A stretch of 64,000 nucleotides of DNA, taken from the NCBI GenBank assembly GCA_002269645.1, contig NIVC01001694.1, forward strand, positions 1 to 64,000, written 5' to 3'. Below are positions 1 through 64,000 of this stretch, piece after piece. The translations under genes were made by a program, and so were the position numbers. A model generated the notes under the pieces. The model searched no databases. It was not told the origin of the DNA and was given only the letters and a program-made list of their open reading frames with translations. Numbering within the stretch: the stretch's first letter is position 1; each line of letters starts with the position of its first letter. This stretch comes from Macrostomum lignano (lineage: Eukaryota).

Positions 1-2
1 AA

Positions 3-1999
3 GACTCAAAAGCGTTCAGACAAATTCACCAGTCAATGTTTGATAGCAGTGTCGCTGCTATGACGTACTCATTGATCTACGACAATCTAAGGATGTACTA
101 CCAGAATATGCTAGCGGACGAGGCGATGGAACTGGGCCACACCAGGAACGAGTCGATTGTTGACTGCATCTTCAAGTACGCGATTTCAGTGTCTGCCCCT
201 TTAACTTGATATTTGCTAGGAGCTATACCTTGCCACGGACAGTGTCGTGAAGTCATTGCGTCGCTTGCATTTCAAAACCCCATCGCAGGTTCTGGGCACT
301 CGTGGATGCCACGACGATGGTCAAAGTGAAAATTTCTCGATCCAAACTTTTTCAACTGCCTGTCGGTGAATTCACTCCGGAGTACGCCATGACCATCATC
401 AGCATCACGCTAATTGTGTGGCTCGGCCCGGACGACAGTTACGACATCCGGCACAGACAGAGCTTCCTGAACGAGGTCTACGAGCAGGCCTATGGACTTA
501 GAGTGACGTTCACGAGCCGAAAACGCAGCCGAGGGTGAGGAGCTCTGATCCTTTACTCTTGTTTGCTAGGTAGTTCGCGCTAGTACAACACTCACACAGG
601 GGGTACAGAGGCCCTGACTTCTTCTCCTTAAGGCATGTACACTCTGTGCTTTGGATGTTGGATGTTGGATTGGCGAGAACCGCCCATTACAAGTCCCAAG
701 TCAATTTTCGTGAACGAACCTCGAAATGAAGTAGAGTGTATGTAATCGAACTTATGGACTTTGGCACAATTAGTCAGACAGAGCTACTCGCTTGGTTACG
801 AAGCAAAATTGGGAAGCAATTATAGACTTCCTAGTTTGAGAAATGTGTCCACAACTTTGCCTGTCTGTATAAAGAGTCTCCCATTCACTTAGCAGCTAAT
901 CGATTTCAACTCAGAGCTCAATTTTTCAACCCCAGGTGTTGGAGCAGGCATCCAGACGGAACCCGGCAAGATGAACGAAATCAAGTACCAGCCGATCCGG
1001 TTTGGCGAAAGGACACTCCGAAAAATCCATGCATATCGCTGGATGCAGCCGAGAAGCAAAGTTCCGGGATCTTAGAATGGAGTACAACTATGACTTTGAA
1101 CTCTGTTTGAACTCGAAAGTGCAGGAGGTGTTTTGAACAAGTGCGGCTGCATGTACATCGAGCTGCCGAGAATCGCGATGCCTAACAAAACCCACCCTAC
1201 TGCGGCTTCATGACGAGAAGTTTAAAGAGCGCCGCAGTGCGTCAAGTCACTGGACATCGAACGATTCGCAAGTCATTCGAGGGCAAGGACTGCTTTCCCA
1301 AGTGCGTCGATTTGAGCTTCGAGAAGGAGCTCTCCACGACAAAGTGGCGCGAGACCAAATGGATGCTGCCGGATCAAGGAGCTCTGCGAACGCTGGGACA
1401 AGCAATTTAAGCAGCTCAGCGGATCGAACGCCAGCGAGTTCGAGGAGAGCCTGACCGGCGTAACCGACTATCTCACGAGAGACAACATCACCGACCTCAG
1501 ATCGCTCGGCAACAGCACCAGCAAGGCTTCGTTCGATTTCGATGATCGCTTCTCCTTCATAGTAGTGAAGCGCAGAGCAACAACACATTTGTGAAGACTG
1601 AGAAGATCGTTCTAACGCTCAACGCGCTTTTTAGCCGAGTCGGTGTCTCTGCTCAATGTACATTGGCCTGACGCTGACCTTCATCATGGAGTTCATCGAG
1701 TTTATCTTTCGCCTGGCCTCCTGCGACAAAAGCAACGACAAAACCGGCGGGAACGCGGCGACGACGGCGGTCGCAGCGAAGCGAAGTCCAACCAGTCAAC
1801 CAGGAACTCTTGCCGAGTTGTGGAGGTCACCAGTCAGGACAATGGCGCGCCAGAGAACCAGAGCCTCATAGGCCAGCTCGCTGGAGACACTGAGCTCAGC
1901 GACAGCGGCAGCGTGATGCTGCGGGATCGAGCACCGGGTGCTCCCGACAACCGGGGACTTCCGGCACGATCAGGTATGGGTCAAGCAGGCCGATTCTAG
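3..1999 (+). CDS. DEG/ENaC (amiloride-sensitive channel / ASIC-FaNaC superfamily) subunit, 3' part, several single-base frameshifts
   Basis: Manual translation across frames gives ELGHTRNESIVDCIF (~140-175), DPNFFNCLSVN (~340-372), GLRV..HEP (~495-520), a Cys-rich thumb (LCLNSK..KCGC, ~1110-1150), CFPKCVDLSFEKELSTTKW (~1285-1345) and TM2 LFSRVG(G)LCSMYIGLTLTFIMEFIEF (~1627-1705). An intron runs ~534-935 (GTGAG...CCCCAG). The 5' part lies outside the window. Confidence 0.85.
591..649 (+). repeat. dispersed short hairpin repeat, copy in DEG/ENaC intron
   Basis: CACACAGGGGGTACAG-AGGCCCTGACTT...AGGCATGTACACTCTGTG; similar sequence at 6055, 6831-6905 (minus), 30207 and 36797. Confidence 0.6.
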
Positions 2000-2488
2000 A
2001 GTGTAACCAGGCAATGAGCTGCAGAACAGAACTCAAGCACTGCGTCTGATTGAACCAAAAAGTAAACTTGATTTTTTGAAGCCGTTCAAATATTTTAAAC
2101 AAAAAAGTTTCCATTATTATAATTTTGTTTGTGCGTCAAAAATTTTGAAGCGTTAATTTTTTAATCTTCAGCTTTTGCAGCTGCGTACATGTACTTGATG
2201 ACGATATTACGCAATCAATTAACGAATTTCTGTTTATCTCTTGAAGGAATAGGTTATTTTTGTTTCATTTTCTTTTTTATGTTTGTGTGGCCATTGCCTA
2301 CTTTTATTAAAGTCCCTAAACTAAACTATTGTACTTAAGAAATCACGATTAAGTCTGCCATAAATTTTTGAGACACCCTGGAAAGTTCATTCACCAATTA
2401 AAATAAAAAGCAGCTTTAACTGTCTAGTTTAGAACGCTTTTCGCAAAACTTGTCTTACTGTTATCTTTGGTTTAGCAGAGAGCTCATA

Positions 2489-3200
2489 TCATCTGCACAC
2501 TGTTGAGTACTTTAACAGAATTAAGACTGCGCTCCGACCGCAGTCAGAGAGCGGACTCCTGAAGAGCATATAGATTTCAGTTGAGGCTGCCCTTATCCAA
2601 TCGAAAGTCAGTCCAGCACTTGTACTGGTCAAGTAATAGCGTGACTGCAAACTTCTGATTAAGACCTCCTTCTCTCTCCTTTGATCAAGCCGCCATGCGA
2701 GGGTCAGCGCTTCCTCTGTCCGCTCGGAAAAAATCAAGTATTCTACTGGCTGTATACATGTACACCAGTTTCTTCTGGGCTAAATAAAAGACTCCCCGTT
2801 TTCTCTCACAAAATACTTGAGCAAACAGTTTAGGGCGGGGAACTCAATGCAGTCTGCAGTCTTGGAAGCCATTAAATACGAGTATATGAACCAAACGAGC
2901 TATCAGAAACCATAACGCTGTGAAAAAGGCGCTCACATTAAGGCACTTCCGTTCGCAAGTGCACTAAAAAATTTTTAAAGCCTTTCGAGGAGCCTTCACA
3001 GATTCTTCATTCAATGCTTCGTGAAGGTCTTAGTTGAATTCAGCTAGAACATGCTACATTATTGACACTCTTTATGAATTGATTCACAAAAAACTGCTAA
3101 CTAACCACACTGGACTCGCGCGCCTGCTCTGTAGAATGGAACAAATCAAGAAGCATATTCATTCTCCGGCTGCACTTTGCCTCCACACAATGCAGATATA
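2489..3200 (-). CDS. candidate small multi-exon gene of unknown function
   Basis: The open last exon 2749-2489 has an acceptor (ATACAG). It joins in phase 0 to an upstream segment (...LNCLLKYF|gtgag) across a ~60-nt intron. Further upstream segments need frameshifts. No family recognised. Confidence 0.3.
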
Positions 3201-3423
3201 AATTAACATTATTATATTCAAGAGGCTCACAAATTTCATTTATTAAAAATAAGGTATAGAGAGAGTCGTCGAATGTCAAAACCAAAAGTATATGTACAGT
3301 ACAAGATCTACTTGATCAGTGTTACTCGCTTGGAATGGTGAGACATTTTCACATGTCATAGAGATTTACTACTGTCCTACTGTCAGCAGAGCAGTAGGCA
3401 CAATCGCGCACTAATTGCCAGCA

Positions 3424-6320
3424 TCAAGGATACAGTTGAGCTATTCTGTCCCTAGCCAACTGCGGAGCGTCGGAGCTGAACGCCAGACGAAAATTCTGCG
3501 CTGCCAGGAGGTCCGCCTCCGAGTTGATCGGCTCTCGACGACGAAACCGCAGTGAAGTCTCGCGGCGAGGGCGACGGCTTCCAGCCACATGTTCGGCTTA
3601 ACCCGCTTCAGAACATCGGTGCGGCGGCCCCACGATGGGAACTCGTTGAACTCGAGCAGGTAGACACGCAGCTTGGCGTCCACCAGCATGTCGACGCCCA
3701 TGATGCGGAAGGCGCCAGCTGCGAAGTCCCGGTCCTCCAAGTGCTCCTTGTACAGCGCAGAGACGTAGCCCAGAATAGCCGCGACTTTGGGTACAGAACG
3801 TCTCTCGCCCAGTTCATCTCGCCGAGGCGTCCCCGTCGGTTCAGGTAGGCGTTGAGCTCGTCCGGATACCAAGTTGTGGCTTCCTTGAGCTCGGAGAACA
3901 GCTCAGACTGTCTGGCCTGAACGCTTTGATTGGTCAGATGCAGAGCCAGGTTCTTCAGGTCGCTCGGATCGTACGGAGACGAGCAGAGGCGCACGAATCC
4001 CGGATGTAGGAATGCGAAGTAGCCGGTCTCCGGTCGACCGCCAACGCCGCTCGATTGGCGCCGAGTGTTGACAATCAGGTAATAAACTCGCATGTCGAAC
4101 TTGCGCTTGTCAACTAGCAGCGGCGGATCGATGTAGCGCTGAAGGATCACGTGAGAGAGGCGCATCCGGCGGTACTGACTACGTCGAAGGAAGATCAGGA
4201 GATCGCGTCTAACTTCATCGGGACCGCCGATTTGTACCAGCTTCTGCATTTGACCCATGGTGCCTCTGGAAAATAAGGTATTGCGATTAAGCTAACGGTG
4301 TCTTACTGAGACAGAATGAGACATGAAGCACGATCGTTTGTAGCACACTTTCTGTATCTGTCACAGGTGTAACTTTTGCTATCATTTCTTTGATTTATGC
4401 CGCTCATGTAAGATACATTAGCTTGACTTTATTTTAGTAAGAAACAGTAAAGAAAATGCGCTCATTAGAACTAATGGTTTCCTCCTCTACATTCGTATCA
4501 GCCTCTGTATTTGCCCTTTCCGTCACGGCTACCCTGATTTTCGCACACTCTCCGCCCTTCTGTGTCTCGCTCTTTTCTTTCCACCGCTTGTTCGCCCCTC
4601 GGCCCATTTCTCCTTTTCCGCCCCTTCCGCCCCCTCTCCCCCTCAGCCCCCTCTCCGCCCCTCTTTCAACCTTCCGCCCCTCTCTTTGCCCTTTTGTCTC
4701 CCACTGCTCTTCTTTCCACCCCTTCTTTCCGCTCCTCCTCTTTCCACCGTTCTCTCCGCCTTTCTCTCCGCCATTCTCTCCGCCCCTCTCTCCGCTCCTT
4801 CTCTCCGCCCCTCTCTCCGCCCATTCTCTCCGCCCCTCTCCCGCCCATTCTCTCCGCCCCTCTCTCCGCCTCTCTCTCCGCCTCTCTCTCCGCCCATTCT
4901 CTCCGCCCCTCTCTCCGCCTCTCTCTCCGCCTCTCTCTCCGCCCATTCTCTCCGCCCCTCTCTCCGCCCATTCTCTCCGCCCCTCTCTCCGCCTCTCTCC
5001 GCCTCTCTCTCCGCCCATTCTCTCCGCCCTCTCTCCGACCCTCTCTCCGCCTCTCTCTCCGCCCCTCTCTCCGCCCATTCTCTCCGCCCCTCTCTCCGCC
5101 CATTCTCTCCGCCCCTCTCTCCGCCTCTCTCTCCGCCTCTCTCTCCGCCCATTCTCTCCGCCCCTCTCTCCGCCTCTCTCTCCGCCTCTCTCCGCCCATT
5201 CTCTCCGCCCCTCTCTCCGCCCATTCTCTCCGCCCATTCTCTCCGCCCTCTCTCCGCCTCTCTCTCCGCCTCTCTCTCCGCCCATTCTCTCCGCCCCTCT
5301 CTCCGACCCTCTCTCCGCCTCTCTCTCCGCCTCTCTCTCCGCCATTCTCTCCGCCCCTCTCTCCGACCCTCTCTCCGCCTCTCTCTCCGCTCATTCTCTC
5401 CGCCCCTCTCTCCGCCCCTCTCTCCGCCTCTCTCTCCGCCCATTCTCTCCGCCCCTCTCTCCGTCCCTCTCTCCGCCTCTCCCTCCGCTCCTTCTCTCCG
5501 CCCCTCTCCCCGCCCTCTCCGAGTGTGGACAATAAAACAGCTTGTCTGTAACATGCGTTCTCCGTGGAACAGATTATCTATAACGCGCCTTACAGATAGA
5601 ACAAATCATATATAACAGACCGCATATAACAGACTCCATGTGACATGCGTTCTCCCAAGACCGTGCAGCTAGTTGGTAAAAACTACGGGTGACAAACTTT
5701 TGAAACGCAGTTAATTTCAAACTCAACTCACCTCGACGGCTTAGCCAAGTATGTTCCAGGATTTTGGCCGAGTTTCTGCTCAAGATTGGCATCGCTCAGG
5801 CTGAGCGTCAGCGCCGTGAACTCTTCGTAGCCAAAGAGGCCGCCGGATGCGGTGCGGAACGCCTGACCGGATGCGACCAGCCGGCCCTCCAGCAGGCGGA
5901 GCCAGCGGACCAGCAGGGACTTGCTGCACAGCTGGTTCATCGGCTCGGTAAACGGCCGCATGGTGAGGCAGTTTGGCCTGTCTGAATGAGAGGCACAATG
6001 GACCCACAGTCAGTTGATTTGGCATCACGCGAAATCGTACACACGCAGGCACACTCTCACACAGGGTGTACATGTACAGCGGCCCTGACTTTCTTTTCAT
6101 TCGACATGTAAAGACTCGATCTCTGGGCCTTGATTTTGCGCACAAGCCGTCGAAAAAAGTCAGACAAGTGACTCACTGAAAGCGGGGTTGTTTCTTGGAA
6201 TGGACAGCGCCACGTTGAGCTTCCCGTCTTCTCATCGAAGTTGTCAGCCTCCTTGACCGCCTCATCTTCTCTGATTCTACTGAAGCCAATAGAGTTGGTG
6301 ACTCGCACAACGCTGCGATT
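3424..6320 (-). CDS. tubulin-tyrosine-ligase-like (TTL domain) protein, most similar in motif pattern to TTLL10-type glycylases
   Basis: Motifs: NQLCSKSLLVRWLR; YLAKPSR|GTMG (exon 5981-5732 spliced to 4265, phase 2 matches); ILQRYIDPPLLVDKRKFDMRVY; HLTNQSVQ; GAFRIMGVDMLVDAKLRVYLLEFNEFP. Frameshifts at ~3790 (C run) and ~3545, with the probable stop at 3426-3424. Further 5' exons probably reach ~7150 (donor at ~6945). Confidence 0.85.
4590..5520. repeat. polypyrimidine minisatellite (CTCTCTCCGCC / CCCATTCTCTCCGC) in TTLL intron
   Basis: Tandem 11-14-bp CT-rich units; source of the six overlapping low-complexity ORFs at 4434-5615. Confidence 0.95.
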
Positions 6321-6830
6321 AATTGGGATTTTTTTACCATTAAATCAACATCGCATTATCTTAATTAGAGAACATGCAACAAATTCAAAAGTAACTTCTT
6401 GTAAAAGTAAAGCAAAGGACTTCTACAATTGTACATGTCCTGTGCCTAAAAGCCGTTAAAATGGCACGGCTCGGCTCACTGGTTTTATGAATCTAGTTTG
6501 TCATTATTAGCTGGACTGTGTAACAATATGTGTAACAGAGATGATAGAACAGATTCATAAAACCAAAGAGTCGAGCTGTGCCATGCATTTTTAATGGTTT
6601 TTAGGTACAGGAATGTACGTAGAATAAAAAAATAACACGGGATCCTAATTTTCTTAACGAAACCGGAAAAGCTCTATGAATGCAATGTCATCAATAGAGC
6701 TATAAGAAAGTTAAGACATATCAAAAGATGAACACTGGGTCTGCCTCCTATCAAAATAAATAACATTTTTGTGCTAAAAAATCAAAACCTCCTATCTCCT
6801 TTTTGAAATGCCTGCCTCCGAGAATTATCG

Positions 6831-6905
6831 TGAGATTCACAGCCATGAGGGCCAACCCCCCCCCACACCGATGCACAGAGAGTGTACATGCCTTAAGGAG
6901 GAGAA
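6831..6905 (-). repeat. dispersed short hairpin repeat, 3' half
   Basis: The reverse complement reads TTAAGGCATGTACACTCTCTGTGC...GGGGGTTGGCCCTCATGGCTGTGAAT, matching 36830-36872. Confidence 0.6.
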
Positions 6906-8239
6906 CGACAATATCATAAAAGAATAGCCATCTTCCACAGCTCACTCTGACGTGTTGGCCCGAACCGGTTGCCTCCAAGTCCGGTAGCTTGCACCGCTAG
7001 GCCGATATCGTCAATGTACTTCTCTCTGATGGCCGAACAAACATCCTGCAGTCTGTATGGTTGGACAGGATCGCCGCCTGCTGGATTCGAGGATTGTCAG
7101 GTCTGGTGTCTCCCTGTTGGTCAACAGTGCTTGACTGGTTCGTGTTTGGCGGAATGAAAATCACGTGCTTTGCCATTAATTAGCTATAGAGACCTAAGTA
7201 CTTCTAGCTCTGATATGATATATGATGTATGCTATAAATTATTATGGAACTTATAAATTCTTATAAAAGTCATTGTTTCAAAAGCACATTTACTAAAGAC
7301 TGGACCGTAGATCTCAATCTTCACTAGATAGGCCACTTTGTATTGCGGTAATAGGGAAAGTAAGCCGACAAGGGTTGTTTAAATTTTGAGTTCAGTAGCT
7401 TAAGGACATAGACGCTATTTTTAAGAATTTGATAGAACTTCTCATGAATTAAATACGTAAAAAGCTAATCAAACGAAGAATGCTGCATGCACTGCAGAGA
7501 CTACTGACGAAATTGCGTTCAGTAGTTGATTTTCGCGCTGTTGCGAGTTGCAGAATTTCTCGCATTGGCTTCTATGGCCACATAGCGGTTAATGAGTGGC
7601 CCATCCTGTGTTATGTGATCCTTGAGCCTTCCGAAGTGAGGCGCAGACGCATTTTTATGTCTATGATGGTTTTAATTGTAATCTTCGATCTAATAAAGCT
7701 ATAGATTTAATATAACTTTTCCTGAAATTGGATTTAGAGTTCTAATGATTGCCGATGTGAAATATCGACGCATCAGGACGTAACGTCCTTTGCGTTCCAT
7801 GAAATATTGGGCGAAAATTTTTCATTTCAGTTTTTGGTGTCTCGACCAAACGCAGAAGCTGAAAGTACTACAAATTCATTTAAAAAACTATAGATTTCGA
7901 CTACCTGAGCACCTCTGCAAGAACATTTCAAGTGAACATCCTATATCCTAAAAATATAGAAGCAGAAATTTATCTCATAAAGCTTGGTGTTAAATAATGT
8001 CGCAGTTACTGCCTTGCCCGCCTTTGAACTCAAAATTTGCTTTTATTCAAATCAATTCACAGCCTACCAGATTATTGCGCACAAATATCCTTTCGAAATT
8101 TAATTACATATACGAGCACTTTACGAGTATCATTATTCGTCAGATGAGGCAACAAACGCTTTTACCAATTATTAAAACATTATTTTTCAAGGCCCAGGTT
8201 AATAAGAAATAAAAAGGTCAGTTCTAAACCACATTGATT

Positions 8240-9420
8240 TTCGGCTCGATCATTGCGACTCTGGCAGCTCTGCTTCTGCTGTTCGTCTCGCTCCAAAGTC
8301 CTGGATAAACCGGATTGGAAGCCTGCCAACCTGTGCACCAGCGAGGCCTGCATGAGATCCTACTCTTACTCGTAGTTTATAAAAGTTGGAAGAGCCGAAA
8401 GTAAAGGCCAGAAAGGGACCTCTGTATGACTTTATAAGGCTGGAGGCCGCTCTCTCGGTTGTGAACTTCCTGCCAGACGAAGAATCGTTTCAAGCGCTAA
8501 AGAATTTGTTTGGAGAGCAGAAGTTCCTTGTAAATCAATACGAGGGATGGCGAAACGTCTTCGTAGCTTCTATAGTCTGCATGCAGATGTCGCTGGAGAC
8601 CATGCCCACAATGGCATTCGAGATGTTCACCAGCGCCTTCGTGAACGACAGCTTCGACTCGGTGAAGAGTATGTTAGCGAGCCATGAAGCGTAGCGTGGA
8701 CGAAGAGTCCTGGATTCGACTGCCGAGCAAAATGTCAATCAATAGTAAACTGGACGCTCTACAGAGCACCGTGTCCTATACCCCCGCTTCAACATGTCCG
8801 AGTTCACGGAGGTCTACTCAAACTTGAGCAATCGAGTCCGGCATTGCGAGTCATTCGGCCAAATCATTCTGGTGTACAAGAGCGCCTTGGTAAAGAATCA
8901 ACTCTGGTACTTGAGCACCAATCAGCCGAAGCGGAGAGCCAAGGAGATCTTCGAAGATGCAATGGCAGTAAACTCTGGGTACTCGGAGGTTGACAACGCA
9001 ATCTTCATTTACCTGGACTGCTGCGAACCCAAATCTACTTGAAGGGCTCCCCGACTACCTGCTGTACGGAGGCGTCGGCAGCGTCACCGGTTACGAGATC
9101 GGGCACGCCTTCGACTGGAACGGACGCACTTTGATGGCAGCGGACGAAAACTTTCCTCAACGATATTTGATGGCGACACGGAGGAGTACCGCAGTCGGAG
9201 TCAGTGCCTCGTCAGCTCGTAGCCGCGGCCGAGAAGCTGTCAGGTCTGACACCTGAGCAGCTGTTCTTCATCCAGGATGCTCAGTTTTACTACAACAAGG
9301 CTGAAAACAATACATTGTATTCGAAGCTCGGTTATGCCTGTAGTTTTATCCGAGTGACGACAGCAAGTGCCACTTTTAATGAACGTTGCGCGCATTTTCA
9401 AGTTGGCAAATGATCCACTC
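8240..9420 (+). pseudogene. M13/neprilysin-like copy A, internally deleted pseudogene
   Basis: A TM segment and LCTSEAC (~8250-8355) jump directly to sequence nearly identical to 15965-16790. It carries YEIGH, extra frameshifts, a second deletion at ~9212 and a degenerate C-terminus. Confidence 0.85.
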
Positions 9421-9893
9421 TGCATGTCGCTAGCTGGAGCTTTGATTTTTGGCAGTGTGTGCTTTGTCAGTGTGCGTGTGTGCGTTTACCAGTTTTAATC
9501 GGAATATTATACTTGATACAATTGAGAGGCCGCCAAGTACAGTGCATGGGATCTAACTGCTTTTGTGCCGTCTGCAACAGGAGGTTTTTTTCGATATCCT
9601 TTCAATTTGTGAATTCCGAATCGAAGCTACACTTTACTGTCTGAGCAATGAAAAAAATGCGGAGATACACTCTGTAAAACTGCGTCTGCAGCGTTTTAAT
9701 TTTATTGGAGCACAGCTTAAGAACCTTTTCAATTTGAGTATTTTTGTGACGGGAAAATCTTGTATTGCAAAACCTTTGAGAATTTCAAGCTAGAACGAGG
9801 CCTGAATCTTCGCAGGTCGATGGGTCATTTTGCTTGTATAAATAGAGCAATAAGTTGCTAGCAGAGAAGGCAAATCTGAGTGAAAATTTAAAA

Positions 9894-12464
9894 ATGGCAC
9901 CCTTTAGTGGAATTAAAAAGGTAAGACTTTTTTCTTAATTGATGCATGTTTCAGACGTTAATAACGCGCCTTAATCGGGCACCCGAAGTCCCTGGGTTCG
10001 AATCCGCTTGATCGAGTACATTGTCTAACGCACAGTCATCCAAGGACTGTGTCTGCTTTGGGATCAATTAGTCAGAAGAAATTAGAAGATCGAAATTCTC
10101 TGTGATGAAGTTGTAATTGTGAACTTTAACATATCAGAATGTAAATTGGGAACTTTTCACCCCGCAGGTCACCCTCGAGGAGGAAGGTGCAAATCTGAGG
10201 CCGTCAACTCGGCAAAAGCTGACTCGCTTCGCTCCGGCTCTGGTCATCTTGCTGCTTTCTGTTCTGCTTCTAGTGTTCATTCTGCTCTACGCTTTGGTGC
10301 CGAAAGCAGCTGACCAACGGAAGCCAGATGTGTGCACCAGCAAGGACTGCATCAGCACGAGCGCTATGCTGGACAGAAGCGTCGACTTTACGGTGGATCC
10401 GTGCCACGACTTCTACAGCTTTGCCTGCGGCGGCTTCTTCAAGAGTCACCCGTTCACCGTGGCGACAATCGACCGTGGAATTAGCAGATTTGATCAAAAT
10501 ACAAAAACCTTTGAGGGCCAATTCTTTGAATTATTGTATGATAAAAATCTGACTAAATCGAAAGACCCTGAGATTGACAAACTGTTTCAAGCAGCCAGGT
10601 ACTTTTTTACGACCTGTGCTGCCGCAATGCGACCGAAAAGTGACTGGGCGTCCCGGCCAGAGTTGCTACCGAAGGGCTGGAATTATTCTTCCAATGCCAT
10701 TACGGTAAGCAGCGTCATCAACCGTCTAATTAAATACCTGGACAATTTCACCAGCGTGGAAGACTTCATGGCCAGACTCGTCAAGATTAACTCGTCCGGG
10801 TTTCTACAGTTGTCCGTCAATGCTCACGCGAGATTGAAAATGGTGGTCAAACGGAAGCGATGGCTTCCATTTAATTCGCCTATTGTGACTCTACGACTGT
10901 GAACTGGTTCGGCACAAATAATCTGTCACTCGCTGATTATATACGAAGGATGGAAGCAGCTGGTGTACAGCTGGAACTCAATTCAGCTGTCGACGATCTG
11001 CAGATTTTAGAAAGCAATATTTCAGCGTTGTTTGCAAGTTTCGATTCAGACAACTCAGCCTTCCAAGGCACTGCAGCAGTCGCTGATGACGCTGTGATTG
11101 CTAATTTCAGTGGCACCTCTTTTCGGTGGACAAAATTTATCGATAACTTGGATGGTCAAAACCCACGGTTAAATAATGATAGCAGGCTTGTGATCGAAAG
11201 TTTTTCATTCTTGATGAGATTGCTTGAGCAGCTGGAGCCTGAGTTGCAATCGAGAAGCGGAATTTTATATGACTACTTTAGACTGCAGGCGGCGATGCTG
11301 GTGGGGAATGAGCTGGTAACGGGTAAGCAAATTGCCCCATCACAGCACATAGTTGATACTCACCAACTGCAGATTGACTTCGCTACAGACTGCGCAAAAC
11401 TGACGAGAACCTTAGTGCCAGCAATTGTGTACGAAATGTTCCGCAAGACCTACTCTGACGAAAGCTACACGAAGGCCGATGAAGTGATTGCAAACGTCAA
11501 GCAGGCAATGCTGGAGAACGTGCGCAAAGCTTCGTGGATTTCGTCGACAGTAAAAAAATCAATCGAGGCCAAGATCATCGCGATCAGCCGCTTGCATTAC
11601 TTTCCACAGATTCCTTTGGAAGAGATGAAGAAATTCTACGGCTCCTTGAACCTATTTGAAAAGCTACAAAATTCCAAAACATTAGCAGACGTAATTTGGA
11701 TCTCTTTTGAAGTCAAATACGTGAATAAAATTTGGTTTCTTACGACAGATAACCCCGACAACGCTGGCTTAGTCACGCCCCATCTCTTTGATTTGATGGA
11801 CATCAATGCATTTTATGAATTTAATTTGAATGTAATCTACATCCTGCCAGGAATGCTATTCACCTATGTGTACAGCAATGGGCCTTATCCCGACTACCTG
11901 CTGTACGGTGGGCTGGGTGACACCATTGGTCATGAGATCGGGCACGCCTTCGACCGGGACAAATTTGAACAGGATTTCGAGGCGCATTCAGCGGACCCTG
12001 AAGTCACCCGAACGCTGCAGCAGTACAATTATCGAACTCAGTGCCTAATTGATTCGTACAATGACTTGATTGAGTCCCAGGCCGTCGGATTTCGCAAAGG
12101 AATTGGAAATCAAACGGCCTCCGAAAACTTTTCAGACATTGTTGGCATCAATGCCGCATTCCGCGCTTACAAAACTCGGGAGAGCCGCTCTGGAAAGTCT
12201 GGAAAGACGCCCCAGCTGCTGCCAAGTCGGCTATTGTCAAATCTGACATTTGATCAGCTGTTCTTTGTTCAGAGTGCCCAGTTCTACTGTTTCAAAGCTG
12301 GCACCGAGCGGATCCGGCAGCTGTACGCTGCAGACCGGCACTCGCCACCGCGACCTCGGTATAACGGACTAGCGATGCATTCCCGGGACTTTGCTACCGT
12401 TTTCAACTGCAAACTGGGGGATCCCATGTACCTGAGCGATGACAGAAAGTGCTCATTCTGGTAA
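9894..12464 (+). CDS. M13 family (neprilysin/ECE-like) type II membrane zinc metallopeptidase, copy B
   Basis: Exon 1 is 9894-9920 (MAPFSGIKK|gtaag), the intron is 9921-10167, and exon 2 is 10168-12464 in phase 0. Motifs: TM anchor, CTSKDC, DPCHDFYSFACGGF, INAFY, GHEIGHAFD (11931-11945), ENFSD, HSP..R, terminal CSFW. One frameshift at ~10875-10898. Confidence 0.9.
9960..10080 (+). mobile_element. possible tRNA-derived SINE remnant in M13 copy B intron
   Basis: Perfect Pol III B-box GGTTCGAATCC at 9995-10005. No convincing A-box or cloverleaf seen. Confidence 0.25.
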
Positions 12465-12649
12465 TTTTTAACTCGTATTCGCAATTACATTCTGCTAACT
12501 GATTTGCCATCTCATTTAGCCGGATATGTTTAAAGAAAAATGATTGAAAAACAACCTACGGAGCAATCTACCTGTACGGAGGCTGCGGTTGAGAAGAGTT
12601 CAGTATTTGAAGGTTCTTATTAATGTCAAACGGTTGCAACTTTGCCACC

Positions 12650-12812
12650 GTGATGAGCACAGGTGTTGAGCATGGGTTATGAGCACAGGTGATGAACACG
12701 AGTGTGTGAGCATGGGTGATGAGCACGGGTGTTGAGCACAGGTGTTGAGCACGGGTGATGAGCACAGGTTATAAGCATGGGTGATGAGCACGGGTGATGA
12801 GCACGGGGATGA
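12650..12812. repeat. 13-bp minisatellite (GATGAGCAC[A/G]GGT)
   Basis: About 12 imperfect tandem units. Confidence 0.9.
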
Positions 12813-13167
12813 GTGAAGTGAAACGAAAGCGCCGTTAGCTAGAGGATGGGAGAAATCAGCCGACACGCGCGGGATGCGTGATCAAGCATCCAGCCTTGGC
12901 AGAAACTCCCCAGATGCAAAAGATCTTCATGCCTAAAAATAGCCCTGAGCGTGAAGCCCAGCCATGCGACCTTCGAGTGTTGCATGAATCTCCTCTGGGC
13001 GACGGCTCCTATTGGGCCTCCCCATTCCACTTTCTTCCCCTATTCCTCCTTGCTCGCGAACAGTGTGTTAGCTTACATAATATAGAGGAAACATCCTCGC
13101 CAGAAGTTTGAGAGAATCTGACTCTATAGATCACACGGAGAAAGTACCTTGAGTCCATTGCTCGACC

Positions 13168-13175
13168 AACTGACT

Positions 13176-13207
<32 letters not shown>

Positions 13208-13610
13208 GACTGACTGACTGACTGACTGACTGACTGACTGACTGACTGACTGACTGACTGACTGACTGACTGACTGACTGACTGACTGACTGACTGACTG
13301 ACTGACTGACTGACTGACTGACTGACTGACTGACTGACTGACTGACTGACTGACTGACTTGAGTGAGTGGGTGACTGACTGACTGACTGACTGACTGACT
13401 GACTGACTGACTGACTGACTGACTGACTGACTGACTGACTGACTGACTGACTGACTGACTTGAGTGAGTGGGTGACTGACTGACTGACTGACTGACTGAC
13501 TGACGGACTGACTAACTGACTGACTGACTGACTGACTGACTGACTGACTGACTGACTGACTGACTGACTTGAGTGAGTGGGTGACTGACTGACTGACTGA
13601 CTGACTGACT

Positions 13611-13661
<51 letters not shown>

Positions 13662-14195
13662 TTGAGTGAGTGGGTGACTGACTGACTGACTGACTGACTG
13701 ACGGACTGACTAACTGACTGACTGACTGACGGACTGACTAACTGACTGACTGACTGACTGACTGACTGACTGACTGACTGACTGACTGACTGACTGACTG
13801 ACTGACTGACTGACTGACTGACTGACTGACTGACTGACTGACTGACTGACTGACTGACTGACTGACTGACTGACTGACTGACTGACTGACTGACTGACTG
13901 ACTGACTTGAGTGAGTGGGTGACTAACTGACTGACTGACTGACTTGAGTGAGTGGGTGACTGACTGACTGACGGACTGACTAACTGACTGACTGACTGAC
14001 TGACTGACTGACTGACTGACTGACTGACTGACTGACTGACTGACTGACTGACTGACGGACTGACTAACTGACTGACTGACTGACTGACTGACTTGAGTGA
14101 GTGGGTGACTGACTGACTGACTGACTGACTTGAGTGAGTGGGTGACTGACTGACTGACGGACTGACTAACTGACTGACTGATTGACTGACTGACT

Positions 14196-14246
<51 letters not shown>

Positions 14247-14900
14247 TTGAGTGAGTGGGTGACTGACTGACTGACTGACTGACTGACTGACGGACTGACT
14301 AACTGACTGACTGACTGACGGACTGACTAACTGACTGACTGACTGACTGACTGACTGACTGACTGACTGACTGACTGACTGACTGACTGACTGACTGACT
14401 GACTGACTGACTGACTGACTGACTGACTGACTGACTGACTGACTGACTGACTGACTGACTGACTGACTGACTGACTGACTGACTGACTGACTGACTTGAG
14501 TGAGTGGGTGACTAACTGACTGACTGACTGACTTGAGTGAGTGGGTGACTGACTGACTGACGGACTGACTAACTGACTGACTGACTGACTGACTGACTGA
14601 CTGACTGACTGACTGACTGACTGACTGACTGACTGACTGACTGACTGACTGACTGACTGACTGACGGACTGACTAACTGACTGACTGACTGACTGACTGA
14701 CTTGAGTGAGTGGGTGACTGACTGACTGACTGACTGACTTGAGTGAGTGGGTGACTGACTGACTGACGGACTGACTAACTGACTGACTGACTGACTGACT
14801 GACTGACTGACTGACTGACTGACTGACTGACTGACTGACTGACTGACTGACTGACTGACTGACTGACTGACTGACTGACTGACTGACTGACTGACTGACT
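13168..14900. repeat. (GACT)n microsatellite, ~1.7 kb, with recurrent TTGAGTGAGTGGGT and CGGACTGACTAACT cassettes
   Basis: Directly visible; source of the SQSV ORFs. Confidence 0.98.
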
Positions 14901-14948
14901 GAGCTGGATCCAGAGCCAATTAGAGACCAAGCAGCCCCTGCGTTCCAG

Positions 14949-17166
14949 TTTAGAGCCACTCGTCTGCTCCTCGGGGTGCTCGTGGGGCTAATTACCCCGG
15001 TTCTTCTGGTTTACATACTGCTGCACATCCGTGAGAGTTCGTCAGCCAAGTCGGTTCCTGCACAGCAGCCCAGCCTGTGCACCAGCGAGGCCTGCATCAG
15101 TGCAAGCGCACTGCTGCAGAGCCACGTGGACCTGTCCGCGGAACCGTGCCAAGACTTCTACAGCTTCGCCTGCGGCGGCTTCCAGTAGAGCCACCCCTTC
15201 ACCGCCGAGACAGTCAACTCAACAGTGAAGGAGGACAACTCAATTCAAGGAAATCTATTCGAAATTATGTACTTTAAAACCTTGCCAAAGCCTCGAAACG
15301 AAATTGAAGCAGAGATGTTCCAGACTCTGCGGTACATGTACGGGACCTGCGAGGACTAGCTCTGGCACATCTCCAGCCTACTGAAGTCGAAGAGAGACGA
15401 GTTCCTACCGATGGGCTGGAGACATAACAAGCATAATTTCAACATAACATCTCTGGCTGGGCCACTGCTGAGATACCTGGAGGATTTCTCAGGGACTGAA
15501 GACTTTGTGGCCAGACTGGCTGTGTCCGGCCTATCGGGCCTTCTGCAGCTGGCGGAGTACCGGGTGGGTACGGACGAGGGCCCGGCGAAGGGGCTGATAC
15601 TGGAGCCAATGCAGAAGCAAGAGACCATGAGCTTCAAATGGTACTACCTGTTCAGGCATTTGCAAAGTCCGCTGGAAAAGTTTAGCCAGCTAATTCATTT
15701 GAAGCTCACAGCTCCGATAAATTTGGCGCTTTCGACGGTGAGAGAAATCAACTACGCTGACGCCAAGTCGCGCCCATTTGGACCCGCGAGCGTTCGCCGG
15801 CTCCACAATTTATTCCAAGCAGACCCGCAGATCACTTTCAACTGGACTGAGTTCGTAGTCGCACTGGGAAGACAGTCGGGCAATCGAATTTCTCTGTCGA
15901 CGAACTTTTTTATTAGGAAAATGCTGCTTTTTGTAGACGTTATCGCAAAGCTGGATAGCGAGCTGAAGGCCAGAAAGGGACCTCTGTATGACTTTATAAG
16001 GCAGGAGGCCGCTCTCTCGGTTGTGAACTTCCTGCCAGACGAAGAATCGTTTCAAGCGCTAAAGAATTTGTTTGGAGAGCAGAAGTTCCTTGTAAATCAA
16101 TACGAGGGATGGCGAAACGTCTTCGTAGCTTCTATAGTCTGCATGCAGATGTCGCTGGAGACCATGCCCACAGTGGCATTCGAGATGTTCACCAGCGCCT
16201 TCGTGAACGACAGCTTCGACTCGGTGAAGAGTATGTTAGCGAGCCATGAAGCGTAGCGTGGACGAAGAGTCCTGGATTCGACTGCCGAGCAAAATGTCAA
16301 TCAATAGTAAACTGGACGCTCTACAGAGCACCGTGTCCTATACCCCCGCTTCAACATGTCCGAGTTCACGGAGGTCTACTCAAACTTGAGCAATCGAGTC
16401 CGGCATTGCGAGTCATTCGGCCAAATCATTCTGGTGTACAAGAGCGCCTTGGTAAAGAATCAACTCTGGTACTTGAGCACCAATCAGCCGAAGCGGAGAG
16501 CCAAGGAGATCTTCGAAGATGCAATGGCAGTAAACTCTGGGTACTCGGAGGTTGACAACGCAATCTTCATTTACCTGGGACTGCTGCGAACCCAAATCTA
16601 CTTGAAGGGCTCCCCCGACTACCTGCTGTACGGAGGCGTCGGCAGCGTCACCGGTTACGAGATCGGGCACGCCTTCGACTGGAACGGACGCCACTTTGAT
16701 GGCAGCGGACAAAAACTTTCCTCAACGATATTTGATGGCGACACGGAGGAGGAGTACCGCAGTCGGAGTCAGTGCCTCATCAAATCGTATGATCAGCTGA
16801 TCAGCTCAGAACTTGGTATACTCGGAAAGAAAGGCAACCAAACGGTCACTGAGAACTTTGCAGACATTGTGGGCGTCAATGCGGCATTCGTGCATACAGA
16901 GCGAGTGCAGCTCGATCGCTGAGGTCAGGGAAGTCGAGTGAGAAGGTGAGAAGCTGTCAGGTCTGACACATGAGCAGCTGTTCTTCATCCAGGATGCTCA
17001 GTTTCACTGCGCGAAGGCTGAGAAGAAGACTCAGCGTCAACAGTTCGGCTCGGACCCGCACACGCCTCCGAGGGCGATGCACTCGAATGGCTTCGCCAAG
17101 GTGTTCAGCTGCAAGCCGGGAGATGCCATGTACCTGAGCGATGACAGCAAGTGCCACTTCTGGTGA
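14949..17166 (+). pseudogene. M13/neprilysin-like copy C, pseudogene
   Basis: Motifs: TM anchor, LCTSEAC, EPCQDFYSFACGGF, ENFAD, terminal CHFW*. Lesions: in-frame TAG at 15186-88 and 15357-59, a frameshift pair at ~16243 and ~16345, further frameshifts after ~16890, and zinc motif YEIGH (TAC at 16656-58). Confidence 0.88.
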
Positions 17167-18050
17167 TCAGGAGACTGTGTAATGCTTTTTTATTTCGAGT
17201 TAAATTTGACAGTTCTCTAGTTGGTTTTATTCACCTTGATCAGTTTTTTTCTATATTGTACTAGTATTAAATCTGCGCATGATTCATTGCTTCTGTCAGT
17301 TCACCGCTAATTTATGTACTCAAATCGAAATTTTGTTGAGTTACTACATGTACATTAATAAAGCCTTTGATCAAGTTTGAAGAGTTTCGACCTACATGCA
17401 ATCTACTTTTGTATTATTGTAATATTTTGAAGCTTTACAATAATAACGGAAGATTACAGCACTGCTAGAAAGTAATTTTGAGTGACTGGAATATATTAAT
17501 GATTTTTTTCAGCTATGGCAGAGTATAAGCAATGGAATTGCCCTCACGATAACAAAAACAGAGACCACATCACCATAAGCAACGCGGGTAAACAGAGGAG
17601 CCTAAATGACAGCAAAGGTTAAAAATTTGTAAAGTCAGGCGCGAGTTGACTGACCAGGCTTGATAAATTTGAGGCTGGAGCAGCCAGGTAGGCAGACAGG
17701 AATTGAGACTCTCTGAACATGCAAACCTGACTACTGCTAACAACGATCTAAGTAAGTAGTATGACAGAAGAAACGAATTTTAAATGAAGGAACAGCTTTT
17801 AAAACAGAGAATGAAGAAATTCAAGCGAAAATAATATAGCACAAATAAGAAAGTGCTCAACTACCTGACGATTTGGATAATTAATCACTGATACAGTTTT
17901 AATACGGAATCAAATCGATTATTGGTGGAATTAACATGCCAGTTTGTGCTGTCTTCTGTTGTTAAATTTCGTTTTTAAAAAACCGTAGTTGTGAGTCATT
18001 AATAAAATTCGACAAGTGAAGTGAATTATGAACTGGGTTACCAAGGACCC

Positions 18051-19973
18051 TCAAATGCGGAAGCTGTCCCCTTTGCCGTCGATATGCCTCAGGCGCAGGT
18101 AGAAATCCGAGCCGACACCCTGCATGGTTTCGAAGGTGAGGCGGCCGCCAAGGTAGTGCGCGTAGGCGCGCGAGGTTGGCAATCCGAAGCCGAAGCCGTG
18201 CATCGGGCCCACCGAACGGGACTCGGAGACCCGGTCGAAGAACGACTCATTCTCGTCGCTGTGCTTGCCGGAAGTTGAGAAATGGTACTCAAATATGCTG
18301 GTCGCGATGTCGTGCGCAATGCCGCCGCCGCGATCGCTGAAGCTGCAAATTTTAATGTAATTAGCAAAAATAGACCGTTATACGCTATTTTTTCTACTCA
18401 TCGGTAACTTTAAGTAGGGTAGTGCGAACATTTCTAGCGCTTTTTGATTAATGTGTGAGAATGAACGCACACACGCAACCCAGCCAAGACTATTCAAAAC
18501 TGCTTCTTAAGTTATTCTAGAAAATTCTTCTACGAAATAATTTTAAATTCGAGAACAATGGAGAGTCTAGAAATGGCGCTAGAGAGTCTAGAAATGGCGC
18601 CAGATAGTCTAGAAATGGCGCCAGATAGTCTAGAAATGGCGCCAGATAGTCTAGAAATGGCGCCAGATAGTCTAGAAATGGCACCAGAGTCTAGAAATGG
18701 CGCCAGGGCCAGAGAAGCTAGAGTAGAAATGGCGCCAGAGAAGCTAAAAATGGCGCCAGAGAATCTAGAAATGGCGCCAGAAGAAATAGAAATGGCGCAA
18801 GGAAAGCTAAAAATGGCGCCAGAGAATCTAGAAATGGCGCCAGAAAAACTAAAAATGGTGTCAGAAAAACTAGAAATGGCGCCAGAGAAGCTAGAAATGG
18901 CGCCTAAGACGCAAATACAGTCGTACAGACTCACCGAATAATGAAATCGACATCATTGTTAGCCACTGTGATGGTGACCTCGGGCAGGGAGCCGACCTTG
19001 GCCCTGTTGTGCTCAACCGTGGCGCGGAACGCGTTCTTCAGCACCTCGGTAACGATGTACTCAACCGGCTGGATGATGTAGGAGAAGGCCGCCTTCCTGT
19101 TGCCGTTGATCTTCACCGCAGGCGCCAGGCCGTACTTCATCTGGCACAGCTTGGCCACGTGAGCGGCCCGGCTGTCGATGAGGTCGCCGGGCAGAACCGG
19201 GTGCACACGACGCCGACAAAGTCCGGACGCTCCTGGCGCAGAGCCAGATGGTGCTCGCACAGCAGGCGGATGCCCAGCCTCGATGTCAGGGTCTTGTCAA
19301 GAAACTGCCTGACCAGATGCGGATCCCGGATGTGCCGGCTGCACTCGCGGAAGCCCTCGGCTAGCATGGTGACAACGTCCTTGTGGTCGTCGAGCAGCTG
19401 ACGAACTACGCCGGAGTACTGCTCCTCCTCAGCCAAGTTGGTGACGGTGGGGTAGTCAGACAGGATGTGGAATGCCCGGATGTACAGCTCGTGCACGGAC
19501 AGGATGGTCGGATTGCAGCCGATGATGAAGGGCAGCGAGCGGAAGTCGTCGATCCGATGGGCGATGCGAACTGGCAGCTCCTTCTGCAGGTACTGAGCCG
19601 ACCGGAGCACGTAGTTCTCGTCGGTGGCGCGGCCGGAGTACAGCAGCGAGGCCGGGGTCAGACGGACCGAGTTCTTCTTCGCCGCGGCGTCGATAGCGGA
19701 CTGGTTGTAGTAGGAGGTCACGGATCTGGTGCGCTCCCGTTCCAAGCTACTGTTGCCGTTGCTTCCATTCCCGCTGTTGGCGGCTGTCCCAGCTGAAGAG
19801 TTGCGCGACGAATCAAGGAACTCGTTGCTGCGCAAGGCCAGGCGCGAATTCGATAGCTTAGACATCGATCGACAGCGAACTGGCGATGCCTGCTGCTGGC
19901 ATGGCACGGGCTTCGCCAGACACGCGGTCAATGCCGAGTGCATAGGCAGTATAGCTTGTGTACTTTTGCGCAT
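18051..19973 (-). CDS. BCKDK: branched-chain alpha-ketoacid dehydrogenase kinase (mitochondrial)
   Basis: Exon 1 is 19973-18935 and exon 2 is 18342-18051 (phase 2 matches). Motifs: [70 protein letters not shown]. One frameshift in a C run at ~19190. Confidence 0.93.
18560..18905. repeat. 21-bp minisatellite (AGTCTAGAAATGGCGCCAGAT) in BCKDK intron
   Basis: About 16 units; source of the LEMAPDS ORF. Confidence 0.95.
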
Positions 19974-20839
19974 TGTGCAGAATGCTCACTTTCTGTCGAG
20001 TAACAAGATGCTTCAATAGTTAACTTGCCTTCGTTTGTAACCGAGTTGTTGGAAGACTAGATCGAGGCTTCGGTTCCACAAGCGGGCTGCTTAATGGAGG
20101 CACAGCCTTTCATACTGGAGCGAAGGCCAAGGGGAGAAAAATCTAGGGAACGAAAGCTCTCTTGCAGTCCGGGTTTGTTGAATGTACGCACAGGGTAGGG
20201 CTTGGCCAAGGCCGAATGAGCGTAGAGCGGGTTGAAGGGTGTCCACCAAGGTCTTAAACTGATCTATTTTTAGCATACCGGCATTCCCGCGAGCATACAA
20301 ACTTAAAAACACTCACGCAGCGACCGCATGAATAGTTTAGCTCCACATTGTACAGCTCTTCATGTGGTCCCGCCTGTCCAAACCCACCCCGCACATCTGA
20401 GGACAAACCCTTTTCCAAGGCTTTTTAGGCGTGTTAGTCACGCTTCACGCGCGTGGGGACTCTCTAACAGTTAAACAAAACAGAGTCAGTTTTTTCTCTC
20501 TTCCGCTCCGCCACTTATTAGTGCAAAAAAACCGAATGAACTCTTGTTGCATAAAGCTAGGCGCCGGCCAGACCAAACCTGAATAGGCTAGTTTGGGATG
20601 ACCTTTACAGTACAGAAAAAAAGCTGTGCAACTTTTTCACGTGACCATAGCATTATTCTTTTCCGAATTTCCGTATAATAACTTTCAACACGAGAATTAA
20701 GATTGAAAACATCTCAAGGAACAGATGCAGAGTAGCTAATTCGAATTCCTAAGATGAAAAAAAATAATAAGTACGAGTAATAAAACCATTTTTTATTATT
20801 TTGAAATGGTTTTAAAATTATCCTCTTCCAACAATCAAA

Positions 20840-22120
20840 GATTTTAGCGCCAATTCAGCGCCGCAGTCTAGATTTTAGCGCCAATTCAGCTCTCTGCAGT
20901 CTAGATTTTAGCGCCAATTCAGCTCTCTGCAGTCTAGATTTTAGCGCCAATTCAGCGCCGCAGTCTAGATTTTAGCGCCAATTCAGCTCTCTGCAGTCTA
21001 GATTTTAGCGCCAATTCAGCTCAGGAGTCTAGATTTTAGCGCCAATTCCTCAGGAGTCTAGATTTTAGCGCCAATTCAGCTCCTCAGTCTAGATTTTAGC
21101 GCCAATTCAGCTCCACAGTCTAGATTTTAGCGCCAATTCAGCTCCACAGTCTAGATTTTAGCGCCACAGATTGGATTTTATCGCCAATTCAGCTCCTCAG
21201 TCTAGATTTTAGCGCCAATTCAGCTCCACAGACAAGATTTTAGCGCCACAGATTAGATTTTAGCGCTAATTCAGCTCCACAGTCTAGATTTTAGCGCCGC
21301 AGATTAGATTTTAGCGCCAATTCAGCCTCACAGTCTAGATTTTAGCGCCAATTCAGCTCCACAGTCTAGATTTTAGCGCCACAGATTAGATTTTAGCGCT
21401 AATTCAGCTCCGCAGTCTAGATTTTAGCTCCAATTCAGCTCCACAGTCTAGATTTTAGCGCCGCAGATTAGATTTTAGCGCCAATTCAGCCTCACAGTCT
21501 AGATTTTAGCGCCAATTCAGCTCAGGAGTCTAGATTTTAGCGCCAATTCAGCTCAGGAGTCTAGATTTTAGCGCCAATTCAGCTCAGGAGTCTAGATTTT
21601 AGCGCCAATTCCTCAGGAGTCTAGATTTTAGCGCCAATTCAGCTCAGGAGTCTAGATTTTAGCGCCAATTCAGCTCAGGAGTCTAGATTTTAGCGCCAAT
21701 TCCTCAGGAGTCTAGATTTTAGCGCCAATTCAGCTCAGGAGTCTAGATTTTAGCGCCAATTCAGCTCAGGAGTCTAGATTTTAGCGCCAATTCAGCTCAG
21801 GAGTCTAGATTTTAGCGCCAATTCCTCAGGAGTCTAGATTTTAGCGCCAATTCAGCTCAGGAGTCTAGATTTTAGCGCCAATTCCTCAGGAGTCTAGATT
21901 TTAGCGCCAATTCAGCTCCTCAGTCTAGATTTTAGCGCCAATTCAGCTCCTCAGTCTAGATTTTAGCGCCAATTTAGCTCCTCAGTCTAGATTTTAGCGC
22001 CAATTCAGCTCAGCAGTCTAGATTTTAGCGCCAATTCAGCTCCTCAGACTAGATTTTAGCGCCAATTCAGCTCCTCAGTCTAGATTTTAGCGCCAATTTA
22101 GCTCTGCAGTCTAGATTTTA
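20840..22120. repeat. ~30-34-bp minisatellite (AGTCTAGATTTTAGCGCCAATTCAGCTC...)
   Basis: About 40 units; the last unit is split by the mariner insertion. Confidence 0.96.
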
Positions 22121-23432
22121 CGAGGGGTGATCAAAAGTTCTGCAACCTTTTGTTATAGCTTTTAGTTATAGAATCGGCAAAAGCCAAAAACTTACGCATA
22201 TGCGGCTATATCTGTTTGCTATATTTATATGCATTTTTGGCTTTCAAATGTGCTCCAGTCAAGTTTCACAGCCATATATTTTCCATGTGTTTTCAGTAGC
22301 TGATGGAAACATCAAAAGACAGTGTTCGCTTCTATATCTTTATGTGCATGCAACTTGGTTGCAAAGTGACTGAGATTCACACCGATCTCGTGAATGTTTT
22401 AGCTGACTCTGCTCCATCATTTGACACGGTTGCCCGCTGGCTGCGCCATTTCTTGGAAGGCCGGGATAGCTTCAACGAGGAACCGAGGTCTGGCCGACCC
22501 CGGACATCCGTGACCGAAGATGTCGTGGCCCATGTCGATGCAATAATTCGTGAGGATTGGAGCATTACGCTGAGATTCATTGCCTATGAGCTTGGTGTCA
22601 GCTATGGAAGTGCTCATAACATCATGCATGAGCAACTGGGCCGCACAAAGACCTGCGCTCGTTGGGTACCCCATCTTCTCACTCCGGAGCAGCAAGCAGA
22701 GAGGGTGCGCATCTGTCTCTTGAGGCTGCAAATGTTTGAGCCCCACAGCCCACAACGACTGTCGGATGTCATCACAGGAGACGAATGTTGGATCCCCTCC
22801 TTTTACCATGAAGGATAAGCAGTCCAACATGGTCTGGTTGGCAGAAGATGAGCCAAGGCCTGAGGTGCTGAAGACCGGATTCCGCAGTCGGAAGCGGATG
22901 TTCACCATTTTTTAAACTCTCAGGGTGCTGTATTGGTGAACATCCTTCCAGCGGGTGCCACAGTGACTGCCAGGTACTACACAGACACTGTTCTGCCAGG
23001 CGTGCTGCAGGAGCGGCAGGAACGTGCGCGAACCAGGCATGGACCTCGACTCCTGCTGCACCATGACAATGCGGCACCGCACAGAACGGCCTCAACCATG
23101 GCGTACCTGGAGCAGCAGGGGGTCCGGCTGCTCCCCCATCCACCCTACTCTCTAGACCTAGCACCATGCGACTGTTGGCTGTTCCCGAGGATCAAATCCG
23201 TCATTTCTGGGAGGCCGTTTTCACGCATACAAGACCTTGCCCAGGCGGTACATTCAGCTATACAGGGTATACCAACTTCGGAGTACCATGACTGCTTTCA
23301 GACATGGTGCATTGCGATGGTGCACAGATAGTGGTGGAAAGTACTTTGAGAGACTGTGACACTGATTAGACGCCTCGACTGCTGTAACACTGAGTTGTGA
23401 GGTCACTTGCAGAACTTTTTGATCACCCCTCG
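22121..23432 (+). mobile_element. Tc1/mariner DD34D transposon
   Basis: TIRs CGAGGGGTGATCAAAA(A)GTTCTGCAA at 22121-22145 and 23407-23432, flanked by TA on both sides. Transposase 22303-~23360 has WVPHLL, TGDE, HHDNA and YSLDLAPCD, with 34 residues between the last two Asp. Frameshifts at ~22806, ~22910 and near the end. Confidence 0.96.
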
Positions 23433-24349
23433 TAGCGCCAATTCATTATTCAAAATTGCAGACAAAAAACTCAACATAAGCTATGACATTGAGAACAATT
23501 GAATAGCATATACGCTTAGTTTGTTCAACTTAAAGGACTTTTTAGGCGCTGAATGCACTAATTTTATTATATATTTAGAATTATATAGAATTATATGCAC
23601 GTAAAAGATTAACGACAACTTTCCAGCAAAGCGAACAAGCAGCAGTATAGTTAACGCTAAAGCGCTCGAGCTAAAAAGAAACATTAAGCTAGCAAAGATA
23701 AACACAGCTGATATACAGTGCGCATATGCACTATACCAGACACAATATTTATGGTGTCTCAAGTAACACAGCCGCATAGCAAACCAAATGAAACAACAAT
23801 AATGAAACAATAATTAGTGCTATAATAGCTGTCAAACAGAAGATAAAAGATGTACAAGGAGATGTGCAACAAAACAGTGATTGAAGATGAAGCAAAATAG
23901 ACAGGCATGCGTCTCTCACAGATATGATGATTCTGCATCGAAACAAGAAATGAAAGTTTATCAGAGACTAAAAAAGCAAATAGGCACTGCCGCTAATAAC
24001 ACTATTGATGATCTAACCAGAGACACATTGTTAACCATATTAGTAATAAGCAATAATAATAAAAGTGCACTACTAGAACTCAACGCGTCCTATATTTTGG
24101 CATCTAAGAATAGCGAAGGAAAAGAGAAAAAGTTAAATTTAAGAGAGCAGCAAGTGTAAGATTACCAACAGTGTGTCATGAGGATGGACTAGGCTAATCT
24201 AGAAGAGTCAATGGCTAACAATTAATCACTAACAGATTATACAAACTTTCTCGATAAACTTTATCAAGCAATCGATAATAACTCATTAATTATGCTAAAA
24301 TATAGTTTGCCTTTATGGGTCTACCAACTGTTATGTGTCTATCAACCCA

Positions 24350-25015
24350 AACCTGAACTCAAACCCAAAACTCAAACCCAATTACCGAAACCCAAACTCA
24401 AGCCCAATTAACTCAAACCCGAAGTCAAACTCAAACCCAAACCCAAACCCGAAGTCAAACTCAAACCCAAACCCAAACCCGAAGTCAAACTCAAACCCAA
24501 ACCCAAACCCGAAGTCAAACTCAAACCCAAACCCAAACCCGAAGTCAAACTCAAACCCAAACCCAAACCCGAAGTCAAACTCAAACCCAAACCCAAACCC
24601 GAAGTCAAACTCAAACCCAAACCCAAACCCGAAGTCAAACTCAAACCCAAACCCAAACCCGAAGTCAAACTCAAACCCAAACCCAAACCCGAAGTCAAAC
24701 TCAAACCCAAACCCAAACCCGAAGTCAAACTCAAACCCAAACCCAAACCCGAAGTCAAACTCAAACCCAAACCCAAACCCGAAGTCAAACTCAAACCCAA
24801 ACCCAAACCCGAAGTCAAACTCAAACCCAAACTCAAACCCAAACCCAAGCCCAATTAACTCAAACCCAAACTCAAACCCAAACCCAAGCCCAATTAACTC
24901 AAACCCAAACTCAAACCCAAACCCAAGCCCAATTAACTCAAACCCAAACCCAAACCCAAGCCCAATTAACTCAAACCCAAACCCAATCCCGAACTCAATC
25001 CCGAACCCAAACCCG
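24350..25015. repeat. 30-bp minisatellite (CCGAAGTCAAACTCAAACCCAAACCCAAAC) built from AAACCC-like hexamers
   Basis: About 14 perfect units at 24417-24830 with degenerate flanks. Confidence 0.97.
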
Positions 25016-25144
25016 AACGCTAGAGTTGAGAATAAAATAAAGTTGTTAAACCAGAGCATCGATTTCAGACAGTTGAAACTGAACAAATTTGCAAAATTTC
25101 TTGTTAAAATTCGAGAGATAAATTCAGATTCGATGGGTTTAATC

Positions 25145-28100
25145 TCAGATATCCGGCAGGTCCACAGAGTTCAGCAATCTACTAACCAAAGTGTCAAAGG
25201 TGGCCAGAGCAGTGTTGAGATGCTGGGTGCTCAGATAGACGCCAGCCCAAGCCGGCCGGGCTGCCTGCTTCAACTTGATCACCCGATTGGCGCAGTCGGT
25301 CCGCTGAGCCGGTGACGCCATCGGCTTGGCCAGCATGTGGTAGCACAGCAAGGCCAGCTCGGCAGTGAAGCCAATCAGCCGCTCCTCCGGCGTGCCTTCG
25401 CCAGGCGATTTCAAATGCAACTTGGGCACGGGCCTGAGTTCGATCTCCTGATCGGGCAGCAGGCCGCAGAACAACGCCTGGAACGGGCTGGGCTTGTCAG
25501 CCTGCGACACGGCGCTCTCGGCCGGCTCCAGCTTGGCTAGGGGCTCCGGCAGCCAGCGGGAGGCGGCGCCGGCCACGGCTGACGAGTCATCGGCTGCCCC
25601 GTTGTTGAGCACGGCGGGATTCCAGGCGAGGCCCAGAGTGACAGCGTGCACCGGCAGGCTCGTGAGCAGGTGCGGCCCGATGCCGCCGCCGTCCCAGTCG
25701 CAGGAGACCACGCCTGATAGGCCGGGCAAGCTGGTGAGGCTCTTGGCCAGGCCTGGTTAGAGGGAACAGAGGAGCACATTATAACACGACGAAGTGTGCA
25801 TTTAACAACATAGTCTATGGCCAAACCGTGGTACGAGTATTAAGTAAACAGAGATATTAATATTGAAACCAAGTATGCGGTCCTTATGACCTATAATATA
25901 TAGTCAGCTCACGCGTAGTTCGATCTGATTCACTTCAGTGATTAAAAATGCACTTGTACAGTAAACCGTAGATGTTGTAGATCACTGTAGGCCTGATCTA
26001 CATTGCCAGTAGTGTTGGTCAGCGTCGTTGCGGTAGCGATATCAGTTGTTCCACTGTGTTCCGAGACTGGCTCATCACTGTCAATGAATCGACCATCACA
26101 ACACACGTTGCTCTTGATTAGGCGGCTCAACAGTGGTCTGTAGGAGTTCACGTCACAACCACGATGCAGTGCACGCTATATTCTTACGTTCTTACACAAA
26201 TGCGTGCCGGACAACACCGAGGCTGCAATCTTCTGCCGAGGCGCTGACGGACAGGCGAGTGAGCTTCCAAGATGTCAGCAGTTCGTCTACCTCGGCGGTC
26301 TGGTTCCCGACGTCCGCGAGGATCTGCGGCGTCGCCAAGGACTTGCCTGGGCTGCCTTTCGTTCTATAAGGTCAGTCCTGCAGTCCGAGGCCCTACCGGA
26401 CCGCCAGAGGGCGGCGCTGTTCCAGGCGGTGATCGAGACCGTCCTGTTATACAACGCCGAGAGCTGGACGCTGACAGACTCGCTCGAGGCTCAAGTCGAC
26501 GCGGCGCACGCTGGCCTGCTGCGCGCCGTCTTCAAGATCGGCAACGAGCGAGTCACCAACACGGCGCTCTACCATCGCGCCGGCCTGGCCCGTCCTAGCG
26601 ACCTGCTGCGCCGTCGGCGACTCCAGCTGGCAGGTCACGCTATCCGCGCCGAGGCCTACTGTCCGGAGCCGGTGCAGGAGGTGCTGCTACTTACGTTGCA
26701 GGCACCCTACCGGCGGGGACAGGCGAGGACTCGGCGCTACGTCGACTGTCTGCTGGCTGACGCCGGCGCCCCGGACTCTGCCGGCGGTGCGGCCTTTGTT
26801 CGCGCCCAAGCTTCGAAGCGCGCCATCTGACGCTGCTTTTGCGAACTGGCAGCGTACTCTGTTGTTGTTGTTACACAAAGCAGGTGTCCAGATATTCCAT
26901 CTGTAGGCCTGTAGAGCTGTCGAGATCTTGGACTCAGGGAATGCGTCCGGCTCAACTCAATAAATCATTGATTTGATGCGTGGACATTCCAAGAAATCAT
27001 TTCATTTGGAAAGTGCAGCAGCTCTATTAATCCTACAGGGTACTTCGGTACTCCTTATGGAAGTCCGTATTGCTAAAACAAGACGATCTATAGAAACTGT
27101 GTTTACCTGGACACAGGCGAGTCCGTTGCAGACTGTGACAGCCGGTAAACGACAGCCACGCGCCTGTGGCGGGCGCCAGAACGAATTCTGGCAGCGCAGA
27201 GTGCAGATAGGTTGCCCGGTCCTCGGGCCGGTCTCTGGGCAGGCAGTGATCAATGCAGGTGATTGGCAGTTTCTGCAGCCAGGGCGGCAATGAGAAACCG
27301 GACGAGGCCAAGTAGAGATGCTGCCGGCCGAGGCCCAGCCAGACCGGCGCCTCCTGCTCAGGGCCCTGGGCCAGGTGAGCGGACAGACGGGGGCCCAGGT
27401 GCAGCGGGCAGTTCGGCGGGAAAGCACCTAGCAATACATCTGCCTGGCTTTGCACCTGCGGGAGCGTTGGGGATCGACGTGTTCTGGCGGGATGATGAAG
27501 GATTATCGACATCCTAAATCCACTCAAACCTGAAGGATTATCGACATCCTAAATCCACTTGACACTGAAGGATTATCGACATCCTAAATCCACTTGACAC
27601 TGAAGGATTATCGACATCCTAAATCCACTTGACACTGAAGGATTATCGACATCCTAAATCCACTTGACACTGAAGGATTATCGACATCCTAAATCCACTT
27701 GACACTGAATGGTTATCGACATCCTAAATCCACTCGACACTGAATGGTTATCGACATCCTAAATCCACTCGAAACTGAAGGATTATCGACATCCTAAATT
27801 CACTCAAACCTGAGGGATTATCGACATCCTAAATCCACTTGACACTGAAGGATTATCGACATCCTAAATCCACTCAAACCTGGAGGATTATCGACATCCT
27901 AAATCCACTTGACACTGAAGGATTATCGACATCCTAAATCCACTTGACACTGACGGATTAGAGACATCCTAAATCCACTTGACACTGAAGGATTATCGAC
28001 ATTCTAAATGGTCTAAGCCATCAGCTCCTTGCTCACCTGAGTCAAATCTGACACTGCAATTCCAATATCAATGGCTAGCACAGGCGTGAGGCAGAGCTCC

Positions 28101-31100
28101 TGGGCAGACCGAACCACCCTGCGCAGATCCTCCTGCGCGTACGGACAGGCGTGCGCGGTGCTGCCCAACCGAAAGAACAGGTGCAGCTGGTTGGCCCGCA
28201 TGCAGGCGGCAGACTCGGCTACGCTAATGAGAGCCTCCGGCCGAGGCAGCAGGCCCGAGGAACAGTCGACAAGAACGCCGCGAACCAGAGTGGTGGGCCA
28301 GTCCCACACTCTGATGCCGGGCACCAGGCCCATTGAGATCTCTGCACAGACTGTTAGCAGGGATGACAGCACCTGAGGCGTGAGCGGTTTATTATCAATC
28401 AATTGCTGGTTTGTTGGATTTAAAGGCAAGCCTAGCAGTTTCACATTGTTTAGTATTTGATAGTAAAATCATTTTTGCAGCCCAATAATTGCAAACTGAT
28501 GGCCTCAAAATCTCACCATGTGACAACCTGAAAATCTCACTCTGATAGTCTCAAGATCTCACCCTGACAGTCTCAAGATGCCACCCCTGCAAGTCTCATA
28601 ACTCGTATTCTCACTCTAATGGCCTCAAAAAGATCTCATCCTGACAGTCTTAAAATCTCATCCTGACAGTCTCAAAATCTCACCCTGTGATTGCCTCAAA
28701 ATCTCACCCTGTGATGATCTGAAAATCTTAAAATGGTAGCCTCAAAATCTCACCCGATAGTCTCAAGATGTCACTCCTGAAAGAATCAAAACCTCATCCT
28801 GATAGTCTCAAAATCTTACCCTGTGATGTCCTCAAAATCTCACCCTGTGATGATCTGAAAATCCTAAAATGGTAGCCTCAAAATCTCACCCGATAGTCTC
28901 AAGATGTCACTCCTGAAAGAATCAAAACCTCATCCTGATAGTCTCAAAATCTTACCCTGTGATGTCCTCAAAATCTCACCCTGTGATGATCTGAAAATCC
29001 TAAAATGGTAGCCTCAAAATCTCACCCGATAGTCTCAAGATGTCACTCCTGAAAGAATCAAAACCTCATCCTGATAGTCTCAAAATCTTACCCTGTGATG
29101 TCCTCAAAATCTCACCCTGTGATGATCTGAAAATCTTAAAATGGTAGCCTCAAGATCTCACCCCTGATGGCCTCAAAATCTCACCCTGACAGTCTTAAAA
29201 TCTTACCCTGACAGTCTCAAAACCTCCCCCTGTGGTAGCCTCAAAATCTCAGTCTCACAACCTAACTCTGAATAGCTGATATAAAAAATCTCACCCTGAT
29301 CTCAATTAAAATCTCACTGATGGTCCTGCAAGAATCGCCAATAAATCTGAGCCTATAAACCCCATAGAAAACCGGTGTCAGCCTCACCGCAGCCCCGTTG
29401 AACAGGCCGCGAGCATCGGCAGCCAGCAGCCTGATGCCGGAGCTGGTGACCTCCAGATAATAGCCCTCAGGCCGGCCCCTGCACACCCGGTGCCCGATCT
29501 CAAGCGACACTCCCTGCACAGGCTTGGCAACCACCAGGGTCCTGGGGCGGAACTGGGCCAGCCTGCCAGCCAGCCAGTGTAGCGCCGGCTCGCCATCCTG
29601 ATGATTCAAAGACAGCACCAGCGGCTGCTGCTGTTGCTGACCAACTGGCAGTCGAAAATGCTGGCCAATAAGCAGCTGAGACTGCTGCGGTCTCGGCCAG
29701 AACGCTCTGTCCAGCACGGAGTCCTTGGCGAAGTCGGACCCGTTCATTGGCCGGGCGCGCGCCTCGTCTGCTGGAACAGCAACCGCCGACGCGGCGGCGG
29801 CAGTGGCGCCAGAGTCGGAACCGTTGGCCACTGATGGCGAGGTTGATGAAGCTGCCGACATTTGAGTTGGCTGCGAGTACAATTGATGCTGAGACTGCTG
29901 ATGATGCTGCTGGGATATGAGCTGCATCAGTTGGACAGACTTGTCGCTTAAGCTGCACAGATCAAAGCCGTTCTTGTCCGCATAAGGCCTGAGCGTGTTG
30001 GGGAGGCGGATCACTGCTATTGGGAAACTTATAGGGGAATTCAGTGTGGGATTACCTGTATATTATATTTTATATTAATTCCCTAGCAACAGCTGTTGTT
30101 TTGAAGTTGAGAAGCAGAATAATAATATGTAATAAGATTGCAGTTAGTCATGAACATTCCACTGACTCCCTGACGAAACACACGCATGCTGTACGCAAAC
30201 ACGTCGCTCACGCAGGGTGTACAGCGGCGCTGGCTCCCTAATCGTCAGGCAGTTGTACATGTACACACTGTGTGTTTGAAGCCATCGCGATGAGAGAATT
30301 GCATACCAACACGGAAAGTCTCAAATCAATGTGACTAAAATATAACTAAAAGCAAACTAGTCTACTAACTAGTAGACTCTTTTAGATATTTTGCATTTTT
30401 ATAATTTCTCTTAATGTATTTTTGCCGACATGGCAAAAGCTGCTAATCTATAGGAACAAATCTACCTACCTATTTACCTACATAACTACCTACCTACCTA
30501 CTTACCTATATATCTACCCACCCACCTACCTACCAACTTGTCTACCTACCTATTTACCGACCTGCCTACCAACGAACTAACCTTATTATCTACCAACCTA
30601 CCTACTTGCCTATTTACCCGCCTACCTACCCATCTACCCACCTACTAACCAACCTAACAACCAACCTAGCATCGTAAGTACCTACCTACCAACCTTACGT
30701 ACCTACCAACCCTACCTACCTACCAACCCTACCTACCTACCAAACCTACCTAACCTACCAACCTACCTAACTACTTACCTACCAAACTACCTACTTACCT
30801 ATCTACCCGCCTACCTACCGGCTACCTACCTACCTACCTATCAATTTACATATCTACCTACCTACCAACCGTACCCACATTACAAAGTGCAGTCGAACAC
30901 CCAGTCTACTTACTCAGCTTCGAGTTTCTAAAATTAGCAAACCTACAATACAAGAACAATTATAGCAAGAGAAGAGAAGAGTGAGCGCAACACACACAGA
31001 AACACGCGAGCATATTTGCGAATCATGCACACATAGAAAATAAAAAAAATGTTCAGGAAACAAGACGAGCGACGCCCAAACAGACCAAATGGGCCTCTCT

Positions 31101-34100
31101 GAGAAGTGTTTCATTCTCTCTCTCTCAAAGCCGCCCTGTGCCGCAACTGGCTGACCTCAAACTAGCTGCGACCGTGTGGAACAATGCAATAAATTAACAT
31201 TTCATACATTATATACTGTACACTTTTACAAGTAAGAGTTATATTTTTTCAACTTGGATATTTAGGTTAAATAATAATAATACTATATTATAATGCACAG
31301 ATAGATCGTCACGTGAGGCAACGCATGAGAGAAAGCGATAACGCTGGTAATTTATTTATTTATTTGGTTAACTGTAAGCAAGCGTGAATGGCCTAGACGT
31401 GAGATGGCAATAGTGGAAATGTGAAAGAGAATAGATTCGGCGAGAGGGTGATTTGAAAAGGTGCTAATGCTGAAATAGGAATATATTGGGGTGAACGTGA
31501 ATAGATCAGGTGTGAACATGAATAGATCAGGTGTGAACGTGAATAGATCAGATGTGAACGTGAATAGATCAGTTGTGAATGTGAATCAGGTGTAAGATCA
31601 GGTGTGAACATGAATAGATCAGGTGTGAACGTGAATAGATCAGATGTGAACGTGAATAGATCAGTTGTGAACGTGAATCAGGTGTGAGATCAGGTGTGAA
31701 CATGAATAGATCAGGTGTGAACGTGAATAGATCAGATGTGAACGTGAATAGATCAGTTGTGAATGTGAATAGATCAGGTGTGAACGTAAATAGATCAGGT
31801 GTGAACGTAAATAGATCAGGTGTGAACGTGAATAGATCAGTTGTGAATGTGAATATATCAGGTGTGAACGTGAATAGATTAGTTGTGAACGTGAATAGAT
31901 CAGGTGTGAACGTGAATAGATCAGTTGTGAACGTGAATAGATCAAGTGAACGTGAATAGATCAGGTGTGAACGTGAATAGATCAGGTGTGAACGTGAATA
32001 GATCAGGTGTAAATGTGAATAGATTATGTGTGACGTGAATAGATTGTGTGAACGTGAATAGATTAGGTGAACGTGAACAAGGCTCAAGATTTCAACAGAC
32101 AACAGCACAGCAATTATAATGACTCACCCCTGTTTCACATAGACTGAAGGATTAGCGCCGTATTGAATGAGCAGTCGGACCAGCTCCAGGTCAGCTTTAA
32201 TCAAGCACAGATGCAAAGGAGTCACGCCATCCCTATTGGCTACGTTAGGATTAGCACTTCGTTCTAGAAGCAGTCTGACGCAGGCTGGCTGGGCAAAATG
32301 GCAGGCCCAGTGCAGAAGGGTGTTCTGCTGACTGTCAGTACGATCCAGACTGTTCACGGAGATGCCAATCTGCAGCATGCGAACCAGGCCCTCCGTGCTG
32401 TCATTTGGGGGGGGTTATGATTTTATTCATTAACGAAGCAAATGCATGGCCTCTGCAACATCGAATGTACATGCGCTCTAACAACGTTCTTACATCCTTA
32501 GGGACACTGCAACTATTTTAGCGAGATGTCAACGACGTTAGCAACACCACAATAATCTTGGCGACCCCACAATGACCTTGGTGACACCACAATGGCCTTG
32601 GTGACACCCCAATGGCCTTGGTGACACCCCAATGACCTTGGCGACATCCCAATGACCTTGGCGACATCTCAGTGACCTTGGTAACACTACAATGGCCTTG
32701 GCGACACTCAGTGGTGTGATTGGAAAGTTTGCCAAATTTCGCGCCGACTGAAAATTTTCGCGCCATGCCAATAATATTCTTCTGACAGCCAAATAAGTCA
32801 ATAGATGATACTTTTGAAGATGCGTCTGGCTACCAATTAGCATGTCTCTCAAGTCCCAGCCGTGTCCCGCCTGAACTTCTTGTTGGCGATGTCTCGGGCA
32901 GACGACTGCTCGTGCTGGTGATTGACGACGTTGACAGCAGCTCAGCAGCCTTGCGCTTCAAGACGAGCTCAGCTAGCTTCTCTGCCTCCTTCTGCTTCTT
33001 CTTCTGCACATTCTGCTGCTGACGCCTCAGTTCTTCAATCTCGGCGTCCTTGCTCTTGGTGGCCGCCGTCAACTCGTGAAGCAGCAGTTAGATTAATCTC
33101 CTAAGCTATGACACTCTTGTATTTCATACTGTCTGACAAGAGAATAAGTGTAAAAAGCAGAAAATAAGAATGCAATTTTCGCGCCCATGGTTCCACAAAA
33201 TTTCGCGCCAGATCCCCAGGATTCGCGCATTCGCGCCATTTTCGCGCCTGGCGCGAATTCGCGCCTGAATCACACCACTGGCGACACTGCAATGGCCTTG
33301 GCGACACCCCAATGACCTTAGCGACCCAATAATGACCTTAGCGACACCCAATGACCTTGGCAAAACCACAATGACCTTGGCAAAACTGCAATAACCTTGG
33401 AGACACCACAATGACCTTAGCGACACCCAATGACCTTGGCAAAACCACAATGACCTTGGCAAAACTGCAATAACCTTGGAGACACCACAATGACCTTAGC
33501 GACACCCCAATGACCTTAGCGACACCCCAATGACCTTGGCGAAACCACAATGACCTGGGCGACATCCCAAGGACCTTGACGACACCCCAATAATGACCTT
33601 GGAAAAACTCCAAATGACCTTGGCGACACCCCAATGACCTCTAGCGCCATTCCAATGATCTTAGCAACGCCTTAATGACTTGAAGCAAGACCAAGTGTGA
33701 CCTTAACGATAGTAATATTGTTTAAGAGACAACTTAACAAAAAAAGCAATCCTTTAAAAATGTAATGTCAAAAAACGCTTGACTCAGTTTTTTAGTCCTA
33801 ATCAGAGCACTAATTAGCAAGAGAAGACCCAACCTAAAGGCTACGGCTATTTTGTTACAGAATTAACAGTGTGTGCGTTTATCTGCGGAATTAAAAAACT
33901 CATTAATTTCTTCCTGCACAAAAAAATCTTATATACATGAATTCAACCGTGCATATAAGATATGTAAAATCATATTTGATTAGACCACAAATACAGCATT
34001 GCAAGGCATACTTGGACAAATTTAAATGCATTTCATCAAATGCACAAGAGACAAACAAGAGAAAGACAAAACACACACAGACAGACAGACCGCTTAACTC

Positions 34101-36662
34101 ACTCAGCCTGAGAAATTAACTGGATGCAGTGCTGCAGGAATACGGCCAAAATGTCCGGATGAAAGTTTGCATCCGCCAATGCGGTCTTCTGCGATTCGTT
34201 TAATAACCGCGGATCGATGCCCGTGTTGAGCAGGATGCGGATGCCGTCCAGCATCTTTTGCTGAGGGGTTCAGGAGTGAATTGGGGGGCAATGTGCCTAG
34301 CTGTGTGAACTAAGCACTGGACAGCTGTGACCTAAATAGATTTAAGCTAAACACTGGCAAATGGTGACCTAAACACTGGTGGTGGTGACCTAAACCTGGG
34401 AATGGGGACCTAAGCATTGGTGGTGGTGACCTAAACCTGGGGATGGTGACCTAAACACTGGGGATGGTGACCTAAACACTGGGGATGGTGACCTAAACAC
34501 TGGGGATGGTGACCTAAACACTTGGGGATGGTGACCTAAACACTGGGGATGGTGACCTAAACACTGGGGATGGTGACCTAAACACTGGGGATGGTGACCT
34601 AAACACTGGTGGTGGTGACCTAAACACTGGGGATGGTGACCTAAACCTGGGAATGGTGACCTAAACACTGGGGATGGTGACCTAAACACTGGGGATGGTG
34701 ACCTAAACACTGGGGATGGTGACCTAAACACTGGGGATGGTGACCTAAACACTTGGGGATGGTGACCTAAACACTGGGGATGGTGACCTAAACACTGGGG
34801 ATGGTGACCTAAACACTGGGGATGGTGACCTAAACACTGGGGATGGTGACCTAAACACTTGGGGATGGTGACCTAAACACTGGGGATGGTGACCTAAACA
34901 CTGGGGATGGTGACCTAAACACTGGGGATGGTGACCTAAACACTTGGGGATGGTGACCTAAACACTGGGGATGGTTACCTAAACAAAACCGATTGAGTGA
35001 ACTAAAGTACCAAGCAATCGCCTCAATAAAACACTGATCATTTCAGTTTTCTAGAATATTTGGTTAGAACAAAACATCAGGTAATAAATTACCTGACAGG
35101 CGATATGCAGAAGCGAGCCCTCATTAGTTGTGTACTGCATCAGCTTTTGCAGTTTCTCTTGGTCGGCGCTTTCAACTGAAACGAGTCATTTGAAAACAGC
35201 AATAAAAATAAATAAGATTATTGATTTGGCAGTTTAAAACTATACGATCTGTCTAATTAAAGTGCGTCTTTCTCAGAGAGCTCTTAAGCAGCCACGCCCA
35301 AAAATGATTAAATTCAGCCTAAGAGCTTTTGAATGCCTTCATTTCAATTTTCTTACATATAATCCTGCAGGCTTTCAATGCGAAAATAATCAATAATTTA
35401 ATTTATACCCTTGACTCTACTTCTCTTCCTCACCCCATTCTCTACTTCTCCCTCGCCCTCACTACCTCTCTCCCTCTGCCAGATTCATGCATAAAAACTA
35501 ACAATAATAATCGTATCACTTTCTATTTTCTGTGTACGAGTTTTTGCGAGCTCTGGCCCCCAATTGCGCCGTTTTAATGTAATGTGTGTTGTGTACGACC
35601 TATTTAGAGCGCTTCGTATAATGGTTGCACGATCGATATTTTAGGCCTCTCCGTGCGCGTGGAGTACGAAGGTCCAGTTTTATTACTTTTAAATATGGCC
35701 TGTCCCACGCCTCGGTCAACTTCCCTCTTATCTCTCTTATCAGACTGTTTACAGCCGTTTAAAACTTTCACTATCCGCCTGTTGCTAAATATAGCTTGTC
35801 AAGTTTTAGTTCGTTCTAGCAAACAATTGAACATCCTTACCCTCTTTACCTCTACCTCACCCTCTCCCTCACCCTCTCTACCTCTCCCTCACCCTCTCTA
35901 CCTCTCCCTCACCCTCTCTACCTCTCTCCCTCACCCTCTACCTGTTCCTCACCCTCTATCTCTCTTCCTCACCCTTTTTATCTCTCTTTCTCACCCTCTC
36001 TTCCTCACCCTCTCTCCCTCACCCTCTCTACCTCTCTCCCTCTCTCCCTCTCTCCCTCACCCTCTCTACCTCTCTCCCTCTCCCTCACTACCTCTCTCCC
36101 TCACCCTCTCTACCTCTCTCCCTCACCCTCTCTACCTCTCTCCCTCACCCTCTCTACCTCTCTCCCTCACCCTCTCTACCTCTCTCCCTCACCCTCTCTA
36201 CCTCTCTCCCTCACCCTCTCTACCTCTCTCCCTCACCCTCTCTACCTCTCTCCCTCACCCTCTCTACCTCTCTCCCTCTCCCTCTCTACCTCTCTCCCTC
36301 ACTACCTCTCTCCCTCACCCTCTCTACCTCTCTCCCTCACCCTCTCTACCTCTCTCCCTCACTACCTCTCTCCCTCACCCTCTCTACCTCTCTCCCTCAC
36401 CCTCTCTACCTCTCTCCCTCACCCTCTCTACCTCTCTCCCTCACCCTCTCTACCTCTCTCCCTCTCTACCTCTCTCCCTCACCCTCTCTACCTCTCCCTC
36501 TCTCCCTCACCCTCTCTATTTCTTTTCTCACCCTTTCTACCCCTCCGTGGCCCTCCACCCAACCCTCTTACCAGTAGACAGCATGACTCGCAGAATATCT
36601 GATCGACATTCTACAATGCATTTCTTCATCTGTAGGAACAAAGACTCCAAACTGGAATCCAT
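25145..36662 (-). CDS. ankyrin-repeat + GH20 (beta-hexosaminidase-like) fold protein, 8 exons, 831 aa, probably catalytically inactive
   Basis: Exons: 36662-36572, 35175-35093, 34260-34103, 32397-32128, 29988-29388, 28372-28037, 27455-27107, 25752-25145. All junctions are GT-AG and phase-compatible, and the 2496-nt total is divisible by 3. Ankyrin motifs: SLLHIACQ, TLLHWAC, GVTPLHL. GH20 domain-2 motifs: WPRPQ, EGYYLEV..GIRLLA.D.RGLFNG. Barrel start: IRVWDWP...RGVLVD...NQLHL. Confidence 0.85.
26201..26870 (+). mobile_element. 5'-truncated non-LTR retrotransposon (RTE-like ORF2 C-terminus) in intron 7 of the ANK-GH20 gene
   Basis: ORF 26204-26830 has FVYLGG, VLLYNAESWTLT and RRRRLQLAGH. It has a (GTT)n tail at ~26860-26870 and a 9-bp TSD TTACACAAA at 26192-26200 and 26871-26879. 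Confidence 0.9.
27495..28005. repeat. 35-bp minisatellite (GAAGGATTATCGACATCCTAAATCCACTTGACACT), intron 6
   Basis: About 14 units. Confidence 0.96.
28505..29255. repeat. ~20-22-bp degenerate satellite (CTCAAAATCTCACCCTG) with 136-bp higher-order repeat, intron 5
   Basis: The block CTCAAAATCTCACCCGATAG recurs at 28741, 28877 and 29013. Confidence 0.92.
30460..30870. repeat. degenerate (CTAC)n microsatellite, intron 4
   Basis: Directly visible. Confidence 0.9.
31490..32075. repeat. 21-bp minisatellite (GTGAACGTGAATAGATCAGGT), intron 4
   Basis: About 27 units. Confidence 0.95.
32560..33650. repeat. 20-21-bp minisatellite (CAATGACCTTGGCGACACCC) interrupted by a hAT-type element, intron 3
   Basis: Units are present on both sides of 32709-33280. 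Confidence 0.93.
32709..33280. mobile_element. non-autonomous hAT-type DNA transposon, 572 bp
   Basis: Perfect 13-bp TIR CAGTGGTGTGATT / AATCACACCACTG, 8-bp TSD GCGACACT at 32701-32708 and 33281-33288, and clustered subterminal TTCGCGCC motifs at both ends. Confidence 0.92.
34368..34985. repeat. 21-bp minisatellite (GGTGACCTAAACACTGGGGAT), intron 2
   Basis: About 28 units. Confidence 0.96.
35835..36540. repeat. polypyrimidine repeat (CTCTCTACCTCTCTCCCTCACC), intron 1
   Basis: Directly visible; source of the SLPHPLYL ORF. Confidence 0.95.
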
Positions 36663-36796
36663 AGCGAGTCTCTGTACCTTTTTGGACGGCCGTCAGTAGT
36701 TGAAAATGAATTTAATTGTAGACAGGTGATAAGCAAAGCATGAATGTAAGACAGCAGAGTATTTTTAATTAGAGGCAGGGGACTGTACTTTCCCTA

Positions 36797-36872
36797 GGAG
36801 TGTACAGCGGCCCTAACTTTATCTATCGTTAGGCATGTACACTTCACTGTGCCTTGGGGGTTGGCCCTCAAG
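36797..36872 (+). repeat. dispersed short hairpin repeat ~135 bp upstream of the ANK-GH20 start codon
   Basis: GAGTGTACAGCGGCCCTAACTTT...AGGCATGTACACTTCACTGTGCCTTGGGGGTTGGCCCTCAAGGCCG. Confidence 0.6.
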
Positions 36873-37684
36873 GCCGTTAATTGCACGAGCAGAGCCAAGC
36901 AGAGATTCCAATTCAGCCCCAATTTAATGCGACTGCACTTGGAATCGAGCCTGGGCCGCTGGCACATCAGAGCGCCGCGCCGGACCCACTGGGCTCAGTG
37001 GGCTACGCCCCCTCAGTATTGTTTTTACAAAAGCTATTTCACAAGGACTTGTAATACCTGAAGCATTGGGGCATTAATACAGTGCAAGAAATGACAACAA
37101 AGACCAACACAGTTGCAAACAACTCGGCCGGCAAGACACGAGCAGCAGAAAAAAAACGTTTCTTTAAGTTCTTCTGCATAAGCAATTGTTTAATTGTTAG
37201 TTTCTTTTAAAAAATAAATTACCGCAAATGAGCAATCGAAAACAGAACGCTGAATTATTATTTAACATGAACAGATCATGTAAATAAGCTGGTTGTTGAC
37301 AAAGGGCAGAGGAACATGCGAATGCAATAATTGTTGGAATTAAACCTGGGCCTGGATACTGCGCACTCAGTTATGTAAATATATATAAAAAGCTACTCAG
37401 AAGACATGAAAAAACAATAAATTATACAAATAAAAATTTATAAATAATTTTTTTTCGTTTCAACCAGCAAAAACTTGGCGGGAAAATCAGCTGCAGGGAA
37501 AATATGCAAATGTTAACTTGTAAGATAAATAAAATAGAAATAATTATTTTCAACATGCCAGTCTGTTGGATAAAAAACTGCTTTTGTTTGTGTCCCATGC
37601 ATGCCAAACCAAATAATAATTATGACGAAATTTTATTGATTAACAGGAAAACTGCAAGTTAGTCAGGTCAGACTGACAACACCT

Positions 37685-39255
37685 AGGCTGGCCCAGCAAC
37701 TGAGGACCTGGGAGGCTGGCCCAGCAACTGAGGACCCGGGAGGCTGGCACAGCAACTGAGGACCTGGGAGGCTGGCACAGCAACTGAGGATCTGGGAGGC
37801 TGGCCCAGCAACTGAGGACCTGGGAGGCTGGCACAGCAACTGAGGATCTGGGAGGCTGGCCCAGCAACTGAGGATCTGGGAGGCTGGCCCAGCAACTGAG
37901 GATCTGGGAGGCTGGAGCAGCAACTGACGATCTGGGAGGCTGGCCAAGCAACTGACACTCTGGGAGGCTGGCCCAGCAACTGAGGATCTGAAAGGCTGGC
38001 ACAGCAACTGAGGATCTGGGAGGCTGGCCCAGCAACTGAGGACCTGGGAGGCTGGCACAGCAACTGAGGATCTGGGAGGCTGGCCCAGCAACTGACGATC
38101 TGGGAGGCTGGCCCAGCAACTGAGGATCTGGGAGGCTGGAGCAGCAACTGACGATCTGGGAGGCTGGCCAAGCAACTGACACTCTGGGAGGCTGGCCCAG
38201 CAACTGAGGATCTGAAAGGCTGGCCCAGCAACTGAGGATCTGGGAAGCTGGAGCAGCAACTGACGATCTGGGAGGCTGGCCCAGCAACTGACACTCTGGG
38301 AGGCTGGCCCAGCAACTGAGGATCTGGGAGGCTGGCACAGCAACTGAGGATCTGAGAGGCTGGCACAGCAACTGAGGATCTGGGAGGCTGGCACAGCAAC
38401 TGACACTCTGAGAGGCTGGCCCAGCAACTGACGATCTGGGAGGCTGGCCCAGCAACTGACACTCTGGGAGGCTGGCCCAGCAACTGAAACTCTGGGAGGC
38501 TGGCCCAGCAACTGAGGATCTGGGAGGCTGGCACAGCAACTGACACTCTGGGAGGCTGGCCCAGCAACTGACACTCTGGGAGGCTGGCCCAGCAACTGAG
38601 GATCTGAAAGGCTGGCCCAGCAACTGGCACTCTGGGAGGCTGGCCCAGCAACTGAGGATCTGGGAGGCTGGCCCAGCAACTGAGGATCTGGGAGGCTGGC
38701 CCAGCAACTGAGGATCTGGGAGGCTGGCCCAGCAACTGAGGATCTGGGAGGCCGGTTGGCCCAGCAACTGAGGATCTGGGAGGCCGGTTGGCCCAGCAAC
38801 TGAGGATCTGGGAGGCCGGTTGGCCCAGCAACTGAGGATCTGGGAGGCCGGTTGGCCCAGCAACTGAGGATCTGGGAGGCCGGTTGGCCCAGCAACTGAG
38901 GATCTGGGAGGCCGGTTGGCCCAGCAACTGAGGATCTGGGAGGCCGGTTGGCCCAGCAACTGAGGATCTGGGAGGCCGGTTGGCCCAGCAACTGAGGATC
39001 TGGGAGGCCGGTTGGCCCAGCAACTGAGGATCTGGGAGGCCGGTTGGCCCAGCAACTGAGGATCTGGGAGGCCGGTTGGCCCAGCAACTGAGGATCTGGG
39101 AGGCCGGTTGGCCCAGCAACTGAGGATCTGGGAGGCCGGTTGGCCCAGCAACTGAGGATCTGGGAGGTTGGCCCAGCAACTGAGGATCTGGGAGGCCGGT
39201 TGGCCCAGCAACTGAGGATCTGGGAGGCTGGCCCAGCAACTGAGGATCTGGGAGG
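37685..39255. repeat. 28/32-bp minisatellite (GGCTGGCCCAGCAACTGAGGATCTGGGA)
   Basis: About 53 units: variable 28-mers on the left, a homogeneous 32-mer block on the right. Confidence 0.97.
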
Positions 39256-39716
39256 GCAGCAGCCAGTACTTGACATTACCTGCAGTGCTGATTGTGCCTA
39301 AAAAACAAAGCATCAAAAATCGGTCAAAAAATTCAGCTGCAATGAACGGGACTGCAAGGAAACTACAGTAAAACGAATGTACTCACAGGAAAATGAGCCA
39401 TTTGTTAACATTGCTGGTAAAAATGTTTATAATAGCTAGTAAACAGGTGAGTCTACTCGAGCAAATGAAGAAACAAGCTAAAAATAGAAACAATATTGCA
39501 TACAGACTACGGATATATATTATTGAAGCGCAATGACAAACATTTATTAGTAGTTGAACTAAATTTACATCTAACTACACTAAATACCAATAAAAATAAT
39601 GTTGTACATAGGGATGTATAAATAGAAAAATCATTCCTTTTACAAGTCCGAGTTGTTAAATTTCAATGAAGAGAGCATCATTTCTAATTAGCATATTATA
39701 ATTAGCTGGTCAAATT

Positions 39717-42700
39717 TCAATGCCCAGCTCCGTTGCCAGCCGAGCCGATGCCACCGCTGCCGCTCTCGCCCAGCAGCACCCTAGAGTCGTCCATGAGGCT
39801 CGGCTGAGGCCTTTGCGCCACCAAATTCTTGGGCAGCTTATCGTAGTAGAGCTGGTAGAGGTCCCTGTCAGCTGGGCAGCTGCAGCGGAAGGCCTCGCAG
39901 TCGTACATGGCCGAGTAATAGGCCTGCAGGTTGTTCAGGTCCGCCGGCACGTCAAAGTCGCGATAGAACTGCCGGGGAAATCGGGGTGTTTATTGACGAC
40001 TTTTCAATGTGTTTATTAACTAGATGGTCTTGCGGGTGTTTATTGGCGATACTCGGGGTGTTTATTGGCTATACTTAAGGGTGCTTATTGGCGATATTTG
40101 AGAGTGTTTATTGGCGATACTTGAGGGTGTTTATTGGCAATACTTAAGAGTGTTTATTGGCGATACTTGAGGGTGTTTATTGGCGATACCTGAGGGTGTT
40201 TATTGGCAATACTTAAGAGTGTTTATTGGCGATACTTGAGGGTGTTTATTGGCGATATCTGAGGGTGTTTATTGGCGATACCTGAGGGTGTTTATTAGCG
40301 ATACCTGAGGGTGTTTATTGGCAATACCTGGGGTGTTTATTAGCGATACTTGAGGGTGTTTATTGCCGATACTCAAGAGAGTTTATTGCCCATACCTAAG
40401 GGTGTTTATTGTCTATTGCCCATGCCTAAGGGTGTTTATTGTCTATTGCCCATACCTAAGGGTGTTTATTGTCTATTGCCCATAATTAAGGGTGTTTATT
40501 GTTTATTGCCCAATATCTAAGGGTGTTTATTGTCTGTTGCCCATACCTAAGGATGTTTATCGCCGATACTTAAGCCTTTTTTGTCCATACCTAAGGGTGT
40601 TTATCATTGTTACTTAAGTGAGTATAGTGCCTATACCTAAGGGTGTTTATTGCCGATATTTAGTGTGCATTTAGGCATATTCATGGGTGTTTATAGACGA
40701 TTCACAGAGCACTTCGGGTAGAGTTTATTGGTTGCCTTACAGTGACTTGAAGTCCAGCAAATTGGGAATATTCAGAGTCGTTAGAGACCAAAGTTACCTT
40801 GCCAGCCATCTTGACGTGATGCAGTTTAGGCATGAGCTGGCAGTCAGCATAGGTGAGCTCATCAGACAGCAGGTAGCGGCAGCCGCGGGAGCCCAGGAAC
40901 GAGTCAATTCTACGCAACACGTGCAACAGCGGAGTCGAGTTCTCAGTCTTGAGCATCAGGTTGAGATTCTTGTACAGATCATAGAAAGCTTTCTCCGCTT
41001 CGCCTTCGTCAGCTGATTCTTTGGGCAGAGCCAGACAGGGACATTTCCAGATGTCCATGAGCTGCTCGATTTCGTCGTTGGTGTCGAAGACGGTGTTGGA
41101 CAGGTCGCTGCCGCGCGGGTCGGCGCCTTTGATCACCCGGGCAACAGGGAGGTGACGGCCAACCTCCAGAGCTTGATAGGCCTCAGGCGGCATGTCCGGG
41201 TTCACAGTGGTGACAAACAGATTGAGGTATTTCTTCTCGGCTAAGATGTAGAACACCATGAACCATTGCTGGCTGATTGGGCAAGGGCCTTTGTCCTCCT
41301 TGCAGATATGGGAAGCCTATGGTAGAGGTAAAGACAGGTAATTATCCTAGTGTAGGTTAAGTTAATACACATTCATATTGGAGCAAATTAGTATTTTCTA
41401 CTACAGACAATATTTGGTGCTCTTTAGAATTGCTTGCATATGTTATATATGTATGGCATATGTTATATATGCACACAAAGTATCAATACAAGTATATAAT
41501 TTTTTGCTAAAGTTCTATTTCTAATGTCACTATATTGTCCTTTAGCTCATGCTGCTTGTACTTAATATTCTAGCTTTGCTCAATCTAGAATAGTTTTTTT
41601 GCAAAACTAAAGGACTTCTTTATAGGTATTGAATATACCAAAATATGCCATACACATTAAATGTGTATACCAAAAGCCCAAAATCACTTTTTGTATACCA
41701 ATGGCAACGTGTATACTAAACTTCTTGAATGCACCCAAGAAGTTTCTGGCATTTATGCCTTTTACCTGACTATGACTTTGCCAAAAAGTCATGTATCCTA
41801 TTAAAAATATTCAGATAGCAAAGTTAAAGCTTTTATTGAAGAAATTGCAGTTAACCTAATGATGGTTCTAAAAAATCATTCAAACTATCAAAAGTCTAAA
41901 ATATACTAACTAAGTAATGTTACTTAGTAACATTGTTACTCAGAGCAATGTTACTCTTGCTCTGATGATCTAAATAACATCATTTTGGACAAATAGTACC
42001 AACTCTTTTTTTCATACTAAATTTAATATCTTTAAAATCAGACAATGGAAACAAAAGTTAAGAACTCAAATATAGCAAGAATTCAACCATATACTTATAG
42101 TAAGTTAATTAACAAGCAAGCAAAAAATTGAAGTAAAAGCTGACAAATGGGTAACTGGCTGCAGTAAATATATAGAATGACTGTGGTAAAGATTGATCTA
42201 GACCAATGAGACAATGAAAGTTGCATATGAATTTTGATTACAGTGTGTTTTATCCTCCAAAGGGTGAAAATCTCACTTGCTTGGGCAATATTTGAATGCA
42301 CATCTATGATTTTTGGCATTACAAAAAGAAGGAGCAAAAATCAATGAAGCTAAAGCACAGTGGTGGCAAATATTCTATTGCTTTAAAAGTTTATATGTTT
42401 TTTTTAACTTTTTCTATAGATGTCTCTTTGTCAAAGTAGCCTAACAAAGAAGTCTGAATGCATTTAATCAAATGTACTTTTGCTACTTTTTGCTAGCTTG
42501 TTGACTTACTATAAGTCTATGGTTGAGCTCATGCATGCCCAACCTAAAAATTTCACCCATCCAGTCCAACTTAGTTTTGTTTAGATTTGCGACTTAGTTT
42601 CTCCTAATAGCAAAGTTCCTCTTGATTTTGACTTAATTTTCACTTTGTATATGGCTTTTCTTGCCTTTTTTTCTCTTTCTCTTTCCCTTTTTCCTTCTTC

Positions 42701-44069
42701 CTCTTTTCCCTCTTTTCTTTTTTCTTTCTTCTACCGATTTTTCATTTTTTGTATTTTTGATTTTGCAACTTACCTTGGCTGGTGGCTATAGCACCCATCT
42801 GGTTCTGATAGGTTGGATGGGTATTGGGCAAGTTAGGTTAAGCTCCTACTATATTTGCATTTATAACTTTTGTTTCCATAGTCTAATTTTAGAGTTTAAA
42901 GTTAATATAAAGAGAATTTCCACTTTTAATTTGTGTAAAATGAGGTTATTTGGATTATTAGAACCTATAGTCATGAAGGTGGCCTTTTTCATAGAAAATT
43001 CTGGTACAAAAAGAGGTTGGATATGCGCTGCGCTGATACATTCTAGCCCAACAATAGGCAAGGAAGAAAAATTTAGCACAGTATAACATAAGACAAAAAA
43101 TGGCATAATTTAATGCAAAACAGACTTCCAACTCGAGACAATATCTTTCTAAGACAAAATTAGCATGTTATTTTTTAGTACTTTTTTGCTAGTGTATTAA
43201 TAGATTTTTTAATTAATAGAATTAATATTGCATTTTCTATGAAACAAATTTAAATACAAGCTTTATTGATATTTTTCAAATAGAAAATTACTGATTTTTG
43301 TATTTTTCAAAAAGTTGCAATATATGGTATAATGCAAGTGAACTTTTTTTTAGGAATAGGCCTAGTTTTGGGACATTGCACAAGCAATTTTTTTGATAAG
43401 ATTTATTTTAATGCATAAGGCAATCAATTTTTTATAGGATTTGTTATGGCATAGGCATGCCATGATCTTGACTATGGATTAGAACAAAAGATATAATGAA
43501 AAGTAACACTATTTTTATGATAGCCTTTGCATTTATAGCTTAATTAAATTTTGTATCTAGGACTAGAACTGAGATGTTTTGCTAGATAGATATATACCTA
43601 TAGTCTAAAAATTTAAGTTTATTTATTACAATCAATTTTTATTTTTAAAAATAAATAAGAAGCAGTAATAGAAAAACAGTTATTAATTGAAAAGTCAAAG
43701 GCCTAACTAATCATGTCAATCATATACTTACCAACAAACATTTTTTGTGAATTAAAATGAATTGAAAAGTCATAATCTTAGACATAAAAATAAAAGGCTA
43801 AAATTCTAATAAAATTGTTGATTTCAAACCAAATAAAAAAATAAAAATATAGACATATAGAGAAAAATATAGACAAAAAAGTATATTTTTTAAATTATAG
43901 CCTATCTCATCTAGGCCTAATGTCTTGATAATGTCAATAAATATAGATGAAAAGAAATATAGGAGAGTTTTTGCAGTTGGCTTCAAAATTGTAGGTTTAC
44001 CTTGATAAATAGCTCAACAACAGGCTTTCCATCCTCAACATCACCCTCGAATCCATTCATGTCTGACAT
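39717..44069 (-). CDS. chloride intracellular channel (CLIC / EXC-4-like GST-fold) protein, 279 aa
   Basis: Exons 44069-44001, 41316-40798 and 39968-39717, all phase 0, with no lesions. Motifs: VELFIK|AS, CPISQQWFM, VTTVN, TYADCQLMPKLHH, CPADRD. Confidence 0.93.
39985..40660. repeat. 23-bp minisatellite (GAGGGTGTTTATTGGCGATACTT) in CLIC intron 2
   Basis: Tandem units grading into a longer variant after ~40400. Confidence 0.93.
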
Positions 44070-45197
44070 TCTTCAAATCAGGCTGTCTGACGACTGACTG
44101 ATATAAAGATTCCAATTCTAAATATAAAAATCCCAACGAAAAAAATGAACTCAGTCAAACTGTGGTCACGGCAAACACCGTGTCACCTAACAGTATAAAG
44201 ACAAAGTAAATAAAATTATTTTCACACTTCAGACTTCACTTCTAATCGCTGTTTCAATGACACGATTGAAAGACAGGCCTTCGAATTGCTAAAAATTTGT
44301 TTACTAAAACACCGATCAAAGAAAAGGAACGAACCGATACGGTGTCTTGTAAGTTTGAGCTAAAGCACAGAAAATTTCACTTTAATTTACATGAACACCA
44401 CGCTTGACTTGACTACGTTAAAAAAAAAACTTCGAACCGACCAAAATCATTTAGAATTCAATTTTTGTTTATGAACGGAGGTAAAACGAAGTACTTAAAA
44501 ATTTGAACACATAGTCCGTTTCTAGCTGATTAATCAAAAGTTTTAGACCTAAAAACTTAGAAAAGGTCTTTCTGCCTATTTTTATATTTTTATCAGTCTA
44601 TTTAATTTTCGTAAAAATACAATTTAAATTACATTAAACAGTATTTTTTATTAAATTCAGGATTTCACTACTTATACTCACTACTGAATGATGCTCTTAG
44701 GCCTATTTCTGGAAGAAGTAATGAGTAATTCCATAAAATTACTATAGATCAAGAGCGGGAAACCCTCTGTTTATTAGAAAAAATCGAAACTGATTTTGCT
44801 TGAAAAATACACTAGGGATTTTCTCACTTTTCTTCACCAGTTATATACAGCCATAGTTTTGAGCGATGCGAAAGCTGTTCTTTTAGTATAGCAGCTGTCT
44901 TTTTGCTTTATACCCGTACATGTACAATGTACATGTATATCCCTGCTTTCTTCTCAGCCTAATTCGCGGGGTCTTCTTTGCAGAAAGAAGTTCGAAATTT
45001 CTCATCAGTAATTCGTATACTTATACCGCTATTTTATATTTTATTTAGCTTTACCACAAATTATAAATTACTCACCCTCAACAGCCTAGCTCTTTCCCTT
45101 CAGCAACAGCATTCGCCATAATTTAGAGATGCCAATTTAGCTCTGCACTAGCTAGTAGCTCAATGCAGAACTGGATTTGCTGCACGCTATGCAGTTG

Positions 45198-45870
<673 letters not shown>

Positions 45871-48708
45871 TTAGTTTTTTAGGTAGTTTTTTTGTTTCTG
45901 TTAGGTAGTTTGTTTGTTTAGTTTGAGTCAGTTTAAAAAGGCCAGCAAAACTCACCTGTTCACAAAAAGGTGGGCCATTGCATGAGAAAGAAAAGCACAA
46001 TGATCAGCTAGAAGACGGTATTGCAGCCGATGCAGAGAGCGGGCTCCCCGTCAGAGTCACTGCGTTGATCGTTTGCAAAGATTCGCTACTTCGTCATTGT
46101 CGAGGACACTACTGAGCTGTTAGAGAGATTGGACCGGAGATGTTAAATGCAATTCGATCAATTGATGGGTTTCGGCCTTTCGGCCCCTTGTGGGGAAGCC
46201 TTCGGGCCTCAGGTCTCAGAAATAAATCAATTAGAGTCCTGGCCCCCCACTCCTGTCAGATGGTCAGCCCCATGGTAGCTTGATCGTGTGGCGAGCAGTC
46301 TGGGTCATATAGCTAAGAGAGGGACAGCGAGAGATAAGCAGGGAGAATTTTAAAGGTAGAGATCAGCTAATCCGCAGATTAACCAACTCGCTGCCACCAG
46401 CCCGTGCGCCCTGGCTCACCAAACCGGGACTCTCGAAATCGGGCTTCCGACTAGAAGGGGCTTTGCACTTACCTGCCAACTAGTGTTTTTTGCTGTCAAT
46501 CTCGAAGTCATAGCCGATGATAAGGGACACTGCTGGGACTAGATCGCATTGGCCATGCAGGTACAGAGGGGACTTGTGCAGGGGATTCCTGCAGTGGCGA
46601 GACTATGGGGTAGCTACGAGCTTACATGTACTATTACATTGCTAAATACGAGGAATTGTACTTTTGGCCTTCAACGCGCCAACTAGCCTCTCGTAGCGCT
46701 GATGATAGGCTAACTCGAACTTCGGAGACCGCATGATTCATTACCCGAGCCGCTTGGCCACCCTAGAGTGCACAGAGTACATCTCTGGCGCCGATTCTGC
46801 ACTTCTGGCAGTTTTGCTCACTGATTTGATAGATTGATCGACTGAGAACTGCCTTGCCATTGGTCCACTGTGACCGGCGCCTACTAGCTTAGCTACTCAT
46901 CTGAGCCATCGGCGAACAAAGAAATAAAACCGATAAAAATAACTGTCAGATTTAACCTTCTCACTGATTCACTTCACACCTCAGATTGAATTGGAGTTTC
47001 AGACTACTAATATTACTATTAAGTGATTTCTGCCTCGATAACAGCACTGTTGAATAAAATGAGCAAAATTGTGCGCCTAATCCAGCTACTGAAATAGGGG
47101 ACAGATAGGGGATCACCCAATCAAGCAAGTCTAGGCAGCCTCTCACCCAACCAATCAGAAACTCAACAGCCGGAGACCAGGAAATCCGCAGTGACCGAAT
47201 CGGCTTAGTGCTTCGCAGCTGTAGGCCCGGGATGATGCTGATGTCACAATCTTCGCAGATAGCTAGCGGGTGATGCTCTTAACTTTGACGTTCGCTGCTG
47301 ATGACCGGGGGATTCGTCCCTGATGGTGATGGGGGGGGGAGTCGCGATCCGGGGATCAAGAGACGACGGTCGGGCTCCGTTAGGCCAAAGTCCTAGGAGG
47401 TGGAGCCGAGTTCCAGCCCGTTGAGGTCCGAGCGGGCCAAAAACGCCGGTTTAAATAGCCGCCAACTGGACCGTTATAATGGAAACACCTCGATTCTGAT
47501 TGGCTGAGCCGATTTGTTATAACGCACGTCGTATTTTCTGGATGGCTAAGCTTGTTGCCACCCAAACTCACGTGACCAAGAGATCCTATCAGTTCCCCCG
47601 GGGCCATAAAAATACCACAGGTGCGGTCATAAATCACTCAAAATCGCTACATAATGATTTATAACCTTTCGCGTAGGAATGACAAAAATTAATGAAAAAA
47701 TATACATTAGAAAGCTCTTATTAAGGAGAAAGTGAAGATAATTAAGAGAAATCGCTAATCGCTAATCCCAACGTACTTTTAGGGGTAAAACGCATAGCCA
47801 TCAAAGCTGTCACACGCTTGAGTCAACCCGAACAATAGGCCCTGACCTCATAAATCTTGATGGCCTGTCAAAATGATGAGAAAAAAGCTACCGCCCGCAT
47901 CCTCTCAGACCATCTGGCGCCAGCCTCAGCACTGATTGAGGCGCAGGTGGCTGTCAGACCAGCTTCAAAAGCGATGATTTATGACCCAAAAGCCGCGCCT
48001 ATGTTATTATAACTACTAGTATGGCAAAATCATATAATTAGTATGGATTCTAGGAAAATTGCATAAAGAGAAGAAAAAATGCCCATAGCCTGTTGCTAGT
48101 AGCTTAGCAAGTTTAGAGCCCATGTGCTAGCGTAGAATTTGGGAAAAAGTGCGTCCTCATCACAATGTCATCCAAAAGCGATTGGCTCAGGACTCGAGTC
48201 ACCACATTGCAGGCAGCTCGACCAAAGATTCATCGCATGGATCTAAAAGATGCGCACATATAGATGTCGCTAAGTTTTGCAGTAATGCAATATTAACAAT
48301 ATTGCAATATGGTCAATACCTTCTGGGTAGTCCAATGTAAAGTTGTCGAATTATCTATGCAATTGTTTAAACGATAAAACTTCGCACTACTACTGCACTG
48401 CCGTGGTTAGTAGTATAATAGAGTCAAGCACTTAAAATTATTATTATTAAAAACTCCACACACCCACACTAGATAGAGGTTAGAGGGGTGAACTAGGGTC
48501 AAGCCTGCTGCATGGGACCTCCATTGTGCATAAATGATGGGCTAGATCGGGGCTAAAGCTTGTGAGGTGAGCATCTCACAGTGGCCATCTCTTCACTTTG
48601 CTAAATTTAGCCACTTAATTGAGGGCTCTGTTGATGTTTTTTGTTTTCGGTGTTTTTGCTCAATGCACTTGCCAAAAATTTCTAGTAGACATGGGGCTAG
48701 TAGATATG

Positions 48709-50678
48709 GGGGGGTCACCAGCTACAGAGGGCGGGTCACCAGCTACAGAGAGGGCGACAGCTACAGAGGGCGACAGCTACAGAGGGGGGTCACCAGCTAC
48801 AGAGAGAGGCGACAGCTACAGAGGGGGGTCACCAGCTACAGAGAGAGGCGACAGCTACAGAGGGGGGTCACCAGCTACAGAGGGGGGGTCACCAGCTACA
48901 GAGAGGGGGTCACCAGCTACAGAGGGGGGGTCACCAGCTACAGAGAGGGGGTCACCAGCTATAGAGGGGGGAGGCGACAGCTACAGAGGGCGACAGCTAC
49001 AGTGGGGCGACAGCTACAGTGGGGCGACAGCTACAGAGAGGGGGTCACCAGCTACAGAGGGGGGTAACCAGCTACAGAGGGGGGTCACCAGCTACAGAGA
49101 GGGGGTCACCAGCTACAGAGGGGGGTCACCAGCTACAGAGAGGGGGTCACCAGCTACAGAGGGGGGGTCACCATCTACAGAGGGGGGTCACCAGCTACAG
49201 AGAGGGGGTCACCAGCTACAGAGAGGGCGACAGCTACAGAGGGCGACAGCTACAGAGGGGGGTCACCAGCTACAGAGAGAGGCGACAGCTACAGAGGGGG
49301 GTCACCAGCTACAGAGAGAGGCGACAGCTACAGAGGGGGGTCACCAGCTACAGAGGGGGGTCACCAGCTACAGAGAGGGGGTCACCAGCTACAGAGGGGG
49401 GGTCACCAGCTACAGAGAGGGGTCACCAGCTATAGAGGGGGGAGGCGACAGCTACAGAGGGCGACAGCTACAGTGGGGCGACAGCTACAGTGGGGCGACA
49501 GCTACAGAGAGGGGGTCACCAGCTACAGAGGGGGGTAACCAGCTACAGAGGGGGGTCACCAGCTACAGAGAGGGGGTCACCAGCTACAGAGGGGGGTCAC
49601 CAGCTACAGAGAGGGGGTCACCAGCTACAGAGGGGGGGTCACCATCTACAGAGGGGGGTCACCAGCTACAGAGAGGGGGTCACCAGCTACAGTGGGGCGA
49701 CAGCTACAGAGGGCGACAGCTACAGAGGGGGGGTCACCAGCTACAGAGAGAGGCGACAGCTACAGATGGGGGTCACCAGCTACAGAGAGGGCGACAGCTA
49801 CAGAGGGGGGTCACCAGCTACAGAGAGGCGACAGCTACAGAGGGGGGTCACCAGCTACAGAGAGGGCGACAGCTACAGAGGGGGGTCACCAGCTACAGAG
49901 GGCGGGTCACCAGCTACAGAGAGAGGCGACAGCTACAGAGGGGGGTCACCAGCTACAGAGAGAGGCGACAGCTACAGAGGGGGGTCACCAGCTACAGAGG
50001 GGGGTCACCAGCTACAGAGAGGGGTCACCAGCTACAGAGGGGGGTCACCAGCTACAGAGAGGGGGTCACCAGCTATAGAGGGGGGAGGCGACAGCTACAG
50101 AGGGCGACAGCTACAGTGGGGCGACAGCTACAGTGGGGCGACAGCTACAGAGAGGGGTCACCAGCTACAGAGGGGGTAACCAGCTACAGAGGGGGGTCAC
50201 CAGCTACAGAGAGGGGGTCACCAGCTACAGAGGGGGGTCACCAGCTACAGAGGGGGGTCACCAGCTACAGAGAGGAGGTCACCAGCTACAGAGAGGGGGT
50301 CACCAGCTACAGAGAGGGGGTCACCAGCTACAGTGGGGCGACAGCTACAGAGGGCGACAGCTACAGAGGGGGGGTCACCAGCTACAGAGAGAGGCGACAG
50401 CTACAGATGGGGGTCACCAGCTACAGAGAGGGCGACAGCTACAGAGGGGGGTCACCAGCTACAGAGAGGCGACAGCTACAGAGGGGGGTCACCAGCTACA
50501 GAGAGGGCGACAGCTACAGAGGGGGGTCACCAGCTACAGAGGGGGCGACAGCTACAGAGGGGGGTCACCAGCTACAGAGAGAGGCGACAGCTACAGAGGG
50601 GGGTCACCAGCTACAGAGAGAGGCGACAGCTACAGAGGGGGGTCACCAGCTACAGAGAGAGGCGACAGCTACAGAGGG
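48709..50678. repeat. G-rich two-monomer minisatellite (CAGCTACAGAGGGGGGTCAC / CAGCTACAGAGAGAGGCGA)
   Basis: About 2 kb of 16-21-bp units; source of the 696-aa ORF. Confidence 0.97.
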
Positions 50679-52501
50679 GATGCCGGTGTACCATGAAGGG
50701 AGAGGTTAAAGAGGCTCCAGCTTCGGATGGGGTGCTTGCTACAGAGGTCTCCAAAATAAATAATCGCCAAGGAATATTTTCTTATTGTTGCATGTTTTCG
50801 ATAAGATTTTTTTCTCAACTTTTACACCCCTCAAAAGCAGTTTCATGGTGCGCTTTGAGCCATGCAAGACAGATTGGCTTTGAGCCATGCGGTAAAACCG
50901 AGCTGCAAAGATTCGATTGCTGTGATAAGGAAAGTTTTACGAGTACAGTAAAACACAACGCTCGTTTATCGACATTACTTATGATATGCCAGTATACTTT
51001 TTAAGGAGTAGAATAGCTAGATCGGGCGATTGCTATTGCGCACAGTTAAGAGACGCAAAAAGTTGGGTCTTAATGATTTTCATACCCTCAACATTCAAGT
51101 TTTAAACTCTACGCTTCAATTGAGCATGCTGTTTTGCTGTAAAGGTAAAAAGCAAGGTGAGGTGAACCTCTGTCTACGTCAGGAAGACAGACGGAGCACA
51201 GGAAAATAAATTAGCTGAGTAAACAATAAACAGCGATGACAAAAAATCTACATTCTCAGAAATCTCAGAAACGTGCTTCTAGGGAAGGAAAACAGAGTGA
51301 GACAGATTGCCTCAGCCTTTGCCTTTGCCTGCCTCAGCGTAAACAAGGCCATTGCAAGATGGCGACTCAACACTTAAAGCTGCTCAGAAAGAAATAGAAC
51401 GACCCGTGCGTCAACAATGAAAATACAACTATATGCTGCACTCGGCTGCTCTGCTTGTAAGATTCCACTCATATTCTACTCAACTCAGCTTGAGTCTTTC
51501 CTAAGCTAAATATCTTCAGTTTATTCAGCCCCAACTGCAGTGAGCACAGCACCCGCCCGCAGCCCTAAACATGCCATTCAGATTGGCCTGTGTGTGTCTG
51601 AGCTAAGCCCGTGAACTCAGTGTACTTTTATGTTATTTACCCAGCGAGAGCGCGGGAGAACTCAGCAGTGTATGTTTGCGCTTCACATTCTATCCGATCC
51701 AGTCCTCCCCCATTGTGGCGCACTTCCTATTGACAGAGTTGCCTCCACCAGCATTGTGGAGGCTTATCCCTGGCTGAGGCCGCTCTCAATGCCATTCCCA
51801 GCGATTGCGCAGAATGAGTAGCTTTTGTATGCGATACAGATTCAAAAGACAGTTGCTCCATCGTGCATGTGTATAATATTATTATCACTATTATAGCCCG
51901 TATATTTTGTTTTTTGAGAAGTGAATTCGCCTAAAAGCGGACCGAAGCACTTGAACAACTATAGCTAGAAGAAAAAGCGACGTGATTTCTACTCAAATCA
52001 CTACCGTACTGTAATTCTCTCCGAGTACAAAGTTAAAGAGATGTCAGAATAAAAAAATGATTCAAATCATACATGCGCAACAGTCGGCCGAGTCGGCCGA
52101 TCCGGCCGACCGATTTGGCGGCCAATCAAGGAAGTCGCAAAAATGCCCACCCAAAAAATAACCTGAGGAGTAGTACTAAGTAGCTGACGAGGCATTTTAG
52201 CTTAATAAACAGTCATAGTTACTCCTGCCGTTTACCCAAAGTTGCGTTAATTTTGCTTTCGGGTTTTTTTATATGTAAGTCGCATTTTTGGCCAAAAACT
52301 ACGTCGCATTTTTGTTAAAACTAAGTCGCACGGCTGACCGAATTTTGGAGGTTGCACATGTATGATTCAAATTACAAGTTGCTAGAAAAGTGCCAAAAAG
52401 TTGCATACACAGCAAACAGAGTATACGAATAGAAAGCGTATAGAAAAAGCAAATGTTATTCTATCGACACGTGGGTGTCCGTCGCAGTCCGCATTACAAT
52501 T

Positions 52502-53212
52502 TTACTTCTTATTGTAGGTGTCCATGTTCTTGTAGCCGCCGACGTATCCTTCCGCGGCCTTCTTGTCGGCGACGTACTCGCGACCCTCCTTGCCTTTGCC
52601 TTTGCCTGTGTCGGCGTCAAAGCGCTCCTTGTGAGCTCCCGTGTAGCCTTTGACGTCAGTCAGACGAGAGGTGGCGTCGTCTTTGCTAGCAGCCTGAAAG
52701 CAGTTTCGTAGCGAATTGGTGAAACTACGTGTACTCAAAATACGCTGATATGTGCAATGAATTGATCTACATGTAACAGAATGATTCTTTACAGTTGCTC
52801 CGTGGGCAGACGGCTTGTTATCAGCGATCAGCTTCTTCACATCCGCCTCGGCTTTAGCGGCGTCGGAGACCTTCTTCTTGGTGGCCGCCTCGGCGCAGAA
52901 GTGCGTGATGAAGGCGCAAAAGTTATTGTAGTCGAGGTCGCTGGAATGGGTGAGAAAGTTTTAGTAGAAATGCTATGAAACAAGTTATTGCTTCGGAATG
53001 CTAACGGTGGGATCGGGCGATCTTTACCCCTTCAGCTTGGCCTTTCCCTTGTAGGAGGAAATGGAAATGTCCATATCGTTCGAAGTCATCTTAAGAGCTG
53101 GGAAGACCTTGCAGTCGGTGAAGATCTTCTTGATCGTCTTGTCGCTGGCCTTGTCTGAGCCTTTCTTTGTGGCATCGCAGAAAGCGAGAAAGCTGGCTTT
53201 GCAGTCGGCCAT
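52502..53212 (-). CDS. TPPP: tubulin polymerization-promoting protein (TPPP/p25-alpha family), 174 aa
   Basis: Exons 53212-53028, 52940-52793 and 52693-52502 with matching phases. C-terminal signature [38 protein letters not shown]. Confidence 0.93.
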
Positions 53213-53992
53213 GACTAGTTCTTGTCAACTGATCTGCTTTGGAAATTTGAAACTTTATTACACGCGCGTTTTGTGTGCCGGTGGGGCTCCAGTGCCATTG
53301 TGTGTGCGCTTTTATCTCCGAGGTTTCTACAGCGGAGTGGGTGAGGGGGCAGCAGTGGGTGCGGCCAAGCCCCAGCCACTCAGCTAATAGCTGCATGGAC
53401 AGTCTGCGCGGCTTTCGGGCTGTGTGAGTGCGCTGTTGCTATGGTCAACAGTACTTGAATGCTTGTTGGCTGCAGGGTTGATTTTCATAAATAAACAACT
53501 GGCAACGTTTAGTGGACAGTCCAGTATGCACGGGGCACGAACTAGCGTTGCATAAATACACGTTGTACTACTACTAAAAACAGAATATGTAGGATATTAT
53601 AGAGAAAATTATAAGTTTGCAACTCACAGCTCAGCCGCAGCTATCGCGCTGCGTACGGCTGCGTACGGCTGTTCAGTCCAAGGACTTGAGAAGTCGCCAC
53701 ACACATACATCCCAGTGTTATGGCACTATATATATTATGTTATTTCATGTATTTATCCCCTATTCAAATCTTTCTAATTGCTCCTATTAAGGGTTCCTGT
53801 CTCAGTCCGGGCGTTACTCCGGTCAAAAGGTCACAGTTTACTCTCTTCCAAATATTCTGCCTAAGGTGAGTTCTTGGGTTCTTCTCAAGAATAGTAAAAT
53901 AACGCAACTTAGCCACTTACGAGTGTAAGATCTGTCGCTTTTCATCGATTGAGTGGAATTTTAACTGGAAATATTAAAAGAACACGTAGAAA

Positions 53993-55528
53993 GGGCCTGT
54001 CAACTTAAGCTCATAAAGTGGAGCCCGAGTAACCTATGTACCAGATACACAAACGATTCGTCATTCTGCTCACAGTGACACCAGGGGGGTGGGGACTCGT
54101 CACGCAACTATTGTATAATCATAGCAAAATATAGCAAACATGATATAGACAATATGAGCCATGAGAAAATGCTTTTAAGTTTAGGAACAAGGATAAAGGC
54201 TAGGGCACCTGGACGTGTCACCTGGACGTGTCACCTGGACGTGTCATCTGGACGTGTCATCTGGACGTGTCATCTGGACGTGTCACCTGACCGAGTCTGG
54301 ACGGCAACGAGAGGACCCAATGTGAGCCTGGAGCGAGGGGACCAAAGTTATAAGAACTAAGACCCCAACGTTGCGGACGCTAGCCTTTGTCTAAGACACC
54401 CAACGTAGCTCGGCTCGCACCATCAGTAGCAGCAGCATCAACGATCTCAGCAGTAACGCACATCAAAAATCAGCTGATCAGCCCAGGACAGCAAGACCAG
54501 TTCAGCAGGAGCTCATTGTGCTTCCCACGCTTAATTGTCTGCAAAAGTGAAAGTTGAGAAATTTCAGCCGTCTGAAATTGGCTTGCACTCAGAACGTCGT
54601 GTTCCCACGAAAACTGCTGAAATCAGCGCCAAAGATCTGCCACAGCGATACAGCTGCAACACTGGTGGATGCACGACGGCCGGGTCCGATCGAGCCGTGT
54701 TCCAATGAAACTGTCATGCAGGCGTCCAAACTTTCTCATCAAATCCTATGTCTAGGAAGGCTAGTAATTCCCAGACTTTCTAGCCATTCGAAATCTTTTG
54801 CTACGATTGCAATTGGTTACAAATAATGTTGAATGAGGCAGTTTTATTATAAATACGAGCGCGGATAAGCGCGCAAAAGAATAAATTTTCATCTTGCGGC
54901 CTAACAACTTGCGGCCTAACAGCTTGTGGCCTAACAGCTTGCGGCCTAACAGCTAGTGGCCTAACAACTTGCGGCCTAACAGCTTGTGGCCTAACAGCTT
55001 GCGGCCTAACAGCTAGTGGCCTAAAAACTTGCGGCCTAACAGCTAGTGGCCTAACAGCTTGCGGCCTAACAGCTAGTGGCCTAACAGCTTGCGGCCTAAC
55101 AGCTAGTGGCCTAACAGCTTGCGGCCTAACAGCTAGTGGCCTAACAGCTTGCGGCCTAACAGCTAGTGGCCTAAAAACTTGCGGCCTAACAACTTGCAGC
55201 TTGGCAACTTGCGATCGAAACTTGCAGTTGAACAGAAGAGCCATTGAAATTACTCGTATAAGACTTCTTCTGCACATATTGAAATTAAAAAGGGCAAACT
55301 ACAAACTAGATGCCCATATACAACATTCAACAATGCCTTAATTACCTTATGAGATTAAGTTCACATTAGTCCCTAATTGTCCATTTGCTTGTTCTCTCCT
55401 ATCCCAGGTCCAATTTTGTAACTTTTTTGCCAAATTTAACTTTCTGGTGTCAATGTGAGCAGAATGACGTGTCATTTGTGTACATAGGTGACTCGGGCTC
55501 CACTTTGTGAGCTTAAGTTGACAGGCCC
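53993..55528. mobile_element. non-autonomous TIR element, possibly Kolobok-like
   Basis: Imperfect ~85-90-bp TIRs (GGGCCTGTCAACTTAAGCTCA.AAAGTGGAGCCCGAGT.ACCTATGTAC...) at 53993-~54085 and ~55444-55528. The right end is followed by TTAA; the left flank reads GAAA. Internal 13-bp (54205-54290) and 15-bp (54895-55200) tandem arrays. No transposase. Confidence 0.7.
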
Positions 55529-55908
55529 TTAAAAACTCCTACTAGATGTAAAACAACTAAGCTTTCATTTGAAGACACTGTGAGACTCTTGCCAATTTAT
55601 GACCTTATCAGAGTACCAGTGAATTTTTTCTGCAATGTACGTGTCTATCTCTCGCAAATGTCTACGAAAAATGATTTGGTCAAAACACTACTCACCGAAC
55701 TGTTTTCTCTAAAAACGGCTTTCTCAAATCGACTTAAAGATATAGCAAGTAGATAAACAAACCTTAGAGTCAAGTTCAGAGAGTATTCGTTTGAAATCTG
55801 CCTAGAAACGACCTTTGCTCAAGTTCATTAGACTAAAATGAATATATGAGTAGGGAAGGTGAAAAAGTTTCGATACTGTTATCGAGTTAAATTCAATCCG
55901 ACCAAAAA

Positions 55909-57558
55909 ATGCTCAGCACCTTCTCATTTGGGCTTGCCGTGGCTGTCCTAGCCGTCTGCGCCTATGCCTACATCAAGCGAGCTCTCAGCAAGTCGCCTCC
56001 GGGCCCTGTCGGCGTTCCCGGCTTCGGCCTGCTGCCTCTGGTCATGTGGCGAACTGCCAACGACAAGCGCTACCGACTTTTCCTGCTGATGCAGGAGATC
56101 CAGAAGAAGTTCGGAGACCTTGCCTCATTTCGACTCGGAACCCAAGAGTTTATCTTAGTGTCCGGTTATCCAGCTTTGCGCGAGATGTTCGTAACGCATG
56201 CAGATAAGTTCAATGGCCGGTCGAACACCAACTTTCACAGGTTTCTCTTCAAAGAGGCCGGAATTGTTGGCTCTGAGGGCGCTCTGTGGCAGGAGCACAG
56301 ACGCTTTGCACTTCGTGTTCTCAAGGACTTCGGGTTCGGTCGAAACGCTTCGGAGGAACACATCCAGGATGAGGCTGGGCAAGTCGTGAACTTTCTGAGG
56401 TCGAAGGAAGGTCAGCTGGTTGATCCACGAGACTTCATCAGCAAGGCCGTGGCCAATGTGGTCACTCGGTTCATCTTCTCCAACTTCAGTAGCTATGAGG
56501 ACCCCGAGTTCAACGAGTTTCTAGGAAAGCTCGGAAGTCTGACTAACCAAAACCTTGTGGGCCTGATCACCGCATTCTATCGGTTCATGCCAGTCGAAAC
56601 GGCGCTCGCCTTGTCTCCAGCAAACAAGAAACAGTTCGACGCTATTACGTGGGTCGAGGACCTCAGCAAACGAAAAGTGGAGGAGATCCGCAGCAAGTAC
56701 AATGTCGACGACGAGCCCAGCAACTATGTGGAGGCTTATCTGCAAGAGCAGCACAGACGGGGCGTCGACCTGGGAACATTCACCGACTTCCAGCTGGTGA
56801 AGACCATCTGGGAGCTGTACATCGCAGGCGTCGACACGACCAGCAACACCCTCGGTTGGAGTCTGATTTACGCGGCGCTGAACCCGGAGCTGCAGGACCG
56901 CTGCCACGCTGAGATCATGGCCAAGATCGGCAAGCGACAAGCCAGCCTGAAGGACAAGAAGGAGCTGCACTACTGCCAGGCGTTTCTGGACGAGTGTCAA
57001 CGCATTTCTACTCTTGCTCCGATGTCTGTCGACCATCGGGCTATTGAGGTATTGTATATACTCTTAGGGGGGAATTCTATGTGTACTGTCAGAAATCCTT
57101 ATTAATAGTATAAGAACATTAGCTGAATGTACACTTAGGAGCACTTGCTATATCTTAAAGTATAATCTTTGATATCCTACTTTGCACAGGACACGGAGTT
57201 CAGTGGCTACAACATCTCCTCCGATGCCATGATCTTCGTCAACCTGTACGGCCTTCATCATGACGAGCGATACTTCCCCAACCCGGACAAGTTCGATCCT
57301 GACCGCTTCCTTACTCCGGAGGGTCAGTACAAGGCGTCGGAGTATTTGAATCCGTTCGGAATCGGCAAGCGCTCGTGTCTCGGAGAGGTTCTGGCTCGCA
57401 TGGAGGTGTTCTTGTTCTTCGTGACCTTCATGCAGCACTTCCGATTCGAAGCGGACTCGTGGACTGCGGAGCAGCGGGAGCAGATCCTGCTGGGCACTGA
57501 GGGCGTCGTCCATGCGACCATCGAGCACCGGCTGAAGGTGGCGAACCGTGAAAATTAG
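55909..57558 (+). CDS. cytochrome P450, clan 2-like, 502 aa
   Basis: Exons 55909-57048 and 57190-57558 (phase 0). Motifs: N-terminal anchor, PPGP, WQEHR, AGVDTT, ECQR, PDRF, heme motif PFGIGKRSCLGE. Intact. Confidence 0.96.
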
Positions 57559-58091
57559 GGACTTTAAATTCTAAAATAAAAATACTTTCCGATTTAAACT
57601 GCAGAGTCAGTTTGGGCATTGTGTCAGCCTCACAAGTTGATGGCGAAGGACCTTCTGCAACCCAAGGCGCGATATCAGTAATGAATGCAGCGTTTACTTT
57701 CAGTGGTTAGAGCAAGAATTTCTGTAGATTATGTGCGATTGAAAGGCAAATTAGTTGCTTTACTATGAAGGAAAATTTCTAATATAGTTTCTTTTTCAAA
57801 AGCTATAAAAATGAAGAGACTTGTTTACTTGGAAAGATTTTTTGGACGATTGTTTCTTCTTTGCAGATTTACTTACAATAAATAAAAACTTCTAATTTTT
57901 TACAAAAAACCTGTCGATAAGTTTTGTTAATTTTTTATATCTTTACAAACCCGCTTCACGGTTTTTTCAGACTCGTTGTACTTATTGATGCACGCTCGCA
58001 AAGCAAATAATTTCTCTACTTTGCTTCTGCCCTCTATCAGATGTGATATTTCGGCAGTGCTTACAGTTTGCTCCTCGGTCACTCGGTTCCG

Positions 58092-61000
58092 TCGGTCGCA
58101 TTCCATCGTTAATATCCACCGCTCTGGCTTTTATTCTTATACTAATATGCTTGCTCATCTTTGATCTTAAGTACTGAAATACATTCGCTTTGACGGCTTT
58201 GCCGATACAGCTAATCCGTTGTTCCGGTCACCACAATAGCGTCGCAGCTTGAACCGCTGGTCCTTACAGAAGCAGAACGAGCATCGACGTGGCTTACCGC
58301 GTTTCGCGCACTAGCTCGCGCGAAAGGCTGGTCTGATGAAGACAACAATCGACAGATTTCCGACAACTTTATTGCTACCTGTGGTCTGCAAACTCTGGAA
58401 AAGCTGAGCCTATTAATCGCACCAAAGGAGGTGGACACAGTCAACTTTGCCACGATGGAAGAAGCTATAACAGCATATCTGAAACCAAAGTCCAAGTTGA
58501 TTCTAGCTGAGCAGACTCGCTTTTACACTCTCCGCCAAGCTCATGGAGAGAAACTGCCTGATTTCCTGGCGCGTTTGCGACAGGCCGCTCGGCACTGCAA
58601 TTTCGGCTATCCATACGGTTCAGGCTGAGAGCCTCCCTGCCCTTTCGCAGGGGCAGTCTAGCGGCGAAATTCTTCAGCTCGAAACCACCGACTCGATCCA
58701 CTCAATGGAAGAAGCCAAAGAGCAAATCATCGTTGATGGAATATCGATTCCAATGCAACTGGACACGGGCGCGGCAATCAGTGTGCTGTCTTCAAAACTC
58801 TGGGAGCGCCTCGACCGCCCGGCGCTGCTTCGCTGCCAGCGCCGCCTGCAAGCTTGACGGGCATGAGATGCAAGTACTGGGATAGTTGTCAACCGCCATC
58901 GAATTTCGCGGGCGGCTGCACCCGGTGGATCTGATTGTGGTTTAAGCCTCGAAGCCATTTGGCTTGCTTGGACGGGACCTTATCCATGCTGACTAAGTGT
59001 TCAGCACTTCTGCAGCGTGTCAGCCCAATCTAGCACCAGTGCCACCACCGACACGTCTACCCAAAATCAAGGGTGTGAAGGCAACTATGCAACTAGTCGA
59101 TGGCGCTCAGCCCAGATTCTGCCGGGCCCGCCTAGTTCCCATTGCTATGGAGGCTGCGGTAAATTCCGAGCTGGAGAGATTGCAAGCTCTAGGCGTCATC
59201 GAACCTATTGAGGGCCCGGTGAGTAACGCTTCGCCTGTTGTTTGGGTGAAAAAAAGGATGGGTCGCTCAGAATGTGCGCTGACTACAGCGTCCACGTCAA
59301 CGCCCAGATAAAATCCGACGCGTACCCCATCCCGAACGTTGAGTGCCTATTCGCAAAACTGAAGAATGCGAAGAAATTTGCCTCCATCGATTTGCGATCT
59401 GCTTACTGGCAAATAGAGCTCGACGAGAATGCTCAGGACCTGTCGACTATCAACACGTCAAAGGGCTTTTTCGAGTCAACCGCCTTCAAATGGGCATGAA
59501 AAATTCATCCTTCATTTTCCAACGAGCCATGGAAAACATCCTTCATGACCTTAAGGGCGTGCTCGTTTACCAGGACGATGTGCTTATTTTTGCCGAGAAC
59601 TCATCCTCACTCAGCAAACGGCTGCAGGCCGTGAAGACTAGACTGCGCGAAAAAAATGTCACTATCAACGAGGATAAATGCTCTGCGGAGTGTGTCGAAA
59701 TATCGTTTCTAGGTTTTCGAGTCTCTGCTTCTGGAATTCGACCGGACGACAGACTCGTCAAGAAGATCTTGGACATAGCCACGCCTTCAAACCGCAAGGA
59801 ACTGGAGCAGTTTCTCGGTCTAGTTAATTTCTTTGGCCGGCTGGTCCCAAACTTTGCTGGCAAAACGAAATGTTTGCATAACCTCCGGCGTGATGACGCC
59901 ACATTTGTTTGGTCAGCCGAGTGCGATAGAGCGTTTATAGCGTTAAAAAGGGAAATCTCGTCGGCACCCGTGGTCCAGCCATACTCGCTGGAGAAGGAGT
60001 TATCGCTCACAACTGATGCTTCCAAAGGTGCACTTGCCGGCGTCGTCACGCAAGACGGTCACCCAGTAATATTCATATCTCGTTGTTTGTCCAGCGCCGA
60101 AAAGAACTATTCGAACATCGAACGGGAAGCGCTGGCCATATTCTGGGCCGTCAATCGTCTCAAGCATTATCTCATGGGCCGAAAATTCACCATACAGACA
60201 GATCACCAACCTTTGATTTGTCTGTTTGGCCAGTCGCGTGGCGTGCCCACCAACATATCTGTTCGCATCTCGAGATGGGCACTTGCAATGATGCACTATG
60301 ACTACGAAATTCAATACACGCCAGGGTCCCAAACACCTCACGCAGACGCTCTGTCTCGTTTACGCTTTACTGACCCGTCGGCAGACACGGCAGAGCTGTC
60401 CGATGCTATAAACTGCGTCGCGTTTGAGACGCCCATGGTACCACAGCACCGCATTCTAGCAGAATTGGAGATGGATCCAGTTATTCAGAGCGTAATTAAT
60501 CGTGTTAAAACTGGAAGAGTGGACGGGCTGCTCTCAGGCGGAAAGACCCTTCGCTAAGGTTTCTGACAGCCTCACCATTGAAGGTGGTCTACTTGTTCAT
60601 GGACGTCGCATATTTATTCCGCCACGCCTGAGAGCCGAGGCATTCCACACTGCACACACCACCCACTCAGGCTACATCTCCGCCTACAATTACATGGCCT
60701 GGTGGCCAGGAATGCGCGCAGATTTTGAACGCTTCGTCCGTAACTGTCCGATCTGCAATCAGTTGCGACCAAGATTATCACAAGAACGACACGCATGGCC
60801 ATCTGCCGAGTACGCTTTCCAAAAACTGCATAAAGGATTGGGCCTTTGTACAGCGCGGGGAAGCATATTAATAATCGTCGATACTTTCTCAGGATGGATT
60901 GAAGCGTTTCCATGCAAGGACCGCTCCTCAAAATCTGTAATCTCATCGCTTCGGACCGTATTCACTCGTTTCGGAATCCTTGAGTTGCTGGTCTCCGACA

Positions 61001-61999
61001 ATGCTCCAGAGTTTACTAGCGACCAAGTGCGCCTCTGGCTGAAGGCAAATGGGGTTCGCAAACTCGAATCGCCAACATATTACCCCCAGGCTAATGGAGC
61101 TGCCGAACGGGCCGTGCAAACTGTCAAGCGCGCCCTGCGTGCCTGGGATGATCGCATAACCCACACAGAGTTCACCCCGTTTTTACAGAGAGTTCTGCTG
61201 CACCACCGAGTTTCATCGCACACTCGTGGAAAGAGCCCGGCCGAGTTGGTCTTCGGTCGGCCAATCCGAGTCCCTGTGGTCTCGCCATTCCAGCAAGGTG
61301 AGAGCGTGCTGTATCAGTTGACCAACGATGAGCTGCCTAAACGTGTAGAGTACGTCATGCGCCAAGGCCGCAACACCGCTTGGATTTGCGATGGAGATAA
61401 CTTGCGCCTCGCCAGTACCAACCAGCTAGCACCAGACCCGAACCAGGATCCGGAGGAGGATGCCGCTGATAGCTCCGGGAATGCCACAGATGCGGACCTG
61501 GAAACGCAGCCCGAAAGCACAACCGGCCGTCAGGAAGACCCGGTGGCCCCTGCTGAGTCTTCAGGCGCATCCCCACGTCGAACCAATCGCCGGCGGCGGG
61601 ACCCCGACCGCTTTGCTCCGTGACCGACAATCACGTGTCATTGTTTGAAATGTTACGACATGCTAAACAGCCTCTGATAACACTATAGCGTATGTTCTCG
61701 CCTCGGCTAATTGACAACAAAGTATTAGGAAATGTTCTTACCGTTCGTATCAATGTTCACGTCACTCCCGTTACAGGGGGACATGACGCAGCCCCAGTCG
61801 AAGCTTGTCACACTAGTATATAGTCTATGGCTATATCTCCCGCTCTACAGTTCCCTCGGTCGCATACCATCGTTAATATCCACCGCTCTGGCTTTTAATC
61901 TTATACTAATATGCTTGCTCATCTTTGATCTTAAGCACTGAAATACATTCGCTTTGACGGCTTTGCCGATAGAGCTAATCCGTTGTTCCGGTCACCACA
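58092..61999 (+). mobile_element. decayed Gypsy/Ty3 LTR retrotransposon with truncated 5' LTR
   Basis: Domain order is gag fragment, protease (LDTGAAISV), RT (YQDD), RNase H (TDAS, EREALAI, DALSR), integrase (IIVDTFS, LVSDNAPEFTS, PQANGAAERAV). Several stops and frameshifts. A ~144-bp direct repeat ending CCACA lies at 58092-58235 and 61856-61999. Confidence 0.93.
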
Positions 62000-62204
62000 A
62001 TACCTTTATAAACCCGTTTCACGGTTTTTCAGACTCGTACTTATTGATACATGCTCGCAAAGCAAAGAATTCTCTACTTTGCTCCTGCCCTCTATCAGAT
62101 GTGATTATTTCGGCAGTGCCTACAGTTTGCTCAGTGCCGTACGCAGCAGTTCAATTTGATGAGGCCGCCAACCAAAGGACCATGCAAGTTTTTTGGGCGC
62201 CCAT

Positions 62205-63745
62205 GTCTCTTGGTGGGCGTCCCTGTCTCTTGGTGGGCATCCCTGTCTCTTGGTGGGCGTCCCTGTCTCTTGGTTGGCGCCCCTGTCTCTTGGTGGGCGT
62301 CCCTGTCTCTTGGTGGGCGTCCCTGTCTCTTGGTGGGCGCCCCTGTCTCTTGGTGGGCGTCCCTGTCTCATGGTTGGCGCCCCTGTCTCTTGGTTGGCGC
62401 CCCTGTCTCTTGGCGGGTGCCCCTGTCTCTTGGTGGGCGTCCCTGTCTCTTGGTGGGCGCCCCTGTCTCTTGGTGGGCGCCCCTGTCTCTTGGTGGGCGT
62501 CCCTGTCTCTTGGCGGGTGCTCCTGTCTCTTGGTGGGCGTCCGTGTCTCTTGGTGGGCGTCCCTGTCTCTTGGTGGGCGTCCCTGTCTCTTGGTGGGCGT
62601 CCTTGTCTCTTGGTGGGCGTCCCTGTCTCTTGGTGGGCGCCCCTGTCTCTTGGTGGGCGTCCCTGTCTCTTGGTGGGCGCCCCTGTCTCTTGGTGGGCGT
62701 CCCTGTCTCTTGGTGGGCGTCCCTGTCTCTTGGTGGGCGCCCCTGTCTCTTGGTGGGCGCCCCTGTCTCTTGGTGGGCGTCCCTGTCTCTTGGCGGGTGC
62801 CCCTGTCTCTTGGTGGGCGTCCGTGTCTCTTGGTGGGCGTCCCTGTCTCTTGGTGGGCGTCCCTGTCTCTTGGTGGGCGTCCTTGTCTCTTGGTGGGCGT
62901 CCCTGTCTCTTGGTGGGCGCCCCTGTCTCTTGGTGGGCGTCCCTGTCTCTTGGTGGGCGCCCCTGTCTCTTGGTGGGCGTCCCTGTCTCTTGGTGGGCGT
63001 CCCTGTCTCTTGGTTGGCGCCCCGGTCTCTTGGTGGGCGTCCCTGTCTCTTGGTGGGCGCCCCTGTCTCTTGGTGGGCGTCCCTGTCTCTTGGTGGGCGT
63101 CCCTGTCTCTTGGCGGGTGCCCCTGTCTTTTGGTGGGCGTCCCTATCTCTTGGTGGGCGCCCCTGTCTCTTGGTGGGCGCCCCTGTCTCTTGGTGGGCGT
63201 CCCTGTCTCTTGGCGGGTGCCCCTGTCTCTTGGTGGGCGTCCGTGTCTCTTGGTGGGCGTCCCTGTCTCTTGGTGGGCGTCCCTGTCTCTTGGTGGGCGT
63301 CCTTGTCTCTTGGTGGGCGTCCCTGTCTCTTGGTGGGCGCCCCTGTCGCTTGGTGGGCGTCCTTGTCTCTTGGTGGGCGTCCCTGTCTCTTGGTGGGCGC
63401 CCCTGTCGCTTGGTGGGCGTCCCTGTCTCTTGGTGGGCGCCCCTGTCTCTTGGTGGGCGTCCCTGTCTCTTGGTGGGCGTCCCTGTCTCTTGGTTGGCGC
63501 CCCGGTCTCTTGGTGGGCGTCCCTGTCTCTTGGTGGGCGCCCCTGTCTCTTGGTGGGCGTCCCTGTCTCTTGGTGGGCGTCCCTGTCTCTTGGCGGGTGC
63601 CCCTGTCTCTTGGTGGGCGCCCCTGTCTCTTGGTGGGCGTCCCTGTCTCTTGGTGGGCGTCCGTGTCTCTTGGTGGGCGTCCCTGTCTCTTGGTGGGCGT
63701 CCCTGTCTCATGGTTGGCGCCCCTGTCTCATGGTTGGCGCCCCTG
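62205..63745. repeat. 20-bp minisatellite (CCCTGTCTCTTGGTGGGCG[T/C])
   Basis: About 77 units; source of four 478-614-aa ORFs. Confidence 0.98.
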
Positions 63746-64000
63746 TCTCCTGCACGCGAAGGCGTATTCAGCATGCCAGTAAGTATGAGACAGACTAGGC
63801 CCATGGGCTAAGGTCTGCGATGCTTTATGCCTGCGCCTTTTTTCAGCAGGTCAAGGCTGGTGGGAGGTCTGCACCCTCTATTTGCCTCTGGCAGCCGCAG
63901 ACCCCCCCCACGCTGTCTCGCAAGCCGACCCAGGGTACTCGTCTCCACGTGTGTTCAAGGCAGACCCTAGGGCTGCCGGACTGACTGGGCTCCGGCGCTG

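What the first reader, a model, noticed from the sequence alone, without database searches (positions are those of the whole stretch)
25145..36662. Intact ankyrin + GH20-fold protein whose catalytic HxGGDE motif reads HLGPRL: candidate glycan-binding pseudoenzyme scaffold
Seen: eight phase-compatible exons, not captured by any single ORF in the track, splice into an uninterrupted 831-aa ORF. It runs ankyrin repeats, a Q/S/A-rich linker, GH20 domain 2, then a GH20-like barrel. Established: active GH20 enzymes use an Asp-Glu pair in HxGGDE/HxGxDE and an Arg in the DxxR motif after RG..hhD. Seen: the apparent equivalents here are PLHLGPRLS (27401-27384) and RGVLVDCSSG. Inference: this is a cytosolic (no signal peptide seen), hydrolase-dead fold coupled to a protein-interaction module, possibly an O-GlcNAc/GlcNAc reader or adaptor. 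The intact frame despite repeat-laden introns suggests purifying selection. I cannot tell from here whether the family is already described.
Basis: partly seen in the sequence, partly recalled or inferred. Interest (0 to 1): 0.7.

Follow-up and report, generated by a model that had tools for sequence, protein, structure and literature searches.

The report
Ankyrin-linked dead hexosaminidase, animal-wide family
This flatworm gene encodes an intact protein that joins ankyrin repeats to a sugar-cleaving enzyme fold (GH20) whose catalytic residues are all replaced, and it belongs to an old, never-studied family found across invertebrate animals.

Summary
Eight GT-AG exons on the minus strand (36662-25145) splice into an 831-aa ORF. 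It is identical to the RNA-seq-based GenBank model BOX15_Mlig015421g1 of Macrostomum lignano.

The protein has an N-terminal ankyrin module, a disordered S/A/Q-rich linker, a GH20b domain, a (beta/alpha)8 barrel and a C-terminal helical bundle. The non-ankyrin part is homologous over its whole length to bacterial GH20 hexosaminidases (hhalign E 3e-77). Foldseek places the model with GH20C, GcnA and GH84.

The N/H-x-G-x-D-E motif reads H-L-G-P-R-L, so D becomes R536 and E becomes L537. The beta1 Arg, the beta2 Glu-His, the beta3 His, the beta5 and beta6 Trp and a beta8 Asp are also lost.

New here: this is not a flatworm oddity. About 50 orthologues, ~900 aa each, in molluscs, annelids, arthropods, echinoderms, amphioxus and others carry a conserved G-P-R-L-S signature. 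All are uncharacterised. Sponge, coral and choanoflagellate relatives show other partial losses, and one protist-type relative keeps every catalytic residue.

It is therefore a conserved GH20 pseudoenzyme, most likely a cytosolic binding or adaptor protein. The 'GlcNAc reader' idea is untested and weakened, because half of the sugar pocket is gone and its charge is reversed. The Macrostomum copy is an unusually divergent member.

The parts
36572..36662 (-). Exon 1 (ATG at 36662; residues 1-30, N-terminal helix of the ankyrin module)
   Evidence: Spliced model reproduces P0001 exactly; donor CTG|gtaaga
35093..35175 (-). Exon 2 (residues 31-58)
   Evidence: Acceptor tttcag|, donor |gtaatt
34103..34260 (-). 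Exon 3 (residues 59-110)
   Evidence: Acceptor cctcag|, donor |gtgagt
32128..32397 (-). Exon 4 (residues 111-200; ankyrin repeats with NTLLHWA / TPLHLC motifs)
   Evidence: Pfam Ank/Ank_2 hits at residues 115-195; splice sites
29388..29988 (-). Exon 5 (residues 201-401: end of ankyrin module, disordered linker, most of the GH20b domain)
29727..29891 (-). Disordered S/A/Q-rich linker, residues 234-288
   Evidence: pLDDT below 50 in the MSA-based model; 51% S+A+Q; coordinates checked
28037..28372 (-). Exon 6 (residues 402-513: end of GH20b, barrel strands beta1-beta3)
28253..28282 (-). beta1 motif RGVLVDCSSG (residues 432-441). The canonical substrate-binding Arg at D+3 is S440 (28258-28256)
   Evidence: Bacterial relatives have R at this column in 96% of sequences; bilaterians vary Q/P/K/S
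28166..28171 (-). beta2 R469-L470, in place of the Glu-His of active relatives (LY-EH-F)
   Evidence: E is 97% conserved in bacteria and is R in 61% of bilaterians
27107..27455 (-). Exon 7 (residues 514-629: barrel strands beta4-beta7)
27384..27401 (-). H-L-G-P-R-L (residues 532-537), the equivalent of the N/H-x-G-x-D-E catalytic motif. D becomes R536 and E becomes L537 (27389-27384)
   Evidence: MAFFT and hhalign columns; translation of the coordinates
27156..27158 (-). W613 in beta7 (APATGAWLS, corresponding to CPGTSSWNS), a retained pocket Trp
   Evidence: W is 94% conserved in both bacteria and bilaterians
25145..25752 (-). Exon 8 (residues 630-831 plus TGA: beta8, the AWN motif, the C-terminal helical bundle)
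25691..25699 (-). beta8 D648-W649-D650 (bacterial D-W-G-D; bilaterian D-W-S-G). W649 is retained and the conserved second Asp column is G651
25286..25300 (-). T-D-C-A-N (residues 781-785), a family-specific motif of the C-terminal helical domain (TDLAN in orthologues)

Best explanation
The locus is the Macrostomum lignano orthologue, a fast-evolving one, of an ancient and uncharacterised animal protein family.

Architecture. An N-terminal ankyrin-repeat module is joined by a disordered linker to a complete GH20-type hexosaminidase body. That body consists of a GH20b domain, a (beta/alpha)8 barrel and a C-terminal helical bundle.

Shown. The body is homologous along its whole length to bacterial GH20 enzymes of the HEXD-like kind. 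The acid/base Glu and the polarising Asp of the N/H-x-G-x-D-E motif are replaced by Leu and Arg. Most other active-site polar residues are replaced too. The replacement motif G-P-R-L-S is conserved across bilaterian phyla.

Inferred. The protein cannot carry out substrate-assisted hexosaminide hydrolysis. It is cytosolic and works by binding rather than by catalysis. The ankyrin module would engage a protein partner. The remodelled barrel pocket would hold a ligand or a second partner. That pocket keeps the aromatic residues W613, W649 and W673, but arginines now sit where the carboxylates were.

History inferred from relatives. An active ankyrin-GH20 enzyme existed in early eukaryotes. It lost catalysis in the lineage leading to animals, and the fold was then kept for a non-catalytic role.
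For: Gene model and transcript. The model is exact and canonical. It is identical to a GenBank model that derives from a genome-guided RNA-seq transcriptome (PMC5730564).

Homology. A full HMMER scan of 1.84 billion representatives with residues 286-831 gave 383 hits. The best are ~900-aa animal proteins at 27-32% identity, followed by ~600-aa prokaryote-type proteins. Those prokaryote-type proteins hit Pfam PF00728 and solved GH20 structures. A bilaterian profile against a profile of 65 bacterial sequences gives probability 100%, E 3.4e-77 and 500 aligned columns, including the C-terminal domain.

Structure. The MSA-based AlphaFold2 model has pLDDT 79.5 and pTM 0.71. Foldseek top hits are S. 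pneumoniae GH20C, S. gordonii GcnA, Paenibacillus Hex and GH84 O-GlcNAcases, with E about 1e-13 and TM up to 0.58.

Residue losses. R(beta1) is 96% conserved in bacteria and is S440 here. E(beta2), 97%, is R469. D, 99%, is R536. E, 100%, is L537, and Leu occupies this column in 94% of bilaterians. W(beta5), 96%, is A563 (C in bilaterians). W(beta6), 100%, is H583 (Y in bilaterians). D(beta8), 89%, is G651. Forty fold-determining or pocket positions are shared, including W613, W649 and W673.

Family breadth. G-P-R-L-S occurs in most orthologues from molluscs, annelids, a nemertean, a priapulid, chelicerates, crustaceans and insects, and relaxed G-P-x-L-[ST] variants occur in some arthropods, echinoderms and amphioxus.

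One ancient fusion. The ankyrin module is collinear, with 41% identity to a coral, 36% to a choanoflagellate and 32% to a sponge. P0202 keeps all catalytic residues together with the ankyrin repeats.

Literature. The Asp-Glu pair is the polarising and acid/base pair of GH20. Arg mutants of dispersin B lose more than 1700-fold activity (PMC11357414; PMC11308363).
Against: No biochemical or expression data for this protein were available, so inactivity is inferred from sequence.

Model coordinates could not be inspected. A non-homologous carboxylate reaching into the pocket cannot be formally excluded. Macrostomum has a lineage-specific D650 next to the lost beta8 Asp.

The Macrostomum protein keeps only 50% of the family-conserved positions, so its function may differ from, or be weaker than, that of typical family members.

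Cytosolic location rests on the absence of an obvious signal peptide and on the presence of ankyrin repeats, not on a predictor or an experiment.

What the pocket binds, if anything, is unknown.
Confidence: 0.75

Rival explanations
1. Canonical glycan reader. The dead barrel still binds terminal GlcNAc, GalNAc or O-GlcNAc in the old -1 subsite, and the ankyrin repeats couple that recognition to a protein partner.
For: The pocket aromatics W613, W649 and W673 and the CPGT-x-x-W-N-S strand are conserved from active bacterial enzymes to the animal family. A GH20 enzyme mutated at the acid/base Glu (dispersin B E184) still binds its substrate and is used as a probe (PMC11357414). GH18 chi-lectins set a precedent (own knowledge).
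Against: More than the acid/base is missing. Also replaced are the beta1 Arg that binds the sugar hydroxyls, the Asp that orients the acetamido group, the beta5 and beta6 Trp and a beta8 Asp. Arg residues now occupy two former carboxylate positions (R469, R536). In Macrostomum the family's beta6 Tyr is His and the CPGT strand is degenerate (APATGAWLS).
Confidence: 0.15
2. The Macrostomum copy is a decaying or functionless relic of the family, under relaxed constraint in a neopolyploid genome with redundant copies.
For: Only 35 of 70 positions that are at least 85% conserved in 18 other bilaterians are kept. Every other member keeps 74-96%. It has one of the longest branches in a rough NJ tree. 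The genome is highly redundant (PMC5730564), and a second copy, P0003, exists.
Against: A 2.5-kb reading frame is intact across eight exons with canonical splice sites. The gene model is derived from a transcriptome. The family signatures are retained: G-P-R-L-S, W613, W649, AWN and TD-x-AN. The model is confident for the barrel and the ankyrin module. The second copy also keeps HLGPRLS. Flatworms are generally fast-evolving (own knowledge).
Confidence: 0.1
3. It is still an enzyme, with either a new chemistry or a hexosaminidase mechanism that uses non-canonical residues.
For: The replaced residues are themselves conserved (R, L, C, Y and G at former E/D, E, W, W and D positions). That pattern is what neofunctionalisation looks like. 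A conserved Asp sits at the end of beta3 (D503 column).
Against: No conserved acidic pair is present at the strand ends of the barrel other than D437 and D503. Both have counterparts in active enzymes and are not catalytic there. The general acid/base position is a Leu in 94% of bilaterians. Sponge, coral and choanoflagellate relatives lost different members of the pair (D-Q, D-L and G-E). That pattern fits a release from catalytic constraint rather than a single new mechanism.
Confidence: 0.07
4. Gene-model artefact: the eight exons are not one mRNA.
For: Alternative database models exist. P0002 (1043 aa) reads through intron 7, and P0003 (563 aa) is shorter. My own first hand-built model picked a wrong exon.
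Against: The 831-aa model is collinear from end to end with orthologues from more than 15 phyla-level lineages, ankyrin module through C-terminal bundle. All splice sites are canonical. The annotation is RNA-seq based.
Confidence: 0.03

Closest known systems
Bacterial-type GH20 beta-N-acetylhexosaminidases of ~600 aa (GH20b + barrel + C-terminal helical domain; for example hits P0130, P0132, P0163), with beta2/beta4 motifs that I recall (not tested here) as resembling GH20 subfamily 1 (HEXD, nematode HEX-2 to HEX-5)
   Same: Homologous over the whole non-ankyrin length (hhalign E 3.4e-77, 500 columns). The domain order is the same. Shared motifs include RG-x-x-LD, the beta7 strand CPGT-x-x-W-N-S, D-W in beta8 and A-W-N.
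   Different: These enzymes carry R(beta1), E-H(beta2), G-H(beta3), D-E(beta4), W-x-D(beta5), W(beta6) and D-W-G-D(beta8), and they hit Pfam PF00728. The flatworm protein has none of those residues and no PF00728 hit, and it adds an N-terminal ankyrin module.
S. pneumoniae GH20C and S. gordonii GcnA (PDB 5A6K, 5AC5, 2EPO)
   Same: Best structural matches for the three-domain body (Foldseek E about 6e-14, TM up to 0.58). They have a barrel followed by a C-terminal helical bundle, as in T. suis HEX-2 (PMC11308363).
   Different: They are active enzymes with Asp222/Glu223. Sequence identity is 12-13%. They have no ankyrin repeats.
GH84 O-GlcNAcases (BtGH84, CpOGA, human OGA)
   Same: Same order of N-terminal alpha/beta domain, barrel and helical bundle, with equal Foldseek significance. 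Human OGA is nucleocytoplasmic, like the location inferred here.
   Different: There is no sequence-level relationship in the barrel: PDB phmmer gives E 2.5, and only in the N-terminal domain. The sequence homology is to GH20, not GH84.
Ankyrin-GH20 proteins of non-bilaterians: P0202 (EukProt transcriptome GILK01), Diaphanoeca grandis P0176, Pocillopora/Stylophora P0232, Sycon P0160
   Same: Same ankyrin + GH20b + barrel architecture, with a collinear ankyrin module (26-41% identity).
   Different: P0202 keeps every catalytic residue. The choanoflagellate has G-E, the coral D-L and the sponge D-Q at the D-E position. They lack the bilaterian G-P-R-L-S signature.
Glycoside-hydrolase pseudoenzymes such as GH18 chitinase-like lectins and heparanase 2 (own knowledge; HPSE2 appears in PMC12406646)
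   Same: The concept is the same: a conserved GH fold that has lost its acid/base residue and is kept for binding.
   Different: Different fold family. Those proteins are secreted, whereas this one is ankyrin-fused and apparently cytosolic. Here the sugar-binding residues are also largely replaced.

Membership tests
GH20 (fold and homology) | (beta/alpha)8 barrel homologous to GH20 catalytic domains, preceded by a GH20b alpha/beta domain | tested here: met
   Pfam PF02838 scores 29.0 bits against a cut-off of 26.1. PDB phmmer hit 7BWG has E 1.9e-5 over GH20b plus beta1-beta2. Profile-profile comparison gives E 3.4e-77. Foldseek finds GH20C and GcnA.
GH20 (active hexosaminidase) | Match to the Pfam catalytic-domain model PF00728 | tested here: not met
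   No hit at E<=0.01 for P0001 or for typical orthologues. Bacterial relatives score 63-82 bits.
GH20 (active hexosaminidase) | Asp-Glu pair in the N/H-x-G-x-D-E motif at the end of beta4 (polarising residue and general acid/base) | tested here: not met
   H532-L-G-P-R536-L537. D is 99% and E is 100% conserved in 72 bacterial relatives. Leu occupies the E column in 94% of bilaterians.
GH20 (active hexosaminidase) | Substrate-binding Arg after RG-x-x-LD (D+3) | tested here: not met
   S440. R is 96% conserved in bacterial relatives. The Arg is essential in dispersin B (PMC11357414).
GH20 (active hexosaminidase) | Aromatic pocket around the sugar and the acetamido group | tested here: inconclusive
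   W613, W649 and W673 are retained. The beta5 W is A563 and the beta6 W is H583. Coordinates could not be inspected.
GH20 (active hexosaminidase) | Hydrolysis of beta-linked GlcNAc or GalNAc | not testable with these tools
   Needs an enzyme assay.
Bilaterian ankyrin-GH20-like 'GPRLS' family (unnamed; defined here) | Collinear N-terminal ankyrin module, GH20b, barrel and C-terminal helical domain, about 830-1000 aa in total | tested here: met
   End-to-end alignments with P0121-P0129 and P0309-P0333. The ankyrin module is 29% identical to that of Owenia over 240 residues.
Bilaterian ankyrin-GH20-like 'GPRLS' family (unnamed; defined here) | G-P-R-L-S in place of G-x-D-E-T, plus R at the beta2 Glu position | tested here: met
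   HLGPRLS and R469.
Bilaterian ankyrin-GH20-like 'GPRLS' family (unnamed; defined here) | Retention of the family's conserved positions | tested here: inconclusive
   35 of 70 are kept, against 74-96% in other members. It is a member, but a divergent one.
Ankyrin-repeat proteins | Pfam Ank models above the gathering score | tested here: met
   Ank_2 66.3 bits, Ank 60 bits, Ank_4 52.8 bits. pLDDT is 90-98 over residues 1-220.
GH84 O-GlcNAcase | Sequence homology of the barrel, with the catalytic Asp-Asp pair | tested here: not met
   Only a marginal N-terminal-domain match (E 2.5). The similarity is at the level of fold only.

The most novel reading that the evidence does not exclude
The animal ankyrin-GH20 family is a new class of intracellular receptor. 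Its former hexosaminidase pocket has been rebuilt from anionic to cationic: conserved Arg residues sit at the beta2 and beta4 carboxylate positions, next to the conserved G-R-[IV]-P Arg after beta1. The aromatic floor is kept. On this reading the pocket binds an anionic sugar-like ligand, such as a phospho- or sulfo-hexosamine, a sugar nucleotide or an acidic glycoconjugate. The ankyrin module would pass that signal to a protein partner. This would be a metabolite- or glycan-sensing system that vertebrates, flies and C. elegans appear to lack.
Probability: 0.12. Interest if true: 0.8.

Novelty: new variant of a known kind. Interest (0 to 1): 0.55.

Why it matters
Pseudoenzymes derived from glycoside hydrolases are known, for example chi-lectins and heparanase 2. 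I found no described GH20 pseudoenzyme, and none fused to ankyrin repeats.

This one is not a single odd gene. It is a family conserved across most invertebrate phyla, with its own signature (G-P-R-L-S). Its history can be traced from an apparently active ankyrin-GH20 in a protist-type eukaryote, through partial losses in choanoflagellates, sponges and corals.

No vertebrate, Drosophila or C. elegans member appeared among the hits I examined, so the family seems to be missing from the usual model organisms. Published GH20 phylogenies filtered by the catalytic-domain signature and by length (300-750 aa; PMC11308363) and would have excluded it. That likely explains why it has gone unnoticed.

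It offers a clean natural experiment on how a substrate-assisted glycosidase pocket is repurposed. M. lignano has RNAi and transgenesis, so the family is experimentally tractable there.

Tried and rejected
1. My first hand-built splice model (892 aa) wrongly included a K/E-rich open frame at 33052-32834, missed exon 2 and used a wrong exon-5 acceptor. It was corrected against P0001.

2. The word-indexed homology search with the whole protein was swamped by generic ankyrin proteins. With the C-terminal 546 aa it found only Macrostomum. The exhaustive HMMER scan was needed.

3. The PDB profile search with full-length family alignment A2 returned only ankyrin structures and was uninformative for the barrel.

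4. The single-sequence AlphaFold2 model was unusable (pLDDT 41). It was replaced by the MSA-based model.

5. dN/dS between M. lignano copies could not be computed. No DNA is on record for P0003, and the collections hold no other Macrostomum DNA.

6. Model coordinates are not exposed, so I could not check directly for a carboxylate pair reaching the pocket from elsewhere. I used family-level conservation of acidic residues instead.

7. Pfam gave nothing for the ORFs inside intron 7, and only a sub-threshold hit for the intron-3 ORF.

8. Literature searches found nothing on the family. The terms tried were Macrostomum + hexosaminidase, GH20 + pseudoenzyme, Glyco_hydro_20b + ankyrin, and the locus tag.

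9. The NJ tree is star-like with long branches. I use it only to show that the Macrostomum branch is long, not for deep topology.

10. The source organisms of the metatranscriptome members P0152 and P0336 could not be identified.
Full report
**1. What is in the sequence**

The window is eukaryotic DNA. It is the first 64 kb of contig NIVC01001694.1 of the Macrostomum lignano assembly GCA_002269645.1, with the same coordinates.

No single ORF covers 25145-36662. Eight minus-strand exons do:
- 36662-36572
- 35175-35093
- 34260-34103
- 32397-32128
- 29988-29388
- 28372-28037
- 27455-27107
- 25752-25145

Each is bounded by AG and GT. Their phases are compatible, and together they give 831 codons plus TGA.

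The translation is identical to P0001, 'hypothetical protein BOX15_Mlig015421g1'. GenBank models of this assembly come from a genome-guided RNA-seq transcriptome (PMC5730564). The splice pattern therefore has indirect transcript support.

My own first splice model was wrong in three places and was corrected against P0001.

27401-27384 encodes HLGPRL, and RGVLVDCSSG lies at 28282-28253.

The introns are largely made of tandem arrays. Intron 6 is 514/581 bp of a 35-bp repeat. This is ordinary for a genome that is 15% simple and tandem repeats.

**2. Domain anatomy**

Pfam finds ankyrin repeats (Ank_2 66 bits). It finds Glyco_hydro_20b just above threshold (29.0 bits against 26.1). It does not find the GH20 catalytic model PF00728.

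A single-sequence AlphaFold2 model failed. A model built on a 117-sequence alignment is good (pLDDT 79.5, pTM 0.71). It shows:
- a helical/ankyrin module, residues 1-232, pLDDT above 90
- a disordered linker, residues 234-288, 51% S+A+Q
- an alpha/beta domain
- an eight-stranded barrel, residues about 430-680
- a C-terminal helical bundle

Foldseek against the PDB returns GH20C of S. pneumoniae, GcnA of S. gordonii and other GH20 enzymes. It also returns, with equal significance, GH84 O-GlcNAcases, which share the same three-domain layout (E about 1e-13, TM up to 0.58).

Sequence decides between the two. PDB phmmer matches GH20 enzymes over GH20b plus beta1-beta2 (7BWG, E 1.9e-5). It matches GH84 only marginally.

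**3. Relatives**

The word-indexed searches were blinded by the ankyrin repeats or found only Macrostomum.

An exhaustive HMMER scan of 1.84 billion representatives with residues 286-831 found 383 proteins.

The best hits are ~900-aa animal proteins at 27-32% identity. They come from:
- annelids, a nemertean and a priapulid
- horseshoe crabs, a mantis shrimp and a sea spider
- a louse, a planthopper and a centipede
- oysters, snails and octopods
- crinoid, urchin and starfish
- amphioxus
- Trichuris and a horsehair worm

All are 'uncharacterized' or mislabelled 'Tankyrase' or 'beta-N-acetylhexosaminidase'. A profile search added about 25 more, covering many molluscs, a hemichordate, a locust and a lanternfly.

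No vertebrate, Drosophila or Caenorhabditis protein appeared among those I examined. This points to absence but does not prove it.

Next in the list come ~600-aa prokaryote-type proteins. These are genuine GH20 enzymes: PF00728 scores 63-82 bits, and they match many solved GH20 structures.

A bilaterian profile aligns to a profile of 65 such enzymes with probability 100% and E 3.4e-77 over 500 columns. The alignment includes the C-terminal helical domain.

**4. The active site**

In GH20 the Asp and Glu of the N/H-x-G-x-D-E motif are the polarising residue and the general acid/base. A conserved Arg binds the sugar (PMC11308363; PMC11357414).

Column-by-column comparison gives the following.

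| Position | Bacterial enzymes | Bilaterian family | Macrostomum |
|---|---|---|---|
| beta1 Arg | R, 96% | Q/P/K/S | S440 |
| beta2 | E-H, 97% | R-F | R469-L470 |
| beta3 | G-H | absent | absent |
| beta4 Asp | D, 99% | R (56%) | R536 |
| beta4 Glu | E, 100% | L (94%) | L537 |
| beta5 Trp | W, 96% | C (89%) | A563 |
| beta5 Asp | D, 99% | variable | S565 |
| beta6 Trp | W, 100% | Y (100%) | H583 |
| beta8 | second Asp of D-W-G-D, 89% | G (94%) | G651, with a lineage-specific D650 beside it |

In contrast, 40 positions are shared between enzymes and the animal family. These include W613 (beta7, CPGT-x-x-W-N-S), W649 (beta8) and W673 (A-W-N).

No conserved acidic pair replaces the lost one. The only conserved barrel carboxylates, D437 and the D503 column, have counterparts in active enzymes.

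I could not inspect model coordinates. A non-homologous carboxylate in the pocket is therefore unlikely but not excluded.

**5. Evolutionary picture**

The replaced motif is itself conserved. G-P-R-L-S occurs in most orthologues from molluscs, annelids, the nemertean and the priapulid, and in several arthropods. Relaxed variants (G-P-Q/C/N/V/T-L-S/T) occur in echinoderms, amphioxus and some arthropods.

Ankyrin + GH20b + GH20 proteins also exist outside Bilateria:
- P0202, from a EukProt transcriptome, keeps every catalytic residue.
- The choanoflagellate Diaphanoeca has G-E at the D-E position.
- Pocilloporid corals have D-L.
- The sponge Sycon has D-Q.

Their ankyrin modules are collinear with the bilaterian one, at 26-41% identity. 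That is far better than generic ankyrin proteins, so the fusion arose once.

The simplest reading has three steps. An active ankyrin-tethered GH20 existed in early eukaryotes. Catalytic constraint was released around the origin of animals. A non-catalytic form with a new conserved signature was then fixed in bilaterians.

**6. The Macrostomum copy**

It is a real member of the family. It has the full architecture, GPRLS, R469, W613, W649, AWN and TD-x-AN.

It is also the most divergent member tested. It keeps 35 of 70 positions that are at least 85% conserved in 18 other bilaterians, while every other member keeps 74-96%. It sits on one of the longest branches.

A second genomic copy, P0003, keeps the motif. 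No DNA was available for dN/dS.

**7. Mechanism**

Shown:
- GH20 homology
- loss of the whole catalytic network
- conservation of the replacement residues
- the ankyrin fusion

Inferred:
- no hexosaminidase activity
- cytosolic location (no evident signal peptide or TM segment, plus ankyrin repeats)
- action by binding

The ankyrin groove is the obvious protein-binding surface.

The barrel pocket keeps its aromatic residues but has exchanged carboxylates for arginines. If it still binds a ligand, that ligand is more likely anionic or otherwise non-canonical than plain GlcNAc. I put it at about 0.15.

**8. Comparison and novelty**

The protein works like other glycosidase-derived pseudoenzymes, such as chi-lectins and heparanase 2. 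It is not an active GH20: the defining catalytic features were tested and are not met.

I found no paper on the family. The recent eukaryotic GH20 phylogeny selected sequences by the catalytic-domain InterPro entry and by a length of 300-750 aa, which would exclude it (PMC11308363).

I rate it a new variant of a known kind. Interest is moderate to good (0.55). The finding is solid, phylogenetically broad and testable. The function is unknown, and the gene itself is already an annotated hypothetical protein.

Noticed in passing
window 24344-36546 (introns and 3' flank of the gene): Almost every intron is dominated by its own distinct tandem array. Intron 1 has 35862-36546 (22/44/66-bp, CT-rich). 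Intron 2 has 34347-34985 (21 bp x30). Intron 3 has 33279-33640 and 32544-32707 (20 bp). Intron 4 has 31491-32077 (21 bp) and 30462-30875 ((CTAC)n). Intron 5 has 28496-29251 (22/136 bp). Intron 6 has 27496-28009 (35 bp x14.7, which is 514 of the intron's 581 bp). A 30-bp x22 array at 24344-25018 starts 127 bp after the stop codon. This is consistent with the genome's 15% tandem-repeat content.
   Followed up: partly
window 32830-33087 (-): An 85-aa K/E-rich, coiled-coil-like open frame lies inside intron 3 on the gene's strand. It is not part of the annotated mRNA. A stretch of it matched another M. lignano protein (P0093, 'PCRF domain-containing') at 88% identity, so it may be a dispersed sequence. 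The only Pfam hit is sub-threshold (TMF_DNA_bd).
   Followed up: partly
window 26204-26830 (+), intron 7: A 208-aa ORF lies antisense to the gene inside intron 7. The alternative database model P0002 (1043 aa) reads straight through this intron on the gene's strand. By memory the ORF resembles the tail of a retroelement polyprotein, but Pfam gave no hit.
   Followed up: partly
window ~39717-44069 (-) and ~19137-19973 (-): The neighbouring annotated genes are a CLIC-like/GST_C_2 protein (279 aa) and a BCDHK_Adom3 (branched-chain ketoacid dehydrogenase kinase-like) protein (278 aa). No functional link to the finding is apparent.
   Followed up: no
window 4001-6000, 42001-46000, 62001-64000: Three composition outliers. 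4001-6000 has GC skew -0.41 and AT skew -0.32. 42001-46000 has GC of only 0.28-0.32. 62001-64000 has GC 0.63 with AT skew -0.74. These are probably satellite or low-complexity blocks.
   Followed up: no
related proteins P0202, P0176, P0232, P0160 (not in the window): Ankyrin-GH20 relatives outside Bilateria lost different catalytic residues (choanoflagellate G-E, coral D-L, sponge D-Q). P0202, from an unidentified EukProt transcriptome (GILK01), keeps all of them. UniRef labels the coral proteins 'beta-N-acetylhexosaminidase' although they lack the acid/base Glu.
   Followed up: partly
related protein P0129 (Nucella lapillus): The segment FVSCGPRLSSFLLD occurs twice in tandem in this gene model. 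This is probably an assembly or annotation duplication.
   Followed up: no
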